64,000 bases of DNA. It comes from Bacillota bacterium (GTDB lineage: Bacteria > Bacillota > Clostridia > Lachnospirales > Lachnospiraceae). Of this stretch, positions 1 to 64,000 are shown piece by piece. The notes below the pieces were generated by a model. That model saw only the letters and a list, made by a program, of their open reading frames with translations, was not told the origin of the DNA and made no database searches. Made by a program: the position numbers and the translations under genes. The stretch covers positions 27,550-91,549 of the forward strand of contig JAEYOQ010000008.1 of NCBI GenBank assembly GCA_023411555.1, written 5' to 3'. Within the stretch, counting starts at the first letter, position 1. The number at the start of each line of letters is the position of its first letter.

Positions 1-1334
1 ATCTCATTCAATGTTACATTACACATCTGCTCATTAATGGTAGGACTAATCTTTACTACACTGATCTTACCGATCTCATCCTTGATCTCATTCAAGGTAT
101 CAAAAGGATTTGATACAAAATAAGAGATATACTTATTTGATTGATCTGTCGTAATTGCAGGATCCGTCCAGATAGAGGTATTACAGGTATCAAATCCCAA
201 GACGTTCCAAATACCTACATTACCGTCATAGGATAGTTTAGCATAGCAAAGGAATTCTGCTGCAAGCTCGGGATTTTTACACTGATTGGATACGATAGTA
301 CCGGTACCACCTATACCCACCGAACGAGGCTGGCCCACTTCGAATACAGGACAGGGGGCAATTGCCCATGTATCAGTCATTTCAGGCATATAGTTTAAGA
401 ATCTTGACATGTACCACATTGCCTTTGGAAATGCAACAATATTACCATCGATGATATTAGCAAAGCCCTCCTCAAGATCTACGTGTCCACCGGGGGATAT
501 CATAGCAACACCTGACTTTAACCAATCCTGCTGCATAGTAAGCATCTTCTTAACAGATTCAAGCTCAACATTCGCTTTGCCACTTTCTCCACCTGTCCAG
601 TCCTCACCATGCTCTGCCATAGCAACCCACATCCAATCCACACCTGCTGTATCAACAGATGTCATATGGACCTCGCCATTAGAAGCCTTATACAGTTCTT
701 CTCCGGCCTTAGTGAAATCATCCCAGGTCTTAATCTTAGTATAATCTATTCCATACTCAGATAAGATCTTTGTATTATAGTACATTACAGTCGCACCGAC
801 ATGAGTAGGAGCGCCATAGTTAATTCCGTCTTTGCTGTAGATATCAATACGGGCCTGAACCAAGTCATTCTTATAAGGTGCAATTGCATCATTTAAAGGA
901 TAAAACTGAACTTCACCCTGTAGGAAGTTAGGAAATTGACCAATCTCAACATCACAAAGATCAGGAGCGCCAGTGCCTGACTGATTTGCCAACATTAGTT
1001 TATTATGCATGTCTCCATAGGGATAAGTAGTAAAGGTTATCTGAATTTGCTTATCCGGATTAGCTGCATTCCATTTCTCAAGCATACTTGCATAGAAGGT
1101 ATTATGTAATTCAACGAAGGACCACATCTCAAAATGGGTTCCGCTATCAGGTCCAACGGTTGTGACCGCAGTAGGCTCAACTTCACCTGTCCCCTCTTCA
1201 GGAGCTGCTTCCTCATTAGCGCCTTCTTTTACCTCTGCACTATCTCCCGATGTTCCGGTAGTTTTGCCACATCCTGTAAGCATGACAGCTACCATCACCA
1301 GAGTCAAAATTACACTGATTAACTTTCTCATCAT
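1..1334 (-). CDS. Sugar ABC transporter substrate-binding lipoprotein (extracellular solute-binding protein); C-terminal end cut by the window edge
   Basis: Not in the ORF track because it runs off the edge. Manual minus-strand translation from ATG 1334 gives MMRKLISVILTLVMVAVMLTGCGKTTGTSGDSAEVKEG... with lipobox LTGC, then ...GTHFEMWSFVELHNTFYASML... The checked segments (1081-1334 and 1-60) are open in this frame. GGGAGG lies about 10 nt upstream (1345-1350). Confidence 0.8.
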   Translation of the reverse strand, partial: MMRKLISVILTLVMVAVMLTGCGKTTGTSGDSAEVKEGANEEAAPEEGTGEVEPTAVTTVGPDSGTHFEMWSFVELHNTFYASMLEKWNAANPDKQIQITFTTYPYGDMHNKLMLANQSGTGAPDLCDVEIGQFPNFLQGEVQFYPLNDAIAPYKNDLVQARIDIYSKDGINYGAPTHVGATVMYYNTKILSEYGIDYTKIKTWDDFTKAGEELYKASNGEVHMTSVDTAGVDWMWVAMAEHGEDWTGGESGKANVELESVKKMLTMQQDWLKSGVAMISPGGHVDLEEGFANIIDGNIVAFPKAMWYMSRFLNYMPEMTDTWAIAPCPVFEVGQPRSVGIGGTGTIVSNQCKNPELAAEFLCYAKLSYDGNVGIWNVLGFDTCNTSIWTDPAITTDQSNKYISYFVSNPFDTLNEIKDEIGKISVVKISPTINEQMCNVTLNE

Positions 1335-1355
1335 CTTATTAAAACCTCCCTCTTC

Positions 1356-1373
1356 TGCGAATCAATATTCGCA
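1356..1373. promoter_or_regulatory. 7-4-7 inverted repeat TGCGAAT-caat-ATTCGCA just upstream of the SBP gene SD, in the divergent region shared with the ArsR-like regulator; possible operator
   Basis: Perfect 7-bp arms read directly from the sequence. Its position between divergent genes is the only functional argument. Confidence 0.3.
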
Positions 1374-1747
1374 ATTATTTTAGTTGTTTATAAATTTCTT
1401 TACAAAAGGTACACTTCTCCCCCGCTCAAACATATAACACGCACTATTTTCACTAATGTTTAATAATTATAACGTGCATATTGTATATTTTTGATTGGTA
1501 ATGTCTTCCTTTATAATACATAATATATAATACTCACAAACCACTGTCAAGATATTTTTTATTTTTTGTTAAAGTATTTTAGAATTATCTATAATAGTGA
1601 AATATTTTTGATTTTACAACACGATTTTACTTTTTTCATGATTTCCACGCATTGACTTATCTTAAACCAATGTATATAATACTTTATAAAACACTAAAGC
1701 ATGTTCTGCTTTAAGCTGAGTATTTTACGATTGTCAGGAGGATGTAT

Positions 1748-2683
1748 ATGCTACACATAAAATCATTGGATGAGGGATTAGAGCTCTTTAAAGCCTTAGG
1801 CTCAGATATAAGAATAGAGATTATTAAGTTACTTTTGACAAATAAAAGTATGAATATGAATGAACTGGCCAGCAGTCTGAATATTACCAACGGTGCCTTA
1901 ACCAGCCATATTAAGAAGTTAGAGGATTGCGGCATTGTCTCCATTTCCAGTGAATCCACCGGTCATGGAAATCAGAAAAAGTGTGCGGTTCGTCTTGATA
2001 AGATACTAATTGAAATGGATTCTCAGGAGGAATACGAAAACGTCTACCAAACTGATATTAAAGTAGGCCATTATTCCAATTATGAGATCTACCCCACCTG
2101 CGGTCTTGCATCCTCCACTGCCCTGATAGGCCAGGTTGATGACGCCAGATATTTTACACATCCTGATCGCTATATGGCGGATATTGTTTGGTTTACGAAG
2201 GGTTATATCGAATATATTATTCCTAATTTCATTCCTACCTCGCAGAAGATAGACCAGATTACCATCTCCGCTGAGTTAAGCTCCGAAGCTCCCGGCGTAA
2301 ATGATATCTGGCCTTCAGATATCTACTTCTATATTAATGATGTATGTATCGGCACCTGGACCAGTCCAGGCGATTTCGGGGACATCAAGGGAATATTCAC
2401 ACCAGATTGGTGGTTCCCTAATTGGAATCAATACGGACTCCTTAAGCTTCTGGTAATCAATAAAAAAGGAACCTTTATCGATGGTCTTAAGATCTCAGAT
2501 GTTTCCATCCGTGATTTTAATTTCGATTACCGCAGCACCATACGGTTTAAAATGGAGGTACCGGAAAATGCAAAGCATGTCGGGGGCTTAACCATCTTCG
2601 GAAAGTCCTTCGGTAACTATAACCAGGACATCAACGTTAGAATTAACTATAGCTCCATTCATCAACCACCAAAGTCCGAATAA
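1748..2683 (+). CDS. ArsR/SmtB-type winged-helix transcriptional regulator with a ~220-aa C-terminal domain of unknown function
   Basis: ORF track 1742..2683. AGGAGG at 1736-1741 favours the second ATG (1748). HTH signature LFKALGSDIRIEIIKLL...MNELASSLNITNGALTSHIKKLEDCGIV. Confidence 0.85.
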   Translation: MLHIKSLDEGLELFKALGSDIRIEIIKLLLTNKSMNMNELASSLNITNGALTSHIKKLEDCGIVSISSESTGHGNQKKCAVRLDKILIEMDSQEEYENVYQTDIKVGHYSNYEIYPTCGLASSTALIGQVDDARYFTHPDRYMADIVWFTKGYIEYIIPNFIPTSQKIDQITISAELSSEAPGVNDIWPSDIYFYINDVCIGTWTSPGDFGDIKGIFTPDWWFPNWNQYGLLKLLVINKKGTFIDGLKISDVSIRDFNFDYRSTIRFKMEVPENAKHVGGLTIFGKSFGNYNQDINVRINYSSIHQPPKSE

Positions 2684-2734
2684 ATAAATTAAGCGGTCAT
2701 AATAACCAAGGGTCTGCTGTATAGTACAGAACAG

Positions 2735-2894
2735 AGGAAGGAAGATAGATTATGCTTCCCATAATGCACTGTTTGCCGAACAGATTTCTTATGTGTATGC
2801 TAAGAAAGCGAACATTTTATGTTCGATTTCAGCAGACACATAAGGAAGATGTCCGGCAACCTGTGTGTGAGGGAAGCGTAATCTGTCTTCCTTC
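2735..2894 (+). other. Nested long inverted repeat; candidate structured RNA or MITE-like element between convergent genes
   Basis: Outer 25-bp stem 2735-2759/2870-2894, whose 2 non-Watson-Crick positions are G-U only on the plus strand. Inner 12-bp stem 2784-2795/2835-2846 with one G-U. Apical hairpin 2808-2814/2818-2824 and side hairpin 2768-2782. No flanking T-run in either orientation. Confidence 0.4.
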
Positions 2895-2925
2895 CGTAGA
2901 GTACACATAAGAAGCCCCTACTATG

Positions 2926-3174
2926 TCACCACTTCTTACCAGGGCAGTAGTTATTCGCAACTGCTGCCCTCATCTCCACAAAGCAACCGCACTTCCTGCA
3001 CATACCACTTAATAGCATGTCACATTCTTTACAACGGTCCATTCTTCTCTCATATAACTCTTTCGATGCCTTTATCTCCTCCGGCAGATTACGTATGTAC
3101 TCAAACATATTCTTATACTCTTCATATTCTGCCATATCACGAATCAGGCATCTTTTACATACTCTGGTTTCCAT
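2926..3174 (-). CDS. Small Cys-rich protein (8 Cys, several CxxC pairs; resembles the family I recall as DUF6171), probably metal-binding
   Basis: 82-aa [13 protein letters not shown]...CKECD...CRKCGC...YCPGKKW. Its start overlaps the abfA stop (TGATG), which indicates translational coupling. Confidence 0.7.
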   Translation of the reverse strand: METRVCKRCLIRDMAEYEEYKNMFEYIRNLPEEIKASKELYERRMDRCKECDMLLSGMCRKCGCFVEMRAAVANNYCPGKKW

Positions 3175-4673
3175 CAGCTAATTTTAATACTAAGCACACT
3201 GCAAGCAGGAATTACGAAGGATAACCCCTTTTCATGAACCTTGAAATCAGTAAATGCTTTCTCCGCGACATGTTCCGTATCCTCAAAGGAATTATAATCA
3301 TTCATACGACCTGTTAAGATACTTGCTTTTACTACCTCTACCTTCTTCTCTGCAAAGATAACCTCTACTTCTTCCGAAGCACTTAAGGATAAATTATTCA
3401 GTGTTATATTAATGGTACCTTGATCATCAATGGAGACAGATTCCTGCAGGTTAGGAACTAGCTCCTCACCTGTACCGGTTAAGCTTGAATCAATATAGCT
3501 TTCCAAAAGATAAGCATTCTGATGATCCTTATACATATGGAATACATGATAAGTCGGAGTCTTCACCATCTTCTCACCCTCAGTCAGAATAACTGATTGT
3601 AGTACATTAACCATCTGAGCCAGATTTGCCATCTTTACCCTATCACAGTGCTTATTAAAGATATTCAGTGTAACACCAGCTACCAACGCATCTCTCATAG
3701 TGTTCTGCTGATATAAGAAGCCCGGATTCGTACCCGGCTCTACATCATACCAGCATCCCCATTCATCCACCATCATACCTATCTTCTTATCCGGGTCAAA
3801 ACGATCCATAATCGCACTATGTCCCTTAATTAATGTATCCATATAGAGAGCCTTCTTCAGGGTCCGATACCATTCTTCTTCACTAAAATTCGTAGCACTT
3901 CCCTTAGCTCCCCAATTACCCGGAATCACATAATAATGCAAGGACAGACCATCCATAAAACCATGTAGATAAGCGGGAGAATGGTCATGAGTCGTCTTAA
4001 GTACTGTCTCTGTCCAATGGTAATCTTCCACGTTAGCACCACAGCATATCTTTGCAATTTGTGAATCTGATCTGTAATTTCTGATGTAGGTTTGATATCT
4101 TCTGAATTCATTGGCATAATACTCTGGTGTCATATTTCCTCCACAGCCCCAGTTCTCATTCCCTACGCCAAAGTAATCTACTCTCCAGGCCTCTTCCTGT
4201 CCGTTCTCCTTACGGAGTTCAGCCATCGGAGACACTCCCTCGAAGGTCATATACTCCACCCATTCAGACATTTCCTGTACCGTACCGCTGCCAAGGTTCC
4301 CATTAATATAGGTTTTACATCCCAATTGACGGCATAGTTCCATGTACTCATGGGTTCCAAAGCTGTTATCTTCTACCACCCCACCCCAATGAGTATTGAT
4401 CATCTTCTTACGCTTCTCCTTCGGGCCAATGCCATCCTTCCAATGATATTCATCTGCAAAGCAACCACCAGGCCAACGGAGAACAGGCACTTTTATTTCT
4501 TTCAGGGCTTCTACTACATCCGTTCTCATTCCATTCGTGTTCTTAATCTCGGCGTTCTCTCCTACATACAGTCCCTCATAAATACATCTTCCAAGATGCT
4601 CTGCAAAATGACCATAGATTTCTGCATTAATCCTGTCTTTTCTGTTGACTTCATTGATAACTAACTTTGCCAT
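3174..4673 (-). CDS. abfA: Alpha-L-arabinofuranosidase, GH51
   Basis: [20 protein letters not shown]..., [21 protein letters not shown]..., [15 protein letters not shown] are GH51 hallmarks. The second ATG (4673, MAKLVIN) has better SD spacing than 4691. Confidence 0.93.
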
Positions 4674-4724
4674 CTTATTCAACCCTTTCATGTTATTGAT
4701 AGTGAATGCACTTCCTACTACCTG

Positions 4725-6197
4725 TCATATACTATGGTTCGACTGCTTTAAGGCCGCTCCCCATATTGCTACTCCATCCTCAGAGAGTCCTGTAAAGGTC
4801 ATCACATATTTCTCACCGTATTCGTCGTATTCCTTGGCAAATTTACCTTTATAGGTTTTATCCTCAATTACGATTATCATATCATTATCCCCCTGAAGCT
4901 TCCAGGAACCGGTTGTATCTCCTTCGACTTTACCATTGGAATAGAGCGTAATGCTTATAGATTCCTTAATCTTGCTTGAGATATCATGACCATGGTTAAT
5001 TAATTTATAGAAGCCTACTACTTCCTCCTTGGTATAGCTTCCTATACTTTCACCGCTATAGCGGTAGGGTGCAATTACCGGCCATCCATCTTCATTAAAG
5101 AACATCTGGTGTACCCTTACTTTATGGGATTCCCCCAGTCCTTCAAAACGAGTATGAAAGACTAAAAAATATTTTCCCGTTTCCTCCTGATAGAGGGCTG
5201 AGTTATGCCCGGGAGAGACAATTCCTCTTCTCTTTTCTCCTTTTTCACCATCCTGCCACAGCCACTTGTAGTTCCCCATTAATTTAGCACCATATTGTTC
5301 TGCAGCCTCATCATCAAAAAATGACCCTTTCCCACCGGTGCATTCGATCATATCTCTTCCAGTCGTATCATAATAGGGACCATCCGGTTGCTTCGACCTG
5401 CATACCCGTATGCTATAGCCTCCGTCAGCCGCAAGTCCGCCATAAGAAAGGAACATATAATAATACTGCGTATCGGGATGATAGAGGACATAGGACCCTT
5501 CAATCCTAAGATGATTACCACCCAGTAGCTTCTTACCATAGCCCTCCTCTAATGGAAAACCTGTCTTCTTATTTAGTTCCAATATGTAAATTCCACCGGA
5601 ATAAGACCCATACATCATCCAAAGCCTCCCCTCTGCATCATAAAAGACACAGGGATCTACTGCATTGGGATCTTCTGTTGCATCATAGACATCCCCATCC
5701 TCGCTTGGAATATCCTTCATACCCGATTTTATAATCAAACCCAGATTCTTATATGGTCCTTCGATATGGTCTGCGACTGCAATTCCGATACAACCCAAGG
5801 GCTTACTCCCCTCGCAATTACAGTAATACATATAATATCTTCCATCCTCCAGCCTGATTACATCCGGTGCCCAGAAGGTCGCTGTCTGGGCCCACTCAAA
5901 GGCCTCCTTCATCTCGGTATACACTTCCGGAATTAATGAACTATTATTGCTCACTCTGGAGGATATCATAGACCAGTTCATCAGATCCGTCGTTTTTGCT
6001 GCCGCTAGATGCGAACCGAAAATATAATAGGTTCCCTGATCCTCAACAATGGATGGATCATGCACCGATGCGTCCTTCCATTTTATTTGGTATTCTGTCT
6101 GTGAAACCACTGGAATATCAGCAAAGCTCTCTTTGGCACAGCCCTGTAGCATAATACACATTATTATCATGAAGAAGCTTCTAATTTGTTTTCCCAT
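4725..6197 (-). CDS. GH43 glycoside hydrolase lipoprotein (arabinanase/arabinofuranosidase-like) with a C-terminal accessory domain
   Basis: Lipobox MIIMCIMLQGC. GH43 N-terminal motif VHDPSIVEDQGTYYIFGSH. AGGAG SD present. Confidence 0.88.
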   Translation of the reverse strand: MGKQIRSFFMIIMCIMLQGCAKESFADIPVVSQTEYQIKWKDASVHDPSIVEDQGTYYIFGSHLAAAKTTDLMNWSMISSRVSNNSSLIPEVYTEMKEAFEWAQTATFWAPDVIRLEDGRYYMYYCNCEGSKPLGCIGIAVADHIEGPYKNLGLIIKSGMKDIPSEDGDVYDATEDPNAVDPCVFYDAEGRLWMMYGSYSGGIYILELNKKTGFPLEEGYGKKLLGGNHLRIEGSYVLYHPDTQYYYMFLSYGGLAADGGYSIRVCRSKQPDGPYYDTTGRDMIECTGGKGSFFDDEAAEQYGAKLMGNYKWLWQDGEKGEKRRGIVSPGHNSALYQEETGKYFLVFHTRFEGLGESHKVRVHQMFFNEDGWPVIAPYRYSGESIGSYTKEEVVGFYKLINHGHDISSKIKESISITLYSNGKVEGDTTGSWKLQGDNDMIIVIEDKTYKGKFAKEYDEYGEKYVMTFTGLSEDGVAIWGAALKQSNHSI

Positions 6198-6219
6198 ACC
6201 CCACTCCTATCTTCAATAC

Positions 6220-7170
6220 CTAAAGCTTAAAAATCGGTTTCCCATCTCCTCCAAATTCAATCTTCATAAGCATTGCATGACGGTTTGGTACATAAAGTGG
6301 ATTTCCATTAATCGCTTTCTCCGTTCTCGCATGATAAACCATAATAGGCTCACCGTTCTCATCTACCGTAAAGGAATTATGCCCAGGACCATAGATTCCC
6401 TTGTCAACACAGCTTTGCAGCACCGGATAACGTTCCTTCTTCCAAGATAAGGGGTCCAATAGATCATCCTCCTCATCTGCGCTGAGCATTCCTATGCAGT
6501 ATGCAATGCCAGTCTCACTTGCCGAATAGGTAAGATAGATCTTACCACTTCTCTTAATCACCGCAGGCCCTTCATTTACCCAATAACCCTGTCGCTCCCA
6601 GTCATAATCCGGTGTTGTCAAAAGCACCTGAACGGTCTTTAATTTTAATGGTGTTTCCATCTCAGCAATATAAAGATTTGATATCTGCGGACCTACTCCA
6701 ACTTTTTCTGCCCATACATAATACCGTTTTCCTTTATTTTCAAAAATGGTAGCATCCAGTGAGAAGCTTTCAAAAGAAAAGGGATCTCCTACGGCTCTCT
6801 GTATTTTCCCCTTCTCTACCCATGTTCCGGTAAGTGGATCTGGATCTTCGCATTCTAAGATGTATGGCCTTATATTCCAGATACTTTCTTTTTCTCCTGC
6901 CGCGAAATACAGATACCATTTGCCGTCCAGATAGTGCAGCTCTGGAGCCCAGATATGCGCACCCATAACACCTTCAGCATGCTTTTCCCAGATCATAACC
7001 TCATCTGTCTCCGGAAGCTCTGCCAGGGTCTTCGCTCTTCTTAATATTATCCCGTCATACTTTGGTATAGAAGCGGTAAAATAGTACCAGCCATCAACAT
7101 GTTTATACACATAGGGATCCGCCCTCTGAATAATCCAAGGTTCGTTATATTTTAGCTGTCTTTCTGCCAT
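6220..7170 (-). CDS. GH43 glycoside hydrolase (intracellular, alpha-L-arabinofuranosidase/beta-xylosidase-like)
   Basis: NEPWIIQRADPYVYKHVDGWYYFTAS..., IWAPELHYLDGKWYLYF..., VNEGPAVIKRSGKIYLTYSA are typical of the five-bladed propeller GH43 fold. AGGAG SD present. Confidence 0.88.
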   Translation of the reverse strand: MAERQLKYNEPWIIQRADPYVYKHVDGWYYFTASIPKYDGIILRRAKTLAELPETDEVMIWEKHAEGVMGAHIWAPELHYLDGKWYLYFAAGEKESIWNIRPYILECEDPDPLTGTWVEKGKIQRAVGDPFSFESFSLDATIFENKGKRYYVWAEKVGVGPQISNLYIAEMETPLKLKTVQVLLTTPDYDWERQGYWVNEGPAVIKRSGKIYLTYSASETGIAYCIGMLSADEEDDLLDPLSWKKERYPVLQSCVDKGIYGPGHNSFTVDENGEPIMVYHARTEKAINGNPLYVPNRHAMLMKIEFGGDGKPIFKL

Positions 7171-7631
7171 TCACTCTCCTGCCTTTTCTACTATATAATT
7201 TTATAATATCCTTTAATATTTTAGTATTTACTAAATTATAAACGATAACTTTATTAATTTCAATACTTTTCTGATCGTACGTTCAATTATTCCTACTTAT
7301 ATTATGATGATAATAACCTCTACTGAAATATTTTTTACTCTTCTTTAAACTATTTTAGACAACATTGTTGCTTTACTACTCGATCGCTATGATAATTCAT
7401 TTACTATAGTCTACGAAGCACTTGAAATAATAAGAATTGGATTAAAGAGTAGATATTATGGAGATAACAGTAGTCAAAGGATTTATAGAATCACGGTATG
7501 TCTGATAGTGATAAAAGCAAAAAAGTTATAACAAAAAATGAAGTATTAGAACAGGGTAGAGTGTCTTTTCAATACTCATCCTATTCATATTACTTCATTC
7601 TTTCAAATATTATTATAGTCTTTTTATTTTC

Positions 7632-8735
7632 TTACTGCTTATAGAACTCCTTAATCCTATCCATTCTTGAGGTCATTCCCTGAAACAGATAATCCACCAG
7701 AGTTACAGCAACCATTGCTTCTACCACAACAACTGCTCTCGGTACAATGATTGGGTCATGACGGCCTTGAATCTCTACCTCGATATTCTCTTTGTTCTTA
7801 TTCACAGTACTTTGTGGTCTGGCAATAGAGGCCGTGGGCTTCACAGCAGCACGAAGAATTATCTCTGTCCCATCACTGATACCTCCAAGGATACCACCGG
7901 CATGATTACTTCGCTTACCAAGCTTTCCATTGTCATCATAATAGAAGGAATCATTATTCTCAGCACCTGTTTTTGTCGTAACTCCAAAGCCATCTCCAAT
8001 CTCAACACCCTTGATCGCTCCGATAGACATAATCGCCTTAGCAAGTTCTGCATCCAGCTTATCAAAAACCGGCTGCCCAATTCCCGCAGGCATCCCTGAT
8101 ACGATGCATTCAATAACACCACCCACAGAATTGTGTTCCTCCATCTGCTCTCTGATATAAGCTTCTGCCTTAGCTGAGGCCTCCAGATCCGGCATATTCA
8201 GAGGACTTTCCTTCCGATATTCTTTACTACATTTCTGATAATCAATGGTTACAGGCCCAATGGACTTAGTATAAGCAAAGATTGAAATCCCAAGTTCCTT
8301 TAATATCTCAGCTGCAATTGCACCGGCGGCAACTCTTCCTGTGGTCTCACGTCCCGAGGAACGACCTCCCCCACGATAATCCCGAAAGCCATACTTCATA
8401 TCATAGGTATAATCTGCATGCCCCGGACGATAATAACCTGCAATATCCGAGTAATCATAAGGTCGATGATTTTCATTGTAGACGATCAAGGAAATCGGTG
8501 TACCGGTGGTATAGCCATCGAAGATACCTGAAAGAATTCGAAGGCGATCATTCTCCTTCCTGGGTGTCGAATAGCTTGATTGACCAGGCTTTCTCCGATC
8601 CAGGTATTCTTGTATAACCGCTTCATTCATGGGCAGGCCTGCAGGGCATCCATCCACAACAACACCAATGCCCTCACCATGGGATTCTCCCCAGGTTGAT
8701 ATAACAAAACTTTTTCCGTAAACTGATCCTGACAT
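7632..8735 (-). CDS. aroC: Chorismate synthase
   Basis: GKSFVISTWGESHGEGIGVVVDGCPAGLP..., GGGRSSGRETTGRVAAGAIA..., GRHDPIIVPRAVVVVEAM. Confidence 0.96.
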   Translation of the reverse strand: MSGSVYGKSFVISTWGESHGEGIGVVVDGCPAGLPMNEAVIQEYLDRRKPGQSSYSTPRKENDRLRILSGIFDGYTTGTPISLIVYNENHRPYDYSDIAGYYRPGHADYTYDMKYGFRDYRGGGRSSGRETTGRVAAGAIAAEILKELGISIFAYTKSIGPVTIDYQKCSKEYRKESPLNMPDLEASAKAEAYIREQMEEHNSVGGVIECIVSGMPAGIGQPVFDKLDAELAKAIMSIGAIKGVEIGDGFGVTTKTGAENNDSFYYDDNGKLGKRSNHAGGILGGISDGTEIILRAAVKPTASIARPQSTVNKNKENIEVEIQGRHDPIIVPRAVVVVEAMVAVTLVDYLFQGMTSRMDRIKEFYKQ

Positions 8736-9027
8736 AAACGACTCCTATTACTTCTTATTAATAATGAAAGTGTATAAGTAGCATTTAACTTATCCCTAGT
8801 ATACCGAAACAGGCATATAATATCAAACACTTTATGAATAATTATAAATTATCTTAATTCTTATATACAAGTTATTCAATTGGAATATAATGTACGATAT
8901 AAGTCCTTTTTGCTTCCATTAATACTTAATATATAATTACAGTGCAGAAGTTTCAGAAGTTTCGCACATATATGCTTCTGCTAGAATAACCACTTATCTA
9001 CCTTTCAATATAATAGGAGAAAATGAT

Positions 9028-9465
9028 ATGCGTAAAATCAAGTTAGTACTCGTACTGCTTCTTATGATTACAATAGCCGGCTGTTCCGACAAAGATGTAA
9101 CTAAGTACTATCATGACTACAAGGGTGAAAGCGAGCTTTGGGAGGTATATTATCACGAGAAATCTGTGGTAACCTTTTGGACAGAAGATGGTATATTAAA
9201 GCACGATACCTCTACAGAAGCAACCTTTACTGCTTTATATAAGAATGATATCAAGGAGTTAACAAAAATACGTCAACTGGAGATCGGATACGATGCAGGT
9301 CTGACTGTGGGCTCTATAAGTGAGAATTACAATGAAGACGGCCCGGATCGTAGAGCTTTTACTCTTAGTTCGAGCAATGGTCTGATCACCCACGAAGCAG
9401 AAATAATAAAAGCAACACTTCGCATCGACGATTATATAGAAACAATAGAATTAACCAGAAAATAG
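9028..9465 (+). CDS. Hypothetical lipoprotein
   Basis: Signal peptide and lipobox MRKIKLVLVLLLMITIAGCSDK. TAGGAG SD present. No recognisable domain. Confidence 0.75.
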   Translation: MRKIKLVLVLLLMITIAGCSDKDVTKYYHDYKGESELWEVYYHEKSVVTFWTEDGILKHDTSTEATFTALYKNDIKELTKIRQLEIGYDAGLTVGSISENYNEDGPDRRAFTLSSSNGLITHEAEIIKATLRIDDYIETIELTRK

Positions 9466-9524
9466 ACTGACATCATAATAGGTATAGACATTCATTTATT
9501 CATGATTATATGAAAGAATATTGC

Positions 9525-9561
9525 AGAAAAAGAATGATAACATAGTTATCATTCTTTTTCT
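9525..9561. terminator. Bidirectional intrinsic terminator between convergent genes
   Basis: Perfect 17-bp stem AGAAAAAGAATGATAAC / GTTATCATTCTTTTTCT with a 3-nt loop; the A/T-rich arms supply U-tracts in both directions. Confidence 0.75.
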
Positions 9562-9642
9562 ATTCCCCGTACACCTGTAGCCGTATTATCAGCATTTGTG
9601 TGAAGTAAATTGCATATTTGGTTTTCCCTTCAAAACCCTAGC

Positions 9643-10950
9643 TTACGGAAACAGTACTTCGTTCAGCTTATCAGGGGGTAAGGGTTTGCATAGCAGATAA
9701 CCTTGACCTCTCTCGCAGGATGTTTCTTTCAGATAATCTAGTTGATCCTGCGTCTCGATTCCTTCTGCTACCACTCTATAATTTAATTCATGAGCCATGG
9801 AGATAATATTATGTGTAATAATCGTCTCCTCATTCCCATGGGGTATTGACTGTATAAAACTCTTATCTATCTTAATGATATCAATTGGCAACTTCTTAAT
9901 GTGAGTTAATGAGGAGTAACCTGTACCAAAATCATCCAATGCAATCCTAATCCCATAGTCCCTGAGTCTGTTCAACCGCTCAATTGCCAAATCGACTTGA
10001 GTAATTATGATTGTCTCAGTAATCTCAAAAATAATCTTTGAGAAATCTACCTTATGTGAGGATATGATTTCTTCGATCCTCTGAAAGTTGCTCGCAGATT
10101 CTAAGGTTTTGCTGGATAGGTTAATGGAAAGCTCAAGGCTATCTAATCCATTCTCCTCCCATTGCATTTTCTGATTCAAGGCTTCATTAATTATCCACCT
10201 CTCCAGACTATAAATCTGTTTTGACTTTTCAGCAATTGGTATAAAGATATCCGGTGATATAAAACCCTTCTTAGGATGTGGCCAGCGCACCAAAGCTTCT
10301 ACTCCGATAATCTCATTGGTTATAAGATTATATTCTGGTTGATAGTAGAGAATAAACTCTTCCTTCTCGATACCATTCTGAAGCTTATTAATCATCTGAA
10401 CCTGTTCGATCATGTCCTTCTGGAGCTCGTCACTATATATATTTATGTCCTTTCCAGACTTTTTAGCAAGATAGCCCGCTGTCTCTGCTTTCCTTATCAG
10501 AGTATCGGCGTCATCTCCATGTTCTGGGAACATCGCAACACCTGCACTCAGCGTGATATAGAAAGCACTATCAGATATGCAAATATTGCACCCACTATCA
10601 ATGACTTCCTCTATCATATCATAAATCTGCTGCTTCGAGCTGATATCGGCACATAAAATCGCAAACTTATCACTATCTACCCTAGTCACATGATTTATGT
10701 TTTTAACCTTGGCAGCAAGATAATCCGCTACACACTTAATAATATTGTCGCACACCTTAAAACCATAGGTTTCATTTAGAAATGTAAAGTTGTTAATATC
10801 TAAATAAACCAGAGCAAATCCATCCGCTCTTGCAAATTGGTTACATGATCTTCGAACAATATAATCGGTTAAAACTCTCTTAAATAAATCGAATTTAGGT
10901 AAGCCTGTAAGTTCATCATAATATGCTGGCTGATAATTTGCTTTTCCCAT
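9643..10950 (-). CDS. c-di-GMP phosphodiesterase: degenerate GGDEF domain plus intact EAL domain, with no sensor domain
   Basis: The GGDEF site reads RVDSDKFA. EAL motifs are intact: EALVRW, FEITET, DDFGTGYSSL, IKIDKSF, EGIET, GQGY. Confidence 0.88.
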   Translation of the reverse strand: MGKANYQPAYYDELTGLPKFDLFKRVLTDYIVRRSCNQFARADGFALVYLDINNFTFLNETYGFKVCDNIIKCVADYLAAKVKNINHVTRVDSDKFAILCADISSKQQIYDMIEEVIDSGCNICISDSAFYITLSAGVAMFPEHGDDADTLIRKAETAGYLAKKSGKDINIYSDELQKDMIEQVQMINKLQNGIEKEEFILYYQPEYNLITNEIIGVEALVRWPHPKKGFISPDIFIPIAEKSKQIYSLERWIINEALNQKMQWEENGLDSLELSINLSSKTLESASNFQRIEEIISSHKVDFSKIIFEITETIIITQVDLAIERLNRLRDYGIRIALDDFGTGYSSLTHIKKLPIDIIKIDKSFIQSIPHGNEETIITHNIISMAHELNYRVVAEGIETQDQLDYLKETSCERGQGYLLCKPLPPDKLNEVLFP

Positions 10951-11040
10951 ACTCTTCTCTCTTGTTCCTCATCCTGCAAAGCTGACGATTATTATGATAT
11001 TAATAGTTGGTCAAATATATAATAATTTATGGGGAAGAAA

Positions 11041-11097
11041 AAAACCATGTCGTATTTGGAAAATTTGATTTAAATTTTCCAAATACGACATGGTTTT
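11041..11097. other. Perfect 26-bp-stem hairpin flanked by an A-run and a T-run (terminator-like), located in a divergent promoter region
   Basis: AAAACCATGTCGTATTTGGAAAATTT-gattt-AAATTTTCCAAATACGACATGGTTTT, followed by TTGCTTTTTTT. Neither flanking gene ends here. Confidence 0.5.
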
Positions 11098-11135
11098 TGC
11101 TTTTTTTAGAGCTTATACTTTAGGTAGATTAAAAA

Positions 11136-11162
11136 TTAAAAACACGTGTTACGTGTTTTTAA
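11136..11162. promoter_or_regulatory. Perfect 12-3-12 palindrome TTAAAAACACGT-gtt-ACGTGTTTTTAA, centred 62 bp upstream of the repeat-protein start codon; candidate operator for the adjacent HTH-TPR regulators
   Basis: Read directly from the sequence. It ends about 21 bp upstream of a possible -10 (CATAAT, 11184-11189), roughly where a -35 would lie. Confidence 0.4.
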
Positions 11163-11210
11163 TTCAAAAATACCACTTAAAACCATAATAAAAAATAGGA
11201 GGATTCAAAA

Positions 11211-11729
11211 ATGAAAAACAATAAAAGATTATTTACTCTCTCTGTATTACTGGTACTTGTGAGCTTAATGTTTATATTCGCTGAAACTCAATTAAAAGAA
11301 GACGTTGGACAAACCTTAGCTAGTGATGTTCCTGTTATCATTACTGCAGAAGACGGAGATGGCGATGCTTATGCTAGTGATATGCCCCATATTGTTACCG
11401 CTTCCACTGAGGATGATCTGACTCTTGCCAGTGATATGCCTCATATCGTTACTGCTTCCATCGAGGACGATCTGACTCTTGCAAGTGACATGCCCCATAT
11501 CGTTACCGCTTCCATCGAGGACGGGCTGACTCTTGCTAGTGATATGCCTCATATCGTTACTGCTTCCATCGAGGACGGACTGACTCTTGCTAGTGATATG
11601 CCTCATATTGTTACCGCTTCCATCGAGGACGGGCTGACTCTTGTTAGTGATATGCCTCATATTGTTACCGCTTCCATCGAGGACGGACTGATTCTTGCTA
11701 GTGATATGCCTCATATTGTTACCGCATAA
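11211..11729 (+). CDS. Secreted tandem-repeat protein: signal peptide plus 1 degenerate and 7 identical copies of the core SDMPHIVTA; candidate poly-pheromone precursor
   Basis: TAGGAGG SD about 8 nt upstream. Signal peptide MKNNKRLFTLSVLLVLVSLMFIFA|ETQ. The rest of the ORF is an 18-aa (54-bp) periodic repeat and ends directly after a core. Confidence 0.85.
   Translation: MKNNKRLFTLSVLLVLVSLMFIFAETQLKEDVGQTLASDVPVIITAEDGDGDAYASDMPHIVTASTEDDLTLASDMPHIVTASIEDDLTLASDMPHIVTASIEDGLTLASDMPHIVTASIEDGLTLASDMPHIVTASIEDGLTLVSDMPHIVTASIEDGLILASDMPHIVTA
11319..11726 (+). repeat. In-frame 54-bp tandem repeat, about 7.6 units (starts 11319, 11373, 11427, 11481, 11535, 11589, 11643, 11697)
   Basis: Manual alignment of the units. 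Differences inside the 27-nt core are all synonymous; amino-acid changes occur only in the spacer. Confidence 0.95.
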
Positions 11730-11731
11730 TA

Positions 11732-12670
11732 TCAAAATATTATTGCATTATCATAATACTTAACAACATGGTCCTCAATGAATTGCTTAACAAAAGAGAG
11801 ATGCATTGCTGAGGCTATATAGTATGCTTCCTTTAAATATTTTAGACATTCTTTCTTATATTCGATAGATAGTGCTCCCTTTTCAATTAACCTCTCTTTG
11901 TTCCATGCAATACCATACAAAAGATTAGGGAGTGCATTACCTATCTTACTTTTTTTACATATTTGAACACCTTCATTAGCTATATTTATTGCCTCTTCAT
12001 GATTACCGATTAGGCCATACCATTTTGATAGATTACAAGTTAAAATAATCTGTAACAGAACTCTTTGCTGCTCTTCAACATAACTCTGCCTTAAGGCATA
12101 GTAAACTTGCTTTACCACCTCTATCGCTTTAAGATATTCTTCTTTTTCAGCATATGCTATAGATATATTAATCAATAGTAATGCTTCGTTATAGCTTAAT
12201 GGCCAATTCGCTAATGATATTGAACCATACCTTGGAATCGTTAAACGTATAGCTTTTTCGTAATTTTCAAGACAATTATCAACACTAATTTTATTCAAGT
12301 AGAAATATACTATTGTCTCTCCCCTAATAATAAATTGCTTATCTAAGATTGAATTTCCAATATTCATTTTTATGTCATTCAACACTTCACTAGCTTTGTA
12401 AAATTCATATTGCCTAGCATAATCCTCAAACAGCTTCATTTTTTCAAGAACCTGCAAATCCGATACTGAAAGCAAGGAATACGCTCTATCTCTGATACGA
12501 CCCATTCGCTCCATCAGGAGCTCATAGACATCTCTACTCGGATTTTGACTACCATTTTCAATCCTTGACAATGTCTCGACAGAACAGATTTCATCACATA
12601 ACTGCTCCTGAGTAATAGACAGAGACTTCCTTGTCATGCGTACTATATCTCCTAGTCGATATCTGCCCAT
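11732..12670 (-). CDS. XRE-family HTH plus TPR-like helical-repeat transcriptional regulator (RRNPP/PlcR-Rgg-like architecture), paralogue 2
   Basis: 312 aa. HTH LSITQEQLCDEICSVETLSRIENG; helical C-terminal region of about 250 aa. GAGGAGGAG SD lies inside the upstream gene, with a 19-nt overlap. Confidence 0.85.
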   Translation of the reverse strand: MGRYRLGDIVRMTRKSLSITQEQLCDEICSVETLSRIENGSQNPSRDVYELLMERMGRIRDRAYSLLSVSDLQVLEKMKLFEDYARQYEFYKASEVLNDIKMNIGNSILDKQFIIRGETIVYFYLNKISVDNCLENYEKAIRLTIPRYGSISLANWPLSYNEALLLINISIAYAEKEEYLKAIEVVKQVYYALRQSYVEEQQRVLLQIILTCNLSKWYGLIGNHEEAINIANEGVQICKKSKIGNALPNLLYGIAWNKERLIEKGALSIEYKKECLKYLKEAYYIASAMHLSFVKQFIEDHVVKYYDNAIIF

Positions 12671-13605
12671 TGATACTCCTCCTCAAGATGCTTCTTAATT
12701 AATTCAGCTTCTGTGTTTTCCTCTAAAAAAAAGTAAACATGATATGCCTGTAGATAGTATTTTAAGCACTCCTTCTTTACTGAATCCCACCTTCCCTGAT
12801 GCTTGAATAATTCTTCTGTCGTATTTGCTTTAACATAATATAGATCGCCCAGATACTCCATCCTTCGGCTTCCCTTAGTTTTCTCTAAGGCTTTATCGCA
12901 CAACGCAAGTGCTTTTGCTATATGGCCCTCTGCAATATAGAGCTTACATGCCATTACTGCAACCTTTGAATAAGTTTGATTGGTATCCTCGGAGAATTCC
13001 TGAAGCCCCAGATACTCAAGAACTTGGTCCAGAATCCCCTTAGCCCGGTCAATTATCCCTGCAATAATCATACGTTGTGTGATTTCAATAATGATACCAA
13101 GCTCGCTGCTACTTAGATAATAATCCATAATCCTATATGTCTTAAAGTCCGGTACGGTATAGGTTATTGCCTCCATCAGCAGGTTGATCGTCTCCTCAAC
13201 AGCACCACCCTGTACTTCATTTAGTAGGGCTCTGCAATAAACTATGAACTGCATATGTACATTTCCCTTGGAAGCAGTCATCTGTTCATAATTTTTTAGG
13301 AGTTCATAAGCCATCGTATAGTTCTTATCTTGGATTAATTTATTAATGTCTATTCTATATTGATATATCATATAATCAAAGTCAGTTAGAATCAATTCAA
13401 ATTGGTTTGGCATTCTTCCTAGACGTTCTAATAATGTCTCTAATAACAAAGAATCTACATCTCTCTCCCCTGCTTCGATACGTGATAAGGTAGCTACCGA
13501 ACACAAACCTTTGCACAATTTACCTTGTGTGATTCCATAGGATTCTCGAAAATATTGAATGGCTGCTCCGATCTTATTTTTTGCCAAATCATTATTTTTA
13601 CCCAT
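12652..13605 (-). CDS. XRE-family HTH plus TPR-like helical-repeat transcriptional regulator (RRNPP/PlcR-Rgg-like architecture), paralogue 1
   Basis: 317 aa. HTH YGITQGKLCKGLCSVATLSRIEAG. Shares the C-terminal KKECLKY motif with paralogue 2. Confidence 0.85.
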   Translation of the reverse strand: MGKNNDLAKNKIGAAIQYFRESYGITQGKLCKGLCSVATLSRIEAGERDVDSLLLETLLERLGRMPNQFELILTDFDYMIYQYRIDINKLIQDKNYTMAYELLKNYEQMTASKGNVHMQFIVYCRALLNEVQGGAVEETINLLMEAITYTVPDFKTYRIMDYYLSSSELGIIIEITQRMIIAGIIDRAKGILDQVLEYLGLQEFSEDTNQTYSKVAVMACKLYIAEGHIAKALALCDKALEKTKGSRRMEYLGDLYYVKANTTEELFKHQGRWDSVKKECLKYYLQAYHVYFFLEENTEAELIKKHLEEEYQWADID

Positions 13606-13679
13606 TTTACCATTTTCCCACCTATTTTATTATTTTTTAAGTAGTTTAATCGACAAAAACATTAATGCTTCTCAAATAC

Positions 13680-13708
13680 AGATTACCATATCATTTTTTC
13701 CAGTTCAA
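13680..13708 (-). promoter_or_regulatory. Candidate sigma-A promoter of the regulator pair (TTGAAC-N17-TAATCT with a TG extended -10)
   Basis: Minus strand reads TTGAAC tggaaaaaatgatatgg TAATCT, about 70 nt upstream of start codon 13605. Confidence 0.4.
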
Positions 13709-14027
13709 TTATTATTAGTTTAAAAAATGAGAATATCTGTACTTCATAGCTGCAATCTACTAATTTCAATCTATATCTCATGTATCGTGGTGTTGATCAA
13801 CCACACTTGCGTAAACATGAAGCAAGTTGAATCACTTACCAAGTTTTATCCTATCATACTTCCAATCTTATACACTGGTTGAATCACCTTATACAGAATC
13901 TCTCTGCAAATAAATATAGAGTGATCCAAACGCATTCATGCGTTTGTCCGCAGAAGTGAGTCATCCCAAAATGAACTTCGTTCACTTGCCCAGAGGGCTT
14001 TTATTTCATAGGACGAACTTATCTATG

Positions 14028-14067
14028 AAATAAAATATGCTCCTCACGAATTATCATGGGGAGCATA
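14028..14067 (-). terminator. Intrinsic terminator after the P-loop ATPase gene
   Basis: Minus strand reads UAUGCUCC-C-CAUGA-uaau-UCGUG-A-GGAGCAUA followed by UUUUAUUU. Confidence 0.6.
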
Positions 14068-14119
14068 GTAATTATTAGCGTTTATTATATATTACTTTTC
14101 TGTACCATCTATGTATGAT

Positions 14120-15214
14120 CTACCTAACAGCCTTAACAAGGAAACGGTTTCCACCGCATAATACTAACTTCTGCCCCTTCGGAGCCTTAGTCAGCCAGTT
14201 AATATCCTCTGGACTTAGGCTAAAGAGAGGCTTTAGAAGCTCGACCTTATCCATAGGATGACCGAAGATCTCAAAGTAACCGGAGATATTCCGAAAGCTC
14301 AAACGCTTCGTAAGGAAGGTCGCTGTATCTTCAATTGCTGCAGTAATCACGAAGCCCTGGGATTTTGATACCTTATACATCATGGCCATATATTTGTCAT
14401 AGCGCAGGAAAAGGGGGTCCGCATCATCAATCAGAAGTCTTGCACCGGTAATTGGAGCCTTTCCGTTGAGTCTCGTCCATACATCCTCTATCGCCATCAG
14501 ACTGTACTTATCTGTATCTTCTTTGGCTACATTAGAAACATCATAGATTACTAATCGATGACTGCCAATATTAATCTGTTCTTCTCCTTCGGCAATCTGA
14601 TTTAGTTCTGTGATCGCAGCCGCTAACTCTTTTAATTCATCTAGGAAGGTATCCTTAAGTAATATGTTATCCGTTGTAACCGGTTCAAGATTTAACTCAG
14701 CGGCTACTGCTGCCAGACCACTCTTAATATCCTCCAGCTTCCTTGCAATCTTCTTGCTTTCATAAGCATCTATCATACTATTAAAGGCTAGAGCAAACTT
14801 GTTCCAATCCAGATCTCCGCAATCCAGACACTGCTTCAACATAACCTGTTCTATCATGTATTTCTGAAGATTAGTCAGTTTCGGAAGCTTAGTTCCCACC
14901 AAAAGCCTTGCCAAGCCAAATTTGATTTTACTTAAGAACACGATATCCTGCTCACTTATCTCACAAGCATCCTGAATAATCAGGGGATTTAAAGGTTCCT
15001 GCCTCAGATCAATTACTAAACCGTCATACTTTTCGATGAGCTCATTAAACTCACCTTTCTTACTGATGACAAAGACTGTTCCATCCGTATTCTCAAGCAC
15101 ATGTTCTATTTCATTTTTTAATGCACTGGTTTTTCCAGTACCGGCAGGCCCAAAGTAGAATCCGCTGCCCCCATTAATCATATCTCTTCGCTGTTGATAA
15201 ATCTGAACTGCCAT
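14120..15214 (-). CDS. Orphan P-loop NTPase resembling the C-terminal ATPase module of VirB4/TrsE-type conjugation ATPases (AAA-like/DUF87-type)
   Basis: Walker A GPAGTGKTS. Putative Walker B RLLIDDAD. C-terminal ...LSPEDINWLTKAPKGQKLVLCGGNRFLVKAV recalls VirB4 C-termini. AAGGAGGGG SD present. Confidence 0.7.
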   Translation of the reverse strand: MAVQIYQQRRDMINGGSGFYFGPAGTGKTSALKNEIEHVLENTDGTVFVISKKGEFNELIEKYDGLVIDLRQEPLNPLIIQDACEISEQDIVFLSKIKFGLARLLVGTKLPKLTNLQKYMIEQVMLKQCLDCGDLDWNKFALAFNSMIDAYESKKIARKLEDIKSGLAAVAAELNLEPVTTDNILLKDTFLDELKELAAAITELNQIAEGEEQINIGSHRLVIYDVSNVAKEDTDKYSLMAIEDVWTRLNGKAPITGARLLIDDADPLFLRYDKYMAMMYKVSKSQGFVITAAIEDTATFLTKRLSFRNISGYFEIFGHPMDKVELLKPLFSLSPEDINWLTKAPKGQKLVLCGGNRFLVKAVR

Positions 15215-15527
15215 ATCTGCCCCTCCTTAATTATTATCTTCCTTTCCTAATTTCACATCTACTTTACCTCTAAATATATCTGCCCCATCTACTATTTTAC
15301 AAATATAAGTATGCCAGATTTTTCCCGAATTGTATAGTACTGGTTATTAAGAAAAAGCGTCTCCAAGCGGAAACCTTTATCGAAATCTAGTTAGCTGGGA
15401 ACAGAAGCTCAGTCCAATCATTTTCATAAATATTTTCCAATCATATATTTTCTTTTCACCAGAAATTATGTATACTAGTTAAGTACAAGCAACATCACTT
15501 ACATATGTATTGAAAGGACCAGAAAAA

Positions 15528-16343
15528 ATGAAGAACGAATTACTAACGATCGGACCTGTAACGCTCTACGGTTATGGTCTGATGATTGCCATCGGAGCCC
15601 TCTCCGCTTATATTACCTCTGAATATCGCGCCAAGAAGAGAGGAATGCAATATGAGTTGATATTTAACCTTTTTATCTGGGCTCTCCTTGGAGGAATCCT
15701 TGGGGCAAAGCTTCTGTACTATATTACTCAGATAAAAGAAATCATAGCTAATCCTTCCTTATTGCTGGATATCAGTAATGGCTTTGTTGTATATGGTGGA
15801 ATCATCGGAGGAATTTTCTCCGGATTTCTGTTTACCAGAAAACACAAGCTGAATTTCTTAGAATATTTTGATCTTGTTATGCCCTCCATCGCTCTGGCAC
15901 AAGGCTTTGGAAGAATCGGCTGTGTACTTGCGGGCTGCTGTTACGGCCATGAGACTGAAAGTGCCTTCCACATCATGTTTCACGAATCGAAGCTTGCACC
16001 GAATGATATACCCTTAATTCCTACCCAGCCAATCTCCAGTGCCCTGAACTTCCTGAACTTTTTCGCACTGATCTTAATAGCTAAGAAAACCAAGGCCAAA
16101 GGTCAGGTAGCAGGTTTCTATCTAACCTTTTATAGTGCCGGTCGTTTCATAATTGAGTTTTTCCGTGGAGATCTAGAGCGTGGTACCATCGGAGCTTTAT
16201 CGACCTCACAGTTTATCTCCATCTTCCTCTTCATTGCAGGTCTTGCAATTGTGATCATCAGTGGAGTACGTTCCAAAGGAACTGTCGAGACCACAGAGGC
16301 AGTGGCAGAAGAAGTTGAAAGCGATAGTGATTCAAACGAATAG
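15528..16343 (+). CDS. lgt: Prolipoprotein diacylglyceryl transferase
   Basis: YGYGLMIAIGALSAY..., GGIIGG..., GRIGCVLAGCCYG..., PTQPISS. The track start 15510 is TTG; ATG 15528 has AAAGGA SD spacing. Confidence 0.92.
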   Translation: MKNELLTIGPVTLYGYGLMIAIGALSAYITSEYRAKKRGMQYELIFNLFIWALLGGILGAKLLYYITQIKEIIANPSLLLDISNGFVVYGGIIGGIFSGFLFTRKHKLNFLEYFDLVMPSIALAQGFGRIGCVLAGCCYGHETESAFHIMFHESKLAPNDIPLIPTQPISSALNFLNFFALILIAKKTKAKGQVAGFYLTFYSAGRFIIEFFRGDLERGTIGALSTSQFISIFLFIAGLAIVIISGVRSKGTVETTEAVAEEVESDSDSNE

Positions 16344-16354
16344 AAGAAAGAAAC

Positions 16355-16428
16355 AAGGCTGTCATATAGCGGACTGATCTAACCCTTCTCGAATAGATGC
16401 GTCCCTGTATGGCAGCCTTTCTTATCTT
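16355..16428 (+). terminator. Long-loop hairpin terminator after lgt
   Basis: AAGGCTGTCATA ... TATGGCAGCCTT forms a 12-bp stem (one G-U, on the plus strand only) with nested small stems, followed by TTCTTATCTT. Confidence 0.45.
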
Positions 16429-16430
16429 AA

Positions 16431-18812
16431 TTATTCCTTCAAAACGGACAGCTCGGAATTAAGAGTTACTTTGTTACCGGCTTCCATATTCAATACAATG
16501 CTCCTATCCTTATACTTCACCTTAATTCTTCCATCTGCTCTAGGTAGTAAGGACGCCTTTATTAATCTATCCTCCTGCCAGTATAGGTCTACTTCGATAT
16601 TCCCTCTCGCCATCAGACCGGTCACATGCCCCTGCTTCCATTCCTCCGGAAGAGCAGGCAGTAAGGATAGAAAGCCCTCATGAGATTGCAGCAGCATCTC
16701 AGCAATTCCGGCTGTAACGCCGAAATTACCATCAATCTGGAAGGGAGGATGAGCATCAAAGAGATTATCATAGGTTCCTCCCTGTCTGCTACGGAAAGTA
16801 TCACCTACTGGCTTCAGCTGACGCTTAATCAGCTTCAAGGCATGATCACCATCTCGTAGGCGGGCCCATTGATTAACCTTCCAGCCCAGACTCCATCCAG
16901 TACCTTCATCTCCACGGTTCGTCAATGTTACCCTGCAAGCCTCCATTAGCTTAGGTGTCTTATCATAGGTGAATTCTCCGGCGGGATGAAGACCATAAAG
17001 AAGTGATACATGGCGATGCTTAGGGTCATGCTCCTCATATTCCCTATCCCATTCGAGTAACTGACCCTGACTTCCAATTTCAGGCGGAAGAAGTCTCGAG
17101 AGAGCTTCCTTCAGATCCTCCTTCAGCCCGTCCTCGTCATCAACAAGCGCCATTGCAGTAATACAATTCGTAAACAATTCCCTTAGAATACTCATCGTCA
17201 TCGTTGTTGTAGCAGAAAGAGCACATTTTTCCCCATGAATCAGATACTCATTCTCCGGGGAGGTAGACGGACAAGCCCATAGATATCCCTGGTCATTCTC
17301 TGTCAGGATATCAAGTCCAAACAAACATGCCTCCTTAAGAATTGGTAACGCTTCTCTTCTTAGATATTCCCGATCCTGTGTGAATTCATATTGCTCATAT
17401 AGATGTCTGCATAACCAGGCTGCTCCCAATGGCCAAAAGCCCCAGGCTCCAGCACCTCTTTCTCCCCGAGGACCAACCGGAGTAGTGATTCTCCATAGGT
17501 CAACATTATGATGAGCCGTAAAACCTCTGGCATCATAATAGCATTTTGCGGTCTTTCTACCACTGATACTGAGATCCTTTACCAGCTGCAACAAGGGCTC
17601 ATTCATTTCCGCAAGATTGCAGGTAAAGGCAGGCCAATAATTCATCTCTGTATTTATATTAGTGGTGAAATTCGAGCTCCAGGGTGCACGTAGCTTATCA
17701 TTCCAGATTCCCTGTAGATTGGCCGGCTGAGTCCCCGGTCTGGAGCTTGAGATTAACAGATATCTACCGTATTGAAACAGTAACGGAATTATCCCTTTCT
17801 CCTGACCATCTTGTTCAAATTCCCTAAGCCGCAGGTCTGTAGGTACATCATGCATGCTGGCTCCTTCAAGGGAAAAGCTTACTCTGTCATAGAATGCTCG
17901 ATAATCTGATATATGTCTGTTCTTAAGCTCCTCATAGGGTCTTGCCGCCAGCTTCTTCCACAACTCTTTACAACAAATATCCGTCTCCTTGCCCTCCAGA
18001 TATGGATGCTTGTCAAAGCCTTGGAAGCTTGTCTTAACAGTAAAATATAGCGTTACTTCCGACGCACCTAACAGCTTTAGACAATCCTCCTCCCTAGTGA
18101 TACACCCTTCTGTATGCTTAAGTCCTGCGATAGCATAAAACCGAATTCCCCGTTCCTCGTCCTTTTCACTATATACAATCGGATTATCGCAATCTACATA
18201 ATTCGGTACCGCCTGTCCCGGACACTCTCCTTGAAGCACCAGGGATGTCTCTCCAACCGTCACCTTACTTCTTAATTCACTCTTAAACCTTAGCGTAAGA
18301 TTAATCTGCTTTTCCTTAGAGGCTGTAATTCTAAGCACAAATCCATCATCCGGCGCAGATACAAAGGCCTCTCGCATATACTCCACACCAGAACTGGAAT
18401 AAGCGGTTGTACAGATTGCATTGGTTATATCTAGCCTTCTTACATAATTTTCGACTATAGGGGAATGGTCCATAATTAACTCAATATCACCAAGTGGCAT
18501 ATAAGATTGCCCCCAGGTCCCAAGAACCTTATCCTCGATTAGCTCCTGTGCCTCTTTCATTCTACCGGATAGGCAGAGTTCTTTTGCCTCCTTGATATAA
18601 TCCCCTGCGCTCTCATCTACCGTATCTCTTGGGTAACCGGACCATAAGGTATCCTCGTTCAGGCAGATTCGCTCCTTCATAGTTCCCCCGTAGACCATTG
18701 CTCCTATCCTGCCATTGCCCAGGGGTAAGGCCTGTGTCCAAGACTCGGCCGGTTGTTTATACCATAACAAAAAGTCTTTTGATCGATTATTCATGATTGT
18801 GTTATTCCTCAT
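16431..18812 (-). CDS. Alpha-L-fucosidase, GH95
   Basis: LWYKQPAESWTQALPLGNGRIGAMVYGG...ERICLNEDTLWSG is the typical GH95 N-terminus, and the 793-aa size fits. Confidence 0.9.
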   Translation of the reverse strand: MRNNTIMNNRSKDFLLWYKQPAESWTQALPLGNGRIGAMVYGGTMKERICLNEDTLWSGYPRDTVDESAGDYIKEAKELCLSGRMKEAQELIEDKVLGTWGQSYMPLGDIELIMDHSPIVENYVRRLDITNAICTTAYSSSGVEYMREAFVSAPDDGFVLRITASKEKQINLTLRFKSELRSKVTVGETSLVLQGECPGQAVPNYVDCDNPIVYSEKDEERGIRFYAIAGLKHTEGCITREEDCLKLLGASEVTLYFTVKTSFQGFDKHPYLEGKETDICCKELWKKLAARPYEELKNRHISDYRAFYDRVSFSLEGASMHDVPTDLRLREFEQDGQEKGIIPLLFQYGRYLLISSSRPGTQPANLQGIWNDKLRAPWSSNFTTNINTEMNYWPAFTCNLAEMNEPLLQLVKDLSISGRKTAKCYYDARGFTAHHNVDLWRITTPVGPRGERGAGAWGFWPLGAAWLCRHLYEQYEFTQDREYLRREALPILKEACLFGLDILTENDQGYLWACPSTSPENEYLIHGEKCALSATTTMTMSILRELFTNCITAMALVDDEDGLKEDLKEALSRLLPPEIGSQGQLLEWDREYEEHDPKHRHVSLLYGLHPAGEFTYDKTPKLMEACRVTLTNRGDEGTGWSLGWKVNQWARLRDGDHALKLIKRQLKPVGDTFRSRQGGTYDNLFDAHPPFQIDGNFGVTAGIAEMLLQSHEGFLSLLPALPEEWKQGHVTGLMARGNIEVDLYWQEDRLIKASLLPRADGRIKVKYKDRSIVLNMEAGNKVTLNSELSVLKE

Positions 18813-18840
18813 TATATAATTTTATAATTCATTATTATGG

Positions 18841-19512
18841 CTAGAGTGTCTTTAACAGCTCAAGTGCAGCTCCTTCTCTCAGAGCCTTTACAAAGTCTAC
18901 GCTTGTGTTGATTTCATGTCCGAATACCATTCCGCCTCTTGCCTGATCCCCCAGCTGATGAAAATCCGAGCCTGAGCTCATGAATAAGGAATGCTTTTTC
19001 GCATAAGCCAATGCCAAATCGTTATGTGAATCATGTCTAGGGTTGCCATTATAGATTTCTATTCCGTGAATATACTGGGGCTCTGCTACAACCATATGCT
19101 TTCGGTAGGGATGAGCCTGAACAATAAGAATTTCCTCCTGGTCGATGAGCTTCTTAAATTCCTTCAACCCTAAGGCATATAATTCCTTATGCTCCCTAAT
19201 GAATTGTTCCGTTATACCGTAAACCAGATAATCACTAGGATTCTCCGTAAAACGGATTTCGAGTCCTAAGAACACCTTTAACCCCTGCTTATTTCCTTCT
19301 TCTCTGGCATGATAATAGCCGCCTAGAAATCGATCAATCTTCTTATCCCAGGATAATCCCGTCAATTTGTCAAAATAGGAATCAAAATAATGATCAGTAA
19401 CAATAACCCCCTGATAACCCAGCTCTTTATATAACCGGACCATCTCTCTCGCCTCTACTTCACCACAGACGCTCGTCTCTGAGGTATGAACATGTGTGTC
19501 AATTTTAAACAT
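18841..19512 (-). CDS. PHP-domain (polymerase/histidinol phosphatase-like) metal-dependent phosphoesterase
   Basis: MFKIDTHVHTSETSVCG... The GGAGAGGAG SD favours ATG 19512 over the GTG at 19539. Confidence 0.82.
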   Translation of the reverse strand: MFKIDTHVHTSETSVCGEVEAREMVRLYKELGYQGVIVTDHYFDSYFDKLTGLSWDKKIDRFLGGYYHAREEGNKQGLKVFLGLEIRFTENPSDYLVYGITEQFIREHKELYALGLKEFKKLIDQEEILIVQAHPYRKHMVVAEPQYIHGIEIYNGNPRHDSHNDLALAYAKKHSLFMSSGSDFHQLGDQARGGMVFGHEINTSVDFVKALREGAALELLKTL

Positions 19513-19642
19513 TACGCGTCTCCTCTCCAATGTAATCACATTTTATAATACCAATCTATGCTCTCCCCCGCAAGATAAATTGATAAATCATATCACTTGT
19601 CATGTGTGATTACAATTAATCTATAAACTTACATGTCAAATC

Positions 19643-19677
19643 GGGGATCTTGCAGACTATCCGATTGCAAAATCCCC
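19643..19677 (-). terminator. Intrinsic terminator after the chemoreceptor gene
   Basis: Minus strand reads GGGGAUUUUGCA-loop-UGCAAGAUCCCC, a 12-bp stem with one G-U; the U-tract is weak. Confidence 0.5.
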
Positions 19678-19688
19678 TCATTGCTTTT

Positions 19689-21806
19689 TTATTCTATCTT
19701 AAATACACTAACTGATTCCTCTAGTACAGTTGCATCGTCACTCAGCTGTTGCACAACATCATTCAATCTATGAACCTCTTCCAGCTGTTTGTCTGCAGTG
19801 ACACTTAGCTGTTCAGCAGCCGCCGCCGTCTCCTCTGCAGTCGCAGAAATACTTTCGATTGCCCTTAAGGTATCATCCTTAGCATGTTCTATTCCTTCCA
19901 CACCGTATGCAATTTGATTTAAGTTGTCTGTCAAATTCTCTACATGCTTATTGATATCGGTGAAGGCGTTTACTGTCTTGACTAAGGCCTCCTCTTGGGA
20001 TAATACTATACTTTCCGCATATCTGGCCGAATGAACCGTCTTCGTAGTCTGCTCCTCAATTCTTTGAATTATTTTACCGATCTCCCCAGAAGCAATGAGT
20101 GATTGGTCTGCCAGCTTTCTTATCTCTTCCGCTACCACCGAGAAGCCTCTTCCATATTGGCCTGCCCTGGCTGCTTCAATAGAGGCATTCAAGGAAAGAA
20201 GATTGGTCTGTGATGCAATATCATTGATGGTACTAATGATACCTGCTATTGCTGCCGATTCCTTCGCAAGGCTTTCGATATCGATGATTACGGTTCGGGT
20301 CACATCTGTAGTATCCTTCGCCTTATGACTTAGGTCCTCTACAATATCCATCCCGTCGCCTACAATATCCTTCGTATTGTTTGCTATCTGTTCGATATCG
20401 TGGGTTCTGCCATATAATTCATTAATCTTCTCTGCCAGATCAGCCATCTGATGAAGGCAGTTTTCCGCATCAACAGCCTGCTGTGATACGCCCTGCTCAA
20501 TATCGCCAACCGCATCCGATATGTTCTTTGTTGCATTTACCAGTATTGTCGAGCTGTCCGATACAACCGAGGCAGATTGGGATACTGTTTTACTAGTACC
20601 CGCCATTTTTCGAATTAGCTTCAGCATACCGTCAATTACATCATTAATGCTCTTACTAAGGATGCTAAACTCATCCTTACGTTTAATCTTCGTATAACAG
20701 GTAAGATCACCGGCTTCTGTCTTTTGCAAAACACCATTTATCTTATAAATGGAATCGCTAAATCCAAAGGCCATATAAGAACCTAAGGCGATTGCAATAA
20801 TACTTGCTATAATAACTACTATAAGCGTAATATTCTGTACTGCATTGGCTTCTGCCACGATTACCGATTTCGGAATGATCGCACATAGTAAGCTATTACT
20901 GGATTCCAGCTTAGAGTATACAAACAAATACTCTTTATCTAAGACTTTGATATATTCATGTCCTTCAGCAACCGCTGCATCCTCTAAAGACTTTGCGTAA
21001 TAGCTCTGCTCGGTGAATTGATAACCCTCTGGCAGCTCACCATGTACAATCTCTCTACCATCTCCACTAATAAATGCAGTGATACTGCCTTCCGGAAAGC
21101 CGCTTTCCGCTAAGGTATTGTACACATAATCATAGGATACATCAAGAACAATGCATCCGATGGGTTTTTTACCGGCATTATATAGATACCTAAGATAGCT
21201 GATCGCATAGCCTTTATTCGTTGTCATTGATTGCTGATCAAGATAGGGATGAGTACCAATCCATTGCTCATTAAGGTTACTTTGCACAAAATCGGCACCC
21301 TCTCCCTCCGCAATAAAGTTATCATAGATTAGGCGAGTGCTGTTCGTCCCATTTCCGGAGATACCGGTTCCGTAATTAGACAATAGATAGATGTTTGAGA
21401 TATATTCCTCCGATAAGATATTGATTGTTACAGAGGATTGTACCTCGCGAAATCGACTCATCTCATCCATCTGATTCTTCTTATACTGACCGGAATAATA
21501 ATTCTTTAATACCTCATCGGAATTCAGTATCTCAGCCTTCGAGGCCACAATCTCAAAGCCAAAATCCAGATACTTTGCTATATTGGCCATGTTCGACATC
21601 GTTGAGCTTTCATAGCTTTCGATCAACCCCTTCGAGGATCTGGAATACGATAAAACACCCAGAATTATTATAAGAAGCACAGGAACTAGGAAGGCTAATA
21701 TTAATTTGGTCCTGATACTATTCAAACCCTGAAGCAGTTTCATAGAACCCCTCTTCCTATCTTCCTCTTTCGTTTTCTTGATGAACTTAGTAAAAGATTT
21801 CCCCAC
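19689..21806 (-). CDS. Methyl-accepting chemotaxis protein (Cache-like periplasmic domain, HAMP, MCP signalling domain)
   Basis: [35 protein letters not shown] signalling hairpin. The track start is 21848 (GTG); AGGAGG-N7-GTG favours 21806, with ATG 21812 as an alternative. Confidence 0.9.
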
Positions 21807-21902
21807 AATCATTCCTCCTATGTGCATCCATCGTCCGACTTCGAACACACTTCTCTTTTCGGCTTTCAGTAGATCCCCACTTTTTCCTTGAAATAACCTC
21901 TA

Positions 21903-23408
21903 TTAAATTGTACCGTCCCAGGTAGATACCTTTGTTTTCTTCATTTCTTCTTCATCAAACCATCTGGTGGTTACACATTTGCTTTCTGTATAGAACCGGA
22001 TACCATCCTTACCCAGACAGTGGAGGTCTCCAAAGAAGGAATCCTTATGGCCTGAGAAAGGAAATACACCAATCGGAACCGGAATACCTACATTGATACC
22101 AACCATACCTCCATCGGTCCTTGCAGCAAATTCTCTTGCATAATAGCCGTTCTGGGTAAAGATTACAGAACCGTTTGCAAAGGGATTATTATTCATCAGC
22201 TCTAGCCCTTCTTCAAAGCTCTTTACACGCTTGATGCATAATACCGGTCCAAAGATCTCCTGTGAGCCGACTGTCATCTCTTCTGTTACATCATCAAATA
22301 TAGTCGGTGCCAGATAGAATCCGTTCTCATAGCCTTCCACAACCGCATTTCTGCCATCCAGTACTAGCTTAGCCCCTTCGTCGATGCCCTTCTGGATCCA
22401 GTTCAAGATGCTTTGCTTATGCTTCTGGTCTACCACAGGTCCCAGTGTAGATGTCTTATCATAGGCCGGTCCCAGCTTTAAATCCTTAGCCAGCTCTACA
22501 AGCTTTGCTACCAGTTCATCTGCTATCTCTTCCTCAGCTACAACCACCGGTAATGCCATACAACGCTCACCTGCACAGCCAAAAGCGGAATTGATGATTC
22601 CTGCTGCTGTACGATCGATGGGTGCATCCTTTAGTACAAGGGCATGGTTCTTTGCCTCACATAAGGCCTGAACTCTCTTGCCATGGGCCGCTGCTACACT
22701 ATAGATATGCTTTCCTACTGAAGTTGAGCCTACAAAAGAAATTCCTTTTATATCCGGGTGGGTTAAAAAGATTTCCGCTTCATTACGACTACAGGTTATG
22801 ATATTAAGAACTCCGTCCGGGAGTCCTGCTTCTTGGTATAGCTCAGCAAAGCGTAGTGCTGTTCTTGGTGTGGAGCTGGAAACCTTCAAAACTATGGTAT
22901 TACCAGCGGCAATACACATAGGTGCCATCCAGCCCATCGGTATCATTGCAGGAAAGTTAAAAGGAACGATGCCCGCAAAAACTCCGATGGATTCACGATA
23001 TAGTACCGTATCAAAACCGCTGGAAGCGTTCATCATAGCTTCTCCGAGAATTAGACTGGGGGCTGAGCAAGCCAACTCCGTTCCTTCCTTCGCCTTAAGA
23101 ACATCTCCTGCTGCCTCGTCCCATACCTTACCATGCTCCTGAGCTACCAGATAAGTGAGTTCCTCCATATGCTCATCAATCAGATTACGGAGCTTATATA
23201 ATACCTGAACACGTTTAGCAATCGGCACCTTAGACCAGCTTTGGTAAGCCTTCTTTGCAATCTGAATAACCTCCTCTGTCTCCTCTGCGGTACAACAGGG
23301 AACCTGAGCAGTCACCTCACCGGTACTCGGATTGTAAACATCATTGTACTTTTCTGTTTTTGATTCTACGAACTTGCCGCCTGCATAATATTTTAGCTTT
23401 TCCATCAT
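21903..23408 (-). CDS. iolA: Methylmalonate-semialdehyde/malonate-semialdehyde dehydrogenase (CoA-acylating)
   Basis: Aldehyde dehydrogenase family, with N-terminus KLKYYAGGKFVESKTEKYNDVYNPSTGEV; lies in the iol cluster. Confidence 0.9.
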   Translation of the reverse strand: MMEKLKYYAGGKFVESKTEKYNDVYNPSTGEVTAQVPCCTAEETEEVIQIAKKAYQSWSKVPIAKRVQVLYKLRNLIDEHMEELTYLVAQEHGKVWDEAAGDVLKAKEGTELACSAPSLILGEAMMNASSGFDTVLYRESIGVFAGIVPFNFPAMIPMGWMAPMCIAAGNTIVLKVSSSTPRTALRFAELYQEAGLPDGVLNIITCSRNEAEIFLTHPDIKGISFVGSTSVGKHIYSVAAAHGKRVQALCEAKNHALVLKDAPIDRTAAGIINSAFGCAGERCMALPVVVAEEEIADELVAKLVELAKDLKLGPAYDKTSTLGPVVDQKHKQSILNWIQKGIDEGAKLVLDGRNAVVEGYENGFYLAPTIFDDVTEEMTVGSQEIFGPVLCIKRVKSFEEGLELMNNNPFANGSVIFTQNGYYAREFAARTDGGMVGINVGIPVPIGVFPFSGHKDSFFGDLHCLGKDGIRFYTESKCVTTRWFDEEEMKKTKVSTWDGTI

Positions 23409-23530
23409 CTCATCCTTTCATAGTCTCTAATCATAAATCCTCCCAGAGCAGTGTATCATATACTTCGTTCTACATTCATAGCTCTGCCATCGTAGCGATA
23501 CAATACACTGCCTGAGTTCCTTCATCTTGA

Positions 23531-24433
23531 TTAGATATTAATCATCGTTCTGATATATTCTCTTGCCTTTTTCGCATATACGAAGGGATTTGCTTTCGCC
23601 GGATCCTGTTCTGCCTCAACTAAAAGCCAACCCTCATAGCCGCTGCGCTCCAACTCTTCGAATACAGATTTGAAATCCACACAGCCGTCTCCTGGTACTG
23701 TAAAGGTACCTTCCCTCACCGATTTGAGGAAGGACCATCTTCCTTCGGTTGCTTTCTTAAGGACGTCGGGTCTGACATCCTTCAGATGAACATGACCAAT
23801 TCGATTCGGATATTTCTTCAATATGTGAAGCGGGTTCTCTCCAGAGAAGGTAAAATGTCCTGTATCATAGCAGAGGAATACATAATTCTCATCGGTATTA
23901 TCCATAAGCTTCTCTGTCTCTGCAATCGTCTGAACACCGGTACCCATATGGTGATGAAAGCACAGCTTGAAGCCACGGTCACGAGCAAGCTTTCCAAGCT
24001 TATTTAGCCCATCACATAATCTGGTCCAGTCCTCTGTCGTAAAATTCACCTTATTATCAAAGATGGATAATTCTTCATTTCCCTGAACGGAATAGCTTTG
24101 TTCTGAGACATTAATTCGGTTTGCTCCAACTGCCTCCAGATAATCCAGTTCCTTGATGAATTCCTTTTCTGTCTCCTCATAAGGTCTTGTAACCAGGAAG
24201 GATGAAAACCATTTACTTGCTATGCGCATTCCTCTGACTTCCAGAGCTTCTTTTAAAACCTTAGTATCCTTAGGATACTTGTTGCCAACCTCACAGCCGG
24301 TAAAACCAGCAAGTGCCATCTCGCTGATACATTGCTCAAAGGTATTCTCTCCTCCAAGAGCAGGCATGTCGTCATTGGTCCAACCGATCGGTGCTATTCC
24401 GAGTTTAATCTTATCCTTATTAAGCATCTTCAT
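23531..24433 (-). CDS. iolE: Myo-inosose-2 dehydratase
   Basis: KLGIAPIGWTNDDMPALGGENTFEQCISEMALAGFTGCEVG is a typical IolE N-terminus (xylose isomerase-like TIM barrel). Confidence 0.9.
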   Translation of the reverse strand: MKMLNKDKIKLGIAPIGWTNDDMPALGGENTFEQCISEMALAGFTGCEVGNKYPKDTKVLKEALEVRGMRIASKWFSSFLVTRPYEETEKEFIKELDYLEAVGANRINVSEQSYSVQGNEELSIFDNKVNFTTEDWTRLCDGLNKLGKLARDRGFKLCFHHHMGTGVQTIAETEKLMDNTDENYVFLCYDTGHFTFSGENPLHILKKYPNRIGHVHLKDVRPDVLKKATEGRWSFLKSVREGTFTVPGDGCVDFKSVFEELERSGYEGWLLVEAEQDPAKANPFVYAKKAREYIRTMINI

Positions 24434-24519
24434 TATCCTCCATAATCTATTTATGTAAGCTGATGTACAAGCTTTCTTTCGTAAAATGTTTGCTTCACAG
24501 ACCTAGTATGAAGCATGTA

Positions 24520-26451
24520 TTAATACTTTCTGGCATTCTTTAGATGGTCTCTTCTGTCGTTATAGGCTTCTTTGATCTTGGGATTGGTATCACTGTCACC
24601 TATACCGACATGCCACCATGACTCATAGCCATCGGTCATTGACTTGGGAAGCACCTTCATATCAATCAGTACGCTATTATTTGTCTCCTTTGCATCAATA
24701 AGAGCCTTTCTCAACTCCTCCTTTGTCTTAACAGAGTAGGTAGTCAATCCATAGCCCTTTCCGATCATGGCAAAATCGGTTACAATCAGACCACCGTCCT
24801 GTTTACCGGAGGTTTCGTTCCTATAACGGAAGGTAGTTGCCAGACTTCCGATTCCTTTCCCCATCTGGAGATTGTTGATACAGCCAAATCCACAATTATC
24901 AAAGAGTAATATGGTTATTTTCTTATTCTCCTGAAGTGCAGTAGTAAGCTCGGAGTGCATCATCATAAAGGAGCCGTCTCCTACCATGGAATAGCAGGCA
25001 CGTGAAGGCTCTGCAAGCTTCGCTCCAAGAGTTGCCGCAATCTCATAACCCATGCAGGAATAAGCGTACTCCATATGATAAGCATCCTTGGTGTCCGTGG
25101 TCCACATTCTCTGAAGGTCTCCCGGAAGACTGCCGGAAGCACCAACAATGATTGCATCCTCCTCAATCACTTCTCGGATAATACCAATGGCCTCTGTCTG
25201 TGTAAGTACTCCACCGGTCGCCTTGATAAATTCCTCCTCAATGCCCTCTTCCTTTGCCTTAATAAGGGACTGATAACCACTGGTGTAGGTGTTGCCGGTT
25301 AAAACTGTCATCTCCCGGTCCCAATACTCCTTCGCATCGGATATCTCATTCTGATAGGAGGAGTGATAAGCAGCCTTCTCCAGTTCTAGGGTTAACTCTT
25401 CGATTCCTCTCTTTGCATCTGCAACAATCGAATATCCATCCAGCTTCTGTGCATGATAGCTTGATACATTCAACAGAACAAAATCTACCTCAGGATTACG
25501 GAACAGCTCCTTGGAACCAGTAGTAAAATCCGTCAGTCTTGTTCCAATTCCGATCACAACATCGGCTCCGGCTGCCAAGATATTCGCTGAATAATTACCG
25601 GTTACTCCGACTCCACCAAGGTTTAGAGGATGAGAAGAGGCTATAGCACTCTTACCGGACTGTGTCTCCCCAAAGGGAATGTTGAATTTCTCACAAAACT
25701 CTGCAACTCTCTCCCCTGCTTCGGAATATCTGACACCGCCGCCTATGATAACAAAGGGCTTTTTCTTCTGACTGATCAGCTTGACCGCCTCTGATATCTC
25801 CTCTTCCTCTGGTCTGCGTCTATGTATTCTATGTACTCTTTTCTCGAAGAAGTAATCGGGATATTCATAGGCTTCTCCCTGAACATCCTGAGGAAGGCTG
25901 ATGCATACGCCGCCTGCCAGCTCCGGATCTGTAAGAACTCTCATCGCATTCAGTAAAGCCGTCATCAGCTGTTCCGGACGATATACCCGATCCCAGTATC
26001 TTGAGACCGGACGAAAAGCATCACTTGTTGTGATGGAAGCATCGTGGAACTGCTCAATCTGCTGAAGTACCGGATCCGGCTGTCTAGTAGCAAAGGTATC
26101 ACCGGTAAAGACCAGAAGTGGTACATTGTTTGCGGTAGCATCAGCTACTGCGGTTACCATATTAGCTGCACCCGGTCCAATCGACGAGGCACAGGCAATG
26201 ATCCTTCTTCGGTTACTCTGTTTTGCAAAGCCGGCAGCAACATGTGCCATACCCTGCTCATTTCTACCCTGATACACTTTTAGTTCATAGGGATTTTCCT
26301 CCAGTGCCTGACCTAATCCACAGACGATGCCATGTCCGAAGATGGTGAAGATACCATCTACAAACTTCTCCGTCTTTCCATCCAGGCTTACGTATTGATT
26401 ATCCAAAAACTTTACTATAGCTTGCCCAACCGTCATCTTCATAGAACCCAT
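24520..26451 (-). CDS. iolD: 3D-(3,5/4)-trihydroxycyclohexane-1,2-dione acylhydrolase (ThDP-dependent)
   Basis: [16 protein letters not shown]...[10 protein letters not shown]... ThDP enzyme architecture, 643 aa. Confidence 0.92.
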
Positions 26452-26462
26452 ATGCTCCTCCT

Positions 26463-27227
26463 TTACTCATTTAAAAGCCATTCATGTGCCGGATCATTAT
26501 CCCGTGTAGTCCAGGGATTATTCTCCAGATGTCGTATCATCCAACAATAATACATGTTATATCCGGGGGCTGAAACCTGCGGATGAGTTAAGCCTCCCTT
26601 AATTGCTGCCGCACAGCCATCTGTTACCTTATAAGCCGTATCACCGATAAAACATGCGCCGAAGCCCTGAGGTTTATCGAATTTGTAATAATACACCTCC
26701 GGTTGATCATGACTGTGAGGGATATAGCTGGACCATCTACCAGCCTTTGTAATTACCTCACCGAGTACCATATTAGAATATGGTGCCGTCTTATAATCAA
26801 AAATAGTAAGTACCTCACGCTTTGCAGTGCCCTCCCATTGATCGGCACCCATTAATTCTATCTTGCGATCCTCCGGTTCATAGAAACGGCCGGCAAAGCT
26901 TCTTTCATTATAAGTAGATTGAACCAATAGCTCCGTATCCATCTTTGGATACACAGCAACCTTCGTATTTCTACATACATGAAGACAATAAGGAGCCTGG
27001 GTAAATACGCTCTCACGGCTAGCTCTGTCAATTCTTGATTCCCAGTGAAATTCTACAGAACCTCCAAGCAATAAAAATGCTGTTTCCTTATCCTCCTCAC
27101 AAAACACATAGGTCTTTCCCTTTTTCAATTGATATACTGTAATATCCATCAGCATATCCTTATTGAACCCGTCAACTCTGGATACTACTTTTTTTCCTTC
27201 CGCATTAAAAGCCAGATAATTTAACAT
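26463..27227 (-). CDS. iolB: 5-deoxy-glucuronate isomerase
   Basis: 254-aa cupin-like protein located between iolC and iolD. Confidence 0.85.
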
Positions 27228-27253
27228 GATTACCCCCGTTATCTAATAAAATA

Positions 27254-28282
27254 TCAATTCTCTTCACACATCATAGCAACTGTATCACCGTACTTCTCTT
27301 TGCTTTCCTTAATGAAGTCTTTAATCATATCTACTGATGGCATATCCTCAGAGCATGCATGACTGGCAACTAACAAGGCTGCCGAAGCACTTCCGAACTC
27401 CAGACAGTCGATGATTTCCCAACCCTCGAACAGACCATAGAGAAAGGCAGATGCATATCCGTCTCCGCCTCCAAAGGATTTGAGTAGCTTCACCGGAAAT
27501 GGCTTAATTCCGTAATGTTTGCCATCCTTGGTATAAGCAGTGGATCCCTCTTTACCATGCTTAATTACGACTATTTTAGCTCCCTGTCTATGCCAATATG
27601 CTGCTGTCTCTTTATCTGTCTCATAAGGTGCAACCAATCTCTGAGTTAGATCATACTCTTCTCTGGAACCAAGAATAATATCACTATTCGATGCTACTAT
27701 GGAATAATAGATTGCAATCTCATCCTCATTCTTCCAATTATAAGGGCGGTAATCAATATCAAAGATAATACCCGTATTATGCTTTTTCGCTAGCTGCATC
27801 GCCTTCAAAGCAGCCTCTCTGCTAGGACTTTCTGCCAATGCGGTTCCTGAGATCAAGATTGCTTTTGCATTCTTGATATATTCCTCATCCACGTCAGCTG
27901 TCTCTAACTTAAGATCCGCAGCCTCATTGCGATACATCAGTATGCTGCTCTGTGTCTCACTTAGTATCTCAGTAAAGGTCAATCCAAGCTTCTCACCATT
28001 CTTGCATCTACTGATGTGTGAAGTATCGATACCTTCCTTGGCAAAATAATTTGTTACAAAATCTCCAAACTGATCCTTGGACACCTTCGCGATAAAGCCA
28101 ACCTTTCTTCCCAGCCTCGCCATACCTACTGCAATATTGGCAGGTGAACCACCAAGATATTTCTTGAAGGTAGTGCTCTCTGCAAGTGGTTTGTAGTAAT
28201 CCACCGGATTAAAATCGATTGCTATTCTACCGATGAGTACTAAGTCAAAGGGTCTATCCTTAGCAAATTCTATGTATCCCAT
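27254..28282 (-). CDS. iolC: 5-dehydro-2-deoxygluconokinase (PfkB family)
   Basis: PfkB ribokinase-like motifs (GGSPANIAVG..., GGGDGYASAF) and iol context. Confidence 0.9.
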   Translation of the reverse strand: MGYIEFAKDRPFDLVLIGRIAIDFNPVDYYKPLAESTTFKKYLGGSPANIAVGMARLGRKVGFIAKVSKDQFGDFVTNYFAKEGIDTSHISRCKNGEKLGLTFTEILSETQSSILMYRNEAADLKLETADVDEEYIKNAKAILISGTALAESPSREAALKAMQLAKKHNTGIIFDIDYRPYNWKNEDEIAIYYSIVASNSDIILGSREEYDLTQRLVAPYETDKETAAYWHRQGAKIVVIKHGKEGSTAYTKDGKHYGIKPFPVKLLKSFGGGDGYASAFLYGLFEGWEIIDCLEFGSASAALLVASHACSEDMPSVDMIKDFIKESKEKYGDTVAMMCEEN

Positions 28283-28288
28283 AATATA

Positions 28289-29137
28289 TTACCTCCATGC
28301 TCTGTCCTTGCTCTGAAATATGTTAATATGTTCGACTACATTTCTTTTCATTCCTTCTACCATAGAAGCACTCAGGGAAAAATAATCCCTTTTATCCTCA
28401 CTGCAGTACTGCCTTGCCGAGGTCTCCACAGATAAAAAATTAGCGGTAGCGATGTTAATTTTTCGAATTCCGAGACGGATACACCTTCTAAAATCCTCCG
28501 CGCTGATGCCTGAACCTCCATGTAGCACCAAAGGCACCGGAACGATTTTCTTCGTTTCCTCAAGTACCTCAAATTTAAGATTAGGTTCCTCTTTATATAA
28601 CCCATGGGCATTACCGATTGACAATGCGATTGCATCCACCCCTGTATGCTCATACAATAGCTTCACTTCTCCAGGATCGGAAAGATACATCGTGTGATCA
28701 ACAGAGCCATCCTCACTGCCTCCTAATTGCCCAACCTCTGCTTCCACACTTGCACCGTAACGATCTGCAAGCTTCTTTACTTCCTTAACCAGTTCGATAT
28801 TCTGGTCAATGGGAAGATGCGAGGCATCGATCATAACAGAGGTGAAGCCAAGCTCCAATGCCTCATGGATGGCCTTTACATCCAAGCCATGATCAAAATG
28901 AACCGCTACAGGGACGCTGGCTTTTCTTGCAGCCGCCAACATCATCGGACCTAACATATGCAGCGGAGAATAAGGTAATCGTACCTGAGCTACCTGTAAG
29001 ATGATCGGTGAAGAGCATTCTTCTGCTGCCTGAATCGCTCCCATTACCATCTCCATATTAGCTACACTGAAGGCACCAACTCCGTAATCCTCCCTATCTG
29101 CTCGTGATAAAATATTACTCAAACTAACTAGTGACAT
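28289..29137 (-). CDS. iolJ: 6-phospho-5-dehydro-2-deoxy-D-gluconate aldolase (class II aldolase family)
   Basis: Class II FBP-aldolase family (GVGAFSVANMEMV..., HFDHG, LVLHGGSG); first gene of the iol operon. Confidence 0.85.
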   Translation of the reverse strand: MSLVSLSNILSRADREDYGVGAFSVANMEMVMGAIQAAEECSSPIILQVAQVRLPYSPLHMLGPMMLAAARKASVPVAVHFDHGLDVKAIHEALELGFTSVMIDASHLPIDQNIELVKEVKKLADRYGASVEAEVGQLGGSEDGSVDHTMYLSDPGEVKLLYEHTGVDAIALSIGNAHGLYKEEPNLKFEVLEETKKIVPVPLVLHGGSGISAEDFRRCIRLGIRKINIATANFLSVETSARQYCSEDKRDYFSLSASMVEGMKRNVVEHINIFQSKDRAWR

Positions 29138-29203
29138 TCGTAAAATTATCCTTCCTTCTTATTAATCAGAGAATTATCAATAACTTACTAATCTTTTAAC
29201 AAT

Positions 29204-29232
29204 AATCTACCACATATGCACTAGTTAGTCAA
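29204..29232 (-). promoter_or_regulatory. Candidate sigma-A promoter of iolJCBDEA (TTGACT-N17-TAGATT with TG at -15/-14)
   Basis: Minus strand reads TTGACT aactagtgcatatgtgg TAGATT, immediately downstream of the iolR terminator. Confidence 0.5.
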
Positions 29233-29240
29233 TTATAATT

Positions 29241-29329
29241 ACACAAAAACTCCCCAGATTAATACTTGATTCCTAAAATATCTGTAAAGCTGATATTTTT
29301 GGATATCCATCAATTACTAACCCAGGGAG
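29241..29329 (-). terminator. Very long intrinsic terminator after iolR
   Basis: Arms of about 33 and 38 nt (29250-29282 / 29292-29329) with a 5-nt bulge. 4 of its 6 non-Watson-Crick positions are G-U on the minus-strand RNA. Followed on the minus strand by UUUUUGUGU. Confidence 0.75.
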
Positions 29330-29385
29330 TGTACCTAATTCCTATTCATCATAATCAGTATAATAAATCAACCATTCTTTAGGCT

Positions 29386-30162
29386 TCAATCCTTTGATAG
29401 TGGTACAACAATCACTTCCACATTATTCTTCTCCAGCATAGAAAGCAGTGTCTGATCGACATTCTCATCGACGATTACCGTCTCCATCTCAGGTAGCTTA
29501 GCATAGGTGAGCATTCCACTCTCACCATATTTCGAGGAGTCGATCATCAGTATCTTCTGATGACTGCCGGCAATTGCTGCCTTCTTAATCTCATACTCCA
29601 GCGGTGATGAATTCGTTACCATACCGCTATGAGTGATACCGGAAGAAGCCATGAAAGCCTTGTTAATATTATACTTTTCCAGAGCACGAACCGTATCAGC
29701 AGAAGCAAAAGAATTGGTCTTTCTTTCAAGAGTACCTGGCAGACAGATAAGATTAATATTCGGGATCGGGATTGCACGGTTTATCACGTTCAGGCTATGG
29801 GTAATTACAGTCACCGAGTTGCACTCCCTCATATAATCAACCATATACATAGTTGTAGTTCCTGAGTCGATAAAGATAATATCTCCATCCTCAACTAGCT
29901 TTGCAGCAGCCATGCCACAAGCGATTTTTCCCTGAATATTCTTAGACTGTCTCTCTTCAAATGGGACTAAATTCTCTTTCTGATTACTGCAGACACCTCC
30001 GTACACCTTACGAATAGCTCCCTTGCTCACCAGTTGAGCAACATCCAGGCGAACCGTATTCATAGATATATTAAATTTACTACGTAATTCCTCCATGGAT
30101 ACCAAATCATGTTCCATGATATATTGCTCCATCTGCTTGATCCGAATTGATTTCATTCCCAT
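29386..30162 (-). CDS. iolR: DeoR-family transcriptional repressor of the inositol cluster
   Basis: DeoR HTH (VSMEELRSKFNISMNTVRLDVAQL) plus a sugar-phosphate-binding C-terminal domain; position at the head of the iol genes. Confidence 0.8.
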   Translation of the reverse strand: MGMKSIRIKQMEQYIMEHDLVSMEELRSKFNISMNTVRLDVAQLVSKGAIRKVYGGVCSNQKENLVPFEERQSKNIQGKIACGMAAAKLVEDGDIIFIDSGTTTMYMVDYMRECNSVTVITHSLNVINRAIPIPNINLICLPGTLERKTNSFASADTVRALEKYNINKAFMASSGITHSGMVTNSSPLEYEIKKAAIAGSHQKILMIDSSKYGESGMLTYAKLPEMETVIVDENVDQTLLSMLEKNNVEVIVVPLSKD

Positions 30163-30365
30163 TTAGTACCTCCATATATTGCATCAACTACATATATATT
30201 ACCATACTGGGGCAATAAATCAATATATATTGTTTTATTCGGATCGTTTTTAATATATTTTACATATATTCTTATTAACTTTTAGTTGTATTTCAGTTAT
30301 TATCATGCTATAATCTATAGCATATTCACAAAAATATACCAACTACTAGAAAGGGAAATAAAATC

Positions 30366-31379
30366 ATGTTAAATATCGGTATTATTGGTGCAGGAAGAAT
30401 CGGTAAAGTACATGCTGAGAGTATTACATATCACGTAAAGGATGCAAAGGTTGTAGCAATTGCAGATCCCTATATGAATGATGCAACCATGGAATGGGCA
30501 AAAAGCTTAGGAATACAGAAGGTACATACAGATTATCGTAACATCCTGCAGGATGACGAAATCCATGCAGTCCTTATCTGTTCCTCAACAGATACACATG
30601 CAGATATTTCAATTGAAGCAATCAAGGCTAATAAGCATGTATTCTGTGAAAAACCCATCTCACAGGACTTAGCTAAAATCAAGGCTGTTATGGAAGCTCT
30701 TGACCAGTCCAATGTTAAATTCCAGGTTGGTTTTAACCGCCGTTTCGATCACAATTTCGAGGCAGTCCGTAAAGCGGTAGAAGAAGGAAAGATTGGCGAT
30801 GTACATGTTGTAAAGGTAACCTCCAGAGATCCTGAGGCTCCTCCGCTTGAGTATGTAAAGGTATCCGGTGGTATGTTCCTTGACATGACCATTCATGATT
30901 TTGATATGGTTCGTTATCTGACCTCCAGCGATGTTGTCGAGGTATATGCAAGCGGTACTGCTTTAGTTAACCCCGCCATCAAGGATGCAGGCGATATCGA
31001 TACCGCTATCATTACCATGAAGCTGGCCAATGGTGCCCTTGCTGTCATTGACAACTCCAGAAAAGCTGATTACGGCTATGATCAACGTGCAGAGGTCTTC
31101 GGTTCCAAGGGTCAGGTCGCAGTTACCAATGATGCAGGCTCTACCGCAGTTCTTAGTACCGCAGCCGGTGTCACAGGAGAAAAACCCTTATACTTCTTCC
31201 TTGAGCGCTATATGGCTTCCTTCTCCAAAGAAGTATCCCTGTTCGTTCAGGCAGCACTCAATGATACTGAGGTTCCTGTAAATATTAATGATGGTTTACA
31301 ACCGGTATTGATTGCCAAGGCAGCGAAAAAGTCTCTGGATGAAAATCGTCCGGTACTGCTTTCAGAAATCACCATGTAA
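30366..31379 (+). CDS. iolG: Inositol 2-dehydrogenase (Gfo/Idh/MocA family)
   Basis: IGIIGAGRIGKVHAE Rossmann motif, EKP motif (FCEKPIS); divergent from iolR. Confidence 0.85.
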   Translation: MLNIGIIGAGRIGKVHAESITYHVKDAKVVAIADPYMNDATMEWAKSLGIQKVHTDYRNILQDDEIHAVLICSSTDTHADISIEAIKANKHVFCEKPISQDLAKIKAVMEALDQSNVKFQVGFNRRFDHNFEAVRKAVEEGKIGDVHVVKVTSRDPEAPPLEYVKVSGGMFLDMTIHDFDMVRYLTSSDVVEVYASGTALVNPAIKDAGDIDTAIITMKLANGALAVIDNSRKADYGYDQRAEVFGSKGQVAVTNDAGSTAVLSTAAGVTGEKPLYFFLERYMASFSKEVSLFVQAALNDTEVPVNINDGLQPVLIAKAAKKSLDENRPVLLSEITM

Positions 31380-31419
31380 TACATTACCCAATCTAAATTA
31401 ATATAAAGTATTTTTTACA

Positions 31420-31450
31420 GAGGCTGTCATAGGATGACAGCCTCCTTTTT
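31420..31450. terminator. Intrinsic terminator (bidirectional) between iolG and the GH36 gene
   Basis: GAGGCTGTCAT-agg-ATGACAGCCTC followed by CTTTTT and preceded by TTTTTTACA. Confidence 0.8.
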
Positions 31451-31508
31451 ACACCTTGTAATTACTACTTTATCCATTCTTATACACACCGCAAGACTCC
31501 AATTAAGC

Positions 31509-33701
31509 TTAATCTACAGCTATAATGTGAATGAGCTTACCCAGATAATCTCCCCACATATTATCAATTGAAAGACCTGCATGCATCAACGCACCACCGC
31601 TTAGCATGACCCCTGTCTCCTCAATACGGTATATCGTATTCTCACATAACCCCTTCAGGCGAACACGACGGGTACTGTAGTTTGGTCGTGCCATAACCTG
31701 AATATAGGTAACCAGTGCTTCCTTCCTATCCTTTGATACCACTTGGATACAATCATATTCATGATTACTCTGATAGGAGGCTATCCGGTAATAATCACCG
31801 GTGCGGATCAAATCATTGAATTTATGGTAGGTCGCTACCTGTTCAGGGATCAGCATTCGATCCTCTTCCGGTATCTTCGTAATATCCAGCTCATAGCCGA
31901 AGGTTCCTGCAAGTGCCACATAACCTCTGGTTGCAAAGGGGGTACTACGACCATTGGAGTGGCTTGGGCAATCTGCGATGTGAGCACCCATAGTAGACAG
32001 GGGGTAAATTAGGGCTGTTCCCTCTTGTATCCGCAGTCGCTCAATTGCATCGGTATCATCGGAGCACCAGATTTGAGGGCTGTAATATAACATTCCCGGA
32101 TCGTATCTTCCACCACCGCTGGAGCAATTCTCAAGCAACAGATTCGGAAAATCACTGATCAGACGCTCCTGCATCTCATATAAGCCTAGGACATAGCGAT
32201 GATAAAGCTCTCCCTGTGAATCTGCATCAAGGCATACACTTCCAAGGTCCGTCAACGAACGGTTCATATCCCATTTCACATATTCGATATTCGCTGATCT
32301 CAGGACTTTAGCCATACTGTCATAGATTGCATCCCTAACTTCTTTCCTTGAGATATCTAGTACATACTGATTCCGATTAAGTGCGCCGGTACGTCCGGGA
32401 ATTTGTATTGCCCAATCCGGATGCGCCCGATATAAATCTGAATCCGGAGAAATCATCTCGGGTTCGAACCATAGTCCCAGCTTCATTCCTAATTTATTAA
32501 CTTCTGTTGCAAGGTACGATAAGCCGCCCTTCAGCTTTTCTTCATTCACTACCCAGTCACCCAAAGCTGAATTATCATCATTTCTTGCACCAAACCAGCC
32601 GTCATCAATTACCAGCATCTCAATCCCAAGTGTAGAGGCTTCTCTTGCTATACTAAGTAGCTTCTCACTATCGAAATCAAAATAAGTCGCTTCCCAGTTA
32701 TTAATCAATATAGGACGCTTTTTATCACGATATTCTCCCCTGATTAAGTGAGAACGATATAAATCGTGGAAGGTTCTTGTCATCTGGCCGATACCCTCTG
32801 AGGAATAGACAAGTACTGCCTCGGGAGAGGTAAAGCTCTCACCCTGCTCCAGCTTCCAGCTAAAATCAACCGGATTGATCCCTATGGTCGCCCGAAGGGA
32901 ACCAAACTGCACCACCTCAGCCTGAGCCATGAAGTTACCCGAATACACCAGATGCATTCCATATACCTCGCCGTTATCCTCATTCGCATCCTTATCCATA
33001 ACTGCCAAGAAGGGTTGCTCTTGATGTGAGGATACCCCTCTAAGAGAGGAAATCAGTTGCTTTCCGTCCGTAATTCTTCTACGGTTAATCATCCTCTCCC
33101 TTGACCAGAGGCCATAAAGGGTCAGCATATCATATTCCCGGTTGTCCATATCAAGACAGGCTGACAATACCTTCGTCAGATAGATGCTATCCTCTGATCC
33201 ATTCTGAATTCGAACACTTCGGGTAATTACATCCAGCTCTTCAAATACAGTGTAAAGCAGTACAATCTGAAGCTTCAAAACCTTATCTTCACAGATAAGC
33301 TCCAGTGTCGTACAGGCTTTGGAATCACCAAAGGTTGCCGGAAGCCCTTCAAGCTTCGGCTTACCTGGATAGATTTTATGAGTAACATAGGATAGGCTAC
33401 AAGCAGAATGTCCCAGCTTGGTTTTCACACTGAGACAGGACTCACGAAAGTCGCCAATCCCATGGGTAGAATACTCCATCGGTAAGCTATCCATAAAGGA
33501 AACTCTGTCCCGATTGTTTCTGGAAGGAACCTTTGCTCCATTATCAGTACGTAATAGATAGGTCAAGTCTTCATCCACTACTCTCTTTCCATAATAGATG
33601 TGGCCTACAAAATTTTCATCATCGACTATACCGATCATATAGGTTGATTTTGGTGTATCTAATTTAAAGATACGATTATTTTCACAATATCTTATTCCCA
33701 T
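31509..33701 (-). CDS. Alpha-galactosidase, GH36
   Basis: RIFKLDTPKSTYMIGIVDDENFVGHIYYG..., VIDDGWFG, KWDMNR, CSSGGGRYD are GH36 signatures. Confidence 0.93.
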   Translation of the reverse strand: MGIRYCENNRIFKLDTPKSTYMIGIVDDENFVGHIYYGKRVVDEDLTYLLRTDNGAKVPSRNNRDRVSFMDSLPMEYSTHGIGDFRESCLSVKTKLGHSACSLSYVTHKIYPGKPKLEGLPATFGDSKACTTLELICEDKVLKLQIVLLYTVFEELDVITRSVRIQNGSEDSIYLTKVLSACLDMDNREYDMLTLYGLWSRERMINRRRITDGKQLISSLRGVSSHQEQPFLAVMDKDANEDNGEVYGMHLVYSGNFMAQAEVVQFGSLRATIGINPVDFSWKLEQGESFTSPEAVLVYSSEGIGQMTRTFHDLYRSHLIRGEYRDKKRPILINNWEATYFDFDSEKLLSIAREASTLGIEMLVIDDGWFGARNDDNSALGDWVVNEEKLKGGLSYLATEVNKLGMKLGLWFEPEMISPDSDLYRAHPDWAIQIPGRTGALNRNQYVLDISRKEVRDAIYDSMAKVLRSANIEYVKWDMNRSLTDLGSVCLDADSQGELYHRYVLGLYEMQERLISDFPNLLLENCSSGGGRYDPGMLYYSPQIWCSDDTDAIERLRIQEGTALIYPLSTMGAHIADCPSHSNGRSTPFATRGYVALAGTFGYELDITKIPEEDRMLIPEQVATYHKFNDLIRTGDYYRIASYQSNHEYDCIQVVSKDRKEALVTYIQVMARPNYSTRRVRLKGLCENTIYRIEETGVMLSGGALMHAGLSIDNMWGDYLGKLIHIIAVD

Positions 33702-33730
33702 TATTTATCTCCTTCTATAACAGCCTATAG

Positions 33731-34555
33731 CTATACCTCTATTACCATACCATCATAGGATACCAAAAAATCTACCTTGTCAGCCTCTTCAACCATCTGT
33801 TCGTGCAACCATCCTCCATTATGGGAGAAATGATTTACAATCCATTTTGTATTATCATCAGCTAGACCAAGATCAATTAAGCGTTTTCGTTCCTTCACCG
33901 CATCGACAAGCCCCATATGATTGTTCCCATCTGCTTCACTCTGGGTAGTGCAATCCAGACTCACAAGATCCAGATATACCTTGTTATTCTTAAGATATTC
34001 TATTGTCTCATCGGGGAGAGCACCGGTATCATGTGCGTACAGCATCGCCTTATTTCCTTGAATAATCTCATAAATAAGACATTCTTCCCGCCTGTCATGG
34101 AGGGCTAACAGCGGAATCACGGTATAGTCCTTGATTGATATCTTTTCAAATGGTTCCGCTTTATGAAAAACGAAGCGGTCCTCCACCTTATCTACATCCG
34201 GAACCTCGGACCATATTCTGTTTTTTACACTATCATTACCATAGACATGAAGCAAATCACGCTGATGGGCAAAGGGTTCTCTTAGCATCTCCAGATCCGC
34301 CGGATGAAAGTGATCCGTGTGGCTATGGGTTACCAACAAATGCTGCACCTTTTCCAAATCCAGACCATATACGAGACTATGCATATTCGTATCCGGTGTT
34401 AAATCAATCAGTAAATCATCATTAATCAATGCCTGTGATCTAGTTCGTATATTCTTCCCTTTCAGGCGCTTTGCCTCCTTGCATAACTCACAATTGCAAA
34501 ATATTCCAGGCCAGCCTTCACCGGCTGCCGTTCCGTAATAAGTTAATTTCATCAT
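33731..34555 (-). CDS. MBL-fold metallo-hydrolase (PhnP-like)
   Basis: HSHTDH metal-binding motif; 274 aa. Confidence 0.8.
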   Translation of the reverse strand: MMKLTYYGTAAGEGWPGIFCNCELCKEAKRLKGKNIRTRSQALINDDLLIDLTPDTNMHSLVYGLDLEKVQHLLVTHSHTDHFHPADLEMLREPFAHQRDLLHVYGNDSVKNRIWSEVPDVDKVEDRFVFHKAEPFEKISIKDYTVIPLLALHDRREECLIYEIIQGNKAMLYAHDTGALPDETIEYLKNNKVYLDLVSLDCTTQSEADGNNHMGLVDAVKERKRLIDLGLADDNTKWIVNHFSHNGGWLHEQMVEEADKVDFLVSYDGMVIEV

Positions 34556-34839
34556 TAAGCCCTGCCCTTCTTATATAAATGCTAAGTTTATTAACCTTTT
34601 TTATCATATATCTAAAAATTAGCTACTACTCCGATTTATTATGCATATAAAAGAGCGACTATAAAATATCTATATATCCCTCTAATGTCCTTTTATAAAC
34701 ATTCGAAATCATAAGATTATATTTTACAGCCGCTCCTTATCGTATCCTTAAGCTTTTACTACCTTTTATTATATATTATATTGAAGTATCAAAAGTCATA
34801 CAATTACTTCGTATCGTCCATTTGCACAACAAATAATTG

Positions 34840-37362
34840 TTATCTTTTTTTCAACAGGAAGGAATATATGCCATAGGGCTTAACTTCAAATTCCAGTAAT
34901 TCCGGCACTTGACTTCCACACACATTGTTATTTAAGTCAGCCGGTACGATATCATAGCCATCTATTCGCAGTTTTCTGGTTGCTGACCTTCCCGATAATT
35001 CTCTGAGTCGTATCACTAATCCATCCATTACTTCTCTTACGCTAATGACCTGCATATGCTCCGGGAGTGTGAGACAGTCCATAACCAAACTATGACTAGT
35101 CACTTCGATCCCTTCCTGCAGCATCGAGGCTCTCTCTAAATTATCCGCCTCCTGATCCTTTTTGAACCCATATAATACGTAACGGTAGCTTAAATCTCCA
35201 CCAAACCACTGAGGAAAATTAGTTCCCCACATATTATTAAAGAGATTAAAGTACATAACCGGCTCTTCCGGTGAGTGATAGGTTGGTCTATACTGATATA
35301 CTCCCGTCTCACCCAAGGCTACCAGAGGAGTATCCTTTGTTACAATACATACTCCGCACTCTTCGTCCCTTGCTGATATATAATTCTCAAGACAATAAAA
35401 TACATGATTTGCATGATCTTCAATATCTGTAGCAGGATCCAGTACTGTATTAGATTTATTGATGCGATATATCTGCTTCTTATGATCGGTGGGAAACAGA
35501 ATGGAACCCGATTCAATATAAGGAGTCTCACTCTTATTTTGTAAACTCACATTGAGGTAGATCTCATCACCGGCCGGCGGTAAAGTTATCTCAAGCATCA
35601 CCTTCTCGGCATCCCCATACTTCTTAGAGCTCTCTCTGGTGACGAAATTCAATGTCAGGGTGTCAAGATCGATGGAATAATTCTCAAATCTCGGACGATA
35701 GGTTTTATGCTCACAATCCGGATATGCCTCCCTGCCATAATCCTGAATCCCCCAAGTGGAGAAGCGATATGCGAAGTCTCTAAGATAACTTGTAACATCT
35801 TGAATGCCATAACGATCATATTGATAAGAAAATACGGATTGATTCTCATTCTTTTGTAATAGAACCGATGCCAAATCCTTATCATATAGTTCGAAGATAT
35901 CTCCCGTCTTCTCTGAAAATGTCAGGCGGTAACGATGATTCTCAATCACACCCCTCTGATCCTGCTTACTTATCGACAATGCTCCACTATATTGGGTTCC
36001 TTCCGTTATATGAATTGGTACTGTCTTAAAAGGTGGCAGCTCAGATACAAAGCAGGACCACTCCCCATTAATTTTTGTTAACGGAAGCGATACATCTCCG
36101 TATTTTACACTACAGCCTGAAAGCTCTTTCTCCAAGTTCTTCAAGGATACCCAACCGGTATAGGAACGGCTGCCCGGATTAAATAAATTAAGAGATACAT
36201 CACTCTTAGCATTAACAAGCTGTCTTATCTTTCCTAAAGTCTGTACACTATTGTCCGCTCTGTCCCGTTGTTCTTGCCATGACCGCTCCATATATGTATA
36301 ATTGTCTTTTTGCTTTTCCTTTAGGAATTCCTTCTTTCGATAGACACGCTTCGGACCAAGCCAGGTCTTAACATCGGCTCCCCAAGTATGTTCTTCAAAG
36401 AGGTCGATATCATCATAATATTGATCCAGTAAGTTAGAGTAGTCATCCTTCGTCTCAATTCCAGACTCAAGACGCTGCTTCATTCTAAGGGCCTGAAGTC
36501 TTCTTACTTCTGATCTTGTTTCACGCACCATACCAACTTCCTTAGGATAAGCACCAATTCCATGGATCCAGGTATCAGCCAGGTCCTTCGTTATGGTTGG
36601 AAGCTTAGATAAATCACTCTTTGAGAGTTCTTTATAAAAATCATCCAAGGAACCGCAGACTATCTCCACATCAGGATATTTTTTTCTGATGTCATCAACC
36701 AATTTATGTATTACCTCTACCGATTGTGGACCACAGTTATCCTGTGTCTGCATCAAGGCCATCCACACCGGGTAATCCCAATCATCTGGTGGAAGTAAAG
36801 AGGTGCCATATCCACCCTTACTATACATCGTCAGTACCCGTTCTCCACTTGGCGACTGCCAGTGGAACAGGAAAGGAACCTTAGGAGGGGTCGCAAATTC
36901 ATTGCAGCCCAGATGAAGAAACTTAATCCCTGCCCCAGATAAAATCTGCGGAAGCATAATTCCATGTCCGGGAACATCCGTCATTTTTGCTGCAATTGGA
37001 TAAGGCTTGTTATACTTTATGGATAGCTCACGGCCATAGCGAAGACCTTCAACGAACTCCTCGACACTGCAAAAATCGGTATGAGATGTATATGGTAATG
37101 CATGCCATACAATCTGCCCATCTTCTATCAATTGCTCCAAATCCTTCTTTAAATCATCTCTACATTGCTGCGTTATGACTTTCAGAGGCCAGGCAGGCAT
37201 CGTCCATACATACTTAAGCGGCCCCATATGCTTCGTTGCTTTACAGGTTGCAATAACTTCCTTTAGCATGGAGTCACCATATTGTTCGATTACTCGGCTG
37301 GACAAATCCGTGAAACCGATATCAAAGTGCGTCTTAAATACTAGAACTATTTTCTTAACCAT
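34840..37362 (-). CDS. GH38-like glycoside hydrolase (family I recall as DUF5054)
   Basis: N-terminal VLVFKTHFDIGFTDL resembles the GH38/DUF5054 metal-site motif. The track start 37380 is TTG; ATG 37362 has GAGG spacing. Confidence 0.75.
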   Translation of the reverse strand: MVKKIVLVFKTHFDIGFTDLSSRVIEQYGDSMLKEVIATCKATKHMGPLKYVWTMPAWPLKVITQQCRDDLKKDLEQLIEDGQIVWHALPYTSHTDFCSVEEFVEGLRYGRELSIKYNKPYPIAAKMTDVPGHGIMLPQILSGAGIKFLHLGCNEFATPPKVPFLFHWQSPSGERVLTMYSKGGYGTSLLPPDDWDYPVWMALMQTQDNCGPQSVEVIHKLVDDIRKKYPDVEIVCGSLDDFYKELSKSDLSKLPTITKDLADTWIHGIGAYPKEVGMVRETRSEVRRLQALRMKQRLESGIETKDDYSNLLDQYYDDIDLFEEHTWGADVKTWLGPKRVYRKKEFLKEKQKDNYTYMERSWQEQRDRADNSVQTLGKIRQLVNAKSDVSLNLFNPGSRSYTGWVSLKNLEKELSGCSVKYGDVSLPLTKINGEWSCFVSELPPFKTVPIHITEGTQYSGALSISKQDQRGVIENHRYRLTFSEKTGDIFELYDKDLASVLLQKNENQSVFSYQYDRYGIQDVTSYLRDFAYRFSTWGIQDYGREAYPDCEHKTYRPRFENYSIDLDTLTLNFVTRESSKKYGDAEKVMLEITLPPAGDEIYLNVSLQNKSETPYIESGSILFPTDHKKQIYRINKSNTVLDPATDIEDHANHVFYCLENYISARDEECGVCIVTKDTPLVALGETGVYQYRPTYHSPEEPVMYFNLFNNMWGTNFPQWFGGDLSYRYVLYGFKKDQEADNLERASMLQEGIEVTSHSLVMDCLTLPEHMQVISVREVMDGLVIRLRELSGRSATRKLRIDGYDIVPADLNNNVCGSQVPELLEFEVKPYGIYSFLLKKR

Positions 37363-37442
37363 AGGAACCTCATCTTTCAATTCGTAATCTTATGCTACCG
37401 TCCACATTTGAGGTGCTCTGGTTGCATAAGGGATTAGTGCCA

Positions 37443-38108
37443 CTATACGCTGCTGATCCCCAATTTTTTCAGTAAGTGCTCAATTCTTCTCGGAATAATC
37501 CGATATAATTCATCCCAGGTTACAATAATATCTTCGTTATATGGAGCTGGGACAAATTCCAATGTTGGATGAAATGAGAAGTTCTCTCTGATATAGCTAC
37601 ATATCTGATAATTCAGGTAGGAATTTGTATGCAAAAGTCCTTTGAATAAATTATTTACTAACAAGCCTCCGGTCCCTGCATATTTATGACAGACCACATC
37701 TACATCACTAAATAGCAGAAAGAGCTTTCCATCCGGGAATACAGCATGCTTACCCGGCTGAATGTAGATTGGAATATGAGTTTCCTCTTCTAATACCTTG
37801 GAATATTGAAAACAGTTCATATGGCTGCCATGAGCGCTCGCTTCTCCATCTACCACATTACCATCGTGTCCGACATAGACCCAAAAATGCTCCAAGTCAT
37901 ACATATGCTGTATGTCAAAATCATAATAAAGTTGATATTCTATTACAAATGCTACCTTATCCGTATCAATCCAGATATCACGGTCAAAAGACCTGCTTCT
38001 ACCTGAGGTTCTGATAATATCATAGCCAATCTGATCAATGGTAAAGGGCTCATTCTTATCAAAATAAAGATGTGGCGCATACTTGATCGCCAATTCACGA
38101 TCTGTCAT
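37443..38108 (-). CDS. Hypothetical protein (221 aa) conserved within the glycan locus
   Basis: Strong AGGAGGAGAGGG SD. No motif I can name; KYAPHLYFDKNEPF is faintly Vps62/DUF946-like. Confidence 0.7.
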   Translation of the reverse strand: MTDRELAIKYAPHLYFDKNEPFTIDQIGYDIIRTSGRSRSFDRDIWIDTDKVAFVIEYQLYYDFDIQHMYDLEHFWVYVGHDGNVVDGEASAHGSHMNCFQYSKVLEEETHIPIYIQPGKHAVFPDGKLFLLFSDVDVVCHKYAGTGGLLVNNLFKGLLHTNSYLNYQICSYIRENFSFHPTLEFVPAPYNEDIIVTWDELYRIIPRRIEHLLKKLGISSV

Positions 38109-38146
38109 ATTTTTTCCCTCTCCTCCTATTACTTCTGTACGCTATA

Positions 38147-38701
38147 TCATATATTCCTTTTTATACTTTTCTTATCGTTTATCATATGCTCCAGCTCCTC
38201 CATAAGCTCGAACAGCTTATCCGGAGCATCCAGAATATAGTCCGGTGTTTCCTCCTGATTGACAGGATTCATGTCATAGCGAGGGCTATAATTTGCTAAT
38301 ATAGAGACAATTCCCATTCTGTTCGCCCCAATAATATCCCTCTTGATATTATTTCCTATCATTACAATACGGTGCTTATCACTATCTGTTAAGCCAAGCT
38401 CCTTCATAGCATGCTGGAACATGATTGGTGCAGGCTTTTCCTGACCAAGCTCACCTGAGATTGCCTTAGCACTAAAGCAATAATCCAATTCATGAGAAAG
38501 ATAGATGTTATCAAAGGAGGTTTTGGTTCCATCTGCTACAAGAGCTATAGTATAGCCATTGTCATAAAGCTTAGCCAGGTTCTCCTTGGCTCCTGGGAAT
38601 AGCTGTGCTTTAAGCACAGTTCCCATCTCATTTTTTACCTCAGTCGACTCATCTACCAGGGTATCACCGCTATCTATAAATACAATCAATTCTTTTTTCA
38701 T
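38147..38701 (-). CDS. HAD-superfamily hydrolase
   Basis: Motif I region VFIDSGDTLVD, later ...LVADGT..., GNNIKRDI. Weak SD. Confidence 0.75.
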   Translation of the reverse strand: MKKELIVFIDSGDTLVDESTEVKNEMGTVLKAQLFPGAKENLAKLYDNGYTIALVADGTKTSFDNIYLSHELDYCFSAKAISGELGQEKPAPIMFQHAMKELGLTDSDKHRIVMIGNNIKRDIIGANRMGIVSILANYSPRYDMNPVNQEETPDYILDAPDKLFELMEELEHMINDKKSIKRNI

Positions 38702-38729
38702 ATTTTTATTTGGTCACTGTAGCAATAAA

Positions 38730-39722
38730 TTATTCCTTGATAATCCCACGGAGCTTTAATTCACCCGCTCTATGACATGCCACGTAATGTCCCTTCTCCA
38801 TTTCTATAAAATTAACATCCTCTGTTTTACATTTGTCGATGCAGTATTTACATCTTGTGTGGAAAAAGCATCCCGAGGGCGGATTTGCCGGATTTGGAAT
38901 CTCTCCCTGCAATGGAATTCTCTCATTTTCAAGGGTAGGATCTGCAATTGGTACAGCAGAGATCAGTGCTTCCGTATAGGGGTGCAAAGGATTCTTGAAT
39001 AATTCTCCGCTTGTGGTATACTCTACCATCTTCCCTAGATACATAACACCCACTTTATCCGAGATATGTTCAACTACCGATAGATCATGACTAATGAACA
39101 GATAGGTCAGCTTCAACTCCTTCTGCAAGTCCATCAATAGGTTTACCACCTGAGCCTGAACGGATACGTCAAGGGCAGATACCGCTTCATCGCATACGAT
39201 CAGACGAGGATACAGTACAAGAGCTCTGGCAATACCAATTCTTTGACGCTGTCCACCAGAAAAGGCATGGGGATAGCGCTTGAGATAACTGGGATTTAAA
39301 CCAACCTTAACCGCTATCTCCTTTACACGAGCTTCAATCTCCTTCTTGGATAGTTTAAAATTCGCTCTTAAGGGTTCTGAAATAATGTCAAATACCGTCA
39401 TACGCGGGTCCAAAGAAGAAAAAGGATCCTGAAAAATCATCTGTATCTCTTTTCGAATGGTTTTCATGGAAGCCTTATCGATCTTCTGTAAGTTATACTC
39501 CGTTCCATCCTCAGCAAGATATAACACCTCACCTGCAGTCGCATCAACTGCTTTTACGATGCAACGACCAAGTGTGGTTTTGCCACAGCCAGACTCACCA
39601 ACAATACCGACAGTCTCACCCTCATTTACCTCAAAGCTCACATTATTCACAGCTCTTACATCAACTTTTTTTGAAGAGAAGGTCTTGCTCATTTCTTTTA
39701 CTTTTAATATCGTTTTCGACAT
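38730..39722 (-). CDS. Opp/Dpp-type ABC transporter ATP-binding protein (OppF-like)
   Basis: Walker A GESGCGKTT, signature FSGGQRQR, and a C-terminal oligopeptide-type extension containing Cys residues. Confidence 0.92.
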   Translation of the reverse strand: MSKTILKVKEMSKTFSSKKVDVRAVNNVSFEVNEGETVGIVGESGCGKTTLGRCIVKAVDATAGEVLYLAEDGTEYNLQKIDKASMKTIRKEIQMIFQDPFSSLDPRMTVFDIISEPLRANFKLSKKEIEARVKEIAVKVGLNPSYLKRYPHAFSGGQRQRIGIARALVLYPRLIVCDEAVSALDVSVQAQVVNLLMDLQKELKLTYLFISHDLSVVEHISDKVGVMYLGKMVEYTTSGELFKNPLHPYTEALISAVPIADPTLENERIPLQGEIPNPANPPSGCFFHTRCKYCIDKCKTEDVNFIEMEKGHYVACHRAGELKLRGIIKE

Positions 39723-39734
39723 AACAATCCCTCC

Positions 39735-40742
39735 TTACTGTTCTTTCTTCTTAGCAGCACTCATATCTGCATAGCAGGCAACAAAATGGCCTTCATTCAC
39801 TTCCACCAAGGTTGGTTCACTACAATTACATTTACCCTTCTCACGATACTCGCAACGATCATAAAAGCCACATTGATTAGCCAGATTCATTGCAAGGGGT
39901 ACCGTTCCTTCTATGGAATAGAGACGATCATGTCCTCCACCAATCTTATGGACAGAGCCCATCAATCCAATCGTATACGGATGAAGAGGATTTTTGAATA
40001 TATCCTTAACCGGAGCTATCTCTACAATCTTTCCAAGATACATAACCGCTACACGATCACATACCTTCGCCACTGTCCCAAGATCATGGGTAATGTAGAG
40101 AATTGCCATCTTAAATTCCTTCTGCAACTCCTTCATCAGTTCAAGAATCTGCGCTTGAATCGTTACATCCAGGGCTGTAGTAGGCTCATCCGCAATGAGA
40201 AGCTTCGGATTACATACCAGCGCCATTGCAATCAAAGCTCTTTGCAGCATACCTCCGGAGAATTCATGAGGGTATTGGTTATACCTCTTCTCCGGATTAG
40301 AAATCCCCACTTTACGCATTGCTTCTATGGAAATCTCCTTTGCTTTCTTTTTATCCTTTGTCATATGGAGACGTACAAACTCGGAAATCTGATGTCCTAT
40401 GGTGAATAGGGGTGAAAATGAGCTCATGGGCTCCTGGAATATCATCGATATATTCTTGCCACGGATACTTCTTATTTCAGCACCACCAAATTTCATATCC
40501 AACAGATTTAGCTCACGACCTTCATTCTGGAAGGTGATCTTACCGGTTGTAACACATTTCCGATCATTAATTCCCATGATCGCCTTGCTGGTCAAGCTCT
40601 TACCACATCCCGATTCTCCTACTAATCCAAGGGTTTCATTCTCCTTGATTGAAAAGCTGATTCCTCGCAGTGGAGTCAGTATGCCTTCGTCCAGTTTGAT
40701 TTTTATATTAAGGTCCTCAACTACAACTACATTCTTTTCCAT
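39735..40742 (-). CDS. Opp/Dpp-type ABC transporter ATP-binding protein (OppD-like)
   Basis: Walker A GESGCGKSL, signature FSGGMLQR. Confidence 0.92.
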   Translation of the reverse strand: MEKNVVVVEDLNIKIKLDEGILTPLRGISFSIKENETLGLVGESGCGKSLTSKAIMGINDRKCVTTGKITFQNEGRELNLLDMKFGGAEIRSIRGKNISMIFQEPMSSFSPLFTIGHQISEFVRLHMTKDKKKAKEISIEAMRKVGISNPEKRYNQYPHEFSGGMLQRALIAMALVCNPKLLIADEPTTALDVTIQAQILELMKELQKEFKMAILYITHDLGTVAKVCDRVAVMYLGKIVEIAPVKDIFKNPLHPYTIGLMGSVHKIGGGHDRLYSIEGTVPLAMNLANQCGFYDRCEYREKGKCNCSEPTLVEVNEGHFVACYADMSAAKKKEQ

Positions 40743-40754
40743 TTAATACCTCGC

Positions 40755-41948
40755 TTATTTATAAGGGTCTGCAGCATCGCGTAAGCCATCACCCAGGAAG
40801 TTAAATGCCAACACAGCTAATCCCACGAAGAGGACTGGTATTAGTTTCCACGGACAATTGGCGATATTGCTGATACTCTGGCACTCTTGCAATAGCACGC
40901 CCCAACTGGTAGCAGGTGCACGCATGCCCAATCCCAGGAAGCTCATTGATGTTTCTCCCAATATCATACCGGGAATACCCAAAGTAAGATTTACAATCAG
41001 GTAGCTCATGAAGCCAGGGACCAAATGCTTTGCGATAATTTTCGCGTCGGATACACCAGCCAATCTTGCTGCCATAACATAATCTTCCTTCTTCAGGGAA
41101 AGGAATTTACTTCGAACCGTTCGTGCAAGTCCCGGCCAGCTGAGTAAAGACATGATTACGGTAATAAATATGTATACCTTTACTACGGAGATACCAGGTG
41201 GAATAGCAGCAGAAAGCGCCATCCATAATGGTAAAGTAGGAAAGGAAGAGATAACCTCAATTATTCTCTGTATTACAGTATCAATAATACCACCATAATA
41301 ACCGGAGATTCCACCGATGACAATCGCCAATAGGAAGGATAAAAAGGTTCCAATCAAAGGTACAGTCAATGATACCTGACTACCAATCAGTATTCTGGAG
41401 AACAAATCACGCCCAAGCTGATCTGCTCCAAATAGCATAACATTTACCTTGTCCTTTCCAGGTGGTAGGTCTGAATTATCAATTCCAAATAAATGCAAAT
41501 CACTTTTTATAAAGCCCAATAATTTATAGGAAGAACCTTTTACAAAAAATTCAATCTTGTAAGGTTTATCTGTTTTCTCCAGGAATATTTTATTTAAAAA
41601 TTTATCGTAAGAGACCTCAAGGTCGTATACAAACGGACCAATAAATTCACCCTCGTGTACAAAATGTACCTTGGTCGGCGGAGAATTGGAATAGGTTGCC
41701 GAGAAATCCTCCAAGCCTTGTGGAGCGATAAAGTTGGCAAAGATTGCACAGGTATACAGTAATGCTAAGATGATAAAGCTGATCATTGCAAGCTTATGTT
41801 TTAGTAGCTTTCTCCCCATTAGCTGCCACTGCGAGGATGTATAATACTTTTCTTGCTTTGCGCGCTTCTTTTCCAGCTTCTTTAATTCCTTCTCGCTTAA
41901 ATTAGTACTTTCAGGAGCAGAATTGGTTGTTATATTCTCTTGACTCAT
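40755..41948 (-). CDS. Opp/Dpp-type ABC transporter permease (OppC-like) with a charged N-terminal extension
   Basis: BPD-transport permease features; 1-nt overlap with the upstream permease gene (TAATG). Confidence 0.9.
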   Translation of the reverse strand: MSQENITTNSAPESTNLSEKELKKLEKKRAKQEKYYTSSQWQLMGRKLLKHKLAMISFIILALLYTCAIFANFIAPQGLEDFSATYSNSPPTKVHFVHEGEFIGPFVYDLEVSYDKFLNKIFLEKTDKPYKIEFFVKGSSYKLLGFIKSDLHLFGIDNSDLPPGKDKVNVMLFGADQLGRDLFSRILIGSQVSLTVPLIGTFLSFLLAIVIGGISGYYGGIIDTVIQRIIEVISSFPTLPLWMALSAAIPPGISVVKVYIFITVIMSLLSWPGLARTVRSKFLSLKKEDYVMAARLAGVSDAKIIAKHLVPGFMSYLIVNLTLGIPGMILGETSMSFLGLGMRAPATSWGVLLQECQSISNIANCPWKLIPVLFVGLAVLAFNFLGDGLRDAADPYK

Positions 41949-42940
41949 TATTTACTCTCCTCTAGTAATTTAATCCTCGGGTCCAGAACAGCAAGCAGTA
42001 AATCAGAAATCAGCGTACCGATAACTACCAGTGTTGCTGAAATCAGCAGGATACCTCCGGAAAGATATACATCCTGAGATTGTAATGCTTTTAATAATAT
42101 CGGGCCCTGAGTCGGAAGCATCAATACGATTGCTGTAATGGTTGAACCATTGAAGATACCGGAGATCATTCCTCCAAGCCCACTTACAATCGGATTAATA
42201 ACTGCACGCATTTCATACTTATAGGTTATCGTTTTTTCACTTACACCCTTTGCTCTTGTGCAGAGTACATACGGCTTTTCCTGCTCATCCAACATCTGAG
42301 CACGAATACTTCGAATTAGTCCACAGGCACCTGACATACTGATAACAATCGTGGGTATAATTAATCGTTTCAAGAACTCCAGGAAGGTTGCCCAAGAAGT
42401 GATACCTCCTTCCGGAAACAGTCCCATTAATGGTTTACCCGTCCATTTATAAGATAAATACATCAATAGAATTGCCAATAGAAAGTGCGGAACAGCCATA
42501 CCTACAAAACCGATCAAAGTAAAGAAGTAATCACCGATCGAATATTGATGCTTTGCAGAATAAATTGCAATCGGTATAGCGATCATATAGGTTACAACTA
42601 ATGTAATCAGCGATATCATCATGGTTGCTCCAAGCGTCTCGCCGATCTTTGCCAATACCGTTTGGTTATAATAAAAGGAAGTACCCCAGTCTCCTGTCAC
42701 TATGCCACCCAGCCAATCGACATACTGTACCATGAACGGACGATCCACCTTATACATAGCGCGCAGGTTTGCGATATCTGCCTCTGTTACAGTCTCGCCT
42801 TGTGCTATCATATCGGTTACCAAGCTATCCACAAAATCACCGGGTGGAAGCTGAATTACAAAAAATACTACGAAGGTAATCATCAATAATGTAAAAAGGG
42901 CCAGCGTGAGCCTCTTTGTAATATATTTCAATTTATCCAT
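41948..42940 (-). CDS. Opp/Dpp-type ABC transporter permease (OppB-like)
   Basis: 330-aa multi-pass membrane protein with an OppB-like N-terminus (YITKRLTLALFTLLMITFVVFFVIQLPPGD). Confidence 0.9.
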   Translation of the reverse strand: MDKLKYITKRLTLALFTLLMITFVVFFVIQLPPGDFVDSLVTDMIAQGETVTEADIANLRAMYKVDRPFMVQYVDWLGGIVTGDWGTSFYYNQTVLAKIGETLGATMMISLITLVVTYMIAIPIAIYSAKHQYSIGDYFFTLIGFVGMAVPHFLLAILLMYLSYKWTGKPLMGLFPEGGITSWATFLEFLKRLIIPTIVISMSGACGLIRSIRAQMLDEQEKPYVLCTRAKGVSEKTITYKYEMRAVINPIVSGLGGMISGIFNGSTITAIVLMLPTQGPILLKALQSQDVYLSGGILLISATLVVIGTLISDLLLAVLDPRIKLLEESK

Positions 42941-43165
42941 AACTTATCACCATAGAACCCTTCTCAACTTCATTTGCCTTGAATATAGATGTGGGCTTTT
43001 GCAAAGGTGCTAAAATTCTGCCAATTTACAAAAGCCCTCCATCCTATTACACTACCTAAATATACTTACTCCTTATGCTCGTACCAAGTATCCTTCTCAC
43101 ACTTCCCAGACGTAGGTACAAGCTTGCATACTACGTCAAAACTTTTAATAAGCCTTTACTAAGTC

Positions 43166-45253
43166 TTATTTAGCTAAATATAACTGCTCCGGACGCATCA
43201 TGCTTGCAAAGCGGTACTCATCTGCCCATACAACGTTAGACGGGAAATTCTTAACCTTGTTATTTACAAAGAAGTTAATCGGCAGTGGTGCCAGATATCC
43301 GATAATCCAAATATTTTCTTTATGTAAATCATAGATCTTCTTCACATTTTCTGCAACAACTGCTTCTCTGTTATCTCCTGATGCATTCTTAATTGCATCA
43401 TAAGCGTTGATTAACTCAAGTACAGCTCCGGTCGGTTCAACTCCACCATTTGCTGTAGTCTTGCCATCCTCATACCACTTACCGTATGCACCATACCAGC
43501 AGCTGAAGTTACGCATCGGAACAACAATATCAGGGCGGATAGCAGGAGAGGTCATGCTAACACCTTCAAACTTCGCTTCAATATTATTAACCAATATTGA
43601 TTTTGCGATTTCTGCATCTACCTTGTCAGATACCTTAACACCGATTGCTTTGTAAGCTGTCTGCAGTAAGGTTATGTAATCGCCTTCCTTACTGATATCA
43701 CTGGTAGAGATAACAATTTCAACATCCTTATTGGTGCCCTTCATCTTACGATAGGTACCCGGTGCTTTGTCCCAAGGCTCTGTTATCTCATCCAAAATAC
43801 TGTTAGCCTTATCAACATTATATTCAGTCCACTTATTAGCCCATTCCGCATCGTAAAAAGCTGTACCCTCTGAAGGTGCTGCTTGTGCAGGCTTTGATTG
43901 GCCACTCATCAAGGTGGCATTCATTAGGTTTCTGTCAACACTGATAGAAAGCGCTTCTCTAAAGCGAATATCCTGGAACAGTGCTCTCTTATCCGAATCC
44001 TGTACTGTCTGGCAAAGAGCCAAAGCAGGTCCACTCTGCCATTCCGGTCTGAACCAAGGAACTATAGTATGAGTCGCCTGAGTTGCTGTTGCTACAGTAG
44101 CATAATCGCCAAACTCAACGGTTGAGATATCAATTTCACCTGCTGTCTGCTTAAGAACTACCTGATCTGCATCGTTAATAATGATAAACTTTATGCTGTC
44201 AAGATAAGGCAATTGACGACCTTCACTATCTGTCTTCCAGAAATAAGGATTACGAACTAATTCATAGGTCTCACCAACGGTATTCCAGTTATCTTTCACA
44301 GCGATAAAGCTTCTAATCTGAGGAACAATTGCATAATCCCAGTTATAATAGCCGATATCCTTACCCATGGTGCCGTAATCTTCCCAAGCTCTGCCAAAAT
44401 CCTTGTTTGCATTAGCAATTGCCTGCTCTTCGGTAATCAGAGGGAAGGTAGCATCATCCGCTACTCCGTCTTTACGAGCAACATAATTGATATAGAAATG
44501 CTTCGGTAAGAACATCCACTTATTATCTACTGCTACTGCCTCAGGGAAGTTCGGCTTCGGAGCAGCGAAGGTTACTGTAAATGTATAATCATCAACCTTA
44601 GCAAATTCAGCCCAGTAATTCTTGCCGTCTTTTGTAACCTGGTAGCAATTATAAGGCTTAGAGGTATATGCAGGATAGTAGCCCGCTTCCTCTACACCTA
44701 CTGCAGTACGGTCTGCGTTCAAAGCCGGAGTTGACATGTGATCATAATAGAATATTACGTCATCTGCTGTAAAAGGATGTCCATCAGACCACTTCATACC
44801 TTCACGAAGCTCGATTGTCCATACAGAACCATCTTCATTCGAATAAAAATCCTTACATACATTCGCCTCTACTTCACCGGAGCCATCCAATTTAAAACGG
44901 AACATACTCTGTTCCGTATAGGGACCCCATCCCCAACGGCCACCGTCATTAGTAGTAGCAGTAATGCTACCGCCATATTCTCCCAGTGACTGAACATCCT
45001 TTTCCACCATTACATCTTCAGCTACTGGCAGACGCTCTTCCAATGCTGGCAGAGTACCCGCAGCAACCTGCTCAGCAAGCATCGGTGCCTCTTTAGCCAA
45101 ATCGGTTGGTTTACTATCTTCACCCGCAGTATCATTTGTTGTGGCTGGAGTTGGATTCTGTGTCACTCCTCCATCGTTTGAAGGTTTGCTGCATGCTGCC
45201 AAGGAACCAAATCCAAGAACCACTGCCAGCATAAGTGCTAATACTCGTTTCAT
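43166..45253 (-). CDS. Family-5 (Opp/Dpp-type) substrate-binding lipoprotein, unusually large (695 aa)
   Basis: Lipobox GFGSLAACSKP, then a Thr/Pro-rich linker. AAGGAGGAG SD present. Confidence 0.88.
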   Translation of the reverse strand: MKRVLALMLAVVLGFGSLAACSKPSNDGGVTQNPTPATTNDTAGEDSKPTDLAKEAPMLAEQVAAGTLPALEERLPVAEDVMVEKDVQSLGEYGGSITATTNDGGRWGWGPYTEQSMFRFKLDGSGEVEANVCKDFYSNEDGSVWTIELREGMKWSDGHPFTADDVIFYYDHMSTPALNADRTAVGVEEAGYYPAYTSKPYNCYQVTKDGKNYWAEFAKVDDYTFTVTFAAPKPNFPEAVAVDNKWMFLPKHFYINYVARKDGVADDATFPLITEEQAIANANKDFGRAWEDYGTMGKDIGYYNWDYAIVPQIRSFIAVKDNWNTVGETYELVRNPYFWKTDSEGRQLPYLDSIKFIIINDADQVVLKQTAGEIDISTVEFGDYATVATATQATHTIVPWFRPEWQSGPALALCQTVQDSDKRALFQDIRFREALSISVDRNLMNATLMSGQSKPAQAAPSEGTAFYDAEWANKWTEYNVDKANSILDEITEPWDKAPGTYRKMKGTNKDVEIVISTSDISKEGDYITLLQTAYKAIGVKVSDKVDAEIAKSILVNNIEAKFEGVSMTSPAIRPDIVVPMRNFSCWYGAYGKWYEDGKTTANGGVEPTGAVLELINAYDAIKNASGDNREAVVAENVKKIYDLHKENIWIIGYLAPLPINFFVNNKVKNFPSNVVWADEYRFASMMRPEQLYLAK

Positions 45254-45793
45254 GTTTCTCCTCCTTTTAATTCTACATCATACCTTCCACTATGTGGTAA
45301 CCAATGTAAGATGTAAGCTTTCTTGTTGTAAATCCCTTTGTGATAACAAGCTTTACATACAATCGAACCTCCTAGTTCGGTTATGTACTGAAGATAAAGC
45401 TACTTAATAATTTTAATTTAGTATGTTTTATTAAATATATTTATCTTGTATATTAATCATATCATATGAATTTTATTTTGTAAATAAAATATTTATTTAA
45501 ATTACATAATATCTATGTTGAAACCATGTATATTATTGTTAATTTGTATGTTGTTATACCGATTTAACTTGTTAATTAAATGTGTTTTAACTAATATGCA
45601 TAATTAGATTAATATTCTATATATTTATTATACTTTATCGATTAAGCTATATTTTTCCGATTAAAAACTTCCGCCTTCAAAACGTTGTAAAATCCGTATT
45701 GATAGCAAAAAAATAAGCCCGGATTGAGATATCACTCCCCATCCAGGCTTGTGCTATTATTAATTTGATGATACCACCCAAGACAAAAGGGTA

Positions 45794-46879
45794 TTATTCG
45801 TCACTGACCAATATCGCCGGGACCATAAAATCAGTTTCCGTACTTGTCTTTTTAATCTGTGCTAGTAATAAATCTACTATTTTGTTCGCCATCTCAATTT
45901 CATTCTGTTTCATATGGGCCATCGGAAGCCCCTGTGGACCGTCCACACAAGCAACCTTAACTTCTTCATCAAGCTTTACCTTCACAAGCTTTGATGCTTC
46001 TATCACAGCGGATATTAAGCTATATTCCGCACAAATAATCCCATCCACTTCCCCCTGATTACTTTTTAAATACTCTGCTACTTTTTCTATGTTTTCATCC
46101 TTCGGTGGATGCTGATATATGTTCTCATCAAATACTAAGGTGCATTCCGGCAGAGTAGTTATACCGAATTCAGCCGCCGCTTCATAAAAACCAAGCTTGC
46201 GCTCCTGCAGAGACGAGGTACCGATAATCTCTGACGAGAAAAAGGCCAGCTTATGACATCCCTGTTCATACAGGTGCTTGACCAGGTTCTTAATTGCCTG
46301 GATATTATCTGTCCTTACCGAAGGTACCGATATGCCTTCCAACTTTTTATCAATCACCACTACCGGGAAGCCTTCTAGAATAAGCTTTAAGATTGTAGGA
46401 TTGTAATAAACACCATGACAGGGCATTACAATCAAGCCTTCTATCTGTGAATTTACCAGGAAGTCGATCTCTTCTGTCTCCTTCTCCCTATTATAATAAG
46501 AGAATCTGGTAATAACCTTATATCCATTTTCCTCCGCCTTCCGATCGATCTTATAGAGCAGGTCTAAGCCAAAAGCACTCGATACATGCTCCATTACAAG
46601 ACCGATTTTCTTACCAGCGTAAGTAATACACGGCACGCATGTCTCTTCTACTACCGGATTGCGTACCTTTACAAAGGTTCCTACTCCCGGTATTCTTTGT
46701 AATAGTCCTTCATCCTTCAGCATACCCAGAGCCTTTTTCACTGTTATCATACTGACATTGAATCTACTTTTCAACTCATCATCTGAAGGTATTTTCATTC
46801 CCTCCGTATAGACATTGTCCTCTATCTTTTTCTTTATATCCTCATAAAGCTGCCTATACAAAAAATTGTCCCTGTCCAA
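45794..46879 (-). CDS. GntR-HTH / periplasmic-binding-protein (LacI-type sugar-binding) hybrid transcriptional regulator
   Basis: LYRQLYEDIKKKIEDNVYTEGMKIPSDDELKSRFNVSMITVKKAL is a GntR winged helix, followed by a PBP1-like domain. The track start 46939 (TTG) would include a TGGTATAAT promoter element, so TTG 46879 or GTG 46882/46888 is more likely. Confidence 0.85.
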   Translation of the reverse strand: MDRDNFLYRQLYEDIKKKIEDNVYTEGMKIPSDDELKSRFNVSMITVKKALGMLKDEGLLQRIPGVGTFVKVRNPVVEETCVPCITYAGKKIGLVMEHVSSAFGLDLLYKIDRKAEENGYKVITRFSYYNREKETEEIDFLVNSQIEGLIVMPCHGVYYNPTILKLILEGFPVVVIDKKLEGISVPSVRTDNIQAIKNLVKHLYEQGCHKLAFFSSEIIGTSSLQERKLGFYEAAAEFGITTLPECTLVFDENIYQHPPKDENIEKVAEYLKSNQGEVDGIICAEYSLISAVIEASKLVKVKLDEEVKVACVDGPQGLPMAHMKQNEIEMANKIVDLLLAQIKKTSTETDFMVPAILVSDE

Positions 46880-46917
46880 CACACACACCCCATCTATATA
46901 TTTAATATACTTAACCA

Positions 46918-46926
46918 TATTATACC
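46918..46926 (-). promoter_or_regulatory. Extended -10 element TGGTATAAT, candidate promoter of the GntR-PBP regulator gene
   Basis: Minus strand reads ...GATGTTATATGGTATAATATGG..., 30-40 nt upstream of the preferred start codons. Confidence 0.4.
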
Positions 46927-46960
46927 ATATAACATCCAAAATGAAAGGAAATTTTTATAA

Positions 46961-49900
46961 CTAGTAATGTATCTTTACCGTTTTTATCTCAAAGGCATTG
47001 AAGGTCAGCTCAACTTCTTGCGATAACGGTAAGGTCTCCTCCGGCTCCTCCAACATATTGGTAATGGAAATCCCCTTAACCCAATCCGGTAAAGCCAGGA
47101 TGGTCTTGGTATAAGTTCCTTCTACTTCATACATTCTGAGTATAAATGCCTTTTCTTGCTCTTCCATAGGCTTTACTGTCTCGATAATAATATTGGAAGT
47201 ACTTACGCTAGCCAAGCTCTGTTCTTCATATATACCGGACACAATAATCGGCTTGTAATTAAGAAGATAAGCAGGCTTCGTTACACTTTCGGCCTGGAAG
47301 CCAGTATTATGGGGATAGAAGCTATAGCAACAGCTATGCACACCCTGGTCTCCCCTATAATCCGGGCGGCAGCCTCCTTTATGCAGCGAAAGTCTTAGCT
47401 TAGAATCCTGTGCCGATATACCATATTTACAATCATTTAGGATTGCCACTCCATATCGATTTTCCGAAAGATCCGTATATTTATGATTTGACACCTCAAA
47501 CTTTGCTTTTTCAATCGCTGTATTACGATGTGTAGGACGCATGAGATATCCAAATTGAATTTCATGTCTTGCGAAATCCGTATGAATAGAGGTATCAAAG
47601 GCTGTTTTTAAGAAACGGTGCTGATCCTTCCAATCCATTATTGTATCAAAGCGAACTTCGGCACTGTCCGCATAAAAGATAATATCCTGTTTGAGATGAG
47701 ATTTTGTACTTAACTGATATTCACATCGAATTCGGCATTCCACCTCACCGACCGATATAACCTCTCTCGAAAGGAGAACTGCATCGTCTCTGAATTTACC
47801 GGCGATATCCGCATCCAGATCCCAATTATCCCAGTCACTCGGTACATCCTCAGCCATAAGGAAGGTATTCAGAGGATATCCCTCTCCCCTTAGTTCTCTG
47901 TTCACCCTTTTATCAATAAAGGATTGCATATAACCCTTCTCATCGAATACTACTCTTGCATAGGGTGTTTCAAGCACATCTCCTTCCAGACAGAATACCG
48001 TCCTGTCTTCCAGCTTTCCAGGTACCAACTGCAATACTACACTTGCAAATGCCGGTATTGATACCCCACTTATGGCCAGCTTATGTCTACCGTTTATATC
48101 CGTAACAATCTGCTGCTTATAATTTCCCTCTACGATATAACCTTCCACGTAATCCAGATATATTACATCCTGTCGCTCAAAGGACAAGGTATTGATTACT
48201 GACACTGCAGTAGTATCAGCTCCGGATTGTAACAAGGTATTAATCCTAGTATTGGCTTTCTTTATAATGCTGTCCGTATCAGCAATTGCCTGGTCATGCG
48301 CAGCAGGCACACAGGTTCCCGGTAAAATATCATGGAATTGATTTACCAACAGGTCTCGCATGAGTGGATTAATTTCAACTCCCGAGGCCGCCTCTTGCCT
48401 CCGAACCGCATCGCGGACCGTGATATATTCCAGATTTCTTAGTGCAATTTCAGCCAGACGATTGTTCCGCTTAATTGTATGTTGATTGGTCAAGGTTCCC
48501 CTATGGAGCTCCAGATAAAGCTCTCCGGTATAGATGGAAGGCTTTACAGAGGTTTGTTCTAGACGATTCATAAACTCACTGACCGTAATATGACTCGACT
48601 TAGGAAGCCCCTCTATATCAGCCAAGCGATTGGCTAATTCAATCATCTCAAAGGTGGGACCACCTCCACCATCACCCTCACCATAAGAGAGTAATCGCAT
48701 ATTATTAACCCTCTTCTCCTTAATCGAATCCTTACCTTCTCCTAAGACATGCCTCAACATATTAATAGGCTCCGGTCCTGTATGAGTTTTATTAAAATGT
48801 ACAAAAACCGCTGAACCGTCAATCCCCTTCCAGTAAAATGTATCATAAGGGAATTCGGTAGTATCTCCCCAATTCAGCTTCGTAGTAAGAAAATACTTTA
48901 CGTTACAGCCCCTCATAATCTGTGGCAGCGATGCACTATAGCCAAAGGTATCAGGAAGCCAGAAGGTATCCGAGATATAGTTAAAATGCTCTTTGGTAAA
49001 GCGCTGCCCCCATAAGAATTGTCGTATTACACTTTCTCCAGAGGGAATATTACAGTCACACTCAATATACACCCCGCCATTAGGCTCATATCTGCCACTA
49101 GCAACCTGTTTCTTAATCTCTTCAAACAAATCGGGATAATGTTCCTTCATTAACTCTGTATGATATGCAGAGCTCTGAACAAATTTGTATTCCGGATACT
49201 GGTCCATCAGATTGATTTGATTCGAATACGTTCTTGCACATTTTTTAATTGTCTCTTTGATATCCCAAAGCCATGCCGTATCCATATGAGAATGGCCAAT
49301 CAGACCTGCATAGGGTGCAGAGTCAGAATTCTTTGCAGCCAATACCTTCTGTAGCAGTCGGTTAGCGGACTGTAAGGCTTCGATAAAGGTATCCTTGTCC
49401 ACATTTTCATAATCATAATAAATGATTTCATGTATCTGCTCGAGCGTATTAACCAGCTGCGCACGACGAAAACTGTCCTTGTTCATACCCTCTGCCATCT
49501 GATTAACAATCATCAGATTAAAGTACGTATCCCAGACAGCTTCATTCCTTACACAGATCTCTACACTGTGATAGGTTATCTTAAATTCTTTATCCTGATT
49601 GGTCTCAAAGGGTCGGGTACCAATCACATAGTGGTGGGCATAGTATTCCATGGCAATCTCAATGTGTTCTTTTTTCACCGCTTTCTTTTTCAGCAAATCA
49701 CAATAATGATTTCCATGCCCATATGCCTGTATTTTGGTACCGAAGTTACCGTAAGGTTGTCGATTCACCCATAATAGCCCTTCATAACCCTCAATCTTCG
49801 GAGCGATAAATAATGTTTGATTATCTAATTCATCGGGCACGATATACTCGCCTAGAAACCAACAATAGCTTCCCTCTCCCTCCCATGAATCACCCGAACT

Positions 49901-50065
49901 ACACTGCTTAAAATTCTTTGCCTCCGGTATTTCATGATAACGGCCATCCGTCGGATATGCCATCATTGGAACTTCATCCACTTTTTCGAATAGCAAGCCT
50001 TCAAGGGTTTCTTCAAACCTCTTTAGCTTCGTCAACATAACTTCTGTTTGTTTATCAGTGAACAT
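46961..50065 (-). CDS. Alpha-mannosidase, GH38
   Basis: GHSHMDTAWLW metal-site motif; size of about 1030 aa fits. An AGGAG inside the first codons favours ATG 50065 over 50080. Confidence 0.92.
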   Translation of the reverse strand: MFTDKQTEVMLTKLKRFEETLEGLLFEKVDEVPMMAYPTDGRYHEIPEAKNFKQCSSGDSWEGEGSYCWFLGEYIVPDELDNQTLFIAPKIEGYEGLLWVNRQPYGNFGTKIQAYGHGNHYCDLLKKKAVKKEHIEIAMEYYAHHYVIGTRPFETNQDKEFKITYHSVEICVRNEAVWDTYFNLMIVNQMAEGMNKDSFRRAQLVNTLEQIHEIIYYDYENVDKDTFIEALQSANRLLQKVLAAKNSDSAPYAGLIGHSHMDTAWLWDIKETIKKCARTYSNQINLMDQYPEYKFVQSSAYHTELMKEHYPDLFEEIKKQVASGRYEPNGGVYIECDCNIPSGESVIRQFLWGQRFTKEHFNYISDTFWLPDTFGYSASLPQIMRGCNVKYFLTTKLNWGDTTEFPYDTFYWKGIDGSAVFVHFNKTHTGPEPINMLRHVLGEGKDSIKEKRVNNMRLLSYGEGDGGGGPTFEMIELANRLADIEGLPKSSHITVSEFMNRLEQTSVKPSIYTGELYLELHRGTLTNQHTIKRNNRLAEIALRNLEYITVRDAVRRQEAASGVEINPLMRDLLVNQFHDILPGTCVPAAHDQAIADTDSIIKKANTRINTLLQSGADTTAVSVINTLSFERQDVIYLDYVEGYIVEGNYKQQIVTDINGRHKLAISGVSIPAFASVVLQLVPGKLEDRTVFCLEGDVLETPYARVVFDEKGYMQSFIDKRVNRELRGEGYPLNTFLMAEDVPSDWDNWDLDADIAGKFRDDAVLLSREVISVGEVECRIRCEYQLSTKSHLKQDIIFYADSAEVRFDTIMDWKDQHRFLKTAFDTSIHTDFARHEIQFGYLMRPTHRNTAIEKAKFEVSNHKYTDLSENRYGVAILNDCKYGISAQDSKLRLSLHKGGCRPDYRGDQGVHSCCYSFYPHNTGFQAESVTKPAYLLNYKPIIVSGIYEEQSLASVSTSNIIIETVKPMEEQEKAFILRMYEVEGTYTKTILALPDWVKGISITNMLEEPEETLPLSQEVELTFNAFEIKTVKIHY

Positions 50066-50142
50066 AGAATATCTCCTCATAAAATTATTGTTCTGCTGTA
50101 ATGAAGCCGGTAAAAATATTATATAATATATCTTATTATATG

Positions 50143-50156
50143 CTAAATATATTTAG
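50143..50156. promoter_or_regulatory. Perfect 14-bp palindrome CTAAATATATTTAG upstream of the GH38 gene; possible operator
   Basis: Read directly from the sequence. The AT-rich context lowers its significance. Confidence 0.2.
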
Positions 50157-50405
50157 TATGTCAACTGAATTGTTTTACACTCCGGAACACATCCTGTCCA
50201 ATCCCAACCTAGACATTAAGCATACAAAAAGTGCTGCTGCATAATGTCAACAAATTACTAAGGCACGAACAGCATGCATCCCCTAAAACCCATGTAGGGA
50301 TCTCTGTTATCCTTACCTTAAAGCGATTTATCTATTATACAACAGCACCAGTTGAAACGCACTACGTATCATCTTAATTCATTCGCATACCAAGTATTCA
50401 TTTCT

Positions 50406-50867
50406 CTAGAAGCAACGGAAGAAGATTATTCTATTCAGGCTAATACGATCAAATTCCCAGCGATTTCTTCTCCAACGAAAACCCTGTACAAACTGCCCAC
50501 TAACAAAGGTAGGAAAGAACCAAAATTCATTTCCATTAAATAACCAGATGTAGGTGAAACGGAATAAGCAGTTTCTCATCTCCCTACTTCTAGACCGATC
50601 ATTTCCTGGTCTCCCAAATCTTGCATCGCCAGGAAAACCTCCTAAGCCGCTCCTGCCACGATCATCCGGCTCACCAAACTGTCTCCGATCCATTCTAGGT
50701 GCCTCAGGTATAAAATCCGGTGGTGCAGACCTAGGCTGCTCCTCTCTTCTAAATTGAGAAGGCATATCTGGTGACGAGGAAGGAAATCCTGGACCCATTT
50801 GCTGCTTTTGTACATTGTCATATTTATTAGTACCTTCACTATCGTGATTAAAATTATCGTTATACAA
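50406..50867 (-). CDS. Hypothetical protein: Pro/Arg/Gly/Asp-rich low-complexity N-terminal region plus an aromatic-rich conserved C-terminal domain
   Basis: TTG start with AAAGGGG SD 8 nt upstream. The C-terminus CLFRFTYIWLFNGNEFWFFPTFVSGQFVQGFRWRRNRWEFDRISLNRIIFFRCF resembles a small-protein family I recall from Clostridia and Bacilli, but I cannot name it. Confidence 0.6.
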   Translation of the reverse strand: MYNDNFNHDSEGTNKYDNVQKQQMGPGFPSSSPDMPSQFRREEQPRSAPPDFIPEAPRMDRRQFGEPDDRGRSGLGGFPGDARFGRPGNDRSRSREMRNCLFRFTYIWLFNGNEFWFFPTFVSGQFVQGFRWRRNRWEFDRISLNRIIFFRCF

Positions 50868-51036
50868 GCTGTCTACCCCTTTCAGCGCAATAATTCATAC
50901 ATTATAGTATGATTATTACGACTAAAAGGTTATAGTTTGTTATCACTATTCCACTCTAATCCTGACAGGAAACTCTATGCTCCACTGAAATCTCCTGTTA
51001 TAGTGCTTCTTACAGTAAGTCTGTTGCCTATACAGA

Positions 51037-51690
51037 CTAAAATTCCTTTTTACGATATATATTAACTGAGATCGTATAGGATACCATTACTGCAAATGCC
51101 AGAACCAAGGGAGCAAGAATTGCAATGTTTTGAACCAGCTTCTCTCCTAACCGGATAAGCTGTTCAGGAATGACAAAATCCCCAGATTTCACTGCATTGC
51201 CGGCAAAATAAAAAATTGCAAATGGAACTAAATAAATGGCAAAGAATATAAATCTAGCTTTCTCTACCCCCAGCTTTGTAATAAAGGGCAAGGCAATGCT
51301 ATAGAACAGAATAACGATTGCTCCTCCAATCCATGCACCAGACAGCCCAGACATCAGGTTCTTATCTTGCTGTATCATTTTTATTACAATGGTGGATAGT
51401 GTCCCTATCACCGCACCCATTAGAGTAAGAAGCAACATAATGACGTATTTTCCACGAACAACGCCCTCTCTAGACACCGGCATAGTAAGCGCATAGACGT
51501 CCCATTTGGCTAATTCATCATAGGAATATACACTTAAAGTGAGTATGGCTATCATCATCGTAAACATACTGCTAAAAAAGTTAACGTCGGAGGTAGTGAA
51601 AGCCATAAAACCATATAACACCACCAGTACCGCAAATATCTTAACATTCTTTTTTAGATTAATAAAATCCTTCAAAATCAGACCCTTCAT
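51037..51690 (-). CDS. ABC-2 type transporter permease
   Basis: 217-aa protein with six hydrophobic segments, abutting the ATPase gene stop. Confidence 0.85.
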   Translation of the reverse strand: MKGLILKDFINLKKNVKIFAVLVVLYGFMAFTTSDVNFFSSMFTMMIAILTLSVYSYDELAKWDVYALTMPVSREGVVRGKYVIMLLLTLMGAVIGTLSTIVIKMIQQDKNLMSGLSGAWIGGAIVILFYSIALPFITKLGVEKARFIFFAIYLVPFAIFYFAGNAVKSGDFVIPEQLIRLGEKLVQNIAILAPLVLAFAVMVSYTISVNIYRKKEF

Positions 51691-52596
51691 TTATTTCAGC
51701 TCCCTTCCTTTACTGATAAACAGCATAATCTCTTCGATAGAGGTTCTATCAACAGTATATTGGTGGTACTTTTTCATAAAAGCATCCTTCCTCTTAATCA
51801 TAACCTCTGATCCGAAATTGTTTTCACGCAAACCCACAACAAAGCTTCGATCGATAGAAGAGACTTCATCCTTCCGGCATCGGATAATACCATATTGATA
51901 TATCAAATCATCCTTGTTCTCACTGAATACAATTCGTCCCTTATGAATGAAGGTAACATAATCGGCAATCTTCTCAATATCACTTATAATATGTGATGAT
52001 AGGAGAATCGTATTATCCTCCTCTTGAATAAATTCAAGGAATATATCCAGTATCTCATCACGAACCATCGGATCAAGACCACTTGTCGCTTCATCTAATA
52101 TCAACAGCTTAGAATGATGGGATAAAGCAATTGCTATTGAAAGCTTCATCTTCATGCCTCTGGAGTATTCCTTTATATTTTTTCCCTCCGGCAGCTCGAA
52201 TCTCTGCACATACCCAGCAAATACTTCACTATCCCAGTTCTTATAAATATTCTTCATAACAAAGTCTATATTTTTTACCTTGAGATTATCATGAAGATTG
52301 CTACCGTCAAACACCACCCCAAGGTTCTCTTTCATCTCCAAGGGAAGCTTCTTAGAATCATAGCCAAGAATACTAATCTCTCCCCCATCCGTCCCAATCA
52401 GATTCAAGATAGACTTAATCGTTGTTGTTTTTCCTGCACCATTCTCTCCCACAAAGCCCATAATTGAGCCCTTGGGTACTGTAAAGCTAACCTTATCCAG
52501 GGTAAAACCCTTATATCTCTTGGTTAAATCCTTAATAACTATGGCATTGTCTATCTCTGTAGCTTTATCGCCCTTTACTGTATAGTTACCAGACAT
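51691..52596 (-). CDS. ABC transporter ATP-binding protein
   Basis: Walker A GENGAGKTT, signature YSRGMKMKL, Walker B LLILDEATSGLD. Confidence 0.92.
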   Translation of the reverse strand: MSGNYTVKGDKATEIDNAIVIKDLTKRYKGFTLDKVSFTVPKGSIMGFVGENGAGKTTTIKSILNLIGTDGGEISILGYDSKKLPLEMKENLGVVFDGSNLHDNLKVKNIDFVMKNIYKNWDSEVFAGYVQRFELPEGKNIKEYSRGMKMKLSIAIALSHHSKLLILDEATSGLDPMVRDEILDIFLEFIQEEDNTILLSSHIISDIEKIADYVTFIHKGRIVFSENKDDLIYQYGIIRCRKDEVSSIDRSFVVGLRENNFGSEVMIKRKDAFMKKYHQYTVDRTSIEEIMLFISKGRELK

Positions 52597-52598
52597 CT

Positions 52599-52973
52599 TT
52601 ATTCCTCCTCATAAATCATTTTAATAATTTTCTGGATATCCTCCAGACTCAACCCACCTATCTTAGCTTCTGCCACCGCCTTTTCCAGATGCTCCCTGGT
52701 TATACGAAGCTGTTCCTCTCTGACAGTCTTTACATCCTTCTCGGCAACAAAACTTCCCTTCCCCATCACCGTGTAGATAAAACCATCACGTTCTAGGTCC
52801 TCATAGGCCCTCTTGGTAGTTATCACACTTATTTTCAATTCCTTCGCCAGCATACGCATCGAAGGTAGTAGACTACCAGCCTCTAGCTCACCGATGATAA
52901 TAGCTTGCTTGATCTGGGAAGTAATCTGCTCATAGATAGGTTTTTCACTGGAATTACTAATCAGTATATTCAT
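52599..52973 (-). CDS. GntR-family (YtrA subfamily) transcriptional regulator
   Basis: 124 aa. PIYEQITSQIKQAIIIGELEAGSLLPSMRMLAKELKISVITTKRAYEDLERDG; first gene of a GntR-ABC-permease operon. Confidence 0.9.
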   Translation of the reverse strand: MNILISNSSEKPIYEQITSQIKQAIIIGELEAGSLLPSMRMLAKELKISVITTKRAYEDLERDGFIYTVMGKGSFVAEKDVKTVREEQLRITREHLEKAVAEAKIGGLSLEDIQKIIKMIYEEE

Positions 52974-53113
52974 TCTTCCCTCCTGTTTAAGTACAAGCTT
53001 GGTGTCATATTGTATATACTCGTTATATACACTCTATCACCACAAATATATTCTGTCAATAGAGAATTTAGAGTGTTTCGCTTACGAAACTATAAAAGCC
53101 TGCTATGCAGGCA

Positions 53114-53152
53114 ATAAAAAAAGAAGTACTCCGAATGAACGAAGTACCTCTC
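53114..53152 (-). terminator. Intrinsic terminator after chemoreceptor 2
   Basis: Minus strand has a 12-bp stem AGAGGUACUUCG / CGGAGUACUUCU (two G-U pairs) followed by UUUUUUUAUU. A second hairpin GCCUGC-aua-GCAGGC-UUUUA follows. Confidence 0.75.
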
Positions 53153-53170
53153 TCAATGTTTGTAGTGATA

Positions 53171-55456
53171 TTAGACTGTAAACTTTTGAACCTCATTAAC
53201 CAAATGATCTGAATTGGCATTAAGCTTCGCAGCTGATTTATTGAGACCTTCGACGGAAGTAAGCTGATTTGCCGCCGTCTGATTAACATTATTAGAGGAT
53301 GCAGCAATCTCTTCAAGTACAGCAGATATATTCTCTATTGCTCCCAGTGTACTAACTCGAGCTTCTTCAATGTTGGCTACATTGTCCGTAATGGAATTCA
53401 AGGACACCATAAGTCTTTCCACGCTATCATTAATGTTAGAATAGGAATCAGTGGTATTCTTTACCGCACTCTCCTGAAGTGCTAATACCTTCTCAGCCTT
53501 ACGTGCAGTCTCAACCGCAGTAGTTGTATCCTCCTGAATGCTGCCGATAATCTTCTTAATATCATTTACCGAGTTCTTGGACTGTTCTGCTAGTGTTCTG
53601 ATCTCACTGGCAACAACAGCAAAGCCTTTTCCATGCTCCCCAGCTCTTGCAGCTTCGATGGAGGCATTTAATGATAATAGATTGGTCTGATTAGCAATAT
53701 CATTAATTACATTAATGATCTTATTAATTGAAGAAGATTTCTCGGAAAGTTTCTCAATATCTTTAATAATGTCAGTGGTAATCTCAATGGTTGACTTTGT
53801 CTGCTGATTCAATTCTTCAGAAACAACAGTACCCTCCTGAACACTCATCTTGGTACTTTCGGCAATCTGACCGATTTCCTTGGTGTTCACACCGACAACC
53901 TCAATCTTCTGAGACAGACTATCCATCTGCACCAAACATTCCTCAGCATCCTTTGCCTGTTGATTGATACCTTGTTCTATCTCATTCATAGCCGAGGAGA
54001 TATCCTCCGATGATTTAAGGAATAATTCCGAGGTCTTGGATACATTAGATGCTGAGTCTGATACCTCACCACTTAATTCCTTCACCTGATGAATTAACTC
54101 CTTCATCTTACCAAAGGTAGTTTGTATCTCGTCAATTAAGATACGGAATTCATCCTTACGCTTCGAATCAAACTGAACAGTCAGATCACCCTTAGCAGCC
54201 TGCTTTAGCTTACTAATGATACCCTTTATTACCTTGTCAATTCCGGTAGATAGCCAAGCAGCGATTGCGATAGCAGCGAGACAGGCAATAATCACAATAA
54301 TGATGGTAACATTCTTAATTGCATCCGCCTGACTGGTTATAGTAGACTTAGGCATTAATGCACAGAGAGTCGCACCTGTTTTTCCGATTTTTGTGAATAT
54401 ATATAAATATGTATCACCCTTAAATTCCACATACTTGTATCCGCTGTTCGTTTCAGATTCATATGTTTCCTGATAGAAGTCTTTATCAACAAACACCTTC
54501 TCCGCCTTCAAGGCTTCTACATCAATATTCGGATCCTTTGATTTTAACGAATAGTCAATTATCTCTTTTCCATCTCCAGTTACGAGACCTAAATATCCGG
54601 ATTTATCAAATTCCAAATCAGCTAAAATATTCTTCACTACACTAGCCTTTGTTTCTATAACAATCAGGGCATTCCGACTGATGATATTTCTAATAAGACG
54701 CAGAGAATAGTCGTCGCTGTCCCTATTGAATTTCTCATCCAAGAAGGCATCTTCACCATCCCATAAATCTCCGGTCCGACCGATTTTTGTACCAAGTTCT
54801 GTATTTCTGAATTCCTCAACAAATCCTCCCTTAGTAGATTGATTTGCAGTTGTAATAGAAGCAACGTCATCGGACAATAAGTATATATTCTCAATAAACT
54901 CATCTGTAACCTGCTTGGCCATCAGCGATGATGAGATAGTCTTTCTGTTCATATTAGACTCAAATGCATCGTCTATATTAGCAAAATATCTGCCTATCGT
55001 GTCATCATTTGCATATTGTATGGCAGTCGCTTCAACCGTTTCAAAACCAAAACGCATAAATTCACCTGCCATATTAATCGCATCTGCAGTCGCTTTCTCA
55101 TAATTACTTTGAATACCTTCAGATGCCTTCCAGAAGGATACTACGCCCAAAATGATGATAAAGATAACTGGCACCAAGAATGAGGCCATTAGCTTAAACC
55201 GAAGTGTAGAGAGAAGATTCACCTTTGAAGCCTTCTCTAATAGCATTTCTTTCTCTTCTCTCATTTTTGCCTGGGTTTTATGTATCTTTTTCTTAACTTC
55301 CTGTTTCTTTTTATTGGACGCCTCCTGAAGTTTATCTCCCTTCTTCGGTACTCCTGTCTTCTCAGATGATGTCACGCCTTCTGTAAGCTTATCTTTCTTT
55401 AGTCCCTTTGCAGCTGTCATCAACTTTTTTGCAAAGTCTTCACTTTTTAATCCCAT
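53171..55456 (-). CDS. Methyl-accepting chemotaxis protein with an ~85-aa Lys-rich cytoplasmic N-terminal extension
   Basis: [35 protein letters not shown]. The GGAGGA SD 6 nt upstream of ATG 55456 supports the long N-terminus. Confidence 0.9.
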
Positions 55457-55739
55457 GTTTCATCCTCCACGTCACTATAATTGATTAGCATCGGCTCTTC
55501 TGTATAAAAATCTATATATTGGTATTATATCATTTTACCAGGTATATTACTAGTATTTTAGTCAATTTATATCATTTTCTATCATTTTTACACACATTTC
55601 CCAATTTTTTGCATTCTTGCGTTCATAAGCCTGTTGCTGTATAATTTTCTCTATAAAGAGGATCAGACCATCCCTTGATCCACCAATATGATTAGCAGTC
55701 TCTGTATCGAAGCTGCTCCAGGGAGAATGGAGGATTAGA

Positions 55740-56030
55740 ATGAAGACATTATTACCACAACTGCTCGCTATGGCAGTTTCAGCAACCATTTTCATGACAA
55801 TATCAATTAAGCTCGGTTGGAGTAGAGGGCTATGGAATGTCATCAACCGCCGCTTAAATCCCGCCTACAATGCCACAGTTTGGATTTTTATAGCGGCTGT
55901 TCTTCACATAATCATTCAAATGCTATGCGGCGTCTTTGGCATAACTGATTCAAGAATCATTACTGGTTCTCTGATGGGCTTCTATTTTGCTTTTATTCCT
56001 AATCTCGGTGTAAAAAAAGATAAAAAATGA
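55740..56030 (+). CDS. Small integral membrane protein (96 aa), function unknown
   Basis: GGAGG SD 7 nt upstream, three hydrophobic segments, and a terminator downstream. Confidence 0.6.
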   Translation: MKTLLPQLLAMAVSATIFMTISIKLGWSRGLWNVINRRLNPAYNATVWIFIAAVLHIIIQMLCGVFGITDSRIITGSLMGFYFAFIPNLGVKKDKK

Positions 56031-56081
56031 TAAGAAAAGTTTCGCACCGCGAATTTACTATTATTTATCATGAATAGTATG

Positions 56082-56137
56082 ATAGGGCTGTGCAAAATGC
56101 AAACCAACTCTACAACTCGCATTTTGTACAGCCCTAT
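56082..56137 (+). terminator. Hairpin terminator after the small membrane protein gene
   Basis: 19-bp stem ATAGGGCTGTGCAAAATGC / GCATTTTGTACAGCCCTAT, with one G-U that forms only on the plus strand. The T-tract is weak. Confidence 0.55.
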
Positions 56138-56209
56138 CTTCAATCACTCTTCTTACAGATTTTTCATATTAGTAATAGCTGTGTCTTTGAAAAGGATCTC
56201 TTACTAAAC

Positions 56210-57241
56210 TTAAAGTGATACTCCTATATAGGCCTTTAATAATTTCAAAGTGTTCTCAAGCCCCAGCCGGTGTGTACGTTCCATACCATGGGAAGCATGT
56301 ACTCCCTGACCAATCAAAGCTCCCCGGATATCATTACCTCCCCGGATTGCACTGGATACATCAGAACCGTAATGAGGGAATATATCGATGACATAATCAA
56401 TTCCATGCTCTTTAGCCAAGGCAATCAGCTGATTCGTCATCTCATAATCATAAGGACCGGAGGAATCCTTCGCACAAATAGTTACGGTATATTCGGATCC
56501 ATTCAGATCATCTCCAATGGCACCCATATCCACCGCTAAAAATTCATCAATCTCCTGGGGAAGATGGCTGGCACCAAATCCGACCTCTTCATAATTGCTG
56601 ATTAGAATCTTTAACTTCTTATTCGGAATAAGCTTCTGCACTGACATCTCCTTCAGTAATCCCAAAAGCACTGCTACGGATGCTTTATCATCCAGATGTC
56701 TTGATTTCACATAGCCTGCATCCGTATATTGGAATTTGGCATCAAAGCTGATATAATCGCCACTGTTAATCCCCAGCTCCAGTACATCCTCCCTGCTCTT
56801 CACAATCTCATCCAGACGAATCAGCATATTGCGGTCCGTGCGTTCGATGGTCCTGGCATCATCATAGCTGTGCACAGAGGCACTTTTAATTAAGATTGTT
56901 CCGGTGTAGGTTCTCCCATCTCTCGTATGGATAGAACAATAAGCCCCTTCCACACTATGCATGGTATAACCGCCTATTAAGGTAAATCTCAAATTTCCAT
57001 CGGAATCGATGGAGCGAACCATGGCCCCCAGTGTATCCACATGAGCGGATACCCCTAAGGTTTCTTCTCCCTTTCCGGGTACCGATATAATAAGACCACC
57101 CTTTTGATTATATTCACACAGGTAGCCATAGCTCTCTACCTCTTTTCTTACATAGTCCATTATCTCCTTCGTATAACCAGAGGGGCTTGGTATATTCACT
57201 AAAGTTTCAATTGTTTTAATTATATATTCCATTGTTTCCAT
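56210..57241 (-). CDS. M42-family metallopeptidase (glutamyl aminopeptidase / FrvX-YsdC-like)
   Basis: IKTIETLVNIPSPSGYTKEIMDYV..., LGVSAHVDTLGAMV..., SRHLDDKASVA, NYEEVG are M42 hallmarks. Confidence 0.88.
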   Translation of the reverse strand: METMEYIIKTIETLVNIPSPSGYTKEIMDYVRKEVESYGYLCEYNQKGGLIISVPGKGEETLGVSAHVDTLGAMVRSIDSDGNLRFTLIGGYTMHSVEGAYCSIHTRDGRTYTGTILIKSASVHSYDDARTIERTDRNMLIRLDEIVKSREDVLELGINSGDYISFDAKFQYTDAGYVKSRHLDDKASVAVLLGLLKEMSVQKLIPNKKLKILISNYEEVGFGASHLPQEIDEFLAVDMGAIGDDLNGSEYTVTICAKDSSGPYDYEMTNQLIALAKEHGIDYVIDIFPHYGSDVSSAIRGGNDIRGALIGQGVHASHGMERTHRLGLENTLKLLKAYIGVSL

Positions 57242-57609
57242 GATCTTATCTCCTTATCTTCATCTCATATTCTGAACCTAGTCCTCGAACTATTATTATT
57301 TTTAATTCAAACTAATCTATGATTTTTCAATCCAATCTCAATCTAGCACAATTTCCCGACAAGTTCAACTTACTTATATTTGAAATCTTTATTGTATGAA
57401 AGGAATTAATGTATTATGATTCAGCTGTATACTATCAAAAGATAATAAAGTTATAAGAATTTGAAGACAAGTCTTCCCCTTCCTCGTTCTCTAGAATCGA
57501 ACGGGTAAATTGGGCAGCCCCAGTCACAGTAGTAGAAAGCTGCTTTAAAGTAGCTTAATCATGAAAATGATATGTGCAAGAATAGCACTATCCATCGTAG
57601 GAGGGACTT

Positions 57610-57729
57610 ATGAAGAAAGTATTCAAGTTTATATTCATAACTATTATGTTTATTTTATCCCTTAGTATATTCAATCAGGTAATGACCTTTATTGGAAAAG
57701 GCGGTAAAAAGATGGCTAAATTATTCTAA
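57610..57729 (+). CDS. 39-codon ORF encoding a hydrophobic peptide with a basic tail (MKKVFKFIFITIMFILSLSIFNQVMTFIGKGGKKMAKLF)
   Basis: Below the track size cut-off and found manually. AGGAGGGA SD 4-5 nt upstream of the ATG. Lies 77 nt upstream of the ECF sigma gene. Confidence 0.45.
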   Translation: MKKVFKFIFITIMFILSLSIFNQVMTFIGKGGKKMAKLF

Positions 57730-57806
57730 AAAAGATTCTGAAAAAGTGAAGATATTTATTTATCTAGTTCGTTATTTATATCGAAGGGTGAAAGGAGGCG
57801 GAAATA

Positions 57807-58325
57807 ATTAGTACCGAGCAGTATTATGAGTATCTCATAGATACCTATCAAAATTTAATATTCTCTATCTGTTATAAAATAGTAAAAGATTATTTCGACG
57901 CTGAGGATCTTGCCCAAGAAACCTTTCTCTCCGCCTATAAGCATCTACCCACCTTCGATCGACAATACGAAAAAGCCTGGCTATGCCGTATTGCCACAAA
58001 CAAGTGTCTAGATTTTATAAAACGCGCAGAACGAAAAAGCATACCAACAGAGGATGAATACTTCTTAACCAAAAAGGATACAGAACCATCTCCAGAAGAA
58101 AACATCCTTGAGCTGGAAGTAAAAAAGCAATTATCTGAACGATGCAACAGCTTAAAATCACCGTATCGAGAAATAGCATTCGATCATTTTTACCGGGAGC
58201 TTTCCGCAGCCGAGATTGCAGAAAATACAGGTAAGAATTTGAAGACAGTCCAGACCCAAATTTATCGGGCGAGGGCAATGCTGCAAAAAGCCTATCGAAA
58301 GGGGGCAATTATTCATGAACAATAA
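57807..58325 (+). CDS. ECF (group 4) RNA polymerase sigma factor, apparently initiating at ATT
   Basis: Absent from the ORF track. Manual translation gives ISTEQYYEYLIDTYQNLIFSICYKIVKDYFDAEDLAQETFLSAYKHLPTF...KAWLCRIATNKCLDFIKR...REIAFDHFYRELSAAEIAENTGKNLKTVQTQIYRARAMLQKAY. AAAGGAGG at 57791-57798; in-frame TGA at 57789. The first in-frame ATG/GTG/TTG is codon 145 of 172. The stop overlaps the anti-sigma start. Confidence 0.85.
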   Translation: MSTEQYYEYLIDTYQNLIFSICYKIVKDYFDAEDLAQETFLSAYKHLPTFDRQYEKAWLCRIATNKCLDFIKRAERKSIPTEDEYFLTKKDTEPSPEENILELEVKKQLSERCNSLKSPYREIAFDHFYRELSAAEIAENTGKNLKTVQTQIYRARAMLQKAYRKGAIIHEQ

Positions 58326-58815
58326 GCCACATGTGACGAGGGATGAGTTTATCGCATTCAAACAAGAGTCCATGACAATGGAAGAACAACAAACTTTTTT
58401 AGATCATATTTGCTCCTGTAATCATTGTGCAGATCAATTTACAGCAATTATGGCAGAAGAAATCATCCCTGCACCACGGGATATGAAGGAAAATATATTA
58501 CAGGCTGTCAAGCGCCCTGAGGTACAGTTAGCAATGAAATCAAAGGAAGCATCGAAGCGGATACAGCTTCTGCTGTACAGCTTGAAGGTTGGTACCGCCG
58601 CTGTAGCAGCCATCGCCTTATTAGTGCTAAGCGTTAATTTCCAGAGTAGTTTCTCTAATACAGAGAGATTCGCAAATATAAACTATAAAGAAGACCATGT
58701 TTCCTTAACCGATAATATCAGAAATAATATGAACAACATCAGTAAGAATATATTGGACTTCTCCAATAACATAATCAAAATGGAGGTAATTGATCATGAC
58801 CAGAAAGAAGAGTAG
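58315..58815 (+). CDS. Anti-sigma factor with a zf-HC2 (ZAS, HxxxCxxC) motif and one transmembrane segment
   Basis: FLDHICSCNHCADQF, then TM LKVGTAAVAAIALLVLSV. ATGAACAATAA overlap with the sigma stop. Confidence 0.85.
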   Translation: MNNKPHVTRDEFIAFKQESMTMEEQQTFLDHICSCNHCADQFTAIMAEEIIPAPRDMKENILQAVKRPEVQLAMKSKEASKRIQLLLYSLKVGTAAVAAIALLVLSVNFQSSFSNTERFANINYKEDHVSLTDNIRNNMNNISKNILDFSNNIIKMEVIDHDQKEE

Positions 58816-59356
58816 CTTTTTAACCTTTTGTTTTTCTCTGCTGCCGGGAGCCGGTCAGATGTATATGGGCTTCATGAGACGTGGAAGTTCCTTAATGGCC
58901 TATTTCTTTTTAACCATCTTTTTATCCACCTGGTTAGGTCTGGGACCCTTAATGTTTTTTATGCCTATCATATGGTTCTATGCGTTCTTTGACACCCATA
59001 ACCTACGCGCCATGCCAGACGATGAATTTTATGCATTGGAGGATAATTTCATACTGCTTCCGGACTATGCCAAGGAAAAAGCACAGCTCATTCAGAGCAA
59101 ATACCGTAACCTACTTGCGATAGCACTGATTGTGATCGGTTCTACTATCTTATGGAATAATTTTATGAGTATCATTAGAAGAATTGTACCCGGCATAGTA
59201 TATGATATTCTAAGTAGTTTTGGACGCTTAGTACCTCAATTGTTCGTAGCCTGTGCCATCATAGCCTTTGGCATCTATCTGATCCGTGGCAAGAAGCAGG
59301 ATCTGGATGCGATTGAGAAGGATAAGTTTCTAGAGGATAAAGGGGGGTTACAATAA
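58796..59356 (+). CDS. Integral membrane protein of the sigma operon
   Basis: SFLTFCFSLLPGAGQMYMGFMRRG... with four hydrophobic segments. GGAGGT-N8-ATG at 58796; the track start 58790 is TTG. Confidence 0.75.
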   Translation: MTRKKSSFLTFCFSLLPGAGQMYMGFMRRGSSLMAYFFLTIFLSTWLGLGPLMFFMPIIWFYAFFDTHNLRAMPDDEFYALEDNFILLPDYAKEKAQLIQSKYRNLLAIALIVIGSTILWNNFMSIIRRIVPGIVYDILSSFGRLVPQLFVACAIIAFGIYLIRGKKQDLDAIEKDKFLEDKGGLQ

Positions 59357-59661
59357 TGACTAAGACCCACAGAGTCGGTACCTTTACCTTAGGCGGTATG
59401 CTGATTATCTTTGGTATACTGTTTCTGCTTCAGATCTTTAATTTGGGGATCACCTATGAGCTGATATTCAAGCTTTGGCCTACCATATTTATTTTCTTAG
59501 GTGGCGAGATATTAATTGCAAACTTCAAGCAACAGGGAGAACAGCTTACCTATGACAAGACCGCATTTGTATTAATCGTCGTCCTCACCTTCTTTGCAAT
59601 GGGTATGGCAGTAGTAGACTATTGCATGAATATTGCAAATAACCACATTACAATCTTTTAA
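59356..59661 (+). CDS. Small integral membrane protein of the sigma operon (LiaF/LiaI-like TM region?)
   Basis: 101 aa with three hydrophobic segments. ATG overlaps the upstream stop (TAATG) and has a GGGGGG SD. Confidence 0.7.
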   Translation: MTKTHRVGTFTLGGMLIIFGILFLLQIFNLGITYELIFKLWPTIFIFLGGEILIANFKQQGEQLTYDKTAFVLIVVLTFFAMGMAVVDYCMNIANNHITIF

Positions 59662-59687
59662 GTAGCCAATTACTCCCACATTTGTTT

Positions 59688-59724
59688 CAGAACCCTCGCT
59701 CCTGCTAGAGGGTTCTGTTTTTAT
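59688..59724 (+). terminator. Intrinsic terminator of the sigma operon
   Basis: CAGAACCCTC-gctcctgcta-GAGGGTTCTG followed by TTTTTAT. Confidence 0.8.
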
Positions 59725-59798
59725 ATTACAAGAAAAGGATGTTGAAAGCCTAACACTTTCAGCACCCTTTTCATAATATGAAGAAAAGATTAGCATGA

Positions 59799-62700
59799 TT
59801 ACTTAAAATATTCCACACCGGACTCAAAGATAAATTGATTCTGGTCTCCGGTAATATTAATAGCAACAGAAGAACCTCGGCGTTCTGAATGCGCCATCTT
59901 ACCCAGAACTCTTCCGTCCGGACTGGTAATCCCTTCTATAGCATAATAGGATCCGTTGGGATTAAAACCCTCTTCCATTGTAGGATTCCCTATTAGGTCC
60001 ACATACTGGGTTGCAATCTGACCATTATCAAATAGTTTTTTGATCCACTCTTCGCTTGCAACAAATCTTCCTTCACCATGGGAAGCCGGAATGGAATATA
60101 CTCCGCCTAGCTCTGCCTTCCTTAACCAAGGCGATTTATTGGATACTACCTTTGTATATACTGACTTAGAGATATGACGTCCGATTTGATTCATAGCCAG
60201 TGTAGGTGTTTCCTCTGTTAAGGGAGTTATCTCACCATATGGCACCAGGCCTAATTTGATCAACGCTTGGAAGCCGTTGCAGATACCAAGCACTAAACCA
60301 TCCCGTTTCTGAAGTAAATCACTTACTGCATCCATAAGCTTAGCGTTTCTGAAGGCAGTTGCAATGAACTTACCGGAACCGTCGGGTTCATCCCCGGCGG
60401 AAAAGCCACCGGGGAACATCAGAATCTGCGCCCCCTGAATTGCCTCTGCAAAGGCCCCCACAGATTGCACGATGTTATCCGCCGACAGGTTCTTGAATAC
60501 GAGGGTCTTAACCTCCGCACCCGCTTGTTCAAATGCTCGTAACGAATCATACTCGCAATTTGTTCCCGGAAATACCGGAATGAATACCTTGGGTTTTGCA
60601 ACCTTATACTTTGCTACATAGATTTTACCTGTATTATAAAGCCTCGTCTCAAGCTGCTGATCTTGGTTTCCGGAGTTTGTAGGATACACCTTCTCTAAGG
60701 TATTGGTCCATGCTGTCAAAGCCTCTTCTATCGTAATACTCATATCTTCTGATTTAATCTCTCTAGTCTCGGTAACTGTTCCAATCACTTTATAATCTGC
60801 TTCCGTAAGACCGAAATCCCTCAGAGACTCCACATCATTGACTGGAAATTCTGCCAGGATATCGCCATATGCAGGTAGAAACAATTCTTTCTTGGTAAGG
60901 CCCTTCACAAGTTCAACACCAAGCTTATTACCGAAAGCCATCTTACTGACTCCCTCAGCGACACCGCCATAACCCACTGCAAAAGCTGATAATACCTTAC
61001 CGGCTCTCATCAGCTTGGTAAGTGCAGTGTAGAGTACACCTACCTGTACATAGTCCGGAAGATCGTAATCATTCTTTTTAATACGAAATCTTATCAGTAC
61101 ATTCCCAGGCCTTTTCAGCTCAGTCGTTATAATGTCAGAGGCTTTGGCCATGTCAACCGCAAAGGCAACTAAGGTCGGAGGGACATCGATGTCATTAAAG
61201 CTGCCTGACATACTGTCCTTTCCTCCAATCGAAGGAAGTCCCAGTTTTATCTGTGCATCATACGCACCTAGCAAGGCAACCAATGGCTCTCCCCATCGTT
61301 TTGGATCCGTTCCCAGCTTACGGAAGAACTCCTGGAAGGTAAAGCGTATCTTCTTATAATCTCCGCCTGCCGCTACAATCTTAGCTACGGAGGCTAATAC
61401 TGCGTATATAGAACCATGAAATGGTGACCAACTGGACAAATATGGGTCAAAGCCATAGCTCATCATAGATACGGTGTCACAGCTTCCATTAAGCACCGGT
61501 AGCTTCGCTGTCATTGTCTGTATGGGAGATAGCTGATACCTACCGCCATAAGGCATGGTTACGGTTGCTGCACCGATGGAGCTGTCAAACATCTCTACCA
61601 AGCCCTTCTTAGAGCAGACATTGAGAGCCGACAAAGTATCAAGCCAGATTTCCTTAACACCTTTATTCAAATCAGCCGTTCCCATCTGCAGATAATTATT
61701 ATCCTTACAGGGCATGCTCACATAGGCACTGGCCTCCTGATGGGCACCATTCGTGTCTAAGAAGGCTCTTGAGATATTAACGATCTCTTTCCCTCTCCAG
61801 TTCATGACCAGTCTTGGCGCTTCCGTCACCTTAGCAACCACCACTGCTTCCAGATTCTCTTCTTCAGCAAACCTTAGCATTTTTTCTACATCCCTCGGAT
61901 CTACGACAATTGCCATTCTCTCCTGAGATTCTGAAATTGCTAGTTCGGTACCGTCCAAGCCGGCATATTTTTTAGGGACCTGATCTAAATCTATACAAAG
62001 TCCTGGTGCCAGTTCACCGATTGCAACGGATACACCACCAGCACCAAAATCATTACACTTCTTGATCAATCGACTTACTTCTTCTCTTCGAAATAGTCTC
62101 TGAAGCTTACGCTCGGTCGGAGCATTTCCCTTCTGCACCTCAGCTCCACAAGTAGAGATCGATTCTGTAGTGTGGGATTTGGAGGAGCCTGTGGCTCCGC
62201 CACAACCATCGCGACCTGTTCTTCCACCCATTAAGATGATTACATCACCCGGATCTGAGTTCTTCCGAATTACATTCTTTCTGGGAGCTGCACCCATTAC
62301 GGCACCGATCTCTAATCTCTTTGCTACATAATTCGGATGATATATCTCATCTACCAATCCGGTTGCAAGCCCAATCTGGTTACCATAGGAGCTATAGCCT
62401 GCTGCAGCACCGGTACAAATCTTTCTCTGGGCCAGCTTTCCCTGCATTGTATCCTTAATCGAAGTCGTGGGATCCGCCGCACCGGTGACACGCATTGCTT
62501 GATATACATAACCTCGTCCCGATAGGGGATCACGAATTGCACCGCCAAGACAGGTTGCTGCTCCACCAAAAGGCTCTATCTCTGTGGGATGGTTATGGGT
62601 CTCATTCTTGAAGAAGACCAACCATTCCTCTGTTTTGTCATCTATTTGGACAGGAACGATGATGGAGCAGGCATTAATCTCATCCGATACCTCCATGTCC

Positions 62701-63578
62701 TCTAGCTTCCCATCTGCTCTCAGCTTCTTCATAGCAAGTAAAGCGATATCCATAAGAGAGACATATTTATCATCCCTTCCTACATATAGCTTCTCCCGCT
62801 CCATCAGATAACTTTGATATGCTGCCTTAATCGGCTCCGTATAATAACCTTCCTCTATCTGTATGTCCGTAAGCTCCGTCAAGAAGGTGGTATGGCGGCA
62901 ATGATCCGACCAATAGGTATCTAACACCCTGATTTCAGTAATCGATGGATCACGCTTCTCTTCCACTTTAAAGTAATTCTGTATATGCTTAAAATCCTGA
63001 CATGTCATAGCCAGGCTTAATGCTTCATATAGCTTAATCAGTTCTTCCTCTGAAAGCTCCACGAAGCCCTCCAGAATCGATACCTCATCCGGTTCTTCGA
63101 ACTTAGTAACCAGAGTCATAGGCTTCTTCTCTCCTGCCTCACGAGAATCCACCGGGTTGATGCAATAGCTTTTAATACGTTCGACCTCTTCCCCAGAAAC
63201 ATCGCCACTCAAAACATAGGTGGTTGCAGATCGAATTACAGGCTCCTCCTTCTCATTCAGAAGCTTGACACACTGTTCCGCAGAATCCGCTCTCTGGTCA
63301 AATTGTCCTGGTAGATACTCTACGGTAAAGATGATATCCGTTTCTTCGGACACAAAGCTTTCTTCATACAGCTGGTCCAGAGGTGGTTCCGAGAAAACGG
63401 TACCCAGTGCCTTCTTATAGGTCTCCTCACTAACATTCTCTATATCATAGCGTATTAAGACCCGTACGGTATCGAGACCCTTCATTCCCAGATAGCTACG
63501 TAGTTCTCTCCTTAGTTCCATTGCTCTTACCGCATACGGTGTTTTCTTTTCAACATAAATTCTTTTTATGTTACTCAT
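59799..63578 (-). CDS. purL: Phosphoribosylformylglycinamidine synthase, single-chain large form
   Basis: About 1260 aa. N-terminal PurS-like region, AIR-synthase-like repeats (HNHPTEIEPFGGAATCLGGAIRD) and a C-terminal glutaminase (GICNGFQAL). The likely start is MSNIKRIYVEKK (63578) rather than 63623. Confidence 0.93.
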   Translation of the reverse strand: MSNIKRIYVEKKTPYAVRAMELRRELRSYLGMKGLDTVRVLIRYDIENVSEETYKKALGTVFSEPPLDQLYEESFVSEETDIIFTVEYLPGQFDQRADSAEQCVKLLNEKEEPVIRSATTYVLSGDVSGEEVERIKSYCINPVDSREAGEKKPMTLVTKFEEPDEVSILEGFVELSEEELIKLYEALSLAMTCQDFKHIQNYFKVEEKRDPSITEIRVLDTYWSDHCRHTTFLTELTDIQIEEGYYTEPIKAAYQSYLMEREKLYVGRDDKYVSLMDIALLAMKKLRADGKLEDMEVSDEINACSIIVPVQIDDKTEEWLVFFKNETHNHPTEIEPFGGAATCLGGAIRDPLSGRGYVYQAMRVTGAADPTTSIKDTMQGKLAQRKICTGAAAGYSSYGNQIGLATGLVDEIYHPNYVAKRLEIGAVMGAAPRKNVIRKNSDPGDVIILMGGRTGRDGCGGATGSSKSHTTESISTCGAEVQKGNAPTERKLQRLFRREEVSRLIKKCNDFGAGGVSVAIGELAPGLCIDLDQVPKKYAGLDGTELAISESQERMAIVVDPRDVEKMLRFAEEENLEAVVVAKVTEAPRLVMNWRGKEIVNISRAFLDTNGAHQEASAYVSMPCKDNNYLQMGTADLNKGVKEIWLDTLSALNVCSKKGLVEMFDSSIGAATVTMPYGGRYQLSPIQTMTAKLPVLNGSCDTVSMMSYGFDPYLSSWSPFHGSIYAVLASVAKIVAAGGDYKKIRFTFQEFFRKLGTDPKRWGEPLVALLGAYDAQIKLGLPSIGGKDSMSGSFNDIDVPPTLVAFAVDMAKASDIITTELKRPGNVLIRFRIKKNDYDLPDYVQVGVLYTALTKLMRAGKVLSAFAVGYGGVAEGVSKMAFGNKLGVELVKGLTKKELFLPAYGDILAEFPVNDVESLRDFGLTEADYKVIGTVTETREIKSEDMSITIEEALTAWTNTLEKVYPTNSGNQDQQLETRLYNTGKIYVAKYKVAKPKVFIPVFPGTNCEYDSLRAFEQAGAEVKTLVFKNLSADNIVQSVGAFAEAIQGAQILMFPGGFSAGDEPDGSGKFIATAFRNAKLMDAVSDLLQKRDGLVLGICNGFQALIKLGLVPYGEITPLTEETPTLAMNQIGRHISKSVYTKVVSNKSPWLRKAELGGVYSIPASHGEGRFVASEEWIKKLFDNGQIATQYVDLIGNPTMEEGFNPNGSYYAIEGITSPDGRVLGKMAHSERRGSSVAINITGDQNQFIFESGVEYFK

Positions 63579-63923
63579 ACAAATACCAAGCCTTTCTCCA
63601 TAGCCTACGAATCTGGGCGACATCTGTTACTTTTATAGTTCAACTCTAGTTATTCTTCACACCCAGTCTATAATGTATCAAAATGAATTTGATCAATGAT
63701 TTTCGAATCGGAGTATTTGATTGAACTCATAAATCAGCATTAACAAGGTGTGAATAGCAATAAACTCTAGTGTTTTAATGCTTTTGTATTATCATTCTCT
63801 TGCATTATAGCATAACATGTCTTATAATCAAAATTAATATATGTTAATCTTTTTATTAGACGGACTAATAGATAGATACCATTATTTCTATCGAAAATCT
63901 TAATATATAAAGGAAAAATCACA

Positions 63924-64000
63924 ATGGATGTTCAACATGATATAAGGAAAAGTATTCCTGATATATTAAAGGCGATTAAAAACACCTATGATATAAATCA
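63924..64000 (+). CDS. 5' end of an unidentified ORF (MDVQHDIRKSIPDILKAIKNTYDIN...), cut by the window edge
   Basis: ATG with AAGGA about 10 nt upstream; only 25 codons are visible. Confidence 0.3.
   Translation, partial: MDVQHDIRKSIPDILKAIKNTYDIN

Follow-up and report, generated by a model that had tools for sequence, protein, structure and literature searches.

The 64 kb window (the whole stretch of DNA analysed here) contains a compact four-gene unit. It consists of the gene of a 172-residue repetitive protein (11211–11729, plus strand), the genes of two paralogous regulators on the minus strand, designated R1 (312 residues; 11732–12670) and R2 (317 residues; 12652–13605), and, across a palindromic promoter region, the gene of a 435-residue GGDEF–EAL protein (9643–10950, minus strand). 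R2 is located directly upstream of R1, overlapping it by 19 nt, and the two are predicted to be translationally coupled; the gene of the repetitive protein converges on R1, with 2 nt between their stop codons. Besides GGDEF–EAL, the neighbouring genes encode Lgt, GH95, a fragment of a VirB4-like ATPase, and a small ORF product resembling a lipoprotein. As the initial annotation stated, the precursor and regulator genes are not flanked by a modifying enzyme, an exporter, or a sortase signal.

Repeat structure of the putative pheromone precursor

The putative pheromone polyprecursor gene, delineated by the ORF list, a repeat finder, and residue analysis, is preceded by an AGGAGG ribosome-binding site (11197–11202, plus strand, 8 nt 5′ of the ATG; read from the sequence), which is kept in all loci compared. 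The encoded protein starts with MKNNKR, then has a hydrophobic stretch of 17 residues (Kyte–Doolittle maximum, 2.92 in a 15-residue window) and the motif IFA|ETQ; because of these features, residues 1–24 (11211–11282) are assigned as a predicted Sec-type signal peptide. Neither a second hydrophobic segment nor a lipobox nor a sorting motif is present in the whole 172 residues. A degenerate ‘fossil’ core, SDVPVIITA (residues 38–46; 11322–11348), precedes seven SDMPHIVTA cores with 9-residue spacers (residues 56–172; 11376–11726), the last core being the exact C-terminal end of the protein. The spacers are acidic (STEDDLTLA, SIEDDLTLA, SIEDGLTLA twice, SIEDGLTLV, and SIEDGLILA), and Tandem Repeats Finder gave a period of 54 nt for 11372–11725 (6.6 copies, 91% matches). 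The initial annotation had described the ORF as a signal peptide, one degenerate and seven identical cores, and acidic spacers, and re-reading of the sequence bore this out.

The repeat is neither a chance product nor an assembly artefact, because its copies show synonymous differences and numerous independent assemblies contain orthologous arrays. The seven identical cores vary at five nucleotide columns, every one a third codon position; their pairwise differences are 44 synonymous and 0 non-synonymous, versus 16 and 38 in the spacers of the window. Identical cores of relatives gave corresponding values of 59/0 (locus L075), 18/0 (L030), and 12/0 (L015), and the spacers of L075 gave 55/112. 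This pattern indicates purifying selection on the cores, from which the spacers are exempt.

In 53 related Lachnospiraceae loci, a ribosome-binding site-preceded signal-peptide ORF is found at the same position, convergent with R1 across a gap of 0–30 nt, confirming in homologous loci the association of precursor and regulators that had been drawn from this DNA. At one end of the series are single-copy propeptides of 40–61 residues ending in [SNCH]D-x-P-x-[IV]-D-x-x, and the multi-copy relatives have 2, 3, 4, 5, 8, 9, 10, or 15 tandem cores. The arrays of L010, L014, and L015 are devoid of spacers, with the units abutting directly; the mature peptide would therefore have at most nine residues. 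Cores of the relatives include SDMPFIVTA (SDMPF in L007, in which H-type and F-type cores are mixed) and C-terminal SDLPFVD, with SDLPF in L020. The multi-copy precursors probably arose when the C-terminal core of such a classical single-copy propeptide was amplified within its gene, which would provide more peptide per translation and raw material for pherotype divergence.

Two other functions of the repetitive protein were weighed against this series. As a secreted acidic structural or adhesive protein without a signalling role, placed beside the regulators by accident, it would have a fitting mature part (29 Asp/Glu versus 1 Lys/Arg, and repetitive), and the protein database search with the precursor returned no homologue; yet the breaking of contigs within the repeat accounts for this miss. 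Given also the strict co-occurrence with R1 across the 0–30-nt convergent gap in 53 loci, single-copy orthologues of 40–60 residues that cannot be structural, selection on the 9-residue core with the spacers exempt, and the termination of the precursor exactly at a core, such a role is barely credible. A multi-core RiPP precursor, the modified cores of which would serve as an antibiotic or other secreted product merely controlled by the regulators, is very improbable as well. Precursors of some RiPP classes are typically multi-core, and a radical-SAM-like gene is sometimes found across the palindrome in the distant (27–35%) Roseburia-type loci L065 and L071, but neither a modifying enzyme nor a protease-transporter nor an immunity gene lies in the four-gene unit or within ~5 kb in the window and its close relatives. 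Moreover, the N-terminus is a predicted Sec signal rather than a RiPP leader, and the cores share homology with the C-terminal ends of ordinary 40–60-residue propeptides and resemble unmodified PapR.

PlcR-like paired regulators

Both regulators match Pfam HTH_3 past the cut-off (7.4e-8 for R1 and 6.7e-6 for R2), as do 60 of the 69 family members. R1 also matches TPR_12, and R2 reaches 24.4 bits with RNPP_C, which is below the cut-off of 26.5; RNPP_C is matched in 26 of the 69. In searches against the PDB, a profile of R1 alone hit PlcR (PDB ID: 2qfc; E = 3.7e-7) over positions 5–254, and a mixed R2 and R1 profile hit PlcR over the full length (E = 5.4e-11). With the AlphaFold2 models (pLDDT, 89 for R1 and 88.4 for R2), the highest Foldseek match was PlcR in complex with PapR7 and DNA (PDB ID: 3u3w; E = 1.4e-7 for R1 and 3e-7 for R2); ranks 1–15 were occupied by PlcR, ComR, and Rgg2 with both models, a TPR-repeat protein appeared at rank 16 or 22, and PrgX, Rap, and NprR ranked lower. 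Structures 4yv6 and 6w1a of the Rgg2/Rgg3 system were also among the matches. PlcR was thus the best match of R1 and R2 by profile and by fold, at an identity of only 17–20%, and the initial assignment of the pair to peptide-receptor-like regulators was sustained.

Receptors of the RRNPP(A) group have an N-terminal XRE HTH in all members save Rap; the receptors of the Rap–Phr class lack it and act on the protein targets Spo0F and ComA. At the present locus, an XRE HTH, a TPR-like domain, and an adjacent propeptide gene were found, the 172 residues of the propeptide being outside the usual size range. The Rap–Phr class was rejected, since both receptors carry an HTH and Rap structures are merely distant fold matches.

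R1 and R2 are 26% identical end to end, have the sequence KKECLKY in common, and possess nearly alike recognition helices (..CSVxTLSRIE..). Rather than a casual tandem, they form an invariably linked pair that overlaps in the same way in each of the 70 loci examined, including the 27–35% group. The operon is preceded by a putative sigma-A-type promoter (13680–13708, minus strand) composed of a −35 hexamer TTGAAC (13703–13708), a 17-nt spacer, and a −10 hexamer TAATCT (13680–13685). In related loci, R2 is likewise preceded by the conserved block AATTGAAC-N17-(TG)nTAATCT, and the inverted repeat described in the next section is absent from this promoter in the window and in the related loci. The R2–R1 pair itself is conserved from Herbinix to Roseburia.

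The core distance was correlated with the distance between R1 TPR domains when R2 was controlled (Mantel partial r = 0.31–0.38, p = 5e-4); with R2, when R1 was controlled, the partial r was 0.08–0.11 (p = 0.07–0.12). The co-variation of core and receptor suggested as a check in the initial annotation therefore holds for the adjacent R1 and not for R2, which points to R1 as the receptor co-varying with the peptide core. This co-variation could stem from R1 being physically more closely linked to the precursor gene, not from binding.

Divergent promoter region and the GGDEF–EAL gene

Between the precursor and GGDEF–EAL genes lies a perfect inverted repeat, designated I1 (11040–11098), with 27-nt arms at 11040–11066 and 11072–11098. 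Each arm contains a 19-bp element, TTTTCCAAATACGACATGG (11045–11063 on the minus strand and 11075–11093 on the plus strand), which is asymmetric with an imperfect dyad (CCAAAT-ACG-ACATGG) and has just these two copies in the whole 64 kb. The half-site shows 0–2 mismatches in ~45 loci, though their regulators are merely 55–88% identical, and the 27–35% group has a symmetric variant, CCATGTCAAAACTGGAAAA; the 19-bp element hardly varies even among loci with proteins of ~57% identity. The predicted −10 box of the precursor promoter (TATACT; 11114–11119, plus strand) is located exactly 20 nt past the proximal arm; on the other side, precisely the same 20 nt separate the far arm from a −10-like hexamer of the GGDEF–EAL promoter (TATTAT; 11019–11024, minus strand). 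Across the loci, the arm-to-arm spacing varies between 18 and 49 nt, whereas the arm-to-(−10) spacing is constant at 20 nt: TATAAT or a near match occurs at this distance on the near side in 51 of 52 loci (mean, 5.6/6), and the hexamer on the far side fits TAnnAT in 50 of 52 (mean, 4.7/6 versus TATAAT). No −35 hexamer was found at either promoter in the I1-flanking region of the compared loci, as the operator arm fills that position at the precursor promoter. On two metagenomic contigs (L080 and L089), other genes are preceded by a lone element in the same 20-nt arrangement. Because the element is so constant in sequence and lies at a fixed 20 nt, I1 appears to be an operator serving both divergent promoters. 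It also forms an RNA hairpin of −38/−36 kcal/mol with U-runs on both strands; this hairpin, the arm spacing of 18–49 nt, and the flanking A/T runs would also suit a plain bidirectional terminator.

A second inverted repeat, I2 (11134–11164, plus strand; 14-nt arms, AATTAAAAACACGT-N3-ACGTGTTTTTAATT), lies at the start of the precursor 5′UTR. Its hairpin has −13.2 kcal/mol (z, −5.6), and it is confined to the clade whose multi-copy precursors are of the SDxPxIxxA type, in which it varies symmetrically from ACACGT to ACATGT; it is a candidate 5′ hairpin or second operator. The PlcR box, TATGnAnnnnTnCATA, has no match near 10950–11211 or 13606–14119, and the window contains five matches to it (four with one mismatch, one exact), the number expected by chance.

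The GGDEF–EAL protein matches Pfam EAL (6.1e-76) and GGDEF (2.7e-25). As read from the sequence, its GGDEF position is degenerate (DSDKF), and the motifs EAL, EITE, DDFGTG, KIDKSF, and EGIE are intact. An orthologue (52–86% identity, some EAL-only), beginning 71–224 nt past the far arm, is present beyond I1 in 36 of 52 loci. The protein is probably a c-di-GMP phosphodiesterase and the regulated output of the module; the neighbour is absent from the other 16 loci, and such an output is therefore not universal. The limits drawn at first, 11136–13605, were too narrow, as the operator and promoter region (11019–11119) and the GGDEF–EAL gene (9643–10950) belong to the module too.

This promoter arrangement bears on the direction of control. 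R1 and R2 could be DNA-bound repressors or anti-activators freed by the peptide (compare PrgX, AimR, and Rgg3), or paralogues that antagonise each other at shared sites (compare Rgg2/Rgg3) instead of forming a single activating complex. Several RRNPP members are indeed inhibited by their own peptide (PMC11343458), two paralogues with a near-identical recognition helix are always present, the I2 palindrome covers the transcription start and 5′UTR, a usual repressor site, and the precursor transcript, convergent and unterminated, could run into R1 and give antisense control as in prgQ/prgX. Against these points, both promoters are devoid of a −35 hexamer and have the element where class-II activators (PlcR and ComR) bind, the nearest relative by structure and sequence is the activator PlcR, and I2 occurs in one clade only while R2 is universal. 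We consider this opposite logic improbable.

Proposed signalling circuit and comparison with known systems

We consider it likely that the locus encodes a peptide quorum-sensing system of the PlcR/PapR (RRNPP) type in a Lachnospiraceae bacterium related to Herbinix. The proposal of a pheromone module is strongly supported in its central part, a Sec-exported multi-copy precursor beside cytoplasmic RRNPP-type HTH–TPR receptors, by the PlcR profile and fold matches, the single-copy relatives, and the selection on the cores; its novelty premise, the unit limits, and the account of the regulator pair needed correction. In the proposed circuit, the R2–R1 operon is read from its ordinary promoter, as judged by sequence and comparison. 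The 172-residue precursor would be exported by Sec with removal of the leader, and cleaved at the A|S junctions bordering each 9-residue unit, by analogy with PapR7 and the spacer-less relatives, to yield up to seven copies of SDMPHIVTA or a 7–8-mer of it, plus one SDVPVIITA. The peptide may be re-imported, for example, through an Opp/Dpp-type ABC permease encoded in the window (38730–45253, minus strand; a binding protein, two permeases, and two ATPases; Pfam SBP_bac_5, 3.2e-46, OppC_N, BPD_transp_1, and ABC_tran with oligo_HPY). This operon is a candidate import route not specific to the pheromone module, and the host is a hemicellulose degrader, in which SBP_bac_5 transporters may carry sugars rather than peptides. 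Peptides of RRNPP(A) systems are matured extracellularly, taken up by Opp, and bound by the receptor; at the present locus, this operon and the co-variation of the core with R1 are circumstantial signs of such a route. The imported peptide would then bind in the TPR groove of R1, possibly with formation of an R1–R2 hetero-oligomer, and the complex would bind the 19-bp element standing in for the −35 box on both promoter faces, so activating two genes, that of the precursor (a positive feedback) and that of the EAL phosphodiesterase. Activation of the latter at high cell density would lower c-di-GMP.

A bolder version of the PlcR/PapR-type circuit is possible, though rather doubtful: an obligately heteromeric R2–R1 receptor at 19-bp −35 sites, a stoichiometric amplifier of 8–15 cores, coupling of density to c-di-GMP degradation, and antisense feedback. 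If true, it would constitute a new circuit architecture in RRNPP signalling, and the copy series would document in nature how pherotypes are born through amplification within a gene.

The PlcR–PapR system likewise has a ~300-residue receptor with an N-terminal XRE HTH and a C-terminal TPR-like domain, and an adjacent Sec-type propeptide with an active C-terminal part. The active part of PapR begins with [AS]D-[LM]-P, as in the C-terminal heptapeptides ([AS]D[LM]PFE[FH]-type) SDMPFEF of PapR-II and SDLPFEH of PapR-IV (PMC2441798); the N-terminal half of the core (SDMP) is common, whereas the C-terminal half is HIVTA/IVTA versus FEF/FEH, and a similar pherotype diversification at few core positions is suggested here. 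Like the proposed operator of the present module, that of PlcR is located upstream of the −10 box, divergent promoters included, and the Bacillus cereus PlcR regulon has a PAS-GGDEF-EAL gene (PMC2464732). PlcR is encoded by a single receptor gene with a co-directional papR, whereas in all the present loci two linked paralogues are accompanied by a convergent precursor; PapR has one copy in 48 residues, compared with eight in 172, and the PlcR box is replaced by the 19-bp TTTTCCAAATACGACATGG element. The hosts differ too, the Bacillus cereus group versus an anaerobic Lachnospiraceae bacterium.

The premise of the initial annotation that only a few Phr precursors have more than one copy did not survive comparison with the literature: multi-copy propeptides, some with as many as six identical units, are published for the Rap, NprR, PlcR, and AimR subfamilies (PMC9765709, PMC11343458), among which extracellular proteolysis gives several active pheromones (PMC11343458). 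No SHP precursor with several copies is known, none having been found among Rgg/ComR (PMC9765709). As in the duplicated propeptides of Rap–Phr of phi3T/phi105 and the NprX, PapR, and AimP variants, several identical or pseudo-repeated pheromones are present per propeptide, and the duplication–divergence model fits the fossil N-terminal cores and the mixed cores of L007. The array of the window has 8 copies and those of relatives reach 9, 10, and 15, compared with at most six; the period is regular (18 residues, or 9 when spacer-less), and the propeptides measure 172–227 residues, compared with a published 50–120. Their receptors are DNA-binding and PlcR-like, unlike those of Rap–Phr. Rgg2 and Rgg3 of Streptococcus pyogenes are paralogues with common operators and peptides, and their peptide gene is auto-induced; SHPs are short leaderless-type peptides exported by PptAB. 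The streptococcal system likewise provides two paralogous RRNPP regulators, but Rgg2 and Rgg3 are neither adjacent nor translationally coupled. The likeness to yeast alpha-factor and neuropeptide polyproteins holds for the layout (signal peptide, tandem identical units, and acidic spacers) and is an analogy only, as the junctions are A|S without Kex2-type dibasic sites; the comparisons place the evolutionary origin of the precursor in a bacterial PapR-like propeptide.

Full-text searches for RRNPP together with Lachnospiraceae returned no paper on such a system. On the sequence evidence, the system type is already known, and the modules are a new Lachnospiraceae RRNPP subfamily with paired receptors, 8–15 copies, and a predicted EAL output. 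Multi-copy pheromone genes are systematically missed because short-read contigs break within the repeat, the protein database gave no homologue, and detection tools stop at propeptides of 100 residues; RRNPP_detector accepts propeptides of 10–100 residues (PMC10075063). Lachnospiraceae are dominant in guts and biomass digesters, and their peptide quorum sensing is barely charted. The natural series of 1–15 copies with fossil and intermediate pherotypes provides a direct test of the duplication–divergence model and lets one ask how copies set the signalling threshold, and the module offers a compact predicted link from RRNPP signalling to a c-di-GMP phosphodiesterase, and hence to whether cells swim or settle. 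Transcription of the precursor would run, unterminated and convergent, into R1, where the antisense feedback of the heteromeric-receptor version is proposed to act.

Receptor genes and the PlcR family

The regulators R1 (312 aa; 11732..12670, minus strand) and R2 (317 aa; 12652..13605, minus strand) are encoded by genes overlapping by 19 nt, share 26% identity over their full length, and have the KKECLKY motif in common. Both match Pfam HTH_3, with an additional TPR_12 match in R1 and an RNPP_C match just under threshold in R2; RNPP_C was matched in 26 of 69 family members, and NCBIfam gave no informative match for R1, R2, or the precursor. Single-sequence searches of the PDB were weak (R1 to PlcR at 0.0018; nothing useful for R2), and profiles built from homologues were needed for clear matches. 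The R1-only profile retrieved PlcR (PDB ID: 2qfc; E = 3.7e-7), and a mixed R2 and R1 profile matched full-length PlcR (E = 5.4e-11), followed by Rgg, ComR, and MutR through the HTH region only. The AlphaFold2 models were confident (pLDDT, 89 and 88; pTM, 0.85 and 0.86, for R1 and R2, respectively), and the best Foldseek match of both in the PDB was PlcR complexed with its pheromone PapR7 and DNA (3u3w; E = 1.4e-7 for R1 and 3e-7 for R2), with ComR, Rgg2, PrgX, Rap, and NprR among the lower matches. The initial annotation of two adjacent HTH-TPR regulators resembling the RRNPP peptide receptors was thus borne out by both profile and fold, with PlcR at the top in each search. Because the profile, AlphaFold2/Foldseek, and RNPP_C matches agree, R1 and R2 are predicted to be RRNPP receptors of the PlcR type.

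Precursor, copy number, and core constraint

The precursor ORF (11211..11729, plus strand; 172 aa) is real and reads as first described, both by direct inspection and with a repeat finder. It starts with signal-peptide features, namely a basic MKNNKR, a 17-residue hydrophobic segment (best Kyte–Doolittle 15-residue window, 2.92), and an IFA|ETQ junction, followed by a short linker, one degenerate core (SDVPVIITA), and seven identical SDMPHIVTA cores separated by acidic 9-residue spacers, with the stop codon directly 3' of the last core. Tandem Repeats Finder detected a 54-nt period at 11372-11725. The mature protein has 29 acidic residues and one basic residue, and lacks a lipobox, a sorting signal, and any further hydrophobic segment. 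A 139-aa antisense ORF across the repeat (11316..11735, minus strand), which could mislead gene callers, was rejected as a by-product of the periodic sequence, because the variation among the identical cores lies entirely at third positions of the plus-strand frame.

R1 has 225 relatives at 58–100% identity (Herbinix, Mobilitalea, Anaerocolumna, and Bacillota MAGs), and scanning one genome per species yielded 70 loci. In every locus, R2 directly precedes R1 and the two genes share the same overlap; a Roseburia-type group with just 27–35% identity is no exception. The association of a precursor-type ORF with the HTH-TPR pair, initially noticed at this single locus, recurs in 53 loci, where a signal-peptide ORF with an RBS in front lies convergent to R1, ~0–30 nt away. 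Most of these ORFs encode classical 40–61-aa propeptides with a single terminal core (e.g. ..CSDLPFVD, ..QSDFPEID, ..NSDLPAIDW, ..CHDMPPIDTF, and ..NNDLPPIDTY); that of Herbinix hemicellulosilytica ends in ..CSNLPPADSVAFPL. The signal-peptide ORFs make a continuous series from single-copy to 15-copy, through two copies (locus L013), about three (Mobilitalea sibirica), four, five, eight (the window), nine (L007), ten (L075, 227 aa), and 15 (L010), with spacer-less arrays in L010, L014, and L015. The core consensus is SD-x-P-x-I-x-[ST]-A, and most of its variation follows the proline (H, F, E, P, A, S, T, W). Its N-terminal half is shared with the PapR heptapeptides ADLPFEF, SDMPFEF, and SDLPFEH (PMC2441798), which argues that the multi-copy precursor arose when the C-terminal core of a propeptide resembling PapR was amplified within the gene. 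In a further locus (L092, ~1179-1300, minus orientation), a transposase-like ORF and no precursor follows the palindrome and −10 box, suggesting insertion of an IS into the module.

A search of 5.8 billion proteins returned no homologue of the precursor, and its exact sequence was absent from the records. We do not take this as evidence of uniqueness, because in orthologous loci the contigs end in the repeat or are bridged by N-gaps: short-read contigs end in or just before the repeat, or are N-bridged, in L001, L003, L004–L006, L012, L016, L045, and L049, and the same applies to L002 (6039-6184). Given these breaks and the lack of database homologues, multi-copy pheromone genes are systematically under-represented.

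Nucleotide differences among the window's seven identical cores are confined to five columns, each of them a third codon position. Taken descriptively, since pairwise counts are non-independent, the pairwise substitutions (synonymous/non-synonymous) are 44/0 in the cores and 16/38 in the spacers of the window, 59/0 versus 55/112 in L075, and 18/0 and 12/0 in the cores of L030 and L015, respectively, with a uniform direction across loci. As judged from these substitutions, the constrained unit is the core peptide sequence. Divergent N-terminal cores recur elsewhere as ‘fossils’: SDVPVIITA of the window is also a minor N-terminal core in L008, and the first core of L007, SDAPTIISA, is the core of L011, which fits the published duplication-divergence model. 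The L007 precursor (4945-5535), with two SDMPHIVTC, then five SDMPFIVTC, and a last SDMPFIVTA, has the look of a transitional form combining two pherotypes in one gene.

Co-variation of the core with the receptor TPR domains was analyzed as a correlation of distance matrices, as the 38 related pairs give low power for column-wise pairing. Core distance correlated with R1 TPR-domain distance (r = 0.51–0.57), also with R2 controlled (partial r = 0.31–0.38, p = 5e-4), and the R2 correlation vanished with R1 controlled (0.08–0.11, p = 0.07–0.12). The correlation surviving the control points to R1 as the probable cognate receptor, with the caveat that R1 is also physically nearer the precursor.

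Promoter region and probable output genes

Upstream of the precursor lies a perfect inverted repeat, I1 (11040-11098), with 27-nt arms each carrying a 19-bp core element (TTTTCCAAATACGACATGG), present within the 64-kb window in I1 alone. The element occurs with 0–2 mismatches in ~45 loci, whose regulators are just 55–88% identical, and as a symmetric variant in a distant locus group. Every arm ends exactly 20 nt ahead of a −10-type hexamer: TATACT for the precursor (11114-11119, plus strand; TATAAT or a near match in 51 of 52 loci) and TATTAT on the far side (11019-11024, minus strand; TAnnAT in 50 of 52). In both promoters, the element takes the place of the −35 box, a layout like that of the activator-dependent promoters of PlcR and ComR. 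We considered I1 as a symmetric dimer site and dropped this reading, because the spacing between the arms is variable across loci (18 to 49 nt) and that from each arm to the −10 box on its side is constant at 20 nt. The PlcR box is absent, a difference from the PlcR–PapR system. The R2–R1 operon has an ordinary, conserved promoter (TTGAAC-17-TAATCT, minus strand) without the 19-bp element. A second inverted repeat, I2 (11134-11164), gives the precursor transcript a 5'-terminal hairpin with a 14-bp stem and was found only in the multi-copy clade. Rfam searches of I1 and I2 gave no real family, with generic hairpin matches to miRNA models far below threshold.

The I1 hairpin (−38/−36 kcal/mol) has U-runs on both strands, and the precursor and R1 are not separated by a terminator. 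A second role of I1 may therefore be to terminate R2–R1 transcripts reading antisense through the precursor, ahead of the co-directional EAL gene. Only 2 nt lie between the stop codons of the precursor and R1 (11727-11734), and the plus strand over 11729-13600 yielded no terminator-like site, so that induced precursor transcription should run antisense into R1, which could provide a feedback route.

On the far side of I1, a gene (9643..10950, minus strand) encodes a 435-aa GGDEF–EAL protein (Pfam: EAL, 6e-76; GGDEF, 2.7e-25), with orthologues, some EAL-only, in 36 of 52 loci. Its GGDEF motif is degenerate (DSDKF) and the EAL, EITE, DDFGTG, KIDKSF, and EGIE motifs are intact; thus it is most likely a c-di-GMP phosphodiesterase. 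A precedent for such a c-di-GMP link is the PAS-GGDEF-EAL gene in the PlcR regulon of B. cereus (PMC2464732). In a metagenome scan, lone 19-bp elements 20 nt from a −10-like hexamer were located upstream of a secreted repeat protein of at least 462 aa (L080, 655-673) and a lipoprotein of at least 437 aa (L089, 3857-3875), both candidate regulon members outside the module. Exact matches in L087, L094, L096, and L100, all within GC-richer DNA of coding-like character, probably arose by chance. In the distant Roseburia/Lachnospiraceae group (R1 27–35% identical), the far-side gene is sometimes (L065 and L071, also L057) not EAL but radical-SAM-like with CxxxCxxC, and the regulator pair there may control a RiPP-type cluster.

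Proposed signaling and relation to known systems

The reading of the locus as a pheromone module is supported by the PlcR-type receptors, the locus comparison, and the core selection, all at the sequence level. The parts and their conservation are observed, and from them we infer the steps from export to activation. The precursor would be exported by Sec and cleaved at the A|S junctions bounding each 9-residue unit, to free up to seven SD-initiated 7–9-mers per chain. These peptides would be imported, possibly through the complete Opp/Dpp-type ABC permease operon of the window (38730-45253, minus strand; a 695-aa family-5 binding protein, two permeases, and two ATPases with oligo_HPY), and bound by R1, with or without R2. 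With both I1 promoters activated at high cell density, the system would then induce itself and c-di-GMP would be degraded.

The Lachnospiraceae module would work like PlcR–PapR, and by every testable feature it belongs to the RRNPP family; the initial impression of a gene categorically new in kind is unsupported. Up to six identical propeptide copies have been described in the AimR, NprR, PlcR, and Rap subfamilies by Felipe-Ruiz et al. (PMC9765709), and the same group reported tandemly duplicated Phr propeptides processed to several active pheromones, giving 50–120 aa as the usual propeptide size (PMC11343458); RRNPP_detector limits propeptides to 100 aa (PMC10075063). No description of such a system came up in a full-text literature search for RRNPP in Lachnospiraceae, and the accessible part of the RRNPP_detector supplements lacks entries for Herbinix, Anaerocolumna, Mobilitalea, Lachnospiraceae, and Roseburia. 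The PlcR system has one receptor gene followed by a co-directional papR, whereas two receptor genes and a convergent precursor are present here. What appear to be new are the subfamily itself, the invariable pairing of the receptors, the copy numbers of eight (window) up to 15 (relatives) with a regular core/spacer period, the putative bidirectional operator, and the dedicated EAL output.

Next to R2, the window encodes a 364-aa P-loop protein (14120-15214, minus strand) matching a VirB4-like conjugation ATPase model (CD1110 family) at positions 409–527 only, of 752, scoring 50 bits where the cut-off is 325. The protein, perhaps a remnant or else a diverged ATPase, also adjoins R2 in the closest relatives (L001 and L002), not in L004. 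The module is surrounded by hemicellulose-degrading enzymes (an arabinofuranosidase, two GH43, and a GH95; 3174-7170 and 16431-18812), consistent with a Herbinix-like degrader of plant biomass.

Follow-up and report, generated by a model that had tools for sequence, protein, structure and literature searches.

The window, by which we mean the whole 64-kb stretch of Lachnospiraceae DNA that was analysed, contains a plus-strand open reading frame at 11211-11729, here called the propeptide gene. According to the ORF list and its translation, the product is 172 aa as assembled and consists of a signal peptide, a pro-region, eight cores and seven spacers, followed by the stop codon. A ribosome-binding site, AGGAGG (11197-11202, plus strand), lies 8 nt upstream of the ATG. 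The N-terminal segment MKNNKRLFTLSVLLVLVSLMFIFA (11211-11282) was predicted to be a Sec signal peptide with a putative cleavage site by a charge and hydrophobicity heuristic, having three K/R among residues 1-8 and a 12-aa hydrophobic stretch with a mean Kyte-Doolittle value of 3.25. The translated pro-region ETQLKEDVGQTLA (11283-11321) ends in the xLA junction that was found before every core; in relatives, GQ(T/A)(L/F/Y)A precedes the first SD. The first core is a variant, SDVPVIITA (11322-11348), also carried in identical form by the related locus L002, and is followed by the spacer EDGDGDAYA (11349-11375). The remainder (11376-11726) is made up of seven SDMPHIVTA cores, starting at 11376, 11430, 11484, 11538, 11592, 11646, and 11700, and six acidic spacers of the form S[T/I]ED[D/G]L[T/I]L[A/V], with 27 nt per core and 27 nt per spacer. 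This array is in frame within the ORF, and TRF described it as a 54-bp period with 6.6 copies, 91% matches and no indels at 11372-11725. The propeptide showed no anchor to wall or membrane. Its Pfam match to Herpes_ICP4_N (17 bits, under the cut-off), was regarded as noise, and NCBIfam returned nothing informative for the precursor or for the two adjacent regulators described below. A protein search among 5.8 billion proteins recovered no homologue of the precursor and not even the precursor itself, probably because gene callers choose the antisense ORF, as they did in a second assembly of this organism.

In convergent orientation to the propeptide gene lies R1 (11732-12670, minus strand), a 312-aa PlcR-like regulator and putative cognate receptor recognised by Pfam (HTH_3, TPR_12), profile and fold, and the two stop codons are separated by 2 nt. 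R2 (12652-13605, minus strand), a 317-aa paralogue sharing 26% identity with R1, overlaps the start of R1 by 19 nt, and the two probably form an R2-R1 operon. In Pfam, R2 was assigned HTH_3 and an RNPP_C-like region (E=2.4e-5; 24.4 bits, under the 26.5-bit cut-off). Forty-one loci with orthologous R1 regulators served as the comparison set. All 41 had R2 immediately upstream of R1, and every locus with sufficient downstream sequence contained a small secreted convergent ORF, with stop codons 5-65 nt apart. The R1 family profile (alignment A1) matched PlcR (2qfc) with E=1.4e-7 over nearly the full length (residues 5-253 onto 5-241), at 16-20% identity, and R1 itself was 18-20% identical to PlcR. 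The AF2 model of R1 was all-helical (pLDDT 84), and its best Foldseek matches were the PlcR structures 3u3w, 2qfc, and 4fsc (TM 0.59-0.70), with the PlcR-PapR7-DNA complex at the top (E=2e-7) and ComR, Rgg (Rgg2/3), PrgX, Rap, and NprR after them. Judged by profile and fold, R1 is a distant relative of PlcR. PlcR residues N201 and K204 aligned with N213 and K216, both invariant in the 30-sequence alignment A1; in PlcR, K204 touches the PapR backbone (PMC2441798). Receptor divergence was correlated with peptide divergence in Mantel tests (R1 TPR r=0.64, R2 TPR r=0.48). Significance extended to all domains including the HTH, so the signal is mostly phylogenetic and does not assign the ligand to R1 or R2. 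There was no second propeptide upstream of R2, where the small ORFs in 13606-14119 had neither a signal-like N-terminus nor the motif. An Opp-type ABC operon is present within the window at 38730-45253.

Upstream of the propeptide gene, a perfect inverted repeat with 27-nt arms occupies 11040-11098. It is a candidate operator of the propeptide promoter and occurs as a single copy in the 64-kb window; it also reads as a hairpin with a T-run, terminator-like on both strands, and may act as a terminator on the minus strand. Part of it are the conserved 18-nt arms CATGTCGTATTTGGAAAA (11046-11063) and TTTTCCAAATACGACATG (11075-11092), which had at most three mismatches each in 39 of 39 loci, with loops of 5-32 nt. 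This range of arm spacing is odd for a dimer operator and suits a hairpin or terminator instead. The right arm ended 21 nt ahead of TATAAT in 36 of the 39 loci; in the window, a putative -10 box, TATACT (11114-11119, plus strand), occupies this conserved position and there is no good -35. A search with the inverted-repeat pattern yielded 10 additional metagenome loci, and a secreted propeptide came next in seven of nine metagenome loci with the arm and TATAAT pattern. As a known RNA family the repeat was rejected, since Rfam over 9000-14500 gave only plant or animal miRNA-type hairpins far under thresholds. The predicted 5' leader contains a second palindrome, AATTAAAAACACGT-N3-ACGTGTTTTTAATT (11134-11164, plus strand). 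The multi-copy subgroup has retained this palindrome, with changes that are symmetric (ACACGT/ACATGT); at its position the single-copy subgroup had other hairpins.

On the other side of the inverted repeat, a GGDEF-EAL gene (9643-10950, minus strand) diverges from the propeptide gene (Pfam EAL 6e-76, GGDEF 3e-25). The GGDEF site of its product is degenerate (RVDSDKF) and the EAL motifs are intact, which makes it likely a c-di-GMP phosphodiesterase; the gene is a candidate output gene of the locus, with a putative regulatory link. Of the 41 orthologous loci, 29 had an EAL homologue at the equivalent place, and several of the remaining ones stop before reaching it. The window neighbours comprise glycoside hydrolases, chorismate synthase, the GGDEF-EAL protein, the two regulators, a VirB4-like ATPase fragment, and Lgt; across loci, the only conserved partners were R1, R2, and the EAL protein. 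The conserved module contains R1, R2, the propeptide and the inverted repeat, usually together with the EAL phosphodiesterase gene. Among cultured relatives, it is found in Mobilitalea sibirica DSM 26468 and Herbinix hemicellulosilytica (L012, L030). Near the propeptide gene there was no peptide-modifying enzyme, dedicated exporter or immunity gene.

The preliminary description of this DNA, made from the letters alone, had placed seven repeat units at 11373, 11427, 11481, 11535, 11589, 11643, and 11697, and these positions agree with ours. The range that it gave, 11319-11729, also includes the unit at 11319, whose core is the variant SDVPVIITA. The seven SDMPHIVTA cores differed from one another only by the codon pairs GAT/GAC, CCT/CCC, ATT/ATC, ACC/ACT, and GCT/GCA, all synonymous, and all four replacements (T/I, D/G, T/I, and A/V) fell in the spacer, as had been stated. 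The Nei-Gojobori method over unit pairs gave pS 0.37 and pN 0.00 for the core, so that the claim of a peptide held constant while its DNA drifted is true in the window gene. For the spacer, pS was 0.24 and pN 0.092; with synonymous changes present and a pN/pS of 0.38, the spacer is under constraint too. Under neutrality, five synonymous changes out of five in the core had a probability of about 5e-4, rising to 4e-3 when the synonymous fraction was set generously. The contrast between core and spacer was not significant in the window gene alone (Fisher p=0.10) and reached significance only in data pooled over 18 multi-copy genes (99 synonymous to 40 nonsynonymous changes in cores versus 33 to 42 in spacers, p=1.2e-4). 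Furthermore, in all 17 genes with at least three cores, amino-acid-identical cores were written in 2-8 DNA versions. Purifying selection acts on the core.

The seven-copy count and the unit order in the window are unreliable, because the assemblies disagree. An independent scaffold of the same organism with identical flanks (L070) has a 100-N gap inside the array, differs in unit order after unit 4, and contains at least 13 cores, at least 12 of them of the SDMPHIVTA type; all visible amplified cores read SDMPHIVTA. In a third assembly (L071) the contig breaks at the last unit. The assertion that fresh slippage did not produce the copies is valid for the window assembly, but the unit differences behind it are arranged otherwise between assemblies. 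These discrepancies, together with the minus-strand ORF called by the gene finder in L070, might suggest that there is no real plus-strand gene. The gene would then be the antisense ORF (11316-11735, minus strand), or else the array would be a repeat or assembly artefact within the 3' region of the regulator operon. We assign this reading almost no probability. In the antisense frame, 12 of 12 variable codon columns of the array were nonsynonymous and none synonymous, against eight synonymous to four nonsynonymous in the sense frame. A GGAGG-type ribosome-binding site ahead of the ATG and a Sec-signal-like N-terminus (charge and hydrophobicity heuristic) were conserved in 40 of 40 family members, and different studies have produced more than 20 independent assemblies that contain arrays.

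The orthologous loci form a natural copy-number series. Distant relatives have a single C-terminal copy, e.g. HDMPPIDTF, in products of 40-52 aa with the motif at the C-terminus, and closer relatives have 2-15 copies. The 15 copies of L004 are spacer-free, as are the arrays of L008 and L009, and the unit length is therefore fixed at exactly 9 aa. In the window gene the TAA adjoins the final SDMPHIVTA, as the preliminary description had noted, and its view that the functional unit has one of its edges at the C-terminus was borne out by multi-copy relatives. Their 3' end is known in 24 cases, 20 of which stop directly after a 9-aa core; two further ones end at the edge of a 12-aa spacer-free unit. 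The C-terminal junctions at which internal copies would have to be cut were variable, with A followed by S, D, E or A, or C followed by S. The preliminary description had set free amino-acid variation of orthologous cores against its own reading, a condition that calls for other wording, since orthologous cores do vary at positions 3 and 5-9, with S-D-x-P nearly fixed. This variation was lineage-specific with one form per gene, which fits what would be expected for pherotypes. In most arrays the N-proximal cores were unlike the amplified ones, being of the SDAP type in some relatives, and L001 carries SDMPF.

A signal peptide followed by regular repeats with acidic segments would also suit a secreted repeat protein with a structural or surface role, either adhesin-like or part of a matrix, whose repeats stay together as an uncut polymer, and repeat number differs by lineage here as in many surface proteins. 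We nevertheless consider such a protein very improbable, since the propeptide lacks an anchor, in most relatives a core edge is also the end of the ORF, orthologous loci encode a single-copy version too small for a structural role, spacers are sometimes wholly absent, and constraint is strongest on the nine residues. The signal-like N-terminus conserved throughout the family, the missing anchor, the adjacent PlcR-like receptors and a PapR-like motif all agree with the original proposal that the repeats are a released peptide.

Selection on the core would fit any released peptide, however, and multi-core RiPP precursors also have tandem identical cores with spacers. Binding to R1 and R2 is a prediction, and the gene could instead be a multi-core precursor for some other secreted peptide with bioactivity, be it a RiPP, a bacteriocin or an inter-species effector, that the adjacent regulators control and do not sense. 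We find this improbable. The dedicated modification, processing and export enzymes that accompany the leader peptide in a multi-core RiPP cluster were not found nearby, nor was an immunity gene; the N-terminus resembles a Sec signal more than a RiPP leader, and what is conserved beside the gene is a pair of RRNPPA-type receptors together with an EAL protein. Moreover, S-D-[LM]-P agrees with the PapR heptapeptides, and the single-copy relatives resemble ordinary RRNPPA propeptides.

We therefore regard ORF 11211-11729 as very probably a pro-pheromone gene that belongs to a PlcR/PapR-like (RRNPPA) quorum-sensing system and holds the mature peptide in tandem copies. R1 and R2 have the size (250-500 aa) and the TPR and HTH domains of RRNPPA receptors and lie adjacent to a secreted propeptide, and the predicted mature form is a 9-aa unit at the end of the ORF, within the 5-10 aa typical of such C-terminal peptides. 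With seven identical cores and one variant in the window, the gene also has the two or more copies of a duplicated propeptide. Like R1, the receptor of the PlcR-PapR system of the Bacillus cereus group, the best profile and fold match, combines an XRE-type HTH at its N-terminus with a TPR domain, and the active peptide there is likewise C-terminal in a small secreted propeptide. PapR peptides start with S/A-D-[L/M/V]-P and have their lineage specificity at position 3, and in the cores here, starting SDMP or SDLP, the third position is likewise the most variable; the PapR7 peptides are ADLPFEF, SDMPFEF, NEVPFEF, and SDLPFEH (PMC2441798). The first four residues of SDMPHIVTA equal the PapRII/IV start, whereas HIVTA differs and the core has 9 aa in place of the heptapeptide x-D/E-[LMV]-P-F-E-[FH]. 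No protein homologue of the propeptide was detected, so the case for homology to PapR is made by this motif of 4-5 residues and by receptor homology.

PapR is imported via Opp, a type of operon that the window also has, and PlcR activates papR (PMC4701985). Several features set the present locus apart. The papR gene is co-directional with plcR and immediately downstream of it; here the propeptide gene and R1 converge wherever the former was found, in the window and in the orthologues. The 8-15 tandem copies with 9-aa acidic spacers, the two paralogous receptors in tandem and the Lachnospiraceae host are further differences. The PlcR box TATGNAN4TNCATA was absent in and near the locus, its five matches in the window with at most one mismatch equalling chance expectation, and its place is taken by the different inverted repeat with 18-nt arms. 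TprA/PhrA of Streptococcus pneumoniae, a PlcR homologue with an adjacent, oppositely directed peptide gene and oligopeptide-permease import (PMC7595303), resembles this arrangement, but its single-copy peptide shows no sequence relation, the peptide there lifts repression by TprA, and there is no paired receptor. Multi-pheromone propeptides with several identical or near-identical copies are documented for Rap, NprR, PlcR, and AimR, and in the Rap-Phr cases studied the copies were freed by extracellular proteases and active (PMC9765709; PMC11343458). Published examples also mix variant and identical copies, but with counts of at most eight; in the present family L076 and L004 extend this to 12-15, and the window organism has at least 13. 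Compared with these published propeptides, the array has a regular 18-aa core and spacer unit, and its putative receptor is DNA-binding and PlcR-like rather than Rap. Tandem RRNPPA propeptides have thus been published already, and what is new is a further family of this kind, apparently undescribed, in Lachnospiraceae.

The yeast alpha-factor precursor, with a signal peptide, a pro-region and tandem short pheromones with acidic spacers, is cut into many identical signals. Its processing by Kex2/Ste13 at dibasic sites and its sensing by a surface GPCR make the similar architecture of this and other eukaryotic poly-peptide prohormones an analogy only.

In the pathway we propose, Sec would export the 172-aa product and the signal peptide would be removed. 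Extracellular proteases would cut between xLA and SD before each core and after the final Ala of each core (both putative sites), freeing one SDVPVIITA and at least seven SDMPHIVTA nonapeptides per chain, or perhaps slightly trimmed forms. The peptide would presumably be taken back in by an oligopeptide permease and bind the TPR groove of R1, the putative receptor, and possibly that of R2 too. The regulator would then act on the invariant inverted repeat, which would stand in for the -35 of the propeptide promoter. The outcome would be autoinduction and probably control of the divergent EAL phosphodiesterase gene, with a possible c-di-GMP output and either sign of regulation; core multiplication would give more signal per transcript. 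A bolder picture, which we consider unlikely although worth stating, is that the array is an evolvable gain-and-specificity device for two receptors. The N-proximal variant cores and the amplified ones would act as a pair of pherotype-like ligands to which R1 and R2 respond differently, copy number (1-15, apparently unstable) would set the gain, and the R2-R1 transcript, running antisense through the propeptide gene to the 11040-11098 hairpin, would be a convergent-transcription switch tying peptide quorum sensing to c-di-GMP hydrolysis.

Lachnospiraceae are plant-fibre degraders and gut commensals, and peptide quorum sensing in this family is almost uncharacterised. The RRNPP surveys searched made no mention of the present family; the RRNPP_detector paper and its supplements, which are perhaps incomplete and whose silence is no proof, contained no Lachnospiraceae, Herbinix, Anaerocolumna or Mobilitalea entries. 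Precursors of this type are missing from protein databases, probably because gene callers take the antisense ORF, and their arrays break or collapse short-read assemblies. The natural series of 1-15 pheromone copies suits the question of why pheromones get duplicated. Since the module is compact and easily recognised and the predicted ligands can be synthesised, peptide signalling in Lachnospiraceae and its possible link to c-di-GMP become directly testable.

The 54-bp tandem repeat (11372-11725; 6.6 copies, 91% matches, zero indels) lies in frame within a forward-strand ORF at 11211-11729 whose product is 172 aa long. Translation of this propeptide gene gave a signal-peptide-like N-terminus (MKNNKRLFTLSVLLVLVSLMFIFA), a pro-region (ETQLKEDVGQTLA), a variant core SDVPVIITA, a first spacer EDGDGDAYA, and then seven SDMPHIVTA cores and six spacers of the form S[T/I]ED[D/G]L[T/I]L[A/V], with the stop codon TAA immediately 3' of the last core. 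The preliminary description had held that DNA differences among the seven cores are all synonymous, that amino-acid changes are confined to the spacers, and that the stop directly follows the last core. Each of these points was reproduced: the variable codons were exactly those reported there, every one synonymous, and all four replacements fell in spacers.

It had further proposed that the core peptide was held constant while its DNA drifted. Nei-Gojobori comparison of unit pairs in the window array bore this out, with a pS of 0.37 and a pN of 0 in the core and a pS of 0.24 and a pN of 0.092 in the spacer; five synonymous core changes out of five have a probability of ~5e-4 to 4e-3 under neutrality. 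The core-versus-spacer contrast is weak in the window gene alone (Fisher p = 0.10), where the spacer is also constrained (pN/pS 0.38). When 18 multi-copy genes were pooled, synonymous and nonsynonymous events numbered 99:40 in cores versus 33:42 in spacers (p = 1.2e-4), and these counts, taken with the numbers of sites, gave an omega estimate of ~0.12 for cores and ~0.43 for spacers. Furthermore, in all 17 genes with at least three cores, amino-acid-identical cores were written in two to eight distinct DNA versions. Read as the antisense ORF (11316-11735), the array had 12 variable codon columns, all of them nonsynonymous, indicating that the plus strand is the coding strand.

The exact protein of the adjoining regulator, R1, is also encoded on other public contigs, which allowed the assembly of the array to be compared. 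One of them (L070; ENA ERZ28597986 scaffold_167) has flanks identical to the window and comes from another assembly of that organism. Its array is interrupted by a 100-N gap and holds 13 cores or more; the first four units are those of the window, and the unit order differs afterwards. A Logan contig (L071) terminates at the last unit, and two further contigs (L072 and L073) likewise terminate within their arrays. The window therefore gives no reliable copy number or unit order, and its array is probably collapsed or polymorphic. Every core readable in L070 was SDMPHIVTA, with synonymous variants only. The automatic gene call there (3803-4201, corresponding to window 11316-11735 on the minus strand) took the antisense ORF that spans the repeat and passed over the propeptide gene. 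Such calls probably explain why the precursor had zero matches in the protein database search.

The 224 relatives of R1 occur in Herbinix, Mobilitalea, Anaerocolumna and other Lachnospiraceae. Around them 69 genomic loci were fetched, of which 41 were orthologous at 56-90% identity. A small opposite-strand ORF, with its stop 5-65 nt from the regulator stop, was present at every orthologous locus with enough downstream sequence, and all 40 complete propeptide genes had a GGAGG-type RBS and a basic-then-hydrophobic N-terminus. Distant relatives carried a one-copy gene of 40-52 aa ending, for example, in HDMPPIDTF, SDMPPIDSY, SDLPFVD or SDLPAIDW; arrays were found in closer relatives. Some of these had no spacer, among them L004 (15 cores, mostly SDLPAIITA) and L008 (seven cores), which sets the unit size at 9 aa. 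Others comprised 11 SDMPEIVTA copies plus one variant (L076), ten SDCPPIESA copies (L067), nine cores (L001) and at least eight cores (L010). In a metagenome contig (L086; JGI24708J26588_10026261), 12-aa units of two kinds formed blocks of five SDFPAIDSIAFA followed by three SDFPPFDTIAIA, so that this precursor looks like two pheromone types within one chain. Copy number across the family ranged from one to 15, the latter in L004. The 3' end was known for 24 multi-copy genes: 20 ended directly after a core, two closed with a complete 12-aa unit and two had short tails, in agreement with the view that the C-terminus marks an edge of the functional unit. Between lineages the core did not show the free variation that had been named as evidence against a released peptide; changes fell at positions 3 and 5-9 and S-D-x-P was nearly fixed, a pattern that pherotypes would produce. 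In Roseburia and other gut Lachnospiraceae (L040, L046, L047, L049, L054, L064 and L066), regulator pairs ~30% identical to R1 and its paralogue R2 had a convergent, single-copy, secreted small ORF past the second regulator, which makes the two-receptor convergent layout older and wider than the repeat-bearing subgroup.

R1 (11732-12670, minus strand) contains HTH_3 and TPR domains. Its family profile matched PlcR (2qfc) across almost the whole length (E = 1.4e-7), and the best PDB matches of its AlphaFold model (pLDDT 84) were PlcR-PapR7-DNA (3u3w, E = 2e-7) and PlcR-PapR, followed by ComR, Rgg2/3, PrgX, Rap and NprR. Residues N213 and K216, invariant in a 30-sequence alignment, align with PlcR N201 and K204, the latter of which hydrogen-bonds the PapR backbone (PMC2441798). 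The HTH was unusually conserved (mean pairwise distance 0.12 versus 0.42 for the TPR part). In five receptors (L016, L019, L020, L021 and L026), S-I replaces N-L at residues 213-214. Their peptides form a distinct subclass that has Gly or Ser immediately N-terminal to the conserved Pro (as in SNGPPIDSLGLF) and is extended at the C-terminus by GLY, GLF, GIS or IMF. Receptor and peptide may co-vary here, but phylogeny confounds the pattern. R2 (12652-13605, minus strand) is 26% identical to R1 and shares 19 nt with the start of R1, and each of the 41 orthologous loci has it immediately upstream of R1. Pairwise alignment revealed no N-x-x-K groove motif in R2 where R1 has N213/K216, and R2 may have another mode of peptide binding or none.

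The peptides themselves resemble PapR, whose physiological heptapeptides are ADLPFEF, SDMPFEF, NEVPFEF and SDLPFEH (PMC2441798). The present cores open with SDMP, SDLP, SDAP or SDVP, L001 has SDMPF, and the third residue is the most variable in both sets. By this similarity, the mature peptide would begin at the Ser. Two membership features separate the locus from PlcR-PapR, namely gene orientation and the PlcR box, which was not found at the locus. An oppositely oriented peptide gene beside a PlcR-like regulator, as here, is known from TprA/PhrA (PMC7595303).

A perfect inverted repeat with 27-nt arms (11040-11098) lies between the propeptide gene and the divergent GGDEF-EAL gene (9643-10950, minus strand), and no second copy occurs in the window. 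Its 18-nt core arms had at most three mismatches in all 39 loci, at R1 identities down to ~57%, and the right arm ended exactly 21 nt before TATAAT in 36 of them (TATACT in the window). A search with it as the pattern brought up 10 further metagenome loci, and a secreted propeptide lay downstream in seven of the nine with the arm plus TATAAT pattern. From this arrangement we infer a receptor operator that replaces the -35 box. On the minus strand, the repeat also resembles a strong intrinsic terminator with a T-run and could thus end an R2-R1 transcript running antisense through the propeptide gene; the variable loop (5-32 nt) is more in keeping with a hairpin than with a simple dimer site. 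The element could serve as operator, as minus-strand terminator or in both roles. The propeptide mRNA carries another palindrome in its predicted 5' leader (11134-11164; AATTAAAAACACGT-N3-ACGTGTTTTTAATT), which was conserved in the multi-copy subgroup, with other hairpins in its place in the single-copy subgroup.

A GGDEF-EAL or EAL-only homologue occupied the equivalent place in 29 of 41 loci, several others ending too early to tell; the EAL-only genes at several related loci (~250 aa) match the EAL half alone. In the window protein the GGDEF site is degenerate (RVDSDKF) and the EAL motifs EALVRW, DDFGTGYSS and EGIET are intact, and, by what is established for these motifs, we take it to be probably a c-di-GMP phosphodiesterase. 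Upstream of R2, a stand-alone 364-aa P-loop protein (14120-15214, minus strand) without a Pfam match was kept in several related loci at 71-86% identity and showed weak similarity to the central part of VirB4-like conjugation ATPases (NF045971; E = 1e-13, well short of the cut-off). No peptide-modifying enzyme was found among the genes neighbouring the propeptide locus. An Opp-type ABC operon (38730-45253, minus strand), encoding an SBP_bac_5 protein of 695 aa together with two permeases and two oligo_HPY-domain ATPases, sits among glycoside hydrolase genes and is a candidate peptide importer that could equally carry other substrates.

What is directly observed is confined to gene structure, selection pattern, receptor homology and conserved architecture; all biochemical steps are modelled on PlcR-PapR (PMC2441798; PMC4701985) and duplicated Phr propeptides (PMC11343458). 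By this analogy, Sec would export the propeptide with removal of its signal peptide, and proteases, cutting at the conserved xLA|SD junction that precedes every core and again behind the core's terminal Ala, would release from each chain one variant peptide and many identical nonapeptides. An oligopeptide permease would then import the peptide, which would bind R1 and/or R2, and regulation at the inverted repeat would make the system autoinducing and might also control the EAL gene. The repeat is real, and its preliminary interpretation as a released peptide rather than a structural repeat is judged correct, with processing argued by analogy. Multi-copy propeptides are themselves already known: several-copy pheromone propeptides are documented in Rap, NprR, PlcR and AimR systems (PMC9765709), and those of two phage Rap-Phr systems are processed into active peptides, with up to eight copies reported (PMC11343458). 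The present system, of which no description was found in the literature searched, is best classed among the RRNPPA systems as a distant, PlcR-like subfamily that goes beyond published cases in its copy number of 12-15, its regular core-plus-acidic-spacer architecture, its paired receptors and its association with an EAL protein.
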